Positions 1-36,079 of a stretch of 36,079 nt of DNA are shown here, one piece after another (within the stretch, counting starts at the first letter, position 1; each line of letters begins with the position of its first letter). This DNA is from a virus. Below the pieces are notes generated by a model. It ran no database searches and was not told the DNA's origin. It saw nothing but the letters and a program-made list of their open reading frames with translations. The stretch lies in IMG/VR virus record IMGVR_UViG_3300009285_000036, positions 1 through 36,079 of that record; one strand, written 5' to 3'. The position numbers and the translations under genes were made by a program.

Positions 1-37
1 AAAAAGGGGCGTGGATACGGAGTAGCCGTAACGCCCC
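1..37 (-). terminator. Intrinsic terminator of the receiver gene
   Basis: GGGGCGT (6-12) pairs with ACGCCCC (31-37). An inner helix TACGG (16-20) pairs with CCGTA (26-30). Read on the minus strand the hairpin is followed by TTTTT (complement of 1-5). It starts 6 nt after the TAG stop at 44-46. Confidence 0.7.
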
Positions 38-77
38 ACGAACCTACCGACGAAGTGGATCACCTCCTTTCCTCTGC
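1..77. repeat. Terminal direct repeat, identical to 36003-36079. Most likely an assembly overlap from a circular or circularly permuted molecule.
   Basis: Base-by-base comparison shows all 77 nt identical at both ends of the window. Confidence 0.95.
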
Positions 78-442
78 CAGTCCAGCCGATGATCGAGAGC
101 GATCGGGACGATGTCCCTCATGAACGCGAGATCGTAGGGCTTCATCACGATGAAGACATCGGGCGGAAGACGATTCACGTGCTCCACGAGCGCGCACAGC
201 GCGATAATGGGCATGAGTGGAATCTCCTCTCGCACGAACTTCACGATCCGATAGCCCGACTGTCCTGGCAAGTCGATTGCCGTGATGAGAAGCTGGAAGT
301 TGTCGCGATGCCTAGGAGAGAGAAGTCGAATGGCGTCGTTGCCGTTGGACAGCGCCGTAACGGTGTGTCCCAGGTCGACGAGGCCTTTCGAAATCCGCAG
401 TCTGTCGGCTCTCGAATGAGCCACGAGAATCACTCTTGCCAT
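44..442 (-). CDS. Single-domain CheY-like response-regulator receiver protein with atypical active-site residues
   Basis: 132 aa ORF that aligns by eye to CheY along its length: RVILV beta1, LLITAIDLPGQSG, PIIALCA, IVMKPY with the conserved K-P. G+C is about 57 percent against about 35 percent in the flanks. Confidence 0.8.
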   Translation of the reverse strand: MARVILVAHSRADRLRISKGLVDLGHTVTALSNGNDAIRLLSPRHRDNFQLLITAIDLPGQSGYRIVKFVREEIPLMPIIALCALVEHVNRLPPDVFIVMKPYDLAFMRDIVPIALDHRLDWQRKGGDPLRR

Positions 443-533
443 CTTTCTTCTTTCCTTTCCGCTTGGGTTTGCGATGACTTGACTTCAGTCCGCACCTTCC
501 GCTTACTGGGATAGGTTTCCTCATTGTAATTTA

Positions 534-542
534 ATTATAACA
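534..542 (-). promoter_or_regulatory. Candidate extended -10 promoter (TGtTATAAT on the minus strand) for the receiver gene
   Basis: The reverse complement of 534-542 reads TGTTATAAT. It lies in the AT-rich phage sequence, about 90 nt upstream of the ATG at 442. Confidence 0.35.
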
Positions 543-555
543 CTATTTATAAATT

Positions 556-930
556 ATGAAAAATGTACCAGATGAATTATTGCCCACAGAAGAACAAGAA
601 CAGATCGCCTTAGTTGATTGGCTGGAATGGAACAAAATTAAATTTACCGCTATACCAAATTCAACTTACACAACAAGTTGGAATCAAAAAAGAAAGAATA
701 AAGCAATGGGTGTAAGATCGGGAATACCAGATATACTGTGTATAATTAAAGGTCTGCTGGTGTTCATAGAATTAAAAAGAAGAAAGGGGGGAAGTTTGAG
801 TAAAACTCAAAAAGAGTGGATAGAAGAATTAAATAAATGCTCTGGCGTTCTCGCTATAGAATGCAAGGGCGCAGATCACGCAATTGATTTATTAGAATCA
901 ATTCTAAAAAATAATAAACAATATGAATAA
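556..930 (+). CDS. VRR-NUC / PD-(D/E)xK nuclease
   Basis: 124 aa with GIPDILCI ... VFIELKRRKG, which gives the PD and ExK motifs. Size is typical of phage VRR-NUC proteins. Confidence 0.75.
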   Translation: MKNVPDELLPTEEQEQIALVDWLEWNKIKFTAIPNSTYTTSWNQKRKNKAMGVRSGIPDILCIIKGLLVFIELKRRKGGSLSKTQKEWIEELNKCSGVLAIECKGADHAIDLLESILKNNKQYE

Positions 931-1207
931 AAAAATCATCAAGATCGTGGTTTATGTAGTGGTTGGATTATTGATCCTCGGATCAGCAGGGTTCAATCTT
1001 TACATCCTCGGAGTAAATTATATCAACCGAATATCAATCAGCGGACAGCAAGCCGTAGTAGCGGCAATCTATAAGCAAATGAAAGAAACAGGATCGCTAA
1101 CCCTAACATTTGATAGAGAATCAATCACAATGATTGATAGTACCAAGTGTAATACTCAACCAGTTGTAACTCCCGCCCCAACGCCAACCCCGGCGCCAGC
1201 AGAATAA
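923..1207 (+). CDS. Membrane-anchored protein with a Pro/Thr-rich C-terminus
   Basis: 94 aa with an N-terminal hydrophobic helix (IVVYVVVGLLILGSAGF) and a TPAPTPTPAPAE tail. Its start overlaps the upstream stop. Confidence 0.6.
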   Translation: MNKKIIKIVVYVVVGLLILGSAGFNLYILGVNYINRISISGQQAVVAAIYKQMKETGSLTLTFDRESITMIDSTKCNTQPVVTPAPTPTPAPAE

Positions 1208-1210
1208 TTT

Positions 1211-1306
1211 ATGAGAGGAATAATGACTTTTATCGGGGGGTTGATAATTGGTTTAGCAATAGGTATGTGGTGGACACTTTTGACATTATGGGATAAATAT
1301 CTTTAA
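1211..1306 (+). CDS. Small hydrophobic protein (31 aa)
   Basis: MRGIMTFIGGLIIGLAIGMWWTLLTLWDKYL fills the gap between the two neighbouring genes exactly. It is below the ORF-track length cutoff. Confidence 0.4.
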   Translation: MRGIMTFIGGLIIGLAIGMWWTLLTLWDKYL

Positions 1307-1307
1307 T

Positions 1308-1649
1308 ATGCCACTGGAAGAAATCAAACCAAAAATCTACATATTTGTGTCTTCTGAATTTGGCGAATCAATAGACATAAAACTTCAACCTCACCTTATA
1401 AAAGCCTTTACGCCAAAACAAGCAATGTTTGGAGTGAATAATTTGTTAACCCAAAACAACCAAGTGAGAGGTGATATTATTTGTATTGGCGAGGATATGG
1501 AAGAAGAAGTAGTAAAAAAACTTGGACTGACAATGAAGTTAATCCAAGAAGAACCTAAACCAAAACCGCAAAACCCTGAACATCTTGCTCAATATTTGAG
1601 AGATACAGGGAAATGGATAGTGTATAAAAAGAAAACACGCCCCAATTGA
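1308..1649 (+). CDS. Hypothetical protein
   Basis: 113 aa ORF, tightly packed against its neighbours and followed by a terminator. Confidence 0.65.
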   Translation: MPLEEIKPKIYIFVSSEFGESIDIKLQPHLIKAFTPKQAMFGVNNLLTQNNQVRGDIICIGEDMEEEVVKKLGLTMKLIQEEPKPKPQNPEHLAQYLRDTGKWIVYKKKTRPN

Positions 1650-1663
1650 TGGGGCGGTTTTTT
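1638..1663. terminator. Bidirectional intrinsic terminator between convergent transcription units
   Basis: CGCCCC (1638-1643) pairs with GGGGCG (1651-1656). T-rich runs follow the hairpin on both strands. Confidence 0.7.
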
Positions 1664-1671
1664 ATCTTCTT

Positions 1672-1755
1672 TTAAAGTACTGAAAAAACAAGAACCGTGG
1701 CGAAAACTCCAACCATTATACCAAGACAAAATATAATTTTAATTTCGTGATCCAT
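1672..1755 (-). CDS. Possible 27-aa membrane peptide
   Basis: MDHEIKIIFCLGIMVGVFATVLVFSVL lies downstream of the 1624-aa gene. Support comes only from ORF and hydrophobicity. Confidence 0.3.
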   Translation of the reverse strand: MDHEIKIIFCLGIMVGVFATVLVFSVL

Positions 1756-1812
1756 TTTTTTATTTAAGTTTATATTTTTTTAGAATAATAGATAAGGACA
1801 TCTTTTAGAGCA

Positions 1813-4800
1813 TCAATCATATCCATATTTTTTAAGTAAGTTGCTCATAGTTTTGTTGGTGCGTTTAACCAAATCCTCATTCTTGTTTTTTTTGGCTTCT
1901 TTGATCATCTTAGAAAGTAAGTTATAGAGTTTGTAAAATCCATCTATTTTGTATAACTTCAGTAGATCCTCCCGTGTAGCAAGGTCGGAATGCTTCTTTT
2001 GCGATAGGTATTCATAATCATTAAAAAACTCATTGACTTGTCGGCGCGGGAAATCTTTATCTTTCAACATGATATCAGAAAGAATGGGTAAGTCTTCAAG
2101 TTGACTTTTATTTGCGAAATCAAACTGTCTGCCAAATCCTCCAGAATAGGTATTGAGCAAATAATCAAGCTGAACAGGGGATAGATGGATACCAATTTTA
2201 TCAAGACCTTTGGATGTTTCAATCGCAAAACGAGATGTATAGTCTTTTTTTCGTTCAGTTGGATAGAGATATTGCATTCCTTCCGATTCAATCGGTATGC
2301 CCATATAATTTCGGTTAGACGCAACATCAATAATCGGACCGAAAGCCGAAGGTGTAGGATCAGGAACTTGAGATTTTGCGATTTCAAGCAATCCTTTTAG
2401 TGCTTCATCATCCCCCATTGCATTATCTAGCATGGCTTGTGGAGCGGCCATAAACAACATTCCTAGTTCAAAAGGAATGGGCAAACGAAACACATTATCA
2501 CCAATTTCAAAATAAAGATTATTGTATTTATATGCAGGAGGAAGATTTTTGTACCACTCCTTATCTTTGTTTTTATACCATGAACCGATTGCGATTAGGG
2601 TAAGCCATAAAAGCCCCTTAACCGTTGTTTGAATCGGCTTGTTTCTCATGGTTCGGTAAAGTTTTTCTGGGCCACGGATAGCTACGTTGAAAAACGCTGA
2701 TATTTCATTTAATTGTTTCGCCCATTTTCCCGACTTTGTGAAATTTACGGTAACATCTTGAGCATCAAGAAACGATTGCACAAAAATATCTTCTTCCGAC
2801 CAAGAGGGGTTATTCTTTTTGTGCATATCATAGTTTTTTTCAAGCTCGGAACTGCGCGGCCCCATTTCAGTAACAGACAGAATATCACGCAGTGCGTTTA
2901 TGGGATGTTTTACAATCTTTAATACTTTGCCCTTTACTCCTAATTTTGCCTGAAGTACCTCATCATAGGTATCCATTGTTGCTGATCTGTCGTATCCAAT
3001 TTGTCCCGATAACGCACCACCAAGTTTCTTGAATCTCCATGTCAACTCCCCGGGCTTTGTAGAAACACTTTGGTACATTCCTAGAACTGGATCAAAAATA
3101 GTAGCAGTTTTTCTTTCAGAGAAAACTACATAACTCAAAGCATCGCGGAAAGGATTGCGGGCCAGACCAAATGAAACTTTAAGTCCCGTTGCACCCAAAC
3201 GAAGCATACGAGAAAATGGAGCAAGAAGTTTGGCCACCGGCCCCAACTTCAATGGATCAATACCCTTAAAAGATTCATATAAATCAGGATGTATTTCATA
3301 GAATTTTTGTTCACCATTTCTCCAAATAGAGATGATATTTTCTTTTCCTCTGTATGCAAAATCTTGTGTAAACACGGTAAGAAAATCATCAAGATTGGCA
3401 GTATCACCACCCACTTCTTCAACATACCCTTTTATTTTTTCTGCACTAAAGGTTGTCGCTTTCATCGGCGCGGGAACTTCAGTAATGAACCCACCCAACC
3501 CTTCGTTATAGGAAAGATCAGCAAAGAGTTTGGCCACTCTTAATTTTTGTGCCTTTCCAATCAGCTCTCTTGTTTGCGCGATCATTGCTTCAATAGGATT
3601 GATAATCGGTCTTGCACTCCCTTTAATTTTTTGTACCCCTACGCCAGTATCAACAAATCCACCACCACCTTTAATCACGCCGACAGAATCTAAGAACGCT
3701 CGTTTGAATGGTAAATAGATAGGATTGAGATCGCGCATGAGTTGAGTTGCTTTTGTGTCTAGTCCTCCAGCGCGCACCAACCAACCCAAGAGATGATTAG
3801 ACCAATCAGTTAATCCTTTGGCCTGCTCGTCCCACCCCCTATCTTTGTATTTTTCAACAACAAACTTTGCATCATCAATATCAAAACCACTTTCAATGTT
3901 TCGCTCGGCAAGGTTCAACGCGCGTTTTGAAACTGCATAAGCAATAAATTGCCGTATTTCTTTATTGGAGATTGGCTTGAGAATTTCAACCATGCTCGGC
4001 CCCAAGACACCCCCATACTCATCAATCGCCGCATCCATGATAAAAGTCCTTGCAATTGATCCAGCTTTGGATTTGGAATACTCCATCATCTTTGCAGGAT
4101 TTTCCGTAGGTTTCAACCTTCTTCCTATAACCGCTTCAATCCCCCTAACAATCTTCTGTGGAGTATAAAACTCATCATTAAACTTTTCTTGTATAAACTT
4201 AAAAGCCAGCTTTAGTTTTGGTACTATCCCCTTAATCTGGGAGTACTCGCCTTTCCAATCAATATGTTGGATGATACGATTTTCCGCGCCTTGTTTATGC
4301 CAAATATCAAAACGTTCTTGCAGACCGGCAAGTTGATTTTTCAACTTTGGGTTTTTCTGTAAAAACTCATTGAAGAAAGCATGAAACACCGGCGCGCGAC
4401 TTTGTGCTTCGTCAGTAGTCAATCTGTATCTCATGTATTCTGCAAAACCCTCGGTTGTTCTGCGTTTGGTTTGGTCGTAATCCAAGTCAGCCAGTTCTTT
4501 CTGAAAACCCAACGATCCCTTTCTCCATCCCTCCAGATGAGATTTTTTCAGGGTAGTTAAATCTATGTGATGAGAAAGTTCGTGTGCAAACACAGAAAAC
4601 TCTCCCCACTTTTCCATGCGGATAATCTGTTTTTGTGGATAATACATTCCTGCCATTTTCCATTTATGAGTGACTTTTGATTTAATCGGAACGTTAAAAG
4701 TTTTTTCCGCCCAAGATAGAATTTCAGTTTTATTGATTGTTTCCTTTACTTCCGGTTCTTGTGCCATTTTCACACTCCATTTTTTTGCCGTAAGTCCGTG

Positions 4801-6687
4801 AGCTTTATTCAAGTCCGTATCTGATCCATCTATCAATGATTTTTCTTTTGAGGGTTTCTTAATCGTTCTGATTTGAGCATCAAGGTCTGTTACATCTTGT
4901 TGCCATTTTCTTGCATCTGTCTGCGTTTTTTTAATCTCTCTTTGAGTGCTTTCAATATCTGTAATTTGCTCTCTAGATAAATTAAGTTTTTCGTTGTCAT
5001 ATTCTTGTTGTGTCTTAGTGATTAAGTCGTCAATTTGTTGTGATTTTTTCTCAAACTCCGCAAACGGATCTTCTAAGTTCAAATTTAATTCAGTCACAAT
5101 TTCATCTTTTGCGTTTGCTAACGAATCGATTTTTTCTTGAATTAAATTATAAAGTCTAATTTCAGAAACCTTTAATGGCAATGTGCCAGACATTATGTGT
5201 TCAAGAGTTGGATCAATAATTTTTTTCAATCTTAAATCTTGTGGCAACCAATCTGGAAATGAAGATTTTACACCAATAATCCCCATTGTTTCACCCTCAA
5301 GTGTTCTAATAAGTTGTCGTTTTCCAGCTTCAGCTAGTTTCAAACTATCTAAAAGTTCACTTTCAATTTTACCTAACATCTCAGTTTCAGGCGTATCAAA
5401 AGTAGTGGTTAATTGAATTTGTTTTGTGATAGTTGGTTTTTCCAGTTTGGGTTCTTCCTTTATTTTAATTTTCTCACGGATTTTTCCAAAATCAATTTTT
5501 GGGGTAGGAGTTATTTCAGGTAGTTTTGCATCTGGTGTTTGAGGAATAATCTCACCGGGTTTCCCTTCTTGTAATAACGCGCGAGGAGTTAATTTTGGCT
5601 TTCCAAGTTGTGAGGTACTGATAACTTCTGATGTTGGCTTGACCTTAAATAATGATTTAATTTTGCTCCAATATGGTTTATCAGTCATTGTGACCACTTC
5701 TGTGGCAGGTACTTCAATACTCAAACCATTCTCAAACGCATTCTTATATTGTTGACCAGTTAGACCCAAAGACTTAACTAATTCCATTTCTTGCAAACTG
5801 ATCTTTTCTCCTGTCTGAAAAATTGATTTTACCTTGTTGCCTTCAATATAAAGTTTTTCTGGAAATTTATATTCGGCAAAAAAATCTTTTGTTAATTTTA
5901 CTTTTAATTCCGGAGCTTTTTTATAAGCACCGTTAAGTAAAACACCCGTACCAAAAAATTGAAGAATATCTACTACATCTCGACTTAGTTGATTTGTCGC
6001 GTCTGGTAATAATTCAGACAGTCCTTTTGATTGTAATAACTTAAAAGGTTCTTTTTTGGCTTTTGAAACACCATAACTTATCGCTTCAGTAATGGCTACA
6101 AAACCACCAACCCCAAGAATAGTAGTTACTGGATTTGTCATTAAACCTGCCACAACCGGGAGTGTAATCATCACATCTAAAACCTCTCTTGTTGTTGGTA
6201 TTTGTCTTATTCCTAATTCTTTTGTAATATCGGAAAGATGTTTATCAACGAAAGACTGATCTAAACCAGTTTGCTTTGTTAATTGAACTACCGCCCAATC
6301 TCGTGCCTGCTGTTCTTCATCACTAACAAAAAATGGTTTCCCGTAGATTTGTTCTTTAATCAATGGAGTAGAAAATGCTGTTTTTACTTCTCTGATTGTT
6401 GGAATTTTCTTGGTAATTATTGATTTTGCGAAAAGCTTTACTGGTTCGGCAACTGCCTGAAATACTTTTTGAAGCGTTGAAGATTTATTTACCGCTCTTA
6501 ATACTTGTTCCTGTTTAGCGATTGGAGTTTCAATTTTTGGTAATGGTTGGACAGTCGGCTTTGTTTTTTGAATTTGAACAATATTAAGATTTTTTCTAAT
6601 CTTATCAAAATCAATTTTAGTTTTTTGTAATGTTGTACCACCACCAGAATTAAGATTATCTCTAATTTTATTGAAGTCAATCGCCAT
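1813..6687 (-). CDS. Giant virion protein (1624 aa) with an HExxH zincin motif. Candidate internal core or ejection polyvalent protein.
   Basis: HELSH is encoded at 4570-4584. The IDFxKIR motif occurs three times (aa 3, 25 and 398). Hydrophobic helices lie near aa 175-205 and a coiled-coil segment at aa 520-620. It is the last gene of the late block, the position held by gp16 in T7. Confidence 0.85.
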   Translation of the reverse strand: MAIDFNKIRDNLNSGGGTTLQKTKIDFDKIRKNLNIVQIQKTKPTVQPLPKIETPIAKQEQVLRAVNKSSTLQKVFQAVAEPVKLFAKSIITKKIPTIREVKTAFSTPLIKEQIYGKPFFVSDEEQQARDWAVVQLTKQTGLDQSFVDKHLSDITKELGIRQIPTTREVLDVMITLPVVAGLMTNPVTTILGVGGFVAITEAISYGVSKAKKEPFKLLQSKGLSELLPDATNQLSRDVVDILQFFGTGVLLNGAYKKAPELKVKLTKDFFAEYKFPEKLYIEGNKVKSIFQTGEKISLQEMELVKSLGLTGQQYKNAFENGLSIEVPATEVVTMTDKPYWSKIKSLFKVKPTSEVISTSQLGKPKLTPRALLQEGKPGEIIPQTPDAKLPEITPTPKIDFGKIREKIKIKEEPKLEKPTITKQIQLTTTFDTPETEMLGKIESELLDSLKLAEAGKRQLIRTLEGETMGIIGVKSSFPDWLPQDLRLKKIIDPTLEHIMSGTLPLKVSEIRLYNLIQEKIDSLANAKDEIVTELNLNLEDPFAEFEKKSQQIDDLITKTQQEYDNEKLNLSREQITDIESTQREIKKTQTDARKWQQDVTDLDAQIRTIKKPSKEKSLIDGSDTDLNKAHGLTAKKWSVKMAQEPEVKETINKTEILSWAEKTFNVPIKSKVTHKWKMAGMYYPQKQIIRMEKWGEFSVFAHELSHHIDLTTLKKSHLEGWRKGSLGFQKELADLDYDQTKRRTTEGFAEYMRYRLTTDEAQSRAPVFHAFFNEFLQKNPKLKNQLAGLQERFDIWHKQGAENRIIQHIDWKGEYSQIKGIVPKLKLAFKFIQEKFNDEFYTPQKIVRGIEAVIGRRLKPTENPAKMMEYSKSKAGSIARTFIMDAAIDEYGGVLGPSMVEILKPISNKEIRQFIAYAVSKRALNLAERNIESGFDIDDAKFVVEKYKDRGWDEQAKGLTDWSNHLLGWLVRAGGLDTKATQLMRDLNPIYLPFKRAFLDSVGVIKGGGGFVDTGVGVQKIKGSARPIINPIEAMIAQTRELIGKAQKLRVAKLFADLSYNEGLGGFITEVPAPMKATTFSAEKIKGYVEEVGGDTANLDDFLTVFTQDFAYRGKENIISIWRNGEQKFYEIHPDLYESFKGIDPLKLGPVAKLLAPFSRMLRLGATGLKVSFGLARNPFRDALSYVVFSERKTATIFDPVLGMYQSVSTKPGELTWRFKKLGGALSGQIGYDRSATMDTYDEVLQAKLGVKGKVLKIVKHPINALRDILSVTEMGPRSSELEKNYDMHKKNNPSWSEEDIFVQSFLDAQDVTVNFTKSGKWAKQLNEISAFFNVAIRGPEKLYRTMRNKPIQTTVKGLLWLTLIAIGSWYKNKDKEWYKNLPPAYKYNNLYFEIGDNVFRLPIPFELGMLFMAAPQAMLDNAMGDDEALKGLLEIAKSQVPDPTPSAFGPIIDVASNRNYMGIPIESEGMQYLYPTERKKDYTSRFAIETSKGLDKIGIHLSPVQLDYLLNTYSGGFGRQFDFANKSQLEDLPILSDIMLKDKDFPRRQVNEFFNDYEYLSQKKHSDLATREDLLKLYKIDGFYKLYNLLSKMIKEAKKNKNEDLVKRTNKTMSNLLKKYGYD

Positions 6688-6692
6688 ATTTG

Positions 6693-8732
6693 TTATTTTT
6701 GAAGCATCTGTAATAATAATTGATCCGATCCCGTACTTCCTTTAAATTCTTGATAAGCACCGGGTTTTGCCCAACCCCACGCTAGACCTTCTTCATCAAT
6801 ACCACCACCAAGTAATGAATCCAAGATATCATCTGGAACACCCCATTTAGATTTTATTGTATTATAAACTGATCCCCACGAAGTTCCTGCTCTTAAATCA
6901 TCTTGACCTTTAGAGATATCTTCATACATTGCTTTTTCATCGGCAGAAATAGAACTCTTAACCGTACTACTACCGCTCGGCGCTCTCACCTGTTCTTGAT
7001 AAATCTTGCTAGTTTTCAATTTAGCTTGAGCCACAGCAAGAGAATCACTTGGCAATATATTAGCGTCAGGATATTTACCCATAATATCTTTGACATATTC
7101 CTTGTCAGCAATCTCACCCAAGAAAGGAGTGATTTTTGAAATAGCGTCTTCGTAACTGTCTGTGATCGTAACTTTGCCCTTGATAATCGCTTCAGGATAA
7201 TTCAACATCAATTCCAAAATCTTATCCTTGTTTGCTTCCATTTGGGTAATCTCATTTTGAAGCATTATCATTTGATTATTCACTGCTTCTTTTTCATCAG
7301 CTTTCAAAGAGATAACTTTATTTTCACTCAAACTTAATAATGTCTTGTAAGCGTCAATTTGTTCAGAACGATCAGCGTTAATTGCGCTCATCATAAAATT
7401 GATTGAATCCTTGGCATTGGCAATATCACCCTGAATAATCTCTGCCGTGCCAGTAAGGGTGGCAATCCGAGCCAGTCCTCGACTTTCCACTGCTTTTTGT
7501 CTACGACCAAGAATAGAAAGCGGCGCAATCCGTTCGCCCTCTTGAGTAATACCTAAATTCATCTTTTCTTTTTCAGCATTGATGTCAGTCAAAATAGTTT
7601 TCAAATTATCCTGTTTTATTTTCAATTCGTATTCTTCCATTAACGCTTTGGCTTTGTCTTGAGAATAAGTGCTAGTCAAGTTTGCTTCAAGTCCACTTTT
7701 CAACGATTCACTTTCAGCTTCAACGGTCTTGCGTGCCGTTTCCGCTGCTGTTTGTTGTGCTTGATAAATACTCATTATGGTTTTTTCCAAACCAGACATT
7801 GAAGAATTGACGAAATTGTTAATTGCTGCATTGGTTGTGGCATCAGAAGAATAGTTACCAACAAAAGTAGAAGCAGCCGTTGGTTTCTCTTCACCGCTAA
7901 CAGCAGTGCCATCAATCTTTGATGGTGTTTCAGGCAGGTTCTTAGCAATAGCTTCTTTGGCTTGTTCGGCAGTTACCATTCCAAGTTCCCCCGACTGATA
8001 TGCCCCTATAGCGCCAGATTTTGCGATTAGAGCGGCTTCAGCGGGTGTTTTAGCCTGTCCACTATATAAAGGTGTTGTCGCTTGATTTAACACCATTCCT
8101 TGTCTTTGTAATAACATCACAGCATTTTCTCTGTTTGCATCAGGATAACGAGATAAAATACTAGAAATATCTTGTTCAGTAATATCTTGACCTTGACGGA
8201 CAATATCAGCAACGACTGGATTAACTGGTCTTGGAGTTTGAGTAACAGTCTGAGCGGTTTGTCCTTGTGTAGCACCAGCAGGTGCAGGAAGACCCACTTG
8301 TACTCCCCCAACATCTCCACCAACATAATTACCTTGTGCATCTTGAACTAAATTAAGTTCTGGGGCAGTATATTCAACTCCTTGATCTCGTAATGAATTT
8401 GCAAAACCAGTAAAAAAACTCCTATCAGCATCAGCTTGTTGTTTGTGTAGTTTTGCACCAGTAGAATTAACATCTTCTGGATTTCCACTAGCTATAATAT
8501 TTTGATAATTCTCACTAGCATTAGTTAAACTTCTTGCCCTATCTCTCAGTACTTGATTTGCTTCTTGTATAAATAAATTAAAAACTCTATCAGTACCAAA
8601 CTGTAAATAATTTGAACCAGCATTTCCTCCCCCACCCAAAGCATTGCTGTATGCTTGTGCGATAACCCTTTTTTCTTCTGGTGTTTTGAATTGATTGGCA
8701 CTTAAAGTAGTGCCAGATAATTTTAGTGCCAT
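6693..8732 (-). CDS. Large virion protein (679 aa). Candidate internal core protein.
   Basis: Long ORF with a coiled-coil C-terminal half. The call rests on its position next to the giant protein. Confidence 0.8.
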   Translation of the reverse strand: MALKLSGTTLSANQFKTPEEKRVIAQAYSNALGGGGNAGSNYLQFGTDRVFNLFIQEANQVLRDRARSLTNASENYQNIIASGNPEDVNSTGAKLHKQQADADRSFFTGFANSLRDQGVEYTAPELNLVQDAQGNYVGGDVGGVQVGLPAPAGATQGQTAQTVTQTPRPVNPVVADIVRQGQDITEQDISSILSRYPDANRENAVMLLQRQGMVLNQATTPLYSGQAKTPAEAALIAKSGAIGAYQSGELGMVTAEQAKEAIAKNLPETPSKIDGTAVSGEEKPTAASTFVGNYSSDATTNAAINNFVNSSMSGLEKTIMSIYQAQQTAAETARKTVEAESESLKSGLEANLTSTYSQDKAKALMEEYELKIKQDNLKTILTDINAEKEKMNLGITQEGERIAPLSILGRRQKAVESRGLARIATLTGTAEIIQGDIANAKDSINFMMSAINADRSEQIDAYKTLLSLSENKVISLKADEKEAVNNQMIMLQNEITQMEANKDKILELMLNYPEAIIKGKVTITDSYEDAISKITPFLGEIADKEYVKDIMGKYPDANILPSDSLAVAQAKLKTSKIYQEQVRAPSGSSTVKSSISADEKAMYEDISKGQDDLRAGTSWGSVYNTIKSKWGVPDDILDSLLGGGIDEEGLAWGWAKPGAYQEFKGSTGSDQLLLQMLQK

Positions 8733-8733
8733 A

Positions 8734-9042
8734 TTAAATTAAGTTACATAAATCCTTGATTGCGTTGATTAAATTATTTTGCGTGGGATTTTCTTCTAAA
8801 AGTTTTTTGATATCCTTAACTTTATCTTTTTTAATTTGTTTTTCTTTCTCATTTTTAGCTAAAGGATTTTCTTCCAAGACTAATTTTTTCTGCCAGTGTG
8901 CGATATAATTTTCTTTTAATTGTTGAAGTTCTTCTGGAGTGGGATCGTAAGAAATAATATAAAACTTGTCTTCGTCAAAACTACCAAGATTTTCACCTCG
9001 CGCGATAATTTGATTATTCCATTTTCGTACTGCAAATTTCAT
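8734..9042 (-). CDS. Hypothetical protein (102 aa)
   Basis: ORF whose start overlaps the stop of the upstream tail-fibre gene by 4 nt (ATGA). Confidence 0.65.
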   Translation of the reverse strand: MKFAVRKWNNQIIARGENLGSFDEDKFYIISYDPTPEELQQLKENYIAHWQKKLVLEENPLAKNEKEKQIKKDKVKDIKKLLEENPTQNNLINAIKDLCNLI

Positions 9043-11396
9043 ACTTGTATATCAATACTTAATCCAGCGTTGCCGTTTGAACCGTCAGTAGCTGTTGTTC
9101 CATAACCATTTCCATGAGTGCCACCAGTTCCGCCACTAACATCAACACTTCCGCTGTCAGTTAATGAAGAATAAACTCGGATCACAATACCACCTGAACC
9201 GGCTCCCCCACCACCCCCACCACCACCCCATGTTGGAGTTGTTCCCTCACCCTGACCACCATTTCCACCATTACCACCTTTTGCTAAAATAGTTCCAGTG
9301 CTAACAATAATACGAGCAAAAATTGTAATTATTCCACCCCCAGCACCTGATCCACCTCCACCACCACCACCTTGTAAAGTACCACCATTCCCATCACCCC
9401 CAGCACCTGATCCACCTCCAGCCGAAGATTTCAAATAATCTCCACTTGGCAAAGTATCAAAAAGTAAATAAGCAGTAATACCATTTCGAGGTTCATTAAA
9501 AACAGTCCCAGTTTTACTTCCTGCTGTTCCTCCTGCATTAGCACTAGCACCACCACCATTACCACCAGCGACTCCAGCAGACCCTAAAGACTTAGCAACA
9601 TCAGTGCCATTATTTCCATCATCCCCACCACTACCACCCGAAGTTCCGCCATTACCTCCAGCCTTTCCTGCCATCCCACCAACCACCGAACCAGAAGCTG
9701 TAGCAGCCCCAGCCGAACCACCAGCCCCTCCTCCAGCTGATCCTACCGCTCCATTTCCACCATTCCCACCACTACAGTTAATTGAATCAGCACTTGAATA
9801 AGTCAAAGTTCCACTAACAAAAATCCTATATCCATTCGTAAAAATTGTATCACCCGAAGTTATGGTTAAATTAGTATAAAAAACATCAGCTGTTAAAGTT
9901 TCATCGCCTGCCGTAGTATGGGCACCGTCTGAACCATCACCAAACCACGATTCGTTGGATAAAGATGAATTATTAACAACAGCGTCAGTAAGAACATTGT
10001 TTTGAACCTGTACCCAAGCCGCGCCACTCCAGCGATAAGGTCTGTTGGCGTCATCACTGTCAAGCCATAAATCGCCCGTTTCACTAGCAGTCGGAGCAGT
10101 TGTTTGAATATAAGTCAAGATTTTAGTGTCAGCAGTTCCTTGGGCCGTGGCGGCGTTTGAGAGAGCCGTGCCGATTGCGTCGTCTTGTATCTCTACCCAA
10201 ACCGCTCCGCTATACCTGTAAATCTTGTTATCATCTGAATCTATCCAATAGTCCCCCGTAACCATTCCTGTACCCGGGGTGGTAGTATTAAAAAATAATT
10301 GATAAATACCACTAGGGATGTTTGTAAGGTTTGTTGTCCAGTCAGCACCAACCGTAGCGTTATCCGCCGCCTTACCAGCTCCAAAGATTTTAGCCCAATC
10401 AGCCACATCAAACTCTGCCGCCACCCAAGCGCTACCACTCCAACGATAAGGTTTGTTGTTGTCATCAGTATCGAACCAGATATCACCGACAGCCTCGGCG
10501 GTTGGAGCAGTGGCAACAAAAAATGAAACGATTTTGCCGTCTGCAGTTGATTGAGCATTATTAGCGGCCGTAAGAGCCGAAGCAATAGCCCCGTCTTGAA
10601 TATCAATCCAAGCCGTACCAGACCACCTATAAAGATTATAGCCATCATCAGAATCAGCCCATAAGTCGCCAGTAGCTTCTGCGGTTGGTGCGGTAGTTTG
10701 AACGAATGTAATAATTTTACCGTCTGCCGTGGCCTGTGCCGTTGCCGCGTTAGCAATGGCAGTCGCAATACCTGAATCTTGAACACTAACCCAAGCACTT
10801 CCAGACCACCTATACATTTTGTTGCCATCATCTGAGTCCAACCATAAATCGCCTGTTTCTGACGCTGTGGGCGCGCTGGCTTGCGTAAAGGTAACAATCT
10901 TCGTGTTAGCGGTAGTTTGCGCGTTAAACGCGTCTGTGAGAGCTTGAGCGATGTCATTGTCCTGTACCTCTACCCAAGCGGAGCCGGAATACCGATAAAT
11001 CATATTATCATCGCTGTCTATCCAATAATCATTCGCGCTCATTCCACTAGCAGGCGCGGTAGCTTGATAATAAATAACTGCCCGGCCAGTATAGGCGGTA
11101 TCTCGAATTGAAGTCCAAACCAGTAAATCACTAGCACGGTAAGGGTGATTACTGTCGTTTGTGTCAATCCAAATATCGCCCTTTTTGTAATCATCAGTTG
11201 GCGCGTCATTTTGATAGAAAGTCTGTCTGCGTAAAGCATTGACTTCTGGTGTTGCTCCTCCAGTGTCAGCCATTTGACTAAAATCAAGTATCTCTGGCAT
11301 TAAACTAGAAACAGTAGGGATGACAAAAACATCCTTTGAAAGTAAATCTGGTAGGGTTTTGTTTTCAATATCAGGCATAGTTACTTTTGAAGCCAA
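9039..11396 (-). CDS. Tail fibre / receptor-binding protein with tandem repeats and a glycine-rich C-terminal domain
   Basis: Seven copies of the G-D-x-W-x-D-S-D-D ... Y-R-W-S-G-x-A-W motif, the central ones about 61 aa apart (roughly 9990-11220). The C-terminal 250 aa are rich in GGNGG and GGSG runs. Confidence 0.85.
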   Translation of the reverse strand: MASKVTMPDIENKTLPDLLSKDVFVIPTVSSLMPEILDFSQMADTGGATPEVNALRRQTFYQNDAPTDDYKKGDIWIDTNDSNHPYRASDLLVWTSIRDTAYTGRAVIYYQATAPASGMSANDYWIDSDDNMIYRYSGSAWVEVQDNDIAQALTDAFNAQTTANTKIVTFTQASAPTASETGDLWLDSDDGNKMYRWSGSAWVSVQDSGIATAIANAATAQATADGKIITFVQTTAPTAEATGDLWADSDDGYNLYRWSGTAWIDIQDGAIASALTAANNAQSTADGKIVSFFVATAPTAEAVGDIWFDTDDNNKPYRWSGSAWVAAEFDVADWAKIFGAGKAADNATVGADWTTNLTNIPSGIYQLFFNTTTPGTGMVTGDYWIDSDDNKIYRYSGAVWVEIQDDAIGTALSNAATAQGTADTKILTYIQTTAPTASETGDLWLDSDDANRPYRWSGAAWVQVQNNVLTDAVVNNSSLSNESWFGDGSDGAHTTAGDETLTADVFYTNLTITSGDTIFTNGYRIFVSGTLTYSSADSINCSGGNGGNGAVGSAGGGAGGSAGAATASGSVVGGMAGKAGGNGGTSGGSGGDDGNNGTDVAKSLGSAGVAGGNGGGASANAGGTAGSKTGTVFNEPRNGITAYLLFDTLPSGDYLKSSAGGGSGAGGDGNGGTLQGGGGGGGSGAGGGIITIFARIIVSTGTILAKGGNGGNGGQGEGTTPTWGGGGGGGGAGSGGIVIRVYSSLTDSGSVDVSGGTGGTHGNGYGTTATDGSNGNAGLSIDIQV

Positions 11397-12871
11397 TGTC
11401 CAAAGACCTCAATCATACGAATCGCCAAAGCATTCGTAGCCGACCCGTTGCTCCAATCAATCTCAATCCGCCAATCATCAACATTATTGATGTTAGGATT
11501 GAAAATCTTTTTAATCGTGCCTGTGTCGTTGGTGTGAGTAATACTTCCAGTTTGACCCTGTTTAGTAATTGATTGATTGCTATTGCCTCGATTATAATGA
11601 ATAAGCAAATCAGCGCGCGCGCCAGTGGCTGTTGGCTCAAAATGAGCAATAACTTTATCAATCATTGAAGTCGCGCAAGAAAACATCAATGACTTAAAAG
11701 CACAATTCACATCATATCCGCTAAACTTGGCTAATTTATAGCTAGTAGCGCCATCAAAAGAAGCGCACATCGGAGTACCAAACGGCGCGGCAAAAGCTCC
11801 GACCGTAGCAAACCCTCCGTCCGCGTGTTGAGAAAATATAGTTGGCATTTCTTCATCCGCGCTTCCCCAAATCCATACTTCACCCGAAGAAATCCAAGCA
11901 ATCATATTGTCGTAGATAATCTTTTGTCCGAAGTTTGGCAAAGAACCTGTAAAAGTACGAAGCGGTTTGATTTTGTTGCCGTCTAATACCCCAAGTTTGA
12001 AACCCCCGCTTGATGAAAGGTCCTGATAAAAAACAAAAATGTTCCCGTCTTTATTTATTAAAGCGCCAAGCCGACCGTAAACGCGCGGATGCGGAAAATC
12101 ATCCCACGAATTAGACACAGTGTCCCAAACATAAATACTGCCCTGATTATTATTTACTCCAGTTAAGTTAGGAAAATTGACTGCCGCATAAATCTTTGAG
12201 TTTTCATAAACCAAATCAACCACTTGCGAACTAGCGGGCAAATCAAGTTCATCAACCGAAATGGTATTGGTGACTGGGTCGTAGTACCCAACATACCTAC
12301 CGTTGCCGAAATAAACAATCCCGTCATCCCCAAGCACGCTAGGATGAGGAGCGTTTTGAAGAGCCGCGAATCCAGTAGGCACGGTCGAACCAAAGTCGTC
12401 ATCAAATGCGTCAGTCGCAAGAGTAAGACGACCCATATCACCAGCACTTCCAGAATGATTATAAAAATAATAAAGATAAGTTCCGTCAGAACAAACACTC
12501 TCTCCGTCTTCGCCAGTTACTGCCGCTTTATCAATCGTGTGAGGATATGAGCCAGCGTTGGCCACCGCAGTAGCTGAAATCTTATAAAGTTTAGCCCCGC
12601 CAATCCCCCACGCTACATCAGCCGAAGTTGGAACATTCAAAATATGCTTAATCAAAGTAGTAACCGCCCCGGCTTGAGTTCCTGCCGTAAGAGTTGCTAA
12701 ACCAGCCCCCTGAGTAATTTTAGTGGGATCAGTAATATCACAATTTTGGATATCGCCAGCGTGATTAGAATTCCCGTAATTTGGGTAACTATTTTTCCAG
12801 AAACTAGGAGCAAAGCCCGGGTAGGGAGCCGTGACAGCAATTCGCCAGCTATTGTCTTTTGAATTGGGCAT
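11381..12871 (-). CDS. Structural protein, beta-propeller-like. Candidate tail nozzle or tubular protein.
   Basis: 496 aa with recurring blade-like segments (IVYFGNGRYVGYYD, IYAAVNF, IYVWDT, IFVFYQD). It sits between the adaptor-like gene and the fibre gene. Confidence 0.75.
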   Translation of the reverse strand: MPNSKDNSWRIAVTAPYPGFAPSFWKNSYPNYGNSNHAGDIQNCDITDPTKITQGAGLATLTAGTQAGAVTTLIKHILNVPTSADVAWGIGGAKLYKISATAVANAGSYPHTIDKAAVTGEDGESVCSDGTYLYYFYNHSGSAGDMGRLTLATDAFDDDFGSTVPTGFAALQNAPHPSVLGDDGIVYFGNGRYVGYYDPVTNTISVDELDLPASSQVVDLVYENSKIYAAVNFPNLTGVNNNQGSIYVWDTVSNSWDDFPHPRVYGRLGALINKDGNIFVFYQDLSSSGGFKLGVLDGNKIKPLRTFTGSLPNFGQKIIYDNMIAWISSGEVWIWGSADEEMPTIFSQHADGGFATVGAFAAPFGTPMCASFDGATSYKLAKFSGYDVNCAFKSLMFSCATSMIDKVIAHFEPTATGARADLLIHYNRGNSNQSITKQGQTGSITHTNDTGTIKKIFNPNINNVDDWRIEIDWSNGSATNALAIRMIEVFGHWLQK

Positions 12872-12873
12872 AA

Positions 12874-13617
12874 TTAGTTCATTGATCTGGCTTTAGTTGA
12901 AATTTGACCTGATTGAGTGCCTGTATTTTCTCGCTTCACATAGAAATTAAGCATCTTTTGAATCTCTAACTCCTTCTCTTGCTCAAGCCCCTGAGCTTTT
13001 GAATACTTATCTTGCGATTTTAACCATTGTTCTGCCGCACCGATAGAAAGAATGTGATGAAATTGTGACGGAAAACGAGGAGTAAGAGCATCTCCAGTCC
13101 CCGCGATAGCCAAATCCGTAAGTCCTGTAACGCAGTAAATCTTCATTCCGTTTGTAATTGTCTGATAAGGAATTGGATCGAGATAAAAATATCCGTTCTT
13201 AACCCACACAACCGGATTATTATACGAACCCTCAATAACATTATCATTAGCAGTATTAGCCAAAGCGCCGTCAATAGATTGTTGTTTTACAACCCGAGCA
13301 ACAACCCAACCATTATCCATGCCAGTATAATTCACTTCAATACGATCAATAGCAAGCATTCCAGTCGGCCACGCGTAACTTTGTGTGGCATCGGTAAGAT
13401 TTTTTAATCCGTTTCCAGTTCCCTCAAGTGTATTATCTTGCCAATCAAAAAGAAGTTCGCCAATTAAGCGAGTTTGAAGTTTGCCCATTTCAAGATTAAG
13501 TAATGCCACGATTGTGGCATCGGCAGGATTATTAACATTGTCTTGAGAATTCGCTTTAAATCTTGTGTAGCCGAGTAAGTCAGTTAGCAACAGACTAGAA
13601 GCAGCACCAATTTGCAT
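12874..13617 (-). CDS. Structural protein. Candidate head-tail adaptor.
   Basis: 247 aa. The function is inferred from position only. Confidence 0.7.
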   Translation of the reverse strand: MQIGAASSLLLTDLLGYTRFKANSQDNVNNPADATIVALLNLEMGKLQTRLIGELLFDWQDNTLEGTGNGLKNLTDATQSYAWPTGMLAIDRIEVNYTGMDNGWVVARVVKQQSIDGALANTANDNVIEGSYNNPVVWVKNGYFYLDPIPYQTITNGMKIYCVTGLTDLAIAGTGDALTPRFPSQFHHILSIGAAEQWLKSQDKYSKAQGLEQEKELEIQKMLNFYVKRENTGTQSGQISTKARSMN

Positions 13618-13621
13618 AGAA

Positions 13622-13786
13622 TTATTTTATTTTATATTCCTTAATAAATTGTTCCGCCCCTTCTTTTGTTTTGGCGTAAGCCTTGATTCGTTCAATCTCG
13701 CCAGTTTTAACAATAACTGGAAATGCTTCTTTCTCTTCAGAATAATCACCTATAAAAATAGTTTTACCTTCTGTTTTTTTCTTCAT
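13622..13786 (-). CDS. Small hypothetical protein (54 aa)
   Basis: MKKKTEGKTIFIGDYSEEKEAFPVIVKTGEIERIKAYAKTKEGAEQFIKEYKIK fills the intergenic gap. It is below the ORF-track cutoff. Confidence 0.45.
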   Translation of the reverse strand: MKKKTEGKTIFIGDYSEEKEAFPVIVKTGEIERIKAYAKTKEGAEQFIKEYKIK

Positions 13787-13787
13787 A

Positions 13788-14834
13788 TTATTTCTTTGAT
13801 TTAAGATTATAAATTATGTTACCTTTACATTTTTCAACTAGATAAGCGATAATATCGCTCACTCGATAATCATTGTAAGTAAGCGCATAGACAATATCTT
13901 TCCACTCTTTACCAGCCAAAGTCGGCTCGGGTCGTAAAGATTTGGCAGGAAAAACTTTATACAAGGTTTCCCACAAGACCATTCCGTTTCGGATCTCTTT
14001 TGAATAATCTCGGTTTACATCAACCAAAGCATCATCGCTAGTTGGTTTCTTTACATTTACCTCATCAATAGAAATCCACGCAGTAGGAAAAACTGGAAAG
14101 CCGCTTGGAAGATAACAATATCCCGCATCACCCCAAAACTCACCAAACATATTAGCACACTCAAGTTGTCTTTTAGTATCATTGTCATCATACCCAGTCG
14201 CAACGATATTATGTCCCCACTTCTCCGCGCCTTTTGGTAAAGGCAATTCCCCTCTGCGATTAGGTTGAGAGTTGGTATAAAACACAGTCCCAATTGATAC
14301 TGGTCGCTTCCAACGCCAAAGAGCCGTCTTGATTCCTTCGTAATTCTCAAACGAACCACGAGTAATCATCACTGATTCTTGCGCTTTGTATTTAAGAGCG
14401 TGTTTGGCTGTTGATTCAGAAACGATTGGCATTCCTCTTGGATCATCTGGCACAGAAATTGACGGATATTCCCATTCGGTTGCCACTCCACAAACAGTCG
14501 GAATATAAGTCCCTCGTGAGATATAAGTCCCTCTGAATCCGTAGCCGTCAAGTTTTTTAGCTTCCGCGTAAATGAAAAGTCCTGACAGATCGGTGTATCT
14601 GTCATTTTCTTTCATCTCGTTATATTCAACGAGGTACGCCCCCGCAAATCCAACACAATCAAAGTTTTTCTGAGTCGCAATCGCGGGCATATGCTGTCGG
14701 ATAGAAAAAGTCTGCGGTCTTTGAGAAGTATCACCACCAGTCGTATTATCTTCACTTGGTACTCCAACAAGGATCGGGTCAATTTCTGCTCCACCACCTT
14801 TGTAATTGTCACGAACCCTTATAAAAGAGAACAT
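13788..14834 (-). CDS. Papain-like (C1-type) cysteine peptidase. Candidate lysis enzyme.
   Basis: QKNFDC (Cys60), WGHNIVATGYDD (His208) and ANMFGEFWGDAGYCYL (Asn228) mirror the papain QxxxxxC, HAVxxVGY and NSWGxxWGxxGY blocks. No signal peptide is present. Confidence 0.8.
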   Translation of the reverse strand: MFSFIRVRDNYKGGGAEIDPILVGVPSEDNTTGGDTSQRPQTFSIRQHMPAIATQKNFDCVGFAGAYLVEYNEMKENDRYTDLSGLFIYAEAKKLDGYGFRGTYISRGTYIPTVCGVATEWEYPSISVPDDPRGMPIVSESTAKHALKYKAQESVMITRGSFENYEGIKTALWRWKRPVSIGTVFYTNSQPNRRGELPLPKGAEKWGHNIVATGYDDNDTKRQLECANMFGEFWGDAGYCYLPSGFPVFPTAWISIDEVNVKKPTSDDALVDVNRDYSKEIRNGMVLWETLYKVFPAKSLRPEPTLAGKEWKDIVYALTYNDYRVSDIIAYLVEKCKGNIIYNLKSKK

Positions 14835-14845
14835 AAGTTTTGTAG

Positions 14846-15058
14846 TTATTTTTTAGTTCCGTAAGTGTTATTAAGGTATTTTGTAACCTGTGAAATTACT
14901 GCTGTAAGAATAATAACCGCAAGCCCATACCACTGAGGAGAACCAGTTAAGTCGAGCGCTCCCAAAAACTGTGTGAGCGATGTAAGTAAGAAAGCCAATG
15001 TGCTTGCTCCCACTACCCACAAACCAGCGAATAATCTTTTTTTGAATTCTGGATTCAT
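14846..15058 (-). CDS. Holin-like two-TM protein
   Basis: MNPEFKKRLFAGLWVVGASTLAFLL ... WYGLAVIILTAVISQV ... with a basic C-terminus. The longest ORF extends to 15103 but would overlap the upstream gene by 35 nt. Confidence 0.55.
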   Translation of the reverse strand: MNPEFKKRLFAGLWVVGASTLAFLLTSLTQFLGALDLTGSPQWYGLAVIILTAVISQVTKYLNNTYGTKK

Positions 15059-15068
15059 ATAATTAGAA

Positions 15069-15422
15069 TTATTTAAGATTAGTATATTCAAGGGCTGAAT
15101 CAATTAGATCTGTTTCATTTTCAACAGATAGATCTGGTTGCCAATTGCCTTTCTTATCTATCTCAACCTGAAGTATTCCCAAAAACTCCTGACCCTCATC
15201 AGACCACAAAAACATACCAGTCTTATCCGCCTTATATTTATTTACTCTATCCTCTTTGAAAGTGTCGTAGTCTTTTGTCTTGGAGAAACATATTTTGCTT
15301 GTTTCTGTCTTGACCACCTGAGCGTCAAACATACAAACACTATCCGCAGCCACCACTCCAAAAGCAGTGGCTGCGATTCCAAGACCTATAACCCCATTTT
15401 TGATTGAAGTTTTTAAGTCCAT
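15069..15422 (-). CDS. Exported or membrane-anchored small protein (117 aa)
   Basis: N-terminal hydrophobic segment GVIGLGIAATAFGVVAA followed by a polar domain. Confidence 0.6.
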   Translation of the reverse strand: MDLKTSIKNGVIGLGIAATAFGVVAADSVCMFDAQVVKTETSKICFSKTKDYDTFKEDRVNKYKADKTGMFLWSDEGQEFLGILQVEIDKKGNWQPDLSVENETDLIDSALEYTNLK

Positions 15423-15426
15423 AAGT

Positions 15427-15726
15427 TTATAATAGATGAGTCTTTACCCAATCGTAGGCTATCGTGGAAATGATTGATCCAAGAAACAATGCAATGGCTG
15501 AGTAGGTTCCAAACTTTGCTACAAAAACAAGACGCCAGTTTTCAATTACTTTCAATCGTTCATCGAGTCCTTTTTCTAACTCACAAATCCGTTTATCCAA
15601 CCGATCAATAACTGAATCAACCTTTTTGGTATATTGGATCAAGTCACGACGTAAGTATTGTATTTCCATTTGTAACAACTCATCTTTTTGTTGATGTGGC
15701 GAATCCATATTTAGATTGATTCCCAA
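15427..15726 (-). CDS. Coiled-coil protein with a C-terminal TM anchor (99 aa)
   Basis: Heptad-like charged N-terminal part, then FGTYSAIALFLGSIISTIAY near the C-terminus. Confidence 0.6.
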   Translation of the reverse strand: MGINLNMDSPHQQKDELLQMEIQYLRRDLIQYTKKVDSVIDRLDKRICELEKGLDERLKVIENWRLVFVAKFGTYSAIALFLGSIISTIAYDWVKTHLL

Positions 15727-18700
15727 TTAGTAGTATCAAACGCGCAATACTGAACATTCTGACCAGCAGGAAGCGTGGTAGCAGTATCTGCGCCAGCACC
15801 CAAATTATCACCACTAGCAGGGAAAATTTGAAGCGTATTAGCGCCATTGTTGATGACTGTCTGACAAAGTCCAACACTGGCAGTAATGAGAGTAACTGTG
15901 TCATTCGTAGTAGCAACAGTCGCCACTTCGTTAATTTCAGCAGTGAGTGCGCCCTGACCTTGTGTTTGAGTAACGGAAGCGGTAAGTCCAGCATTGACAT
16001 CTCGAACAATCAAAGCGTCATCACCCATTGAAAGGTTACCACCAGCCAAAGCAAGACTATTCCCAGTCTGTGTCAAGGTTACATCATTATTATCCCAATT
16101 TATCACTCCGCCTTCAGCTAGGAACAAATCCGACCATTCGTTGGTTGAAGCAACACCAATCGCCCAACCGTCATTAGTGGCAGGTTTGATTACGCCCCCA
16201 AATTCAGAGATACCCTTTCCTACTTTCAATGCCACATCAGCATCAGCGTTCATCGTTATATCAATACCTTCATAAGTAAGGCTACCCGCTGTTTTCGTAG
16301 CTGTTCCGCCAACAATTTTTAACCCATAAGCCTCAACAGAAGCACCGGCGAAATTAACCGTGGCATTTGGCATATTCACAACATACCCACCCCAAATATC
16401 AGTACCTGTCGCTGTGTTTTGTTCAAGTGTTCCTGCACCAGAAACATCAACACCGTATCCAACATATTGATAAACACCCGCACCTGTGTTTGTTACCGAA
16501 GGCAAGTCAACCGCGTTGGCAAGAACACTGAAACCCGTAGCTGTTAAATTAGTACGGAAGTCAAAGTTAGTTCCTTTTAGTGTGCCCGCAAGAGCTGTTG
16601 CGCCAGTATAACTAGCACCTACTAATGTTCCTTGCGTGAAACTAGCAAGGTCAAAACTTATGACTGTTGTATTTGTGGGAACACCCTGAAATACTAACTG
16701 CCCCGCAAATCTTGACCTACCGTCTGAATAGAAAGCATAATTATTTGTGTTCAGATTGTTGGCAGGCTTGGCATAAATTGCGGCAGTGGTTAAACTACCG
16801 ACACCAGCCACATACCCAACACTGGATAAATCTGACTTAATGCCGTAATAATTGGATGTTCCTGAGGCCGGTCCCGTTAATGTCCAAGTTGGAACAACCC
16901 ATAAATCAGACACAGTGGCACTAGCATCGGCAGTTCCGTTTGTTCCCCTTTGCAACTGGATTGTTGCTGTGAGATTAGCGGTTGAGGAATTATCAAAGGT
17001 ATTCATTCCCGTTGCTCTAATAGCCAAGTTTTGCGAGTCTGTATCAGTAGCGGCGTGGATTCTTAATGCATTGACAGTCGTAGTTCCAACTGAAGCTGTA
17101 ACTGAAACGCTACGCATATCAATCTGTGCGCCATTGTATGTAGCTGAACCCGCGCCACCCATAGCGGTAAGCACCATATTCGGGATAACCTTGAAATCAA
17201 CCATTGTATCGTTGTTGGATTGAAGAGTGATCGCGCCAGATCTTCCTAATTGAACTAATGCCGTATTATTTGTGTATGAAGTTCCCGCGTAGCCCAAACT
17301 CATCATCTGTGTACCTGTCGTGCTTGCCGAATGATTAAACAACATTAAACCATTTTCAATCCAAAGTGAACGATAGGAAATATCACTATCTGTCCCAGCT
17401 TCCAAGTGAAGTCCCGTAACTGTTAAACTTGAAGTATCGGTTGTAGAAGTCAATGATGCTGAAGATATATTCGCTAAATTGTAGTTCCATATATCAGCCG
17501 TGGTAATCTTTGTCAGTGCGGAAGTTGGCTTGATATTAAAATCAGTTATTCCAGTATTGCTTCCACTTGTTTGGGTCAACGCACCTGTGCGAGTAATGTC
17601 GGCAATAATATCTCCTGTGGTGTAAGTCGTTACGCCATAGTTAATATCCAACGGTTGGATAGGTGTCGCGCCTGAATTAGTAATATCTAACTCATTATTC
17701 ATTGAAAGCGTAGTAATCGCTCCCAGCGCTCCCGATGTTTCGGTTACTGTTGCGTTTTCTATTTTAGTTCCAGTTGAATTGTAGCGAAGTAATCTTGTAT
17801 CGGTTAAAGCGTCGATATGAACATCGTCAACTCTGTCTGCGTTTAAGTTTGTACTTTTAGTTGTTGAAGTAAGTACAAAAGGAGGAGTGCCATCTGCTAA
17901 AGTGGAAGTAATTTGACCAGTCGTTGAAAGTGAAGTCAGGGTTCCAACACTTGTAAGAGATGAAGCAACAACAGAAGAACCAAGAGTCGTGGCATTCAAA
18001 ACAGAAATATTATTGATCTTATAATCAAGACCAGATGAAATGTTCCACGCTTGATTTGAAGTCCAGTTATCATTGGCATTATCCCAAAGGATTGTTTTAT
18101 CAGTTGCGCCCTTGAGTTCAATTCCTCCGCCATCAGCAGTTATATCTGTTGGAGTAGTAACATCACCCATTACGATATTTTTATCATCAACCGTAAGAGT
18201 AGTTGAATTAATCGTCGTGGTTGTGCCATTAACAGTGAAATCGCCCGGAATAATAACGCCCTGTGCCGAAGTACCCAAAGTCAGACTGCCGTCAGCGTCA
18301 GCCGTGATAAAGGCGGTTGGTACACCAGCCACCTGTTGCTTGAAAGTCACATCAATATCCTCTGTGCCAGACCCCACATCAGTCGCCTGAGCGTCAATAG
18401 AAGCATTAACATCATTGTCGGTAGCGTTTGTATCCTTGAAACTCAAAGTCGGGTTTATAGAAGAAAGTGTAATGTCACCCGAGCCAACTGTTACGCCATT
18501 GATTGTTCCAGTAACGCTAAGATCGCCAGATTGGTTGAGCGTCATTAGTTGTGTATCGCTATTATTATCCCAGCGCGAACGATAAGTGTCTGTTCCTATA
18601 TCTGCCTCATTATAAACTTTCATTGCTCGATTTCCAGCCGAAGTTTCGCCAATCATCGAAAGTTTGTTTGAATCATTACCAGCACCGGAAGCAACAGAGT

Positions 18701-19868
18701 TTATTCGAACCGCGCCGCCAAAATCAGTTGTACCTTGAACAATGGTCAAAGCGCTGTCAGTATCAGCGTTCATATCAACATACAATCCATACTGCGCGCC
18801 ACTTGTCGCCACACCACCAGTTACTTTCACGCCATAAGCGTTAATTGTCCCTGTAGTTGCCGTAGTAGCAGGTAGTGTGACACCATACCCAGTCCAAACA
18901 TTTGTACCAGCTAAAGTTGTTTGAGCCAAAGCTCCGCCAGTTACATTATGTCCAGTATAAACATAAGTGCCTGCTCCAACATTCGTAACAGCTGGCAAAG
19001 TAACAACCGTACCAACTGAACCAAACCCAGTAGCCGTAACATTAGTGCTAAAATCAAGATTGATTCCAGTTTGACTAGCAAGTTGAGAAGTAGCCCCACC
19101 GTATGCCATATTGATTACCGTACCTTGTTGCCAACCCTCTAACTGATAATCAGAAAGAATTGCCGTGGGCGCGGCAATATCAACCACAGTAGAAGCCGAA
19201 GTGATATTTTTAGTTACCACCGCATTTCCTAAATCATCAACCGTGAATAAATCATTACCTAAATCTTCACCAACCTTGAAATAATATCTATCAGTCACGC
19301 CGTCAACATAGTTCCAAAGCCAAATCCAATTTTCATCTGCTGAATTGTTTATACTTCGCATTTGAATCACGCCTGAAGTATGATTAGCTCCCGTAGCAGT
19401 TGGTTGAATCTGTAAGTTCCCATCAAGCCCGATACTCCCATCATTTACATATAAACCATACCGAGTACCGAGCGACATATTTGTACCTTGAATAGGAGCG
19501 CCGTCAATGTAAAGAGAGGCAACATTATTGATAACAGAAGCTCCAACGGCATTTAAGGTAGGAGGTAAAATGTTGACAATCCTTTCCCAAGCAAAGTTAC
19601 CAGTTTCCCAAGTCATCTGGTTGGAATAATCAATGTTGAGTCCCGCAGCCTCTGAAGAAGCGGTAATCCCTGAATGATCCGCCCCATTAATACTCAAAGC
19701 CACAGGCACACCGTCGGTTGTTGCTGTTTGCTCAATGATAAGATTTCCGTATTCATCGAGTAACGCGTATCCGCCAGAATTGTAGGCCATTGCGACTCCA
19801 CTTCCAAACAACACAAACGCCCCAATGGTTGCTATTCCAAGCAGTAGTTTTTTGATGTTTTTCATCAT
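15711..19868 (-). CDS. Giant (1385 aa) Thr/Gly/Ser/Asn-rich repetitive protein with an N-terminal Sec-type signal peptide
   Basis: MMKNIKKLLLGIATIGAFVLFGSGVAMA-Y has the classic n, h and AxA c regions. A duplication of about 150 aa spans aa 245-388 and aa 1077-1227. A further domain is shared with the 340-aa neighbour. Confidence 0.85.
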   Translation of the reverse strand: MMKNIKKLLLGIATIGAFVLFGSGVAMAYNSGGYALLDEYGNLIIEQTATTDGVPVALSINGADHSGITASSEAAGLNIDYSNQMTWETGNFAWERIVNILPPTLNAVGASVINNVASLYIDGAPIQGTNMSLGTRYGLYVNDGSIGLDGNLQIQPTATGANHTSGVIQMRSINNSADENWIWLWNYVDGVTDRYYFKVGEDLGNDLFTVDDLGNAVVTKNITSASTVVDIAAPTAILSDYQLEGWQQGTVINMAYGGATSQLASQTGINLDFSTNVTATGFGSVGTVVTLPAVTNVGAGTYVYTGHNVTGGALAQTTLAGTNVWTGYGVTLPATTATTGTINAYGVKVTGGVATSGAQYGLYVDMNADTDSALTIVQGTTDFGGAVRINSVASGAGNDSNKLSMIGETSAGNRAMKVYNEADIGTDTYRSRWDNNSDTQLMTLNQSGDLSVTGTINGVTVGSGDITLSSINPTLSFKDTNATDNDVNASIDAQATDVGSGTEDIDVTFKQQVAGVPTAFITADADGSLTLGTSAQGVIIPGDFTVNGTTTTINSTTLTVDDKNIVMGDVTTPTDITADGGGIELKGATDKTILWDNANDNWTSNQAWNISSGLDYKINNISVLNATTLGSSVVASSLTSVGTLTSLSTTGQITSTLADGTPPFVLTSTTKSTNLNADRVDDVHIDALTDTRLLRYNSTGTKIENATVTETSGALGAITTLSMNNELDITNSGATPIQPLDINYGVTTYTTGDIIADITRTGALTQTSGSNTGITDFNIKPTSALTKITTADIWNYNLANISSASLTSTTDTSSLTVTGLHLEAGTDSDISYRSLWIENGLMLFNHSASTTGTQMMSLGYAGTSYTNNTALVQLGRSGAITLQSNNDTMVDFKVIPNMVLTAMGGAGSATYNGAQIDMRSVSVTASVGTTTVNALRIHAATDTDSQNLAIRATGMNTFDNSSTANLTATIQLQRGTNGTADASATVSDLWVVPTWTLTGPASGTSNYYGIKSDLSSVGYVAGVGSLTTAAIYAKPANNLNTNNYAFYSDGRSRFAGQLVFQGVPTNTTVISFDLASFTQGTLVGASYTGATALAGTLKGTNFDFRTNLTATGFSVLANAVDLPSVTNTGAGVYQYVGYGVDVSGAGTLEQNTATGTDIWGGYVVNMPNATVNFAGASVEAYGLKIVGGTATKTAGSLTYEGIDITMNADADVALKVGKGISEFGGVIKPATNDGWAIGVASTNEWSDLFLAEGGVINWDNNDVTLTQTGNSLALAGGNLSMGDDALIVRDVNAGLTASVTQTQGQGALTAEINEVATVATTNDTVTLITASVGLCQTVINNGANTLQIFPASGDNLGAGADTATTLPAGQNVQYCAFDTTNWESI

Positions 19869-19887
19869 ATTATTGAGTTATGTTATT

Positions 19888-20910
19888 TTAAGATGGAGTC
19901 AAAGTTCGAGAGATTTCTCTCCAAAAACTCCCGTCAAGAATAAAAGTTATTGTATTACCCGCATTAAGAGTAGCATTAACGCTACCTGTTAATTTTAATT
20001 GAGCATAAGTTCCAGCCGTAGCGTGGCCAAAGACTGTTCCTGCCGATCCGACTTTCAAGACCAAGAACGATCCGTCTTGCCAACCAGTAGAATCAATAGT
20101 GTTGACCCGCACCGCCCCAGTAAGAGCAAAGAAGTTTCCATCATATCCCATTTGAATACTGTTTGCCGTTGCGACATCCGCGCCTTTCTTCCACTGTGCT
20201 CGTCCTTGATGTTGTACCGTACCGTTAGACTCAACCGTGAAAATTGTAGCGACATCATTATTTGTGATTTTCAAACGATAAGTATCCGTAGTCGCATCAC
20301 CTTCATTGTAAAGTTTCATCTGTCGTTCACCTACCGAAGTTCGACTATTCACTGCGAAATAATTAGAATCACTTCCTGCAGAGGCTCCGACTGGCGCCAT
20401 TGCGAATGGCACATAAAAGATCGTTCCGCCCGATCCAATATAAGCCCTGTTTACACCGCCAGTATTGAAGTACAAAATATCTCCACCATCCCACGATAGA
20501 CCTGTATTTGGATCTGATATACCTGCCAATCCAGGAGCAGCGCCAGTGCCACTTGATACTTTTGTCTGTCCGCCTGCAACATTGGTATCAACCATAAAGA
20601 TATCGCCAGCGTCAGCGTCTTTTCGTACCAATAATGCCTCCGTATTAGTAACATCAATAATCACTGTGCCTGAAGTAATTCCACCTATAACAGCAGTAGT
20701 TATGTCAATTTCATTAAACCAACCTTTGGCAATTCGTGTAGCAGAAGAACCCAATGTCCAAGTGGCGTCGAGTGGAAGCAATGTCGTACCTGTTCTTTTC
20801 CAAAACCTCCAAAAATCAGAGGAATCGGCAAGTGCGGGCTGAACACTAACAAGAAGTCCAAGACAGATAACGCCCGCCAAAATTATCTTCTTGAGTATAT
20901 TTTTAATCAT
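19888..20910 (-). CDS. 340-aa protein with a Sec-type signal peptide, partly paralogous to the 1385-aa protein
   Basis: MIKNILKKIILAGVICLGLLVSVQPALA-D. Residues 181-236 (DSNYFAVNSRTSVGERQMKLYNEGDATTDTYR...) align with aa 398-455 of the 1385-aa protein. Confidence 0.8.
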   Translation of the reverse strand: MIKNILKKIILAGVICLGLLVSVQPALADSSDFWRFWKRTGTTLLPLDATWTLGSSATRIAKGWFNEIDITTAVIGGITSGTVIIDVTNTEALLVRKDADAGDIFMVDTNVAGGQTKVSSGTGAAPGLAGISDPNTGLSWDGGDILYFNTGGVNRAYIGSGGTIFYVPFAMAPVGASAGSDSNYFAVNSRTSVGERQMKLYNEGDATTDTYRLKITNNDVATIFTVESNGTVQHQGRAQWKKGADVATANSIQMGYDGNFFALTGAVRVNTIDSTGWQDGSFLVLKVGSAGTVFGHATAGTYAQLKLTGSVNATLNAGNTITFILDGSFWREISRTLTPS

Positions 20911-20925
20911 AGTGTCTTAAAATTA

Positions 20926-21255
20926 TTAACCGATTTTTGGATCACGCCATCCAACTCTCACACTAACAGCGACATCTGCTGAACCAGCACGGATTAGTTT
21001 AATTTTTGATAACGCAATTCCTGTAATAGTCTTCTTTTCACCCAATACCAACAATTCACCAAGTAAAGCGGTTGGTGTCGTTCCGTCAGTGGCAATGCGG
21101 ATATCGCCGTCCTCACACAACAAAATCACTTCATCTAAATCTTTCGGCAAGCTCTGGGCGGCTGAAGCGGCTGTGTCAATCAGAGAAGATAACAAAGTTG
21201 CTGTGGTTGTAACGGTAATTTTATGACCCGCGATAGCAATAGTATATTCCTGCAT
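20926..21255 (-). CDS. Hypothetical beta-rich protein (109 aa from the internal Met)
   Basis: The start at MQEYTIAIAG avoids overlap with the upstream gene. The longest ORF extends to 21324. Confidence 0.6.
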   Translation of the reverse strand: MQEYTIAIAGHKITVTTTATLLSSLIDTAASAAQSLPKDLDEVILLCEDGDIRIATDGTTPTALLGELLVLGEKKTITGIALSKIKLIRAGSADVAVSVRVGWRDPKIG

Positions 21256-21265
21256 AGGAGTTTTT

Positions 21266-21535
21266 TTATTGTGATTTAGCTGGTCGACCTCTCTTTTTTG
21301 GTTCTTCAGCAGTTGGAGTTTCAACTATTGATTCAGAGATTTCTGGAGCTTGCTCTGGTTCTACAGGAACGACTGGGATCATCTCATCAATTCCAACAAT
21401 AGGCGTAATTTTACCAACATAAGCAGGCATAAGTACGCCTGTTTCCCAATCACGCATCCCTGAACGGCGCTCAAAAAGAAATCTACCCCAATCCGCTGGC
21501 GCTACTTTGGCGCTTAATTTTTTTTCATCAAACAT
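21266..21535 (-). CDS. Hypothetical protein with a C-terminal AT-hook-like KKRGRPAK
   Basis: 89 aa ORF with an acidic, Pro-rich linker and then the basic GRP core. Confidence 0.6.
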   Translation of the reverse strand: MFDEKKLSAKVAPADWGRFLFERRSGMRDWETGVLMPAYVGKITPIVGIDEMIPVVPVEPEQAPEISESIVETPTAEEPKKRGRPAKSQ

Positions 21536-21540
21536 ATAGA

Positions 21541-21912
21541 TTAGTCATTATCGTTAATAATTAAGAAGTCAACGACATAAGCCGCGTTGGCTGCCGTTGC
21601 TGAAGTGTTATTTCTTACCCTAACCACGAAAGCTCCATTAGCCGAAGATGGATCGACATTAACACTTAATGCTCCCACTGCTGCTCCGCCACCTCGCACA
21701 TTTGCCAAAATGGTTGAAGTTGTTTTTGAGTATTTACAAGTAACGGTAATTGCTTCAACTGTATCGGCCGCGAGAGTTGTGGTTGAGGAAGTTATTCGTC
21801 CTCGACGAGATTGAACCGTAACCGCTTGAGATGAGTCAGTACCTGTTTTACAGACAGCATTCATCCCTGATGCCTCATCGTAATTTTCGCTTGTACCTTT
21901 GAATTGAGTCAT
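21541..21912 (-). CDS. Small Ser/Thr/Ala-rich beta protein. Candidate head decoration or accessory protein.
   Basis: 123 aa, immediately downstream of the major capsid gene. Confidence 0.6.
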   Translation of the reverse strand: MTQFKGTSENYDEASGMNAVCKTGTDSSQAVTVQSRRGRITSSTTTLAADTVEAITVTCKYSKTTSTILANVRGGGAAVGALSVNVDPSSANGAFVVRVRNNTSATAANAAYVVDFLIINDND

Positions 21913-21937
21913 ATTTTTAATTAGTTATCCTCCAAGA

Positions 21938-21958
21938 GGGGTGAGAAAAACCCACCCC
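21938..21958 (-). terminator. Hairpin just downstream of the capsid gene. Candidate attenuating terminator or mRNA stabiliser.
   Basis: An 8-bp GC-rich stem pairs 21938-21945 with 21951-21958. Position 21944/21952 is A.C on the plus strand but U.G on the minus strand, which favours minus-strand RNA. The U tract is weak. Confidence 0.45.
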
Positions 21959-21976
21959 CCAAGAAGATTATTATTA

Positions 21977-23161
21977 CTAGACTGTTGAAACACGCACATC
22001 GACCAAGAGGTCTTTGTTACGCAACCAAGTCTTATAACCAAATACAGTCCAAGCGTGAAGATAGCCTGAACCTTCAACACCAAGAGCTTTCTGGTTAAAG
22101 CCAAGTTTCGGAGCGCTTTGAAGAGCAAGTTCAGTCGCGTTTTTCTGTCCGAACACGCAGTGAACAAGTTCGAGTGACCACGGATCAGCCGTATCAGAAG
22201 TGGCCACTACCAGTTCACCACCTCCAACGTGCTCAATACCCAGATAAGTGGTTCCATCTGTGGCAACGATACCTTCAAGCAAAACCTGATTAGCCAAAGT
22301 TACAGCCACAAAGGTTCCCGAAACTGAAGTACCTGGGGCATTAAGAGAGGCTACGACATTATCTAGCGTAGTCGCAACATCGGTCACTGATTTGATATCA
22401 CCGGCATTAGTTGGCGTACCCGTTTCAAAAGTGAAAGTTACACCGGCAATAGTGATTGTTTGGGTATCTGAAGGAAGGTTAGCTGGAGTCCAACGACCAG
22501 TCCAAGTAAGGTTGGCTGATACATAGATATCAAAACCAAAGCGTGAACCGACAAAGCCGTTATCCAAAACCTTGTCACCAAGCCGAGATCCTACGCCACC
22601 AGTATAAACTTGAAGATTTTCAAGAACTGATGGTGAGATTACCGCAAAACGATTATTTTGTCCGACGTGCAGGTTATTTAATTTCTTGCCCGCAAGTGAG
22701 AACAGTTTATTCACATTTGAGGGAGTAACTGCCACTCGTACACCGCTAGTTCCGCCAAAATCCCCGTCTGAAACTGTTGAGGTTGCCTGATCGTAATCAG
22801 ACAATATCGCGGCATCAATACCGCGCTTCAAATCTTCTACGAAATCACGCCCATATTCACCCATAAAATCGTAACCAGATTGAAGTTTTGCAACTGCGTC
22901 AATATATGCTGGCACGACCTTATATTGATTGATTGAAAGTTGCTCGTTCGTACCCGTGAGGTCTTGGGCTGAAAAGTCGGTACCCGGAGTATAAGTCTGC
23001 ATCAAGTGGCGTGAGCGATACGGTTTATTGATTGTATCAACGCCATCAAGACTTTCGGGTGACTTTTTACAGATCTGCATCGCAACAAGAGATTTCTCAA
23101 GTTCCAACTGCATTTCTCGTGCCCAGACCTCTTTGTTTAAGTCTGTCAATGTGTTAGCCAT
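21977..23161 (-). CDS. Major capsid protein
   Basis: 394 aa, directly after the scaffold-like gene and before a strong hairpin. The N-terminus MANTLTDLNKEVWAREMQLELEKSLV is typical of capsid proteins. The call rests on synteny and size. Confidence 0.75.
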   Translation of the reverse strand: MANTLTDLNKEVWAREMQLELEKSLVAMQICKKSPESLDGVDTINKPYRSRHLMQTYTPGTDFSAQDLTGTNEQLSINQYKVVPAYIDAVAKLQSGYDFMGEYGRDFVEDLKRGIDAAILSDYDQATSTVSDGDFGGTSGVRVAVTPSNVNKLFSLAGKKLNNLHVGQNNRFAVISPSVLENLQVYTGGVGSRLGDKVLDNGFVGSRFGFDIYVSANLTWTGRWTPANLPSDTQTITIAGVTFTFETGTPTNAGDIKSVTDVATTLDNVVASLNAPGTSVSGTFVAVTLANQVLLEGIVATDGTTYLGIEHVGGGELVVATSDTADPWSLELVHCVFGQKNATELALQSAPKLGFNQKALGVEGSGYLHAWTVFGYKTWLRNKDLLVDVRVSTV

Positions 23162-23181
23162 ACAAAGAGATATTTATTTAA

Positions 23182-23781
23182 TTATTCTTTTCCTTTTTGT
23201 TTACAGTACGCCTTGAATTTGACCAAAGTGTCAGAATCCATTGTTTTAATCAATGAATTGTTCTTAATGGCATTTTCAAAGGTATTGTTCAGAGTCTGTC
23301 CACTGCGAAAGGAATTGCCCGGAGTGGCATCTGCTGCCTCTTTTTCTTCTTTCTTTTTAGCCAGATAATGTTTGAAATAAGAATCAGACAATATCTCGCG
23401 AGGATTTTTACTTTCAGCTTTTGCGATTGCAATAGCTTTGTTAATATCCTCATCATCAAGATCATTATTCAACTGCCTTAATTCAATGGAAGTTAAACGA
23501 TGATCTGAATCATCACCTTTTGGTTTATTGTCTTTTTTATCTGGCTCTTTTTCAGGATTTTTTATCTTGTATTCATCAAACTCCTTAAGAGTTTTTTGAT
23601 ACTTATCCCTGAAATGCTTCTTGATAAACGGCTCTTTTTTAAGAGAATTGATTTTCTCTTTAGTGCCGTCTTCCAAAATTTCTAACTCATCATCAGACAA
23701 ACCATAATCGCTGTCTTTGTTAAGTTCGTCATCAGACATTTTTGACGGATCAAATCCGCCCTTTGAGTCGTTATCTCCCAT
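23182..23781 (-). CDS. Scaffolding protein
   Basis: 199 aa, highly charged (K/D/E-rich), predicted helical, located between the portal side and the capsid gene. Confidence 0.65.
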   Translation of the reverse strand: MGDNDSKGGFDPSKMSDDELNKDSDYGLSDDELEILEDGTKEKINSLKKEPFIKKHFRDKYQKTLKEFDEYKIKNPEKEPDKKDNKPKGDDSDHRLTSIELRQLNNDLDDEDINKAIAIAKAESKNPREILSDSYFKHYLAKKKEEKEAADATPGNSFRSGQTLNNTFENAIKNNSLIKTMDSDTLVKFKAYCKQKGKE

Positions 23782-23991
23782 ATAGATTGGTACTTTTTTA
23801 GAGAGGTTTGTTCCTCTGGGTTATTTATTTTAGAGTTGTATCTCTTTGTATTTTATTTAAGTGGTGTATTCCACCTTCACCTCTCGTCATTTGCGAAAGC
23901 CATTACGAGAGTCCGCGCTGAATAGAGAGGCGAATAACTATCCAACTGGAACTCCCGACTTTGCTCCGCAAACTTCGCCTCTTTTTGATTT

Positions 23992-24297
23992 CTATCTCAT
24001 TCGGTTTTCTTTTGTTTTTGTTTCACTTACCGGTTTCAACAAACTCAAGTGACGACACAGATTTTCAAAATGAAATGTAATCGCTTTAATCGCGCGCAGT
24101 TGCGCGCCAATTTCCTCATCTCTCTTGGAAAGATCAACCAAATCTTCAGGATTATTAAGAAATTCTTTGAGAGCTGTTTGGATATACTTCCAGCCAGGGG
24201 ATTGAATAACTGAATCAATCAATGCCAGTTCTTCGTTTGTTAAAATCTTTTCTCCCAACTCTTCCTCTTTTAATTCAACTTGTTTTAGTTCTGCCAT
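23992..24297 (-). CDS. Hypothetical protein (101 aa)
   Basis: ORF abutting the portal stop. Acidic and helical. Confidence 0.6.
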   Translation of the reverse strand: MAELKQVELKEEELGEKILTNEELALIDSVIQSPGWKYIQTALKEFLNNPEDLVDLSKRDEEIGAQLRAIKAITFHFENLCRHLSLLKPVSETKTKENRMR

Positions 24298-24298
24298 A

Positions 24299-26125
24299 TT
24301 ATGCTTGTGGGGCTACCGCCTCTTTTGGCTGTCCCATAGTTAGTGACTGAGGAATCCCTTCCTCTTTAAGTTTAACATCAATTTCCCCGAGTCCTGAGAT
24401 GTCGAGCATCTGACCGAACACTGGGCTATTGACCAACGCTGGATTTGCGCCGAGTAATTGTAAAATGTTGCCCAAAGTAACCATTCGTTCGCGCTTATCA
24501 AACGATTCATTGCCAATTACGCATTCAACATCGTTTAAAATATCCTTGTAAAAATCATCTGGGATGTCTAAATATAATCCCTCCATACTGACAAACCGTT
24601 CCTGTAAAAGTCCGCTGGCAATATCAATATCTTTGCGGGTTGGTTTCTTGCCGCTCATTAACATTTTCTTGATCATTTCCCATATGGCGTGCTGTTTATA
24701 CTCTTCAAAAAGCCATTCCATTTCCTCTTTGTTCGTAATTTCAAGGATATGGGCTTTGTTTAATTGTTTGGCCGCTTCGGGAATAATCCAATCATTAAAA
24801 ATCTCTTGCCAAAACATTGTGAAATTCTGACGAACAAAATTAAAATACTTCATTGCTTCCACTTGTAAAATCTGACCAAGCCCGAGCGGAGTTCCGCTAG
24901 GCATTGATTCCCCGGTTGTAACCTCAAACGAATTAGAAAGCTGGTTTGAAAGCTCTTTGATTTCCAAAGACAGAGAATTATTAGCAGGCATATTACGGAT
25001 AGAGGTGTCAACCCGCTGAAGCGTGCCTCGAAGCCGTAAAATACTACCATTGATGACATCTTGAAGGATATTTTGCCCCAGTTTAGGGTCATCGGTTGCC
25101 AATAGAATCAAGTTAGCCAATTTCATTGCCAACATAAGTTGATTAATATTCTCATTCTTCATCATTTGTGGCTCAAAACAATCTTCCATTACGCCTACAC
25201 CCAACCACCGCCCATCTTCTTTATCGTAATGACACTCGCGGAACAGATCATTATTCTCATTCTCATCCACATTATCCTCTTTAATTTGATTCTTAAAGAG
25301 AATCAGGCCAGTTTTGTCTTTAATATCTTTGCTGTCTTTACTACTTTTGGCCTCTGGCATAACCACGATAAATTGAGCTGGAAAGTAATTGTCCTCTTTC
25401 CCGTCATCTTTAATCCAATTTTCAGGCACATTGTCATAAAATTCCACCACTCGGATGTATTGCGCGTCACCTTGTTTCACATCTTTACGAGAAAAATCAA
25501 CATAGTTCTCTTTGCGATTTTCACGAAAACTCTTGATAGCTGTTTCAATCCGGACTTTGTCCCAGTATTTGCTCATTCGACGGAGTTCATTTGGAGTATA
25601 GTAATGATAAAAAATCTTCCAAGAATCTCGCAATGTTTCAGCGGTTGGATCATTCTTGAGGTTCTTGAGATCAATCAAGTCAAAGATTCTGCCTCTTCCG
25701 CACTTCTTGGCTACGACTGTTCCATAGCGCGCACACTTAGTGGCAGAATCGTTAATGATCTTGCCCAACCCACGCTTACGCATCCATTCGTGAATATCAC
25801 GACGCAGAATCCACGCCTTGCGTCGATCACCGCCATTCGTGGCCTTAATCATTACATCCTTAGTATCAAAATCAATGTTCTTGGAAGCGTTCTTGACTTT
25901 CGGTTTAGAGATGTTGAAGAAGAATTTGACACCTTGATTGTCTTTATTGCCCGTTTCAAACTTCGAAGCGTAGTAAAGATTGATTCGGTTAATTGTTTCT
26001 CGCTGATTAAAAGTATAGCCGGGCGCAATTTCGGGCTGATTAGTATCAAAATCTATTTCATAACAACGAATCCGTTCAAAAACATCTTCAAGTAATTCAC
26101 TGTTTTCTTTTGTTTCTTCTGGCAT
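24299..26125 (-). CDS. Portal protein
   Basis: 608 aa, immediately downstream of TerL with a 1-nt gap. The call rests on size and synteny. Confidence 0.75.
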   Translation of the reverse strand: MPEETKENSELLEDVFERIRCYEIDFDTNQPEIAPGYTFNQRETINRINLYYASKFETGNKDNQGVKFFFNISKPKVKNASKNIDFDTKDVMIKATNGGDRRKAWILRRDIHEWMRKRGLGKIINDSATKCARYGTVVAKKCGRGRIFDLIDLKNLKNDPTAETLRDSWKIFYHYYTPNELRRMSKYWDKVRIETAIKSFRENRKENYVDFSRKDVKQGDAQYIRVVEFYDNVPENWIKDDGKEDNYFPAQFIVVMPEAKSSKDSKDIKDKTGLILFKNQIKEDNVDENENNDLFRECHYDKEDGRWLGVGVMEDCFEPQMMKNENINQLMLAMKLANLILLATDDPKLGQNILQDVINGSILRLRGTLQRVDTSIRNMPANNSLSLEIKELSNQLSNSFEVTTGESMPSGTPLGLGQILQVEAMKYFNFVRQNFTMFWQEIFNDWIIPEAAKQLNKAHILEITNKEEMEWLFEEYKQHAIWEMIKKMLMSGKKPTRKDIDIASGLLQERFVSMEGLYLDIPDDFYKDILNDVECVIGNESFDKRERMVTLGNILQLLGANPALVNSPVFGQMLDISGLGEIDVKLKEEGIPQSLTMGQPKEAVAPQA

Positions 26126-26126
26126 A

Positions 26127-27620
26127 TTATCTCATTCTGTTTAACATATTTAGTCCTCGATTTTCTTGTTGTAAAATAATCTGTTTTATTGGATCGACTA
26201 AAGACGGCATAACTAACTGTGTTTGATAAGCCAAAGCGTCAATTAAATCATCGTGTTTGCCTTTAGGAAATCTCAGCATCTCACCTTCTAAGTCACCACA
26301 TTCGTTTTCAATATGCCAAATCATTCCTCGTTCATACATCGGAATAAGTCCACGAATACGCAACTCCTTTTTTTTGCCTTGATGCGAAAGCTCTTTAAGG
26401 GGCAACAACTTGCCCCGCCTGTCTTCTTCTTGTTTCAAAAAAGGCATTATAGCGTCAGAAAGCACGGTTTTTTCAATCCCTATCCTATCCCAACGGTTGA
26501 TCTCATAAGAATCAAACAAATATCGTATCAATTCGGCTGTATCAATCCGTAATCTCTTGGCTGAAATATGCCAATGATTTTTAGCATCAACATAATTCTC
26601 AACCCAACCTGTAAAATCCGCTGAATCCTTTTCGGAAATTGCTGTGTCTATCGTGAGATATCTTTCATCTCTTTTGTGTTCTGCTTCTTTGCGGGAAATC
26701 TTTTTAAACCATAATTGCTTAAATTCCGCGTTGATATCATCGCAGGGCGATTGCTGGTAAAGACAAAGCCATTCCCTAGTTCCCAGCACTTTCTTGATAT
26801 TATTTAATGCTTCTAAATCGTATCTTTCTGGCCATAGCGCTGAACCTAATTTACGAAATTTCTCATCTTCTATCGCAATAGCAGGAAAGCTTATTACCTC
26901 CCATTTTTCACCACCAAGTGCTTGTTCGCTTAATAACCAACCAGCTAAGTCATCTTCGTGCCAACGAGTCATCATAATCACGATTGATCCACCCGGCGCC
27001 AAGCGAGTATAAGCTGTTGAAACATACCATTCTTTGATTCGTTCTCGCATTACTTCGCTTTCCGCTTCTTCTCTGTTTTTATGAGGATCATCAATGAAAA
27101 GCACATCTGCTCCGCGGCCGGTTATAGCTCCGCCAATACCAGCCGCAATATAAGAACCGCCCTTATTTGTGTTCCAACGCCCGGCTGATTTGCTATCTTC
27201 CGCTAAAGTTACACCAGTAAAAACATTTTGAAAGATATTTGAATTGACAAGATTTCTCACCTTTCGCCCAAAATCTGTAGCTAAATCTGCTGAATATGAC
27301 GCGGCAATAAGCTCTTTTTCAGGATGTTTGCCAATAAACCACGAGGGAAATTGAATTGAACCGATCTCTGATTTACCACTTCGAGGCGGCATAAAGATCA
27401 TCAATCGTTTAATTTCGCCTCGCTCTACTGCTTCCAATTTCTCAATAATCAATTTATGATGCCAATTAATTTGATAATTTACGAAATTGTACTGAATATA
27501 ATCAAGCAATTTCCTCTTCGCCAGTTCCCTCTTCGCTAATTCCGCCATCGCTTTTTTCTTCAAGCCCTGCAAGTTTTGAAAGGGTTTCGTTGTCATAATT
27601 TGATAAATCTCTAACTTCAA
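26127..27620 (-). CDS. terL: Terminase large subunit
   Basis: Walker A-like PPRSGKSE, Walker B-like VLFIDDPH and a C-terminal nuclease-like HDDLIDALAY. The true start may be MAELAK at 27548, because the longest ORF overlaps terS by 119 nt. Confidence 0.85.
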   Translation of the reverse strand: MKLEIYQIMTTKPFQNLQGLKKKAMAELAKRELAKRKLLDYIQYNFVNYQINWHHKLIIEKLEAVERGEIKRLMIFMPPRSGKSEIGSIQFPSWFIGKHPEKELIAASYSADLATDFGRKVRNLVNSNIFQNVFTGVTLAEDSKSAGRWNTNKGGSYIAAGIGGAITGRGADVLFIDDPHKNREEAESEVMRERIKEWYVSTAYTRLAPGGSIVIMMTRWHEDDLAGWLLSEQALGGEKWEVISFPAIAIEDEKFRKLGSALWPERYDLEALNNIKKVLGTREWLCLYQQSPCDDINAEFKQLWFKKISRKEAEHKRDERYLTIDTAISEKDSADFTGWVENYVDAKNHWHISAKRLRIDTAELIRYLFDSYEINRWDRIGIEKTVLSDAIMPFLKQEEDRRGKLLPLKELSHQGKKKELRIRGLIPMYERGMIWHIENECGDLEGEMLRFPKGKHDDLIDALAYQTQLVMPSLVDPIKQIILQQENRGLNMLNRMR

Positions 27621-27933
27621 CTTGTTTCTTTTCAGGAGAATAACTGCCCTTTAATCTATAAGCTGTATCAAGATATTTATGTCTAACGGCATAATCTTCA
27701 ACTAACATTTTTCCTTCAATTCTTGTTGCTTTCAAACCCTCTTCGTGTACTTTTGCTAATTTCTTATCAGGAAAATGCTGTTCCATAAGTTCAGCCCACC
27801 CCTTGCTTTGAGTAACTTGTTTAGGATGTGTAGCTGTTTTTGCGCTATAACCAACCTTCCGCATCGCGGCAGAAACGCTTCGACTGTTTTCGACTACCTC
27901 TTTCACTAGCCTCTTTTGTCGCTCTGTAGCCAT
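27502..27933 (-). CDS. terS: Terminase small subunit
   Basis: 143 aa with an N-terminal HTH-like segment (NSRSVSAAMRKVGYSAKTATHPKQV), directly upstream of terL. Confidence 0.7.
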   Translation of the reverse strand: MATERQKRLVKEVVENSRSVSAAMRKVGYSAKTATHPKQVTQSKGWAELMEQHFPDKKLAKVHEEGLKATRIEGKMLVEDYAVRHKYLDTAYRLKGSYSPEKKQVEVRDLSNYDNETLSKLAGLEEKSDGGISEEGTGEEEIA

Positions 27934-27935
27934 AT

Positions 27936-28277
27936 TTATTCATTATTAACTTCTTCACAAATCTCATAAACTGTTTTAGTTTTCAAAGCTTCTTTAGCCA
28001 TTTCAATACCTTGTAATTTCAAGTGAAATGAGCAAATCTGCGATCTCATTCTCTTGATTTCATCTTTAGTCTTCTGAATCAATCCCATTAACTCCTGATC
28101 CTTTTTATACTTAATGTTTAAAGTCTTGCTGGTTTCCTCAATTTCAGATTCACCATACTTTCTTTCAGCGATTTCAAGATTAACTTTAACTTTCATCAAT
28201 TCCACGACAATACCAATTCTCTCATCGTAAAGTGTTGCTAAAGCGATCTCTTCGTTTGTTGCCTCTTTTGGTTTCAT
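27936..28277 (-). CDS. Hypothetical coiled-coil protein (113 aa)
   Basis: First long ORF after the 630-bp non-coding region. Confidence 0.6.
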   Translation of the reverse strand: MKPKEATNEEIALATLYDERIGIVVELMKVKVNLEIAERKYGESEIEETSKTLNIKYKKDQELMGLIQKTKDEIKRMRSQICSFHLKLQGIEMAKEALKTKTVYEICEEVNNE

Positions 28278-28357
28278 ATAATAAAAATCTAACGATTGAT
28301 TTAATCGCCCCTTTTAATTTAAGGGCTTTAGCTATTAGCCCCTAGTTTTATTTCCCT

Positions 28358-28491
28358 CTCACCCCGCCACTTAGCAAGGTGTTTCCTTTTGCAAAAAGGA
28401 AAAGTCCGGATTCTTAATTCCTCTATACACTAATCAGGCATAGAGAGTTTAGGCTTCGTTATTTAGCCTATGTTCCAAATAACGGAGTGAG
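28358..28491 (-). promoter_or_regulatory. Candidate structured RNA element or leader made of several stem-loops
   Basis: 28358-28366 pairs with 28483-28491 over 9 bp, and one of these is a G.U that only works on the minus strand. Enclosed are a 9-bp hairpin (28382-28402), a 6-bp hairpin (28421-28445) and two mutually exclusive helices between 28451 and 28483. Confidence 0.25.
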
Positions 28492-28500
28492 AAAAAATAA

Positions 28501-28671
28501 TTATTTGTATAAATCAATCCATTCATCAAGTAAACTGAGGAGCAGTCTTGTTTTACAACCCATACATCTTATTTCAAAGTTTTCACAATTAGTGTATATT
28601 TGCTTCTTTAATAACTTTTTAACTTTTAAAATATTTGCGACAAACTGTTTATCACTTTTTGTTAGTTTCAT
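28501..28671 (-). CDS. Small hypothetical protein (56 aa)
   Basis: MKLTKSDKQFVANILKVKKLLKKQIYTNCENFEIRCMGCKTRLLLSLLDEWIDLYK. It is on the same strand as all its neighbours and looks more protein-like than the 64-aa plus-strand ORF opposite. Confidence 0.45.
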   Translation of the reverse strand: MKLTKSDKQFVANILKVKKLLKKQIYTNCENFEIRCMGCKTRLLLSLLDEWIDLYK

Positions 28672-28681
28672 AATGTTATGA

Positions 28682-28746
28682 TTCCCCTGTGTAAGAAGTT
28701 ATATCCACAAATTTTTGCAAAGGACACAACTTCTCGCAGAGGGGAA
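28682..28746 (-). promoter_or_regulatory. Long imperfect hairpin (about 25 bp stem, 15-nt loop). Candidate RNase III-type processing or regulatory site.
   Basis: Arm 28682-28706 pairs with 28722-28746. Three plus-strand A.C mismatches become U.G pairs on the minus strand. The hairpin ends 10 nt upstream of the ATG at 28671. Confidence 0.4.
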
Positions 28747-28824
28747 CGAGACACGCTCAAATTATTGGTCATTATTCTAACCATTTTTAACGCAAGATTA
28801 TGCGATTAAATTCAGTTAAAACAA

Positions 28825-28852
28825 AAAAGGCGGACTAAAAAAGTCTCCTTTT
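28825..28852 (-). terminator. Terminator-like hairpin downstream of the methyltransferase gene
   Basis: GGCGGACT / AGTCTCC stem with one bulge. A-runs and T-runs flank it, so a U tract follows on either strand. Confidence 0.5.
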
Positions 28853-28910
28853 GAAATTTCCCATCCGATTAGGAAGGCTGGCAATTTTATTATGTGTTCC
28901 CTCCATATAC

Positions 28911-29588
28911 TTATATTATAGCACAAATTTGGTTTTCAAGTATAGGGTGTGGATAAATAGAATTAAAAATATGTAAGCCAAGTTGAGGTAAAACACAGTT
29001 CCTTAATATTTGTCTTTTATTTTTTAATTTAATTCCTGTTAAATTTAATCCGTGTAAATCAGTTAACTCTGGAATTTGAGCTTCTCTGATAATTGCTTTC
29101 CTTTGGGCTTTTTTTGTTGCCTTTCTATTCATCGTTCCTATCTGAACATAATCAATCTTGATTTCTGGAATAGTGAAATTTGCCCAAAAATAATGTCTTC
29201 CAACAACTTGTGGTTCGTATATCGACTTGTAATAACTTTTTACATTCTCAATAACATATTTTCCTTTAAAAAAATACTTTAAAAAAATAATCTCTTGCCA
29301 TAATTTCATATCCGGATAACGATAAATACCTTGTCCTTTTAGAAAAAAATTAGTAACTGAATGACTTGGACAAGGTGGACTGCTCCAAATAAAATCAAAC
29401 TCAGCAAAATGTTCCAGTAAATACTGATGAGCGTCATCAACAATAATTACATCATTAGGAAAAAATTTATGATAAACTTCAGCAATTTCTGGATTTAATT
29501 CAACTGCTGTGATTTCATGTTCATTGCCTTTAGGAGTCCACAACTTTCTGTTCCCTCCTATCCCTGCATACAAATTAAGAATCTTCAT
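28911..29588 (-). CDS. Compact DNA cytosine-C5 methyltransferase (225 aa)
   Basis: Motif I LYAGIGG, motif IV SSPPCPSHS, motif VI YVIENV and a motif X-like RNCVLPQL. The region between motifs VI and X is very short. Confidence 0.8.
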   Translation of the reverse strand: MKILNLYAGIGGNRKLWTPKGNEHEITAVELNPEIAEVYHKFFPNDVIIVDDAHQYLLEHFAEFDFIWSSPPCPSHSVTNFFLKGQGIYRYPDMKLWQEIIFLKYFFKGKYVIENVKSYYKSIYEPQVVGRHYFWANFTIPEIKIDYVQIGTMNRKATKKAQRKAIIREAQIPELTDLHGLNLTGIKLKNKRQILRNCVLPQLGLHIFNSIYPHPILENQICAII

Positions 29589-29592
29589 AATA

Positions 29593-29778
29593 TTAAGTTA
29601 TACAGACCAATTTTTCTTTTACTAAATTACAAACTATTTTTGCCATACTTATTTTCTGTTTCCTTTTCTGTTTTCTAAGAATCTTAAATACTTCTTCTGT
29701 AACATAAATTTTATTAGTTAGTTTTAATTTTTCTTCTTTACTATACATATATAGTTTCATATAGCCATATATAGCCAT
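29593..29778 (-). CDS. Ribbon-helix-helix (CopG/Arc-like) DNA-binding protein
   Basis: KIYVTEEVFKILRKQKRKQKISMAKIVCNLVKEKL fits a strand-helix-helix pattern. The true start is probably Met7 (29760) or Met11 (29748), because the first codons lie inside a tandem repeat. Confidence 0.55.
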   Translation of the reverse strand: MAIYGYMKLYMYSKEEKLKLTNKIYVTEEVFKILRKQKRKQKISMAKIVCNLVKEKLVCIT

Positions 29779-29786
29779 ATATAGCC
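29759..29786. repeat. Three ATATAGCC boxes spaced exactly 10 bp apart. Candidate operator or promoter array.
   Basis: ATAGCC occurs at 29761-66, 29771-76 and 29781-86, each preceded by AT or ATAT. Confidence 0.85.
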
Positions 29787-29875
29787 TTTCCAGCTTCTGC
29801 TTCCCTCTCTCCCTCCCTCTGGGGATTAACTATTCTTAAAAAATCTTATAAGAAATAGTCAATCTTGTTATCCCC

Positions 29876-29895
29876 GTCGGTCGGTCGGTCGGTCG
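29876..29895. repeat. Tetranucleotide microsatellite (GTCG)x5
   Basis: Five perfect tandem copies in an otherwise AT-rich intergenic region. Confidence 0.95.
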
Positions 29896-30006
29896 CTATT
29901 GCTCTTATTCCGCTATGATATTTAATGGTTATCAATCCTGAATAAGTAGGAATCTTTACCAATCGTACATAAACTAGAAATAATTTAGGTGCGACTGATA
30001 AAATTT

Positions 30007-30040
30007 AAAAACAAAAACACCAACCAATAAAGGCGGTGTT
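30007..30040 (-). terminator. Minus-strand intrinsic terminator
   Basis: AACACC (30016-30021) pairs with GGTGTT (30035-30040). On the minus strand the hairpin is followed by TTTTGTTTTT. Confidence 0.5.
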
Positions 30041-30075
30041 CTTGTTGAAAAAATATAAATAAGTTCCCTCCGATT

Positions 30076-30285
30076 TTACTCGGTATGAATCTTAAATTGT
30101 ATACAACCTGAGATAACATAATTGGGAATTAAATTAAATTTTTTCATACCTATATAATACCACAATAGATTAGAAAGCACAAGTGTTGCAAGTGGCAAAT
30201 GTGGATAACTTAATATTTTGGCAGTGTTGTGATATAATGAATTTAATACAGCGAACTCTTTTAGGAGGTGCGGACTTGTCCACAT
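30076..30285 (-). CDS. Doubtful 69-aa hydrophobic ORF between the divergent promoters
   Basis: It is an ORF followed 36 nt later by a minus-strand terminator. No convincing promoter was found and the composition is odd. Confidence 0.2.
   Translation of the reverse strand: MWTSPHLLKEFAVLNSLYHNTAKILSYPHLPLATLVLSNLLWYYIGMKKFNLIPNYVISGCIQFKIHTE
30210..30238 (+). promoter_or_regulatory. Candidate sigma70-type promoter with an extended -10
   Basis: TTAATA (30210-15), a 17-nt spacer ending in TG, then TATAAT (30233-38). This gives a TGaTATAAT extended -10. Confidence 0.4.
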
Positions 30286-30325
30286 AGCTGGAAATACGAG
30301 ACGACTGGTGTTACTGGTCGTTTTT
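30245..30325 (+). ncRNA. Candidate small RNA of about 80 nt, running from the promoter to the terminator
   Basis: It is bounded by the promoter at 30210-30238 and the terminator at 30301-30325. It contains AGGAGG and a short hairpin (30268-30285) and holds only a trivial ORF. It is antisense to the 5' end of the 30285 ORF. Confidence 0.25.
30301..30325 (+). terminator. Plus-strand intrinsic terminator
   Basis: ACGACTGG (30301-08) pairs with CTGGTCGT (30314-21). Two of the pairs are G.U and only work on the plus strand. TTTTT follows. Confidence 0.6.
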
Positions 30326-30388
30326 GTAATTGTTGATAACTTTATTTAATTGGCTTATTTTAGCAGTAATTAAATAAGGACTAGGGAC

Positions 30389-30418
30389 TTGACAAGTATG
30401 CCAGTATCGTGGTACTAT
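30389..30418 (+). promoter_or_regulatory. Early promoter
   Basis: Consensus TTGACA (30389-94), an 18-nt spacer ending in TGg, then TACTAT (30413-18). It lies about 45 nt upstream of the first plus-strand gene, and the -35 sits inside the palindrome ACTTGACAAGT. Confidence 0.55.
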
Positions 30419-30461
30419 ATCTATGTAACCTACCAAAGCTTGCTAACAACAATAAAATTAT

Positions 30462-30623
30462 ATGAATGAAACAAAATTTAAAATACCTAAAGCAACTTGC
30501 TTACGTTGTGGTCATACGTGGATTCCACGAAAGGAAACAGTTATTAAGTGCCCAAGATTTGAATGTGGAAGTCCTTATTGGAACAAGGAACGTCAAAAAC
30601 CAAAAGAAAAACTAAATAACTAA
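30462..30623 (+). CDS. Zinc-ribbon mini-protein (53 aa)
   Basis: CLRC ... CPRFEC. It is the first ORF after the early promoter. Confidence 0.55.
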   Translation: MNETKFKIPKATCLRCGHTWIPRKETVIKCPRFECGSPYWNKERQKPKEKLNN

Positions 30624-30633
30624 TTAAAATCCT

Positions 30634-30726
30634 ATGTACAAATTCTATACTTATTCAGGGTGGCGAAATAATCGCACAACCATTGAATTGTTTATGTATG
30701 CGTTTGATATTTTAATCACTAAATAA
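30634..30726 (+). CDS. Possible 30-aa peptide
   Basis: It fills a gap and carries the same AAAATCCTATG start context as its neighbours. Confidence 0.3.
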   Translation: MYKFYTYSGWRNNRTTIELFMYAFDILITK

Positions 30727-30732
30727 AAACCT

Positions 30733-30903
30733 ATGTCAAAAATAATCGAAGTATGGCTAAAAGACAATGCCACTGATGATGAAATTAAGTTAATAAGAGA
30801 TGATGTTGAGTCAAGGTTTAATTATATTGTGGATCGAACCTTTGATCGTTCGTTTGATGAAGAAGAATATGAGTTGTTTCCTAGAGCTTACAAGAAAATT
30901 TAA
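30733..30903 (+). CDS. Small acidic hypothetical protein (56 aa)
   Basis: ORF with the conserved TAAAAACCTATG start context. Confidence 0.5.
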   Translation: MSKIIEVWLKDNATDDEIKLIRDDVESRFNYIVDRTFDRSFDEEEYELFPRAYKKI

Positions 30904-30939
30904 ACGCTCTTACAATAATTAAAAATAATAAATAAACCT

Positions 30940-31293
30940 ATGTCGCACCCAACAAACACAATCTGGCTAGAAAATCTAGCCGAACTAAAACAAATAGAAG
31001 AAGATAAAACAGAAGAAAACAAAAAATCAAATTTTATGTCTTCTAAACTAACACCTAAACAATTATCTTGTATTGGCTGGATGATGATTAGTCAACGAAT
31101 ATTCAGAGATCATATAAAATCTGTTTATGATACAGAACAGAATGTAGAACACAACCATCATCTTACAAGTGAATGGTTAGACAAAAACATTGACAAATGG
31201 ACAGCTAGTACTTTAATTCAACATCTTGAAAATGAAAACATAGAAGGGTTCAAAAATCAATTAAAACATCTTAACTTCCCTTATTTTAAATAA
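30940..31293 (+). CDS. Hypothetical protein (117 aa)
   Basis: ORF with the conserved start context AAATAAACCTATG. Confidence 0.65.
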   Translation: MSHPTNTIWLENLAELKQIEEDKTEENKKSNFMSSKLTPKQLSCIGWMMISQRIFRDHIKSVYDTEQNVEHNHHLTSEWLDKNIDKWTASTLIQHLENENIEGFKNQLKHLNFPYFK

Positions 31294-31294
31294 T

Positions 31295-31618
31295 ATGACT
31301 ATTCCTCTTTGTCCTGAACACGGTGCTTGTAAAATAATTCCAGCTGGAGTTTCTAAAACAACAGGTAGACCCTACAACGCTTTCTTTGCTTGTGTAGACC
31401 GAAACTGCAAATGGAAACCGCCAAAAAAAGCTACTCCTACATCAGATCAAAACTTTGAAGCAGGACTAACTAAAGACTTGACCGAAGACCGGAGACAAAA
31501 CTCAATTACCCGATCAGTAGCATTAAATAACGCTGTAACATTGTTCGCCAATAAAGAAGCAACAACTCAAATAATCCTTGCAACCGCTGATGAATTTGTA
31601 AATTGGTTAAGTAAATAA
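31295..31618 (+). CDS. Zinc-finger protein (107 aa)
   Basis: CPEHGAC ... FFACVDRNCKW, a four-Cys arrangement resembling topoisomerase-type zinc ribbons. Confidence 0.6.
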   Translation: MTIPLCPEHGACKIIPAGVSKTTGRPYNAFFACVDRNCKWKPPKKATPTSDQNFEAGLTKDLTEDRRQNSITRSVALNNAVTLFANKEATTQIILATADEFVNWLSK

Positions 31619-31625
31619 AAAATTT

Positions 31626-31787
31626 ATGGTTTTTATAGATAATACAATTTTCTTATGTGTTCATTGCGGGGAGAGATACAAAGGAAGGTATTGTATCCGG
31701 TGCAAAACTAAAGCAGGTCGAGATGAAATAGATAAACAAAATGAGGAAATTAAAAAGGAACGATTATGCAAAGCGTCAATGAAATAA
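31626..31787 (+). CDS. Zinc-ribbon mini-protein (53 aa)
   Basis: CVHC-x8-CIRC. It overlaps the next gene by 22 nt. Confidence 0.45.
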   Translation: MVFIDNTIFLCVHCGERYKGRYCIRCKTKAGRDEIDKQNEEIKKERLCKASMK

Positions 31788-32104
31788 TTAAACAGCTCTC
31801 TAACTGGGAAGAATTGCAGAAACTTGATCCCCACAACATTTCTTTATATCAAGTTTTTCTCTCCGCGAATTATTGGCAATGCGGACAGGAAATTATCAAG
31901 ACTGAACAAGCCTATAATTTAAAATGGCGCGAGGCAAGAGAAAATGTTGAATCAGACAAGCAAGCAGATCGTCTTGCCTCCGTAACCAAAGAATACGAAG
32001 ATTATCAAAAAGCTCGTTATGCAGAGAAAACTTTGATTGAGACAATACGCTCACTTAAAAAAATGTTGTTAATTCTAATTGAAGAATCGCATAACCAAAT
32101 GTAG
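31766..32104 (+). CDS. Hypothetical protein (112 aa)
   Basis: ORF in the gene array. Confidence 0.6.
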   Translation: MQSVNEIIKQLSNWEELQKLDPHNISLYQVFLSANYWQCGQEIIKTEQAYNLKWREARENVESDKQADRLASVTKEYEDYQKARYAEKTLIETIRSLKKMLLILIEESHNQM

Positions 32105-32105
32105 T

Positions 32106-32393
32106 ATGCGACCAATCCCAAAAAAACTCCGTGAACAAATGGCAGATGATCCTTTTATGAAATGTTGTTGTATCTGCGGATCACAATCTGTTGAGTGGCA
32201 TCATAACGAAATTTTTGCGGGTCGCCAGCGTAATGAGGCTTATTCAATCGTTCCACTTTGCCACAAACATCACACTGGTATTGAAGGAGTACATAATTGT
32301 AAAATAATCAAGCAGAAAGTGAATAAAATCTGTGAAGGTAGGAAATCACCTAAAATACCCCAAAACTTCGCCACCGAGCAAATAAAGCGATAA
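32106..32393 (+). CDS. HNH / His-Me finger-like Cys-rich protein (NinG or DUF968-like)
   Basis: CCCICG ... EWHHN ... VPLCHKHH. The start is taken at MRPIPKK, directly after the upstream stop. Confidence 0.5.
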   Translation: MRPIPKKLREQMADDPFMKCCCICGSQSVEWHHNEIFAGRQRNEAYSIVPLCHKHHTGIEGVHNCKIIKQKVNKICEGRKSPKIPQNFATEQIKR

Positions 32394-32414
32394 AATCAAC
32401 GATTATAAACAAAT

Positions 32415-32633
32415 ATGTCTCTGAAAAAACGCATTGAAAACTATGTCAGATTGAAAGGTGAAGTTTGGACATCAGGCACGGAGATTGAAGACCGTGCCAG
32501 AGAAGTAGGAAAAAAATCTAGCAACGCTTCTCGCAGATGCCGTGAACTGGTAGAAGAAAACATTTTTGAGCGCCGTCTTAATAACCGTGGTTGCGTAGAG
32601 TATAAATATAAACAATATGAACAATCAAAATAG
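32415..32633 (+). CDS. Small winged-helix-like DNA-binding protein (72 aa)
   Basis: WTSGTEIEDRAREVGKKSSNASRRCRELVEENIFERR fits a helix-turn-helix followed by a wing. Confidence 0.45.
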   Translation: MSLKKRIENYVRLKGEVWTSGTEIEDRAREVGKKSSNASRRCRELVEENIFERRLNNRGCVEYKYKQYEQSK

Positions 32634-33570
32634 TGAACTAATCACAATAAATCCAGCTAAGTTTGGTCTTGAAAAAACCGAAGCCCAACAAATTGAATCT
32701 GTCTTTGCACCAATGCTTGAGAAAATGGTTGAACTTGAAAAAGAGTATAATGAAATTGTATTGTTGTCGCCAACCGAACAAAGTACAATTTTGAAAGCCA
32801 GAGAACTTCGGCTCAAATATGTTAAAGTCAGAACAGGTACAGAAAAAATACACGAAAAAGCCAAATCATATTATTTGGCGGGTGGACGCTTTGTTGACGC
32901 TTGGCGTAATGCTCAAAAGTTTTCTGCTATCGGCAAAGAATCTGAACTAGAAAAGATTGAAAAACACTTTGAACTAATAGAACAAGAAAAAAAAGAAAAA
33001 CTGAATGAGGATAGGCAAAAACAATTAGTACAATTTGTTCCTGATATTACCATGTACAATCTTAAAGATATGAGCGAAGCTGGTTTTACTGAATTATTAA
33101 ACAACTCTAAGATTGCTTTTGAAACACGAATTGAAGCGGAAAAGAAAGCCGAGCAAGAACGAATAAAGCAAGCTGAAAAGGAAGCAGAAGAAAGAGAAAA
33201 AATGAAAATTGAAAACGCAAAATTGAAAGCCGAAGCCGCGGCGAAAGAAAAAGCAATGGCAAAAGAAAGAGCAGAACAAGAAAAGAAACTAGTAGCTGAA
33301 CGAGCCAAAGTTAAAGCCGAAGCCGAGGCGAAAATGAAACTTGAAATGGAATTGAAAACCAAAAAGGAAGCAGAGGAAGCAAAACAAAAACAAGAATTGG
33401 AAGCAAAAAAACAAGCAGAGTTAGCACCCGATAGGGAGAAACTAATTGCTTACGCCGTAGAATTGGAGTGTTTGGAAGTCCCCAAATTACAATCCAAAGA
33501 AGCAAAACAAATTTTATTAGAAGCTATAAAAATTATAAACCAAGCGATTACATTATTAAAAGCTAGTTAA
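32617..33570 (+). CDS. Hypothetical protein with a long K/E/A-rich coiled coil (317 aa)
   Basis: Globular N-terminal domain followed by about 110 aa of AEKEAEEREK-type low complexity. Confidence 0.7.
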   Translation: MNNQNSELITINPAKFGLEKTEAQQIESVFAPMLEKMVELEKEYNEIVLLSPTEQSTILKARELRLKYVKVRTGTEKIHEKAKSYYLAGGRFVDAWRNAQKFSAIGKESELEKIEKHFELIEQEKKEKLNEDRQKQLVQFVPDITMYNLKDMSEAGFTELLNNSKIAFETRIEAEKKAEQERIKQAEKEAEEREKMKIENAKLKAEAAAKEKAMAKERAEQEKKLVAERAKVKAEAEAKMKLEMELKTKKEAEEAKQKQELEAKKQAELAPDREKLIAYAVELECLEVPKLQSKEAKQILLEAIKIINQAITLLKAS

Positions 33571-33582
33571 AAATAAAAATAT

Positions 33583-33741
33583 ATGTCAATAATCAACTGC
33601 GAATACTGTAATCAAAACTTTGATACTGATTTTACAGATGAATGTGAATGTGTGGGTTTAAAGAAAAAGTATGCTTGGGTAAAAACAAAAATTAAAAAAT
33701 ATGAAAAAATTATTAAAACTTTAGAAAATAAAAAACTATGA
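33583..33741 (+). CDS. Cys-rich mini-protein (52 aa)
   Basis: CEYC ... CEC. Its stop overlaps the next start (ATGA). Confidence 0.45.
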   Translation: MSIINCEYCNQNFDTDFTDECECVGLKKKYAWVKTKIKKYEKIIKTLENKKL

Positions 33742-33911
33742 CTACTTTACTCACTACTTTATTGATGCTCGCACCTGTCCTCTATGTACTCTATTTAATT
33801 ATTGGAATGCTTAAACTACCCCCACCAATTCTCACCATTATCCATGTTATCATTGCTGTAATTGTTATTGTCTATTTGCTTCGGGTATTTGGGATTTATA
33901 ATTTAAGGTAA
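33738..33911 (+). CDS. Two-TM small membrane protein (57 aa)
   Basis: LLTTLLMLAPVLYVLYLIIGML and ILTIIHVIIAVIVIVYLL. Confidence 0.5.
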   Translation: MTTLLTTLLMLAPVLYVLYLIIGMLKLPPPILTIIHVIIAVIVIVYLLRVFGIYNLR

Positions 33912-33916
33912 AAACT

Positions 33917-34090
33917 ATGAACCAAAAAACTGAAATCACAATCCCAATCATTTGGCTAAAAGGATTAAAAGAATATGCTGAAAGGGTAAAAGAAACAGAA
34001 AATATGGGGAATCTTAATCACGAAACAGCAATCGCTTCTTTACTCGGATATTTAGAAAGTTTAGAAATGTTTTATGACCAAACAAACTAA
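33917..34090 (+). CDS. Small hypothetical protein (57 aa)
   Basis: ORF with the AAAACTATG start context. It overlaps the next gene by 17 nt. Confidence 0.45.
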   Translation: MNQKTEITIPIIWLKGLKEYAERVKETENMGNLNHETAIASLLGYLESLEMFYDQTN

Positions 34091-34535
34091 ATCTGAACTT
34101 CTTTGCTTCTCAATTCTCATCATCTTTGTTGTTTGCGCGTTGGCTTATTTATTACATATCACGAAAGCAAAGGCTTATGAAAAAGAAATATACAAGTACG
34201 ATCCGTGCGGACTTATCACAGTCCAGTGTGATAAAGAGCCGACTGGCAGAATTGTCCAAACAACGCTCACAGCTTACAGCTCTGAAAAAAATCAAACGGA
34301 CAGCACGCCATTTATTACGGCAAATGGACAAAGAGTTAAGCGAGGTTTCATTGCTAATAACTGCCTGCCATTCGAAACAAGTGTCGCTATTGGAAATACG
34401 CTGTTTACAATCAATGACCGACTTAATGACCGCTATGGTTGCGATGTATTCGACTTGTGGGTCGGAGATAAACAAACTGCGCTCAACTTCGGTAAGCAAG
34501 AAGCTGAAATAATCGTGTTTCAAAACTGGGATTGA
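34074..34535 (+). CDS. Exported 3D-domain (MltA/RlpA-like) peptidoglycan hydrolase
   Basis: N-terminal signal or anchor (LLCFSILIIFVVCALAYLL), then TAYSSEKNQTDSTPFITANG ... LPFETSV ... NDRLNDRYGCDVFDLWV, which matches the 3D-domain pattern. Confidence 0.65.
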   Translation: MTKQTKSELLCFSILIIFVVCALAYLLHITKAKAYEKEIYKYDPCGLITVQCDKEPTGRIVQTTLTAYSSEKNQTDSTPFITANGQRVKRGFIANNCLPFETSVAIGNTLFTINDRLNDRYGCDVFDLWVGDKQTALNFGKQEAEIIVFQNWD

Positions 34536-34561
34536 TTGAGGTAAAAATAACACAGTAATAT

Positions 34562-35263
34562 ATGAGTAGTAAAGACAAAATCATATTAGATTTATGTGGT
34601 GGCACTGCCAGTTGGAGTCAACCATATAAAGACGCTGGGTACGATGTTCGTCTGATTACTTTACCCGAAAATGATGTTTGTGATTATGTTCCACCGGAAA
34701 ATGTTTATGGTATTCTCGCCGCGCCACCCTGTACAATGTTCAGTTTTGCCAGAACTAACGCTAAAAAACCAAGAGATTTACAAGAGGGCATGAAGTGTGT
34801 CCGTGCTTGTTTAAATATAATTTGGTCAATAATGGAAGTAGAACAAAATACAACAAAAAAAACTTTACCACTTCAATTTTGGGCATTAGAAAATCCATAT
34901 TATGGATTTCTTAAAAAGTTTCTTGGCAAACCAGCGTTTATTTTTGACCCGTGGGAATTTGGTGACGGCTATCAAAAAAGAACAGCTTTGTGGGGAAACT
35001 TCAACGAACCAAAGAAAAATCCTGTTCCATTGACCGATAAAATGAAAGAATTAGCAAAAACAAACAGTTATCTACATACAATGAAAACGGGAACGAACCG
35101 AGGAACACAGCCGTCAATGTGGAATAAAAAGAATTTGAAAAAATTTGATATGCCGGCAAGTAAAGATATTCGTTTAGAAGCGTTTGGTGTTTGGGACAGA
35201 CAAGTAAGACGAAGTATTACCCCCCAAGGATTTGCTAAAGCATTTTTTGAAGCAAATAATTAA
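34562..35263 (+). CDS. Divergent compact C5-methyltransferase-like protein (233 aa)
   Basis: DLCGGTASW (motif I-like), AAPPCTMFS (PC motif IV), WALENP (motif VI-like) and RRSITPQGFAKAF near the C-terminus. Confidence 0.55.
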   Translation: MSSKDKIILDLCGGTASWSQPYKDAGYDVRLITLPENDVCDYVPPENVYGILAAPPCTMFSFARTNAKKPRDLQEGMKCVRACLNIIWSIMEVEQNTTKKTLPLQFWALENPYYGFLKKFLGKPAFIFDPWEFGDGYQKRTALWGNFNEPKKNPVPLTDKMKELAKTNSYLHTMKTGTNRGTQPSMWNKKNLKKFDMPASKDIRLEAFGVWDRQVRRSITPQGFAKAFFEANN

Positions 35264-35280
35264 CATTAGTCTAATCAATA

Positions 35281-35304
35281 TTAAAATAAGTCAATAAATA
35301 TGGA
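35281..35304 (+). repeat. 24-nt perfect direct repeat, copy 1 (TTAAAATAAGTCAATAAATATGGA)
   Basis: Identical to 35759-35782. It includes the ATG of the 35300 gene. Confidence 0.9.
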
Positions 35305-35767
35305 AAAAGAACTTATAATCAAAATAGATTTGGAAAAAATTACTGAAGATATTCTCGAAAAAGAAACATACTCTTCTGGTGTTTCAACTTCGGTCATTAT
35401 TCAAAATAGAGTAAAAGATGAAATAAAAAGAAATATACAAAATAGTATTGTTGATGAAATAAAAAGAAATATCAATATAGAAGAATTAAAAGAAAAATCT
35501 TACTCATCTGAATATTTGAAAAGAACTGCGAATGATATACTTCAAAAAGAACTTTCTGGTTTAGTTAAAAACTATACCGATGAATGGATTAAAAAACAAA
35601 TGCGTTATGTTGTTGAGGATGCGGTAAGAAAAAATGTAGAAGAGTTTGTTCTTCCCAAATTACAAAAAATGATTTCAAACCTTATAATTGTAAATCAGGA
35701 AAATATAGATGAAGAATTACAAGAATTACAGAAAGGTTATGAAGAACAAATTAAAGAATTAAAATAA
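35300..35767 (+). CDS. Hypothetical K/E-rich helical protein (155 aa)
   Basis: ORF bracketed by the 24-nt repeats. The internal motif DEIKRNI occurs twice. Confidence 0.65.
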   Translation: MEKELIIKIDLEKITEDILEKETYSSGVSTSVIIQNRVKDEIKRNIQNSIVDEIKRNINIEELKEKSYSSEYLKRTANDILQKELSGLVKNYTDEWIKKQMRYVVEDAVRKNVEEFVLPKLQKMISNLIIVNQENIDEELQELQKGYEEQIKELK

Positions 35768-35782
35768 GTCAATAAATATGGA
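35759..35782 (+). repeat. 24-nt perfect direct repeat, copy 2
   Basis: Identical to 35281-35304. Its ATG (35778) opens only a 13-codon ORF, which is followed by a 7-bp hairpin at 35795-35816. Confidence 0.9.
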
Positions 35783-35830
35783 CGACAAAATAATCTTTCT
35801 TCGGCAAGCAAGAAAGTGAAGTAATAATTT

Positions 35831-36004
35831 ATGTCTAAACAGTCAGATAAAGAAAAACGAAAAATACTTCTTCAGGCATTAAAAGTATTGAAACAAGAAA
35901 AGGTAAATAAGGGATGTAAGTCATACGGTTTTGCTTGTCCGCAATGTGAGTTTAGAAGGATGTATGAAATGTTTGAAAGTTATGTTAAGTTTTGGAGAGA
36001 TTAA
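35831..36004 (+). CDS. Small Cys-containing protein (57 aa)
   Basis: CKSYGFACPQC. The stop codon runs into the terminal repeat and the terminator hairpin. Confidence 0.5.
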   Translation: MSKQSDKEKRKILLQALKVLKQEKVNKGCKSYGFACPQCEFRRMYEMFESYVKFWRD

Positions 36005-36079
36005 AAAGGGGCGTGGATACGGAGTAGCCGTAACGCCCCACGAACCTACCGACGAAGTGGATCACCTCCTTTCCTCTGC
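36003..36079. repeat. Second copy of the 77-nt terminal repeat. It duplicates the terminator and the 3' end of the receiver gene.
   Basis: Identical to 1-77. Confidence 0.95.

Follow-up and report, generated by a model that had tools for sequence, protein, structure and literature searches.

A GC-rich island in a groundwater phage encodes a predicted stand-alone receiver protein lacking the phospho-acceptor aspartate

The window analyzed here is the whole of IMG/VR record IMGVR_UViG_3300009285_000036 (36,079 nt), from a groundwater (aquifer) phage. Positions 1–77 recur exactly at 36,003–36,079, which makes the record a circular contig of 36,002 bp in which 36,002/1 is an internal junction. 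The duplicate is the 77-mer overlap with which the assembler closed the circle; a biological repeat at 36,003–36,079 was rejected because contigs from other assemblies continue straight past it. Genes of a tailed phage are present, namely a large terminase (PHROG 38, E = 8e-106), a major head protein, and an SU10-type adaptor. Pfam and PHROG searches added a depolymerase-like tail protein, a 1,624-aa LPD38 "polyvalent" protein, two DNA methyltransferases, and a VRR-NUC nuclease. The same two collections yielded no integrase, repressor, histidine kinase, or HPt domain in any ORF of the window. The contig belongs to an uncultivated tailed phage that appears to be lytic. Around the internal junction lies a short GC-rich island with one gene, and the features of this region are as follows.

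Positions 1 to 37, minus strand: predicted intrinsic terminator of the island gene (hairpin 37–6, U tract 5–1)
Positions 44 to 442, minus strand: ORF of 132 aa (stop codon 44–46), predicted from sequence, fold, and composition to encode a stand-alone pseudo-receiver
Positions 443 to 515, minus strand: GC-rich 5' leader of 73 nt, delimited by composition, with a weak Shine–Dalgarno (SD) sequence, AAGGA, within 443–460
Positions 534 to 562, minus strand: candidate sigma-70-like promoter from a consensus scan (TTTTCA at 562–557, 17 nt, TGtTATAAT at 542–534)
Positions 556 to 930, plus strand: VRR-NUC nuclease gene, the right-hand flanking phage gene (Pfam PF08774, 34.2 bits)
Positions 34,562 to 36,002, plus strand: accessory cassette on the left of the island, swapped for another in a second variant of the phage
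Positions 36,003 to 36,079, no strand: duplicate of 1–77

The island is real and its composition is foreign to the phage. Positions 6–515 are 56.9% G+C, against a mean of 38.9% (sd 4.9, maximum 49.2%; z = 3.6) for other stretches of 510 nt, and outside the island no stretch of 400 nt exceeds 51%. An earlier reading of the letters alone (the sequence-only reading) had described an abrupt switch at both edges. In 30-nt steps, G+C rises from 30% (35,970–35,999) to 53% (1–30) on the left and falls from 60% (481–510) to 20% (511–540) on the right, and the hand counts given in that reading (136 G+C of 240 nt in 121–360 and 42 of 120 in 601–720) were both exact on recount. The left edge, which it had put at about 36,004/1, is as sharp as described, but its position is the internal junction 36,002/1 of the circular contig. 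Composition at codon positions follows the same pattern, with G+C of 0.64/0.38/0.69 at first, second, and third positions of the island ORF. The third-position value compares with 0.31 ± 0.06 and a maximum of 0.415 across 30 phage genes, and codon adaptation to the phage genes is 0.46 for the island ORF versus 0.61–0.80 for the phage genes themselves.

The island holds one credible gene, as had been proposed. It is antisense and located between plus-strand early genes. Two overlapping ORFs, at 89–514 on the plus strand and 312–524 on the minus strand, were dismissed as shadows; neither has a Pfam match, and their codon-position G+C is that of antisense or off-frame reading. The 70-aa product of a shadow ORF is a low-complexity basic string.

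Because the ends of the contig coincide with the left junction, an assembly chimera had to be considered, with a bacterial segment of high GC wrongly attached to phage sequence of low GC. Several other contigs end at window position 1, 2, 23, or 127, as a chimera would predict. Set against this, two short MEGAHIT contigs, assembled from separate runs of a groundwater project, encode exactly the 132-aa protein, and each covers both junctions at 100% identity with the circularized window. Searching with the flanking proteins brought up a further 13 and 6 contigs (sources ENA, Logan, and JGI; assembled with MEGAHIT, SPAdes, and other pipelines), among which seven span the left junction and all span the right junction, at 100% identity. 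The seven come from different runs and four assembly pipelines, and identical sequence over both junctions is present in MEGAHIT, SPAdes, Logan, and JGI assemblies of at least seven samples. No bacterial contig with the island gene was found in the collections searched. Both junctions therefore recur in many independent assemblies, answering the concern that the sequence-only reading had itself voiced, and a chimera is extremely improbable.

The breaks at the left edge have an explanation in the population structure of the phage. A second mosaic variant, locus L022, is 98.7% identical to 34,089–34,561 and 99.5% identical to 1–1,645 of the window. Between these shared segments, it has HTH_3, DUF6948, 115-aa, and 104-aa ORFs in place of 34,562–36,002, where the window has a DNA methyltransferase (233 aa), a 155-aa ORF, and a 57-aa ORF. 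Homology to L022 begins exactly at window position 1, the left edge of the island, which marks this position as a recombination breakpoint. Contigs start or break there because the assembly graph truly branches, with two variants sharing the island but differing in the left flank. In both contexts the island is flanked by low-GC phage DNA and is accompanied by the VRR-NUC gene. The island borders a cassette that is exchanged by recombination among the variants of this phage.

Sequence and structure searches place the 132-aa product in the receiver-domain (CheY-like) superfamily. The profile check proposed in the sequence-only reading, Pfam Response_reg (PF00072), gave a match at E = 1.3e-6, but its 29.0 bits are just below the gathering cut-off of 30.2, and superfamily membership therefore rests on fold and other searches. 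A phmmer search of the PDB matched receivers (E = 2.6e-7), those of FleR and NtrC among them, with CheY structures weaker at E = 3.8e-4. A HMMER scan of 1.84 billion representative proteins yielded 1,572 matches at E ≤ 1e-3, the best at 7e-15. The AlphaFold2 model, built from an alignment of 23 sequences, has a pLDDT of 93 and a pTM of 0.86, and the predicted order of elements (b1-a1-b2-a2-b3-a3-b4-a4-b5-a5) is that of the canonical (beta-alpha)5 fold. The top 50 Foldseek matches in the PDB are almost all receiver domains, with TM scores of 0.72–0.82. In the model, alpha-4 is very short (residues 86–89) and alpha-5 is long, and the usual alpha4-beta5-alpha5 output surface is predicted to be remodeled by the short alpha-4.

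Some of these matches suggest a function in the phage's own program rather than an attack on host signaling; the protein could be a partner of a phage protein or a protease adaptor of the type represented by unphosphorylated CpdR or RssB. Many response-regulator models of NCBIfam match weakly, with no equivalog near its cut-off; the best full-length alignment among them is to CpdR (residues 1–105, E = 3.6e-7), and RssB is among both sequence and fold matches. The gene also diverges from the promoter region of the VRR-NUC gene within the early region, an arrangement consistent with such a function. These similarities are at the generic level of receivers, however, and far under family cut-offs (30 vs. 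180 bits for CpdR), and the foreign composition speaks against an old, integrated phage function. We consider this explanation improbable.

Residues that confer activity on receivers are mostly replaced in the island protein. Active-site columns were assigned from three agreeing alignments (23 sequences, PDB matches, and 280 homologous domains). At the acidic pair that binds Mg2+ (CheY D12/D13), the island protein has A8 and H9, where homologues have E/D and D (D in 170 of ∼205). The phospho-acceptor (CheY D57) is A55, a position occupied by Asp in 264 of 280 aligned domains; residue D57 of the island protein is two residues past the acceptor column (D+2). The Thr/Ser at the end of beta-4 (CheY T87) is C83, a column where 226 of 246 aligned domains have T or S. 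Retained are K101-P102 (CheY K109-P110, Lys followed by cis-Pro), and this Lys is invariant in one homologue alignment. In total, four of five signature residues are replaced. The motif of the island protein with Ala in the acceptor column and Asp two residues on, "TAxDLPG", is shared by very few homologues; an example is found in a Chloroflexota protein, in its second receiver (36% identity over 82 residues).

A pseudo-receiver is a computationally recognized receiver without the residues needed for phosphotransfer (PMC12632262; PMC4395418). By these published definitions and judging from its aligned residues, the island protein would be classed as a stand-alone pseudo-receiver, or aspartate-less receiver. 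Established receiver chemistry predicts that it can neither bind Mg2+ nor accept a phosphoryl group. The label "CheY-like receiver" given in the sequence-only reading is consequently correct for the superfamily but not for a functional CheY-like receiver. Since its catalytic residues are replaced, any interference with signaling by the protein is predicted not to go via phosphotransfer. The suggested link to chemotaxis did not survive; nothing ties the protein to chemotaxis, and its similarity to CheY is below the level of orthologues.

Pseudo-receivers occur commonly and do not depend on phosphorylation for their action (PMC4395418, PMC12632262). Like bacterial aspartate-less receiver (ALR) domains, the island protein is recognized as a receiver by software and fold, lacks the acceptor Asp, and keeps the K109-Pro pair and the (beta-alpha)5 core; like them, it would be expected to be constitutive or driven by inputs other than phosphorylation. 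It differs from bacterial ALR domains in being stand-alone, phage-encoded, located in an island of foreign composition, and an orphan (≤32% identity), and in having Ala at the acceptor position with an Asp two residues on and a very short alpha-4.

Predicted signals lie at both ends of the island gene, of which the terminator is the stronger case. On the minus strand, GGGGCGU UACGG cuacu CCGUA ucc ACGCCCC is followed by UUUUU, with a folding energy of −22.6 kcal/mol (z = −3.0) that none of 200 shuffled sequences equaled. The terminator is predicted to function for the minus strand only. The GC-rich leader upstream would have come along with the gene. The GC-rich terminator and GC-rich leader described in the sequence-only reading were thus both found, at 1–37 and 443–515. 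Folding of the leader indicated no significant RNA structure (z = 0.07), and Rfam and tRNA scans had no match; on these grounds a structured-RNA reading of the island was rejected.

Start context distinguishes the island gene from phage genes less sharply than had been claimed. Immediately 5' of the ATG of the island gene is the purine-rich tract GGAAAGGAAAGAAGAAAG, located as the sequence-only reading had stated. Across 39 phage gene starts, anti-SD duplex energy averages −0.45 kcal/mol and none reaches −6, supporting the claim that phage starts lack an SD site. The tract of the island gene is itself weak, however (AAGGA, −5.6 kcal/mol), and two phage genes are equal to it.

The candidate promoter lies in AT-rich phage DNA and not in island DNA. 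Its extended −10 box, TGTTATAAT at 542–534 on the minus strand, is the only −10-like box, located on the AT-rich phage side as described before, and its −35 box overlaps the start codon of the VRR-NUC gene. From this candidate, a leader of ∼85 nt is predicted. The TGNTATAAT motif occurs five times in the window versus 2.2 expected, and sigma-70-like sites number six versus 4.7 expected, which is near chance for AT-rich DNA and refers to a consensus that may not be that of the host.

The origin of the island was sought among relatives of the gene, of its neighbors, and of the phage. The island protein is, by sequence comparison, apparently an orphan; among representatives of ∼15 billion proteins, its best match besides itself is 32% identical (E = 7e-15). 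Top matches come from scattered taxa, such as Mucilaginibacter and Chloroflexota, and no donor lineage was found, leaving the proposed donor search with nothing closer than 32% identity. Six-frame pattern searches of IMG/VR and JGI metagenome contigs revealed no relative of the receiver. Exact searches with an island 34-mer (IMG/VR) and 40-mer (JGI metagenome contigs) had no match in these collections, which as searched are without the window. A DNA search of window positions 1–8,000 against 50,697 GenBank phages, for near and distant similarity, had no match, and a tblastn search against GenBank phages hit no true phage record, only bacterial NtrC and OmpR in mislabeled records. The island thus pairs a donor-like composition with no detectable donor.

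Relatives of the phage itself are likewise distant. The next relatives of VRR-NUC and TerL are 63% and 53% identical, respectively, and none were found for the 155-aa flank gene. TerL relatives reach ≤53% in IMG/VR and ≤38% in GTDB genomes, including low-GC Kapaibacterium MAGs that share no other genes with the phage; these matches are a weak lead to the host. Homologues of VRR-NUC with 49–63% identity on long contigs have non-syntenic neighborhoods, and none of 19 distant contigs, whose neighboring genes are also non-syntenic, has a receiver gene or GC island upstream of VRR-NUC. The island is present in every contig of the phage lineage. A comparison of the same locus with and without the insert had been proposed; no syntenic empty site was found in related phages. 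By inspection, neither terminal inverted repeats nor a target-site duplication is visible at the ends of the island, and a transposon origin is accordingly not supported.

Composition suggests that the island was inserted and that capture was recent. The sequence-only reading had proposed a recently captured gene, and of this the foreign composition is upheld. Recency is argued from composition, with no donor above 32% identity and no empty site to add to it.

The arrangement of the island is comparable to that of phage morons (defined in PMC3594210; an example is HK97 gene 15). Shared features are an apparent addition between phage genes, deviant G+C, a predicted terminator of its own, a promoter candidate, and a location beside a mosaic junction. 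By this analogy, the island would be built like a moron (PMC3594210) and adjoins a cassette of swappable accessory genes. Differences from morons are that no close phage without the island was found and that the candidate promoter consists of phage sequence and not of island sequence. Morons are classically expressed from a prophage, a setting not indicated here, as neither integrase nor repressor was detected. As it stands, the island is a well-documented moron-like acquisition.

Whether such an acquisition has a function bears on a competing explanation, in which the gene is an inert passenger, a receiver remnant left by illegitimate recombination that is decaying and functionless yet unpurged. 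Loss of four of five catalytic residues is as expected of decay, and codon usage poorly matched to the phage, the lack of a gene family, and a Pfam score below the gathering cut-off are compatible with it. The state of the gene is harder to reconcile with decay. More than ten samples have an intact ORF of identical sequence. In L022 the ORF is intact as well, and the differences there amount to one synonymous and one missense substitution (T27P) and a single indel, a 6-nt in-frame insertion at the C terminus. Random decay is also hard to square with the very confident predicted fold. Both terminator and start context have been kept, and useless DNA is usually lost fast from small phage genomes. 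An inert passenger is thus unlikely.

We instead lean, by a modest degree, toward a genuine foreign, moron-like insert whose cargo is a pseudo-receiver acting without phosphorylation on a host partner. The unit would consist of one gene opposite to the surrounding early operon, ending in a hairpin-plus-U terminator of its own and preceded by a GC-rich leader that moved with it, and it would probably be transcribed from the candidate promoter in phage DNA. During infection, the protein would act stoichiometrically through the protein–protein contacts of the receiver fold. The fold is predicted to be devoid of phosphorylation chemistry and no kinase was detected among the phage ORFs, which makes a host protein that normally binds receivers the most likely partner. 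The action would most likely be non-productive docking on a host histidine kinase, phosphotransfer domain, or other receiver-binding partner, with the DHp domain of a histidine kinase or an HPt domain as the most plausible target. Docking may then mute or lock one host two-component pathway. The remodeled output surface predicted from the short alpha-4 counts against this reading. Composition, junctions, ORF, fold, and loss of catalytic residues are what the analysis shows, and expression, a partner, and a benefit to the phage are what we infer. A more specific version is rather unlikely; in it, a lytic phage of an uncultivated aquifer bacterium would use the captured, phosphorylation-dead receiver as a decoy that docks on a host histidine kinase, perhaps one of a defensive or envelope-stress two-component system, and jams the relay. 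The pairing of donor-like composition with no detectable donor would then indicate a pool of decoys passed among phages.

Precedent for parts of this preferred reading comes from phage proteins that act on two-component systems or resemble their components. The early phage protein PIT4 binds several host sensors at their histidine-kinase domains (PMC10714779); it is likened here by description only, as a precedent for a small phage protein that interferes with two-component systems through direct kinase binding. Proteins with a receiver fold are already annotated in the proteomes of phages and giant viruses. Foldseek matches to viral proteomes (BFVD) have E values of 5e-8 to 5e-6 and include Myoviridae sp., Alteromonas phage PT11-V22, and uncultured Caudovirales, and PHROGs 731, 5982, and 20458 match the island protein at E ∼1e-7. 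In comparison with the island protein, these annotated viral receivers are 15–22% identical, most are longer response regulators or hybrid kinases, and none is characterized. In literature searched by phrase, no description of a phage-encoded receiver or response regulator was found. The sequence-only reading had stated that interference with host signaling by a phage receiver was not known as a described phage function; with receivers annotated in phage proteomes and PIT4 binding host kinases, this function is less unprecedented than it had seemed.

The neighborhood of the island raises the further possibility that the pseudo-receiver is an anti-defense decoy occupying the kinase of a Detocs-type or similar phosphorelay immunity system, such that the effector regulator is never activated. 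Detocs consists of a kinase, a stand-alone receiver that serves as a "buffer", and a receiver–effector (bioRxiv 10.1101/2023.01.24.525353). The buffer protein, DtcB, resembles the island protein in being a single receiver without an output domain and in belonging to a kinase–receiver relay in phage–bacterium conflict. Phage homologues of DtcB reportedly inhibit Detocs, according to the published account of the system, which is background here and not counted as evidence. The adjoining swappable cassette carries a DNA methyltransferase, which is typical of a counter-defense neighborhood. However, DtcB needs its receiving Asp, the mutation of which renders Detocs toxic (bioRxiv 10.1101/2023.01.24.525353), and the island protein has Ala at the acceptor position, so it lacks what a DtcB-like phosphate sink requires. 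It also has no match to a PADLOC defense model, in a release that may not include models for Detocs. An anti-defense role of this type is distinctly unlikely.

Both pseudo-receivers and morons have been described before; the novelty lies in their combination, in which a phage carries, as a compositional island, an orphan receiver that is stand-alone and aspartate-less. Should the protein be functional, phages can recruit a receiver fold stripped of its chemistry against two-component signaling, which would extend the sole characterized phage protein that binds histidine kinases, PIT4. A functional protein would also provide a tractable small example of pseudo-receivers, a common but poorly understood class. 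If the decoy explanation were true, the island protein would be the first phage-encoded pseudo-receiver with a counter-signaling or anti-defense role.

The island also has a bearing on how phage genes are cataloged. Public gene callers picked shadow ORFs on most of the contigs that carry the island, and callers tuned to an AT-rich phage miss its GC-rich cargo genes. GC-rich cargo is therefore probably under-counted in viromes.

Two variants of one phage, that of the window and the mosaic variant L022, differ in an accessory cassette that has been swapped (window 34562-36002 versus L022 1452-3349). The left boundary of the cassette is the start codon at 34562, and its right boundary is the terminator of the GC-rich island. 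The contents of the two versions are as follows.

34562-36002, window cassette: a methyltransferase, a 155-aa ORF, and a 57-aa ORF
L022 1452-3349, L022 cassette: HTH_3, DUF6948, a 115-aa ORF, and a 104-aa ORF

Within the window cassette, an exact 25-nt direct repeat, ATTAAAATAAGTCAATAAATATGGA, is present at 35280-35304 and 35758-35782, and both copies terminate in a start codon. The 155-aa ORF begins at the first copy, and the second is the start of an ORF of a mere 13 codons, the end of which is similar to that of the 115-aa ORF of L022 (25-nt match, window 35804-35828). The copies look like recombination linkers or remnants.

On most public contigs that carry the island locus (L019-L027), gene callers missed the 132-aa receiver ORF and called one of two shadow ORFs in its place (window 44-524).

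312-524, minus strand: shadow ORF of 70 aa
89-514, plus strand: shadow ORF of 141 aa

The correct 132-aa call was made on only two public contigs, both short, and the receiver protein cluster therefore appears much rarer than the locus actually is.

Other GC-rich features occur in the window and in more distant phages. A perfect GC-rich hairpin, CGCCCCAATTGATGGGGCG, is located at 1638-1656 with T runs flanking it on both strands, between convergent genes at 1308-1649 (plus strand) and 1813-6687 (minus strand). It looks like a bidirectional terminator; the phage's own terminators are therefore GC-rich too. The second of these convergent genes takes up 13% of the genome.

1813-6687, minus strand: protein of 1,624 aa with an LPD38 "large polyvalent protein" domain (Pfam E = 3e-31; PHROG 9854)

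The region with the second highest G+C in the genome (up to 51%) is at 9039-11396 and encodes a 785-aa protein with abundant Gly repeats, probably a collagen-like fibre. C is scarce on its coding strand and abundant on the plus strand, where CCACC-type repeats are numerous and the GC skew falls as low as -0.44. In L004 (6000-7000) and L005 (about 1660), contigs of more distant phages with VRR-NUC nuclease genes that are 61% identical, a stretch of ∼53% G+C against a 36% G+C background lies roughly 1.3 kb downstream of VRR-NUC and codes for small Cys-rich, zinc-ribbon-like ORFs. This stretch may be a further compositional islet in the same neighbourhood.

Across the window, sequences upstream of 39 phage gene starts are A/T-rich and lack Shine-Dalgarno pairing. 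The terminase has genomic relatives (≤38% identity) only in low-GC (34%) Kapaibacterium MAGs and one unclassified MAG. Together, gene starts and terminase relatives hint weakly at a host that makes no use of Shine-Dalgarno sites.

Follow-up and report, generated by a model that had tools for sequence, protein, structure and literature searches.

Conserved, predicted Sec-type signal peptides on modular fibre proteins of a groundwater phage with a probable patescibacterial host

Introduction

The exported accessory proteins of tailed phages include the receptor-blocking and exclusion lipoproteins Llp of T5 and Ltp of TP-J34, Lom and Bor of lambda, and Sec- or SAR-exported endolysins; the gene for Llp, which masks the receptor, adjoins that for the receptor-binding protein. 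To our knowledge, every cleavable tailed-phage leader belongs to a lysis, exclusion or conversion protein. Such accessories resemble the proteins described here in being phage-encoded and, as we propose for the latter, in using host Sec and acting on the infected-cell envelope. They differ in being small globular proteins, lipoproteins or enzymes, none of them a fibre of 340-1385 aa with receptor-binding modules, and the fibres lack the lipobox of Llp/Ltp-type lipoproteins. PblA and PblB of Streptococcus mitis phage SM1 are phage fibre proteins that act as adhesins on the host surface, but they are leaderless, reach the surface via holin and lysin, and stay virion components. Virion fibres, tailspikes and capsid spikes share with the present proteins T/G/S/A/N-rich repetitive shafts, mosaic module exchange and structural-operon position, as well as the β-sandwich tip fold (e.g. 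the tailspike gp83 of Acinetobacter phage Solidus, the capsid spike of Pseudomonas phage Pa223, and CBA120 TSP4). By contrast with the present proteins, which have conserved leaders of the cleavable type, they are made without a signal peptide and their assembly is cytoplasmic.

In the mosaic adhesive trimer (MAT) fibres of Bdellovibrio bacteriovorus (Caulton et al. 2024, PMC10769870), a signal peptide is followed directly by a conserved β-rich domain, then by a long trimeric shaft resembling those of phage fibres, and last by exchangeable C-terminal tips, some of them novel β-sandwiches; the phage fibres share this order in outline. MAT fibres are exported, displayed on the cell surface and bind other cells. 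The likeness is one of domain order, and surface display of the phage fibres is something that we infer. MAT genes are also chromosomal genes of a two-membrane predatory bacterium, whereas the phage fibre genes lie in a lytic late operon beside putative lysis genes. Concanavalin/LamG genes of CPR phages, which share the ecological setting and proposed host group, have been discussed as auxiliary metabolic or cell-adhesion genes (PMC11310336, PMC12911398); the terms 'signal peptide' and 'tail fiber' are absent from the main text of both papers. Export of fibre proteins is without described precedent in tailed phages, none having been found in the literature searched.

Results

The window, i.e. 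the whole stretch of 36,079 nucleotides analysed, is a complete 36-kb phage genome of groundwater origin. Its late genes include the following block and flanks.

12874-13617, minus strand: SU10-type tail adaptor (flank), first gene of the tail module
13622-20910, minus strand: seven-gene block, co-directional, between the capsid genes and the SU10-type adaptor gene
20926-21255, minus strand: 109-aa conserved protein (flank), ATG at 21255, always preceding the fibre gene in the clade
21977-23161, minus strand: major capsid protein (flank), weak PF19821 match

The seven consecutive genes listed in an earlier note on this DNA are all present as ORFs on the minus strand at the positions claimed. 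The sizes given for six of them hold (340, 1385, 117, about 70 and 54 aa, and the papain-like peptidase), the exception being a 99-aa protein that is more likely to be of 93 aa. The adaptor matches PF24175 (9.8e-10, 39.6 bits; cut-off 27 bits). Related phages keep the block, as the note had proposed to check: it is present in L001, L003, L005 and L087, with capsid gene identities of 74, 57, 56 and 31%, respectively, and 44-61% identity in the 109-aa flank protein (alignment A7). The break in gene order is thus not a one-off, a position after the capsid genes being normal for the group. In about 25 more distant marine loci, a fibre gene of the leaderless kind is preceded at about 1 kb by a distantly related capsid gene (22-27% identity), and about 45 marine loci carry such a fibre gene.

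Within the set of 24 late genes, hydrophobic segments that are N-terminal or lie in small proteins occur only in the seven-gene block; the hydrophobicity threshold is also passed by borderline internal stretches in a 785-aa protein (residues 687-705) and a 1624-aa protein (residues 169-187). A Shine-Dalgarno (SD) site is present in one of the 24. As the phage appears to use no SD sites, the first ATGs of both large genes are credible; each lies 15-19 nt past the previous stop behind the usual A/T-rich stretch, that of the 340-aa gene being non-SD like those of other genes. Together the two genes occupy 5.2 kb, about 14% of the 36-kb lytic genome.

19888-20910, minus strand: 340-aa exported fibre protein (predicted), with signal peptide, conserved N-module, short shaft and β-sandwich tip
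20827-20910, minus strand: signal peptide spanning residues 1-28 of the 340-aa protein, cleavage predicted at ALA↓DSS, read from sequence
20581-20826, minus strand: N-module after the leader (alignments A1, A2, A4, A6)
19891-20223, minus strand: C-terminal β-sandwich tip of the 340-aa protein, residues about 230-340
15711-19868, minus strand: 1385-aa exported mosaic fibre protein (predicted), with its own signal peptide and without the N-module
19785-19868, minus strand: signal peptide spanning residues 1-28 of the 1385-aa protein, cleavage predicted at AMA↓YNS, read from sequence

The 340-aa protein begins MIKNILKK-IILAGVICLGLLV-SVQPALA↓DSS and the 1385-aa protein MMKNIKK-LLLGIATIGAFVLF-GSGVAMA↓YNS. 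Both leaders combine a K-rich n-region, a hydrophobic core of 13-15 residues and an ALA↓D or AMA↓Y site, so that, as read from the letters, the first 28 residues of both fibres show all the sequence features expected of a cleavable Sec signal peptide; the textbook Sec-type leaders that had been noted on both large proteins are borne out, and a third protein, that of 117 aa, also has a signal-peptide-like N-terminus. Residues 2-17 of the 340-aa protein are helical in an AF2 model built with a 67-row alignment.

The leader pattern (net-positive n-region, hydrophobic core with H10 >= 2.2, small-residue site) is present in all 31 collected homologues, which come from four or more phage lineages; 28 of them have Ala at -1. 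The 31 leader sequences are not alignable; what is kept is the n/h/c pattern with small residues at -3 and -1. Recurrence in every homologue with unrelated leader sequences places the pattern beyond chance, and that so many relatives conserve it, as a pattern, speaks for real export. The predicted leader is a conserved property of the family and, because leaderless relatives carry the same shaft motif, an added, selected feature of these fibres.

The N-module has the pattern FW.F.KR.G...W.LGSS..RIAKGWF..LD, then IDVTNTEALLVRKDADAGD, and is β-rich by AF2 at low confidence. Homologous N-termini occur in L001, L003, L005, L087 and L073, and wherever the module stands at the N-terminus of a protein a leader precedes it. 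The RIAKGWF form is present in SU10-adaptor podovirus-like genomes (the 36-kb phage, L073) and also in L065, the head genes of which match a tape-measure-bearing lineage (L010). The L008/L010 lineage has a tail module consisting of a major-tail-like gene, a tape-measure-like gene and then a conserved 277-aa gene. The position of the leader-fibre cassette differs within this second (L065/L010) lineage; in L073, L067 and the clade of the 36-kb phage it adjoins lysis-type genes. L065 encodes six consecutive leader-bearing proteins, its leader-bearing fibre genes forming one cassette with two leader-bearing Laminin_G_3 proteins.

Consistent with the fibre fold that the earlier note had proposed to look for, the tip of the 340-aa protein, modelled by AF2 with pLDDT >95, is a β-sandwich that matches a tailspike depolymerase (24qj) and the capsid spike of Pa223 (9ny6_C) in the PDB (Foldseek, E 1.7e-5) and 84 viral models; there is a weak fold match to the tip of Bdellovibrio Bd1334 (E 0.68). 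It has 1833 relatives in a representative library and a match to Pfam PF25692 Phage_depo_C (8.8e-5) that, at 23.3 bits, is just below the 25-bit cut-off. The 1385-aa protein contains internal duplications (241-388/1072-1228, 720-829/834-944 and 888-958/985-1054), a repeat module at residues 17-160 that is also found in P0005, P0012 and P0090, a fibre motif common to cyanophage proteins at residues 538-626, and a C-terminal region (residues 1291-1385) that is 49.5% identical to the tip of a protein from the tail module of siphovirus MW202657. In L087, which has a single fibre, that protein joins the N-module of the 340-aa protein, two copies of the repeat of the 1385-aa protein and the tip of the 340-aa protein. 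Both proteins are mosaic, modular phage-fibre proteins.

The other five genes of the block are as follows.

15427-15708, minus strand: 93-aa protein, coiled-coil region at the N-terminus and a single membrane segment at the C-terminus, XhlA-like topology
15069-15422, minus strand: 117-aa protein, signal-peptide-like N-terminus, VVA↓AD or VAA↓DS
14846-15058, minus strand: 70-aa protein, two membrane segments and basic C-terminus, holin-like
13788-14834, minus strand: 348-aa papain-family (C1) cysteine peptidase, leaderless, probable endolysin
13622-13786, minus strand: 54-aa soluble protein, just upstream of the adaptor gene

The best reading of the small membrane proteins together with the peptidase is a lysis cassette, of the single-membrane-host type, embedded in the late operon. 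The 93-aa form (ATG at 15708) is likelier than the 99-aa form from a TTG start, which has its hydrophobic segment at residues 68-90; it has no significant match in Pfam and further family searches, and its 61-aa counterpart in L001 has a weak PHROG 'hemolysin' match (0.0067). No family match was found for the 117-aa protein (Pfam, PHROGs and further family searches). The 70-aa form (ATG at 15058) is likelier than an 85-aa form from TTG; its holin family matches are below significance, and its C-terminus resembles that of an 84-aa protein encoded in L087 immediately ahead of the adaptor. The peptidase appears to be an intact papain-family enzyme and a probable endolysin (PF00112, 9.7e-4; PHROG 16701 'peptidase', 6.7e-9; PDB 3OIS cysteine protease, 1.8e-6), with candidate catalytic motifs at Cys60 (DCVGFA), His208 (GHNIVA) and Asn228 (NMFGEFWG), which we take to be the triad from the pattern of the papain family; homologues occupy the same position in L001, L003 and L087. 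In L001, a 67-aa counterpart of the 54-aa protein stands before the adaptor gene. Reading of the ORFs by eye brought up no candidate spanin. The five genes would form a unit separate from the fibres, in which a tail-anchored protein with a coiled coil and a small exported one are joined by a holin-like protein of two segments and, as endolysin, the leaderless peptidase; the 54-aa protein makes up the fifth. Thus, of the exported and membrane block described earlier, the fibres stand, while the small membrane proteins and the peptidase need not belong with them.

The host is probably a member of the ultra-small Patescibacteria. A related fibre (44% identity) is encoded on a 38-kb contig of the Patescibacteria single-cell genome AH-259-L07, and patescibacterial rpsL, rpoC, secA and dnaJ have the same non-SD, A/T-rich start context as the phage genes. 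The sequences derive from groundwater and from contigs that bear 'Hain-...-01um' labels, presumably the 0.1-µm filter fraction of Hainich groundwater.

Discussion

The best explanation, in our view with about an even chance of being correct, is that Sec exports both fibres, that they lose their leaders by cleavage and that they are then shown on the infected-cell envelope; in architecture they would match the MAT fibres of Bdellovibrio. Late in infection they would be threaded through the host Sec translocon, cut by signal peptidase I after Ala28, and would fold and trimerise outside the cytoplasmic membrane. As the host is probably a patescibacterium with a single membrane and an S-layer, they would end in or on the envelope, tips outward, and would not join particles assembling in the cytoplasm. 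The predicted order of signal peptide, conserved N-proximal module, repetitive shaft and swappable β-sandwich tip matches that of surface-displayed MAT fibres, so the likeliest job would be binding a cell-surface ligand from outside; the phage's own receptor may be masked on the infected cell and debris, or the infected cell stuck to neighbouring cells. Occurrence of the N-module across different phage types may count for an envelope destination over a virion docking site. So may the shifting site of the cassette within the L065/L010 lineage, its neighbourhood with lysis-type genes, and the leader-bearing giant proteins encoded by patescibacterial chromosomes. However, the LGSS..R...W part of the N-module is a generic fibre motif, also found inside ordinary leaderless fibres, so the module says less for a dedicated envelope anchor than might at first appear; by eye there is no lipobox or sortase signal, and no wall-binding-domain family is matched. 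Also against display, the genes occupy the part of the late structural operon that in leaderless relatives encodes a presumed virion fibre, a positional orthology that favours a virion role, the 5.2 kb is a large investment for a non-virion accessory, and the benefit of adhesins shown minutes before lysis is not evident.

The main rival proposal, possible though rather unlikely, sees in the exported, cleaved proteins the peripheral receptor-binding fibres of the phage itself, which would collect between membrane and S-layer or wall and join finished capsid-tail particles only once the holin ruptures the membrane and the two compartments mix, just before the wall yields. Export could keep long fibres away from a cytoplasm that is only about 0.2-0.3 µm across, or give folding conditions that the cytoplasm does not offer. 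In vitro, fibres of T4 attach to particles spontaneously, and the Acidianus two-tailed virus completes morphogenesis outside the cell. On this proposal the operon position and the genome share, with the six-protein run of L065, would be as expected; every module and tip is an ordinary virion-fibre part, the fibre genes adjoin the holin-like and endolysin genes that would trigger mixing, and the trait recurs in unrelated phage lineages that apparently share an ultra-small host group. Yet it is without precedent in tailed phages in the literature searched, the N-module is found in phages of different tail types with no obvious common docking partner, the genome already has a candidate tail fibre (the 785-aa repeat protein after the nozzle-position gene), and the L008/L010 lineage has its own tail module.

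It is improbable that these are ordinary virion fibres assembled on heads or tails in the cytoplasm, the hydrophobic N-terminus being unused for export and forming instead a buried trimer core or an element that inserts into the membrane during infection. Fibre folds, structural-operon position and the existence of capsid-spike proteins with a similar tip (9ny6_C) would suit this, but a structural helix should keep its sequence, not just the n/h/c pattern and small residues at -3 and -1, leaderless homologues show the segment to be dispensable for a fibre, and a K-rich N-terminus with a hydrophobic core would engage SRP or Sec regardless of any other role. More doubtful still is secretion of the fibres as egress factors that loosen S-layer, capsule or wall in aid of the adjacent lysis cassette, functionally akin to LysB of mycobacteriophages. 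Holin-like and peptidase genes do adjoin the fibre genes in several lineages and the tip belongs to a family named after depolymerases; against this, no catalytic domain was found in either fibre (Pfam, PHROGs, NCBIfam, PDB sequence search, fold search), the 340-aa protein is too short for a β-helix enzyme domain, and the sole depolymerase-family match is limited to the non-catalytic C-terminal sandwich, a binding/tip domain, so that the depolymerase role once suggested becomes unlikely. An annotation artefact, with true starts downstream (TTG codon 11 of the 340-aa ORF, M27 of the 1385-aa ORF) and no signal peptides, is extremely improbable. These starts are those of the public calls P0001 (330 aa) and P0004 (1359 aa), and the M27 codon has a GGAG 5 nt upstream, but neither the phage nor its likely hosts use SD sites, the same contig also has a full-length 340-aa call, the upstream in-frame stretches are perfect leaders in two adjacent genes and in 31/31 homologues, a TTG start would leave the hydrophobic core intact, and the internal Met near the cleavage site is not conserved. 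The leaderless public calls look like caller artefacts, and the GGAG like chance. Surface display, an unusual virion route and an uncleaved anchor, the fates named in the earlier note, still appear to be the right list.

The 36-kb phage is not alone in this feature, which characterises a group of phages with links to Patescibacteria and groundwater; among them are some with entire cassettes of predicted signal-peptide proteins, LamG lectins included. Patescibacterial chromosomes themselves encode leader-bearing giant proteins with the same IDV..EA.LVRKD.D.GD motif beside rpoC and rpsL. With leaders on the fibres of more than 30 relatives, the fibres appear to be exported from the infected cell, not built into particles in its cytoplasm.

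Gene order of the window

The window begins and ends with an exact 77-base direct repeat (positions 1-77 and 36003-36079), and is thus a complete, circularly closing phage genome of ~36.0 kb. The late genes run along the minus strand from ~29.6 kb down to 1.8 kb and include the seven consecutive ORFs described in an earlier note, all of which were found in place between the capsid genes and an SU10-type adaptor gene.

Late genes of the window, in late-gene order (all on the minus strand)
First gene: truncated C5 methylase
After the C5 methylase: small and large terminase subunits (PF03237, 1.2e-17)
After the terminase: portal, scaffold and major capsid genes
Between the major capsid gene and the block: three small conserved genes
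19888-20910, block: 340-aa protein
15711-19868, block: 1385-aa protein
In the block: tail-anchored coiled-coil protein, 93 aa from its ATG
In the block: two-membrane-segment protein, 70 aa, topology fitting a holin, charged C terminus
In the block: papain-family peptidase, leaderless, candidate catalytic motifs with Cys60, His208 and Asn228
Directly after the block: SU10-type adaptor (PF24175, 39.6 bits against a 27-bit cut-off)
After the adaptor: 496-aa gene in the nozzle position
9039-11396, after the nozzle-position gene: 785-aa repeat protein
After the 785-aa protein: 679-aa coiled-coil-rich protein
1813-6687, end of the late operon: 1624-aa protein with an LPD38 'large polyvalent protein' domain (3e-31)

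The 1624-aa LPD38 protein probably lies inside the virion or is ejected from it. In the 785-aa protein, a candidate for the tail fibre or for a needle, a ~45-aa unit (..TGDLW.DSDD.N..YRWSGSAWV.VQD..) is repeated in tandem at least six times and a long Gly-rich tail comes after it; the PHROGs matches of this protein are exclusively to families of unknown function. Sequence searches of the PDB with the 1385-aa, 785-aa, 496-aa and adaptor proteins gave nothing useful, and a promoter and terminator scan returned background-level or intragenic matches only. A 6.2-kb piece of the window was found, identical, in a groundwater metagenome; among 50,697 phage records, there was no close cultured relative of the window, nor were cultured relatives found with its capsid gene, the 340-aa protein or a leaderless marine fibre as queries.

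Two further ORFs are worth recording. In the region 26127-27933 (minus strand), the large-terminase ORF as listed begins with TTG at 27620 and overlaps an upstream 143-aa ORF by 119 nt; the true start of the terminase gene is probably further downstream. A CheY-like 132-aa ORF (44-442, minus strand; receiver domain PF00072 at 1.3e-6, just under the cut-off) partly overlaps the terminal repeat and lies in a stretch of unusually high GC content (0.45, against about 0.33-0.40 nearby).

Leader sequences of the two large proteins

The signal peptides previously proposed for both large block proteins are borne out by inspection, in that a lysine-rich start, a hydrophobic core and the expected cleavage sites can be read in each. 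The 340-aa protein begins MIKNILKK-IILAGVICLGLLV-SVQPALA/DSS and the 1385-aa protein MMKNIKK-LLLGIATIGAFVLF-GSGVAMA/YNS (the slash marks the predicted cleavage site). In both, as in Sec/SPI leaders, three Lys and zero acidic residues lie ahead of the core; the h-regions, IILAGVICLGLLV and LLLGIATIGAFVLF respectively, are uninterrupted hydrophobic runs of the length taken for such leaders (~7-15 residues), with Kyte-Doolittle 19-residue means of 2.34 (340-aa) and 2.13 (1385-aa); and the c-regions, QPALA/D and GSGVAMA/Y, have small residues at -3 and -1, an upstream helix breaker and no Pro at +1. The 340-aa leader forms a helix (residues 2-17) in the AF2 model. A 19-residue hydropathy scan of all 24 late proteins confined N-terminal or small-protein hydrophobic segments to the block, where the 117-aa protein has a third leader-like N terminus; outside it, borderline internal stretches alone were seen, in the 785-aa and 1624-aa proteins.

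Other types of export signal were looked for in the two proteins. The lipobox L-[AS]-[GA]-C with Cys at +1 is absent, there being no Cys at or near either predicted site and zero Cys in the mature 340-aa protein, and no lipoprotein, prepilin or sortase signals were apparent by inspection. Receptor-masking or exclusion lipoproteins of the T5 Llp type are small and carry a lipobox, and the proteins here are large fibres. PADLOC gave no match to the block as a whole, and NCBIfam nothing useful.

The leaders are retained well beyond the window. In a table of 31 distinct homologous proteins, compiled with a crude parser, a net-positive n-region and hydrophobic core are universal (31/31), Ala occupies -1 in 28, usually as A-x-A then Q or D, and A, V or S occupies -3 in 25, while the leader sequences themselves are not alignable. 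Conservation of pattern, not of sequence, is the signature of functional signal peptides. Both leaders are very probably real, and Sec export of both fibres, as judged from their sequences, is likely; with cleavage, it is the best-supported step of the scheme considered below, because sequence rules and conservation both bear on it.

Start codons and gene calls

Public records give shorter versions of both proteins. The 330-aa record P0001 starts 10 codons downstream in the 340-aa ORF, with loss of positions 20881-20910, and the 1359-aa record P0004 starts 26 codons downstream in the 1385-aa ORF, with loss of the leader (19785-19868). A GGAG precedes the P0004 start, which is judged to be chance. 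The downstream starts are rejected because an SD-like motif is present in only 1 of 24 late genes, starts following A/T-rich 'ataat' stretches; because the first ATGs of both fibre genes lie 15-19 nt past upstream stop codons; because a full 340-aa call exists on the same contig as the 330-aa one; and because the 'extra' codons read as perfect leaders in both of these adjacent genes and in all homologues. That the true starts are downstream, such that no leaders are made, is therefore hardly credible. Dual-start isoforms, i.e. exported and cytoplasmic forms, the latter from M27, were also considered and rejected, the internal Met being not conserved in homologues and the phage ignoring SD sites. 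Callers that expect SD sites probably mask the leader trait in SD-less genomes, and, since standard callers cut the leaders off there, it is probably under-reported in public databases.

Fibre architecture

The fold searches proposed earlier place the 340-aa protein among tailspike and capsid-spike proteins. Its AF2 model (67-row alignment) has a C-terminal β-sandwich at pLDDT above 95 and an unmodelled middle; the conserved module of ~80 aa that follows the leader (the N-module), part of which is a generic fibre motif, is β-rich at low confidence (pLDDT 50-70 only). Foldseek matches include 24qj (a tailspike depolymerase), 9ny6_C (the Pa223 capsid spike) and 7rfo (CBA120 TSP4), together with 84 BFVD viral models. 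The tip scores just below the cut-off for PF25692 (23.3 against 25 bits) and belongs to a family with 1833 members in a 1.84-billion-protein library.

The 1385-aa protein is built of duplicated modules. Its N-proximal repeat is common to other fibre proteins, its central motif recurs in cyanophage fibre or decoration proteins, and its last 95 residues are 49.5% identical to the tip of a leaderless tail-module protein of siphovirus MW202657; an AF2 model of residues 1-460 (5-row alignment) was unusable (pLDDT 33.7). A tip common to both window proteins was considered and rejected, BLAST giving one internal module only (174-236 versus 392-454, 41% identity).

In the related loci L001, L003, L005, L087 and L088 the N-module is common and the downstream parts differ, as for swappable tips. 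L087, a 37-kb Hainich contig, recombines modules of both window proteins, its single 528-aa fibre comprising the N-module of the 340-aa protein, two copies of the 1385-aa repeat and the 340-aa tip. The same contig has an insertion at 4940-5893, where the conserved gene of the 109-aa type and that of the leader-bearing fibre are separated by one for a leaderless 317-aa protein, which matches no family and has no counterpart in the window.

Distribution among related and unrelated phages

Relatives were gathered by capsid-based and fibre-based scans. The block is kept in L001, L003, L005 and L087, whose capsid proteins are 74%, 57%, 56% and 31% identical to that of the window, which answers the earlier question of its retention. 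The same fibre N terminus is present in unrelated phages (L073, L065, L067, L074, L089-L101), with a variant in L006-L010, and an exhaustive HMMER search added the protein records P0017, P0030, P0039, P0047, P0068, P0078, P0089, P0140, P0144 and P0156. The N-module alignments A2 and A4 proved too divergent to serve in locus scans, an N-module profile gave one match only in a 5.8-billion-protein index, and viral contigs yielded no close relative of the N-terminal part of the 1385-aa protein.

At ~45 marine loci the fibre gene has the same IDVTNTEALLVRKDGD shaft motif, begins MFGSMGQ... and is leaderless; at ~25 of these, a distantly related capsid gene (22-27% identity) lies ~1 kb upstream. It follows that this phage group normally has a fibre gene behind the capsid genes and that the leader is a trait added in one subset. 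The block had been thought to break the canonical gene order; a fibre gene in this position is, however, usual here, and the block as such is kept in the relatives named above.

Leader-bearing genes are also clustered in other lineages. In L065, six consecutive ones fill ~7 kb (9905-17244) between capsid-proximal genes and a connector gene, and encode two Laminin_G_3 lectins (7e-36, 2e-22) and one protein with the same tip, in this case above the PF25692 (Phage_depo_C) cut-off. L008 (2815-7056) and L010 (9441-12751), of a tape-measure-bearing, i.e. long-tailed, lineage, have three to five between the connector genes and the major tail gene, among them one for a 741-aa protein that carries a Fib_succ_major domain and one for a 138-aa protein that is conserved. 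Head genes are common to L065 and the L010 lineage, and the L065 cassette is at a different position. LamG/concanavalin genes of CPR phages have been reported as possible adhesion genes (PMC11310336, PMC12911398), in papers whose main texts contain neither 'signal peptide' nor 'tail fiber'.

Putative lysis genes of the block

The coiled-coil protein, the two-segment protein and the leaderless peptidase accompany the fibre gene in L001, L003 and L087, and in L067 an M23 peptidase, with membrane proteins on its flanks, is the equivalent of the window enzyme. These genes constitute a putative holin-endolysin cassette of the type of single-membrane hosts, a reading inferred from topology and position because holin/XhlA family models gave insignificant matches only (best 0.0067). 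No candidate spanin stood out when the ORFs were read. To our knowledge, C1 peptidases are not an established type of endolysin. In Arthronema virus TR020 (L083), a distant cyanophage with a capsid ~24% identical, a small 'cysteine protease' gene and a 'disulfide isomerase' gene (8851-10178) lie between the capsid and tail-tubular genes, which is where the papain-like peptidase is encoded in the window.

Likely host

Four lines of evidence, consistent but indirect, point to Patescibacteria. A 38-kb contig of the single-cell genome 'Patescibacteria group bacterium AH-259-L07' encodes a 363-aa leader-bearing fibre (44% identity) in the order capsid gene, fibre, two-segment protein, leader-bearing protein, nozzle-like gene, SU10-like adaptor. 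This contig (L073) and the window have in common with patescibacterial chromosomal genes (rpsL, rpoC, ssb, secA and dnaJ, read on L078 and L081) a lack of SD sites and A/T-rich start contexts. The relatives come from groundwater, some contig names carrying 'Hain-...-01um', which we take to denote the 0.1-um filter fraction of Hainich groundwater. Finally, the same fibre motif recurs in leader-bearing proteins, 1043-1735 aa long, that are encoded on L078, a patescibacterial chromosome contig. A cluster of five leader-bearing proteins lies there at 1184-12630, alongside rpoB, rpoC, rpsL, rpsG and ssb; one of them, of 1735 aa, has two copies of the phage-fibre motif IDV..EA.LVRKD.D.GD. A cyanobacterial host was rejected, the window having neither HIP1 sites nor tRNAs.

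Possible destinations of the fibres

In the scheme proposed, both fibres would be exported by Sec and their leaders then cleaved, after which they would be displayed in or on the envelope of the infected cell. Envelope display, to which about even chances are given, is favoured because the domain order appears to be that of a known type of bacterial surface fibre, because the N-module is common to phages of different tail types, because the cassette moves within one lineage, because the likely hosts have similar leader-bearing proteins, and because the exported proteins known to us from tailed phages are, every one, non-virion. The surface fibres in question are the mosaic adhesive trimer (MAT) fibres of Bdellovibrio (PMC10769870); PDB entries for these cover C-terminal parts only.

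The main rival, less probable but a serious possibility, is that phages of ultra-small Patescibacteria export their own peripheral fibres by Sec, and that virions acquire these fibres only beyond the cytoplasm, once the membrane has been ruptured by the holin; the extension of this reading, that some lineages export whole sets of lectins and fibres, is similarly tentative. In its favour are the position of the fibre genes in the structural operon, their positional orthology with leaderless fibres and the investment of 14% of the genome. Such a route may have evolved several times in response to hosts with a cytoplasm that barely exceeds a fibred virion in width. In the accepted view, assembly of tailed-phage particles takes place wholly in the cytoplasm; the only phage proteins known to us to use the export machinery of the host serve in lysis, exclusion or conversion. 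That the proteins are ordinary cytoplasmic fibres is improbable. Less probable again are exported egress enzymes: family-model and PDB sequence searches found no catalytic domain in the 340-aa or 1385-aa protein, and the depolymerase role entertained earlier is likewise disfavoured.

Targeted literature searches turned up no account of tailed-phage fibre proteins with leaders. The parts, i.e. phage fibres, Sec leaders and MAT-like surface fibres, are known; what is new is their combination in the late operons of lytic phages, and the recurrence of leader-bearing fibres across phage lineages. Envelope display and extracytoplasmic joining are both directly testable, by metaproteomics and cryo-tomography of groundwater samples. 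The latter, if true, would be categorically new, being a previously unknown extracytoplasmic step in tailed-phage assembly. A conserved family of fibres with export signals, present in several phage lineages with a seemingly common host group, the little-known Patescibacteria, suggests either that adhesive fibres are used by lytic phages to remodel the infected cell's surface, or that there is a new route of virion assembly.
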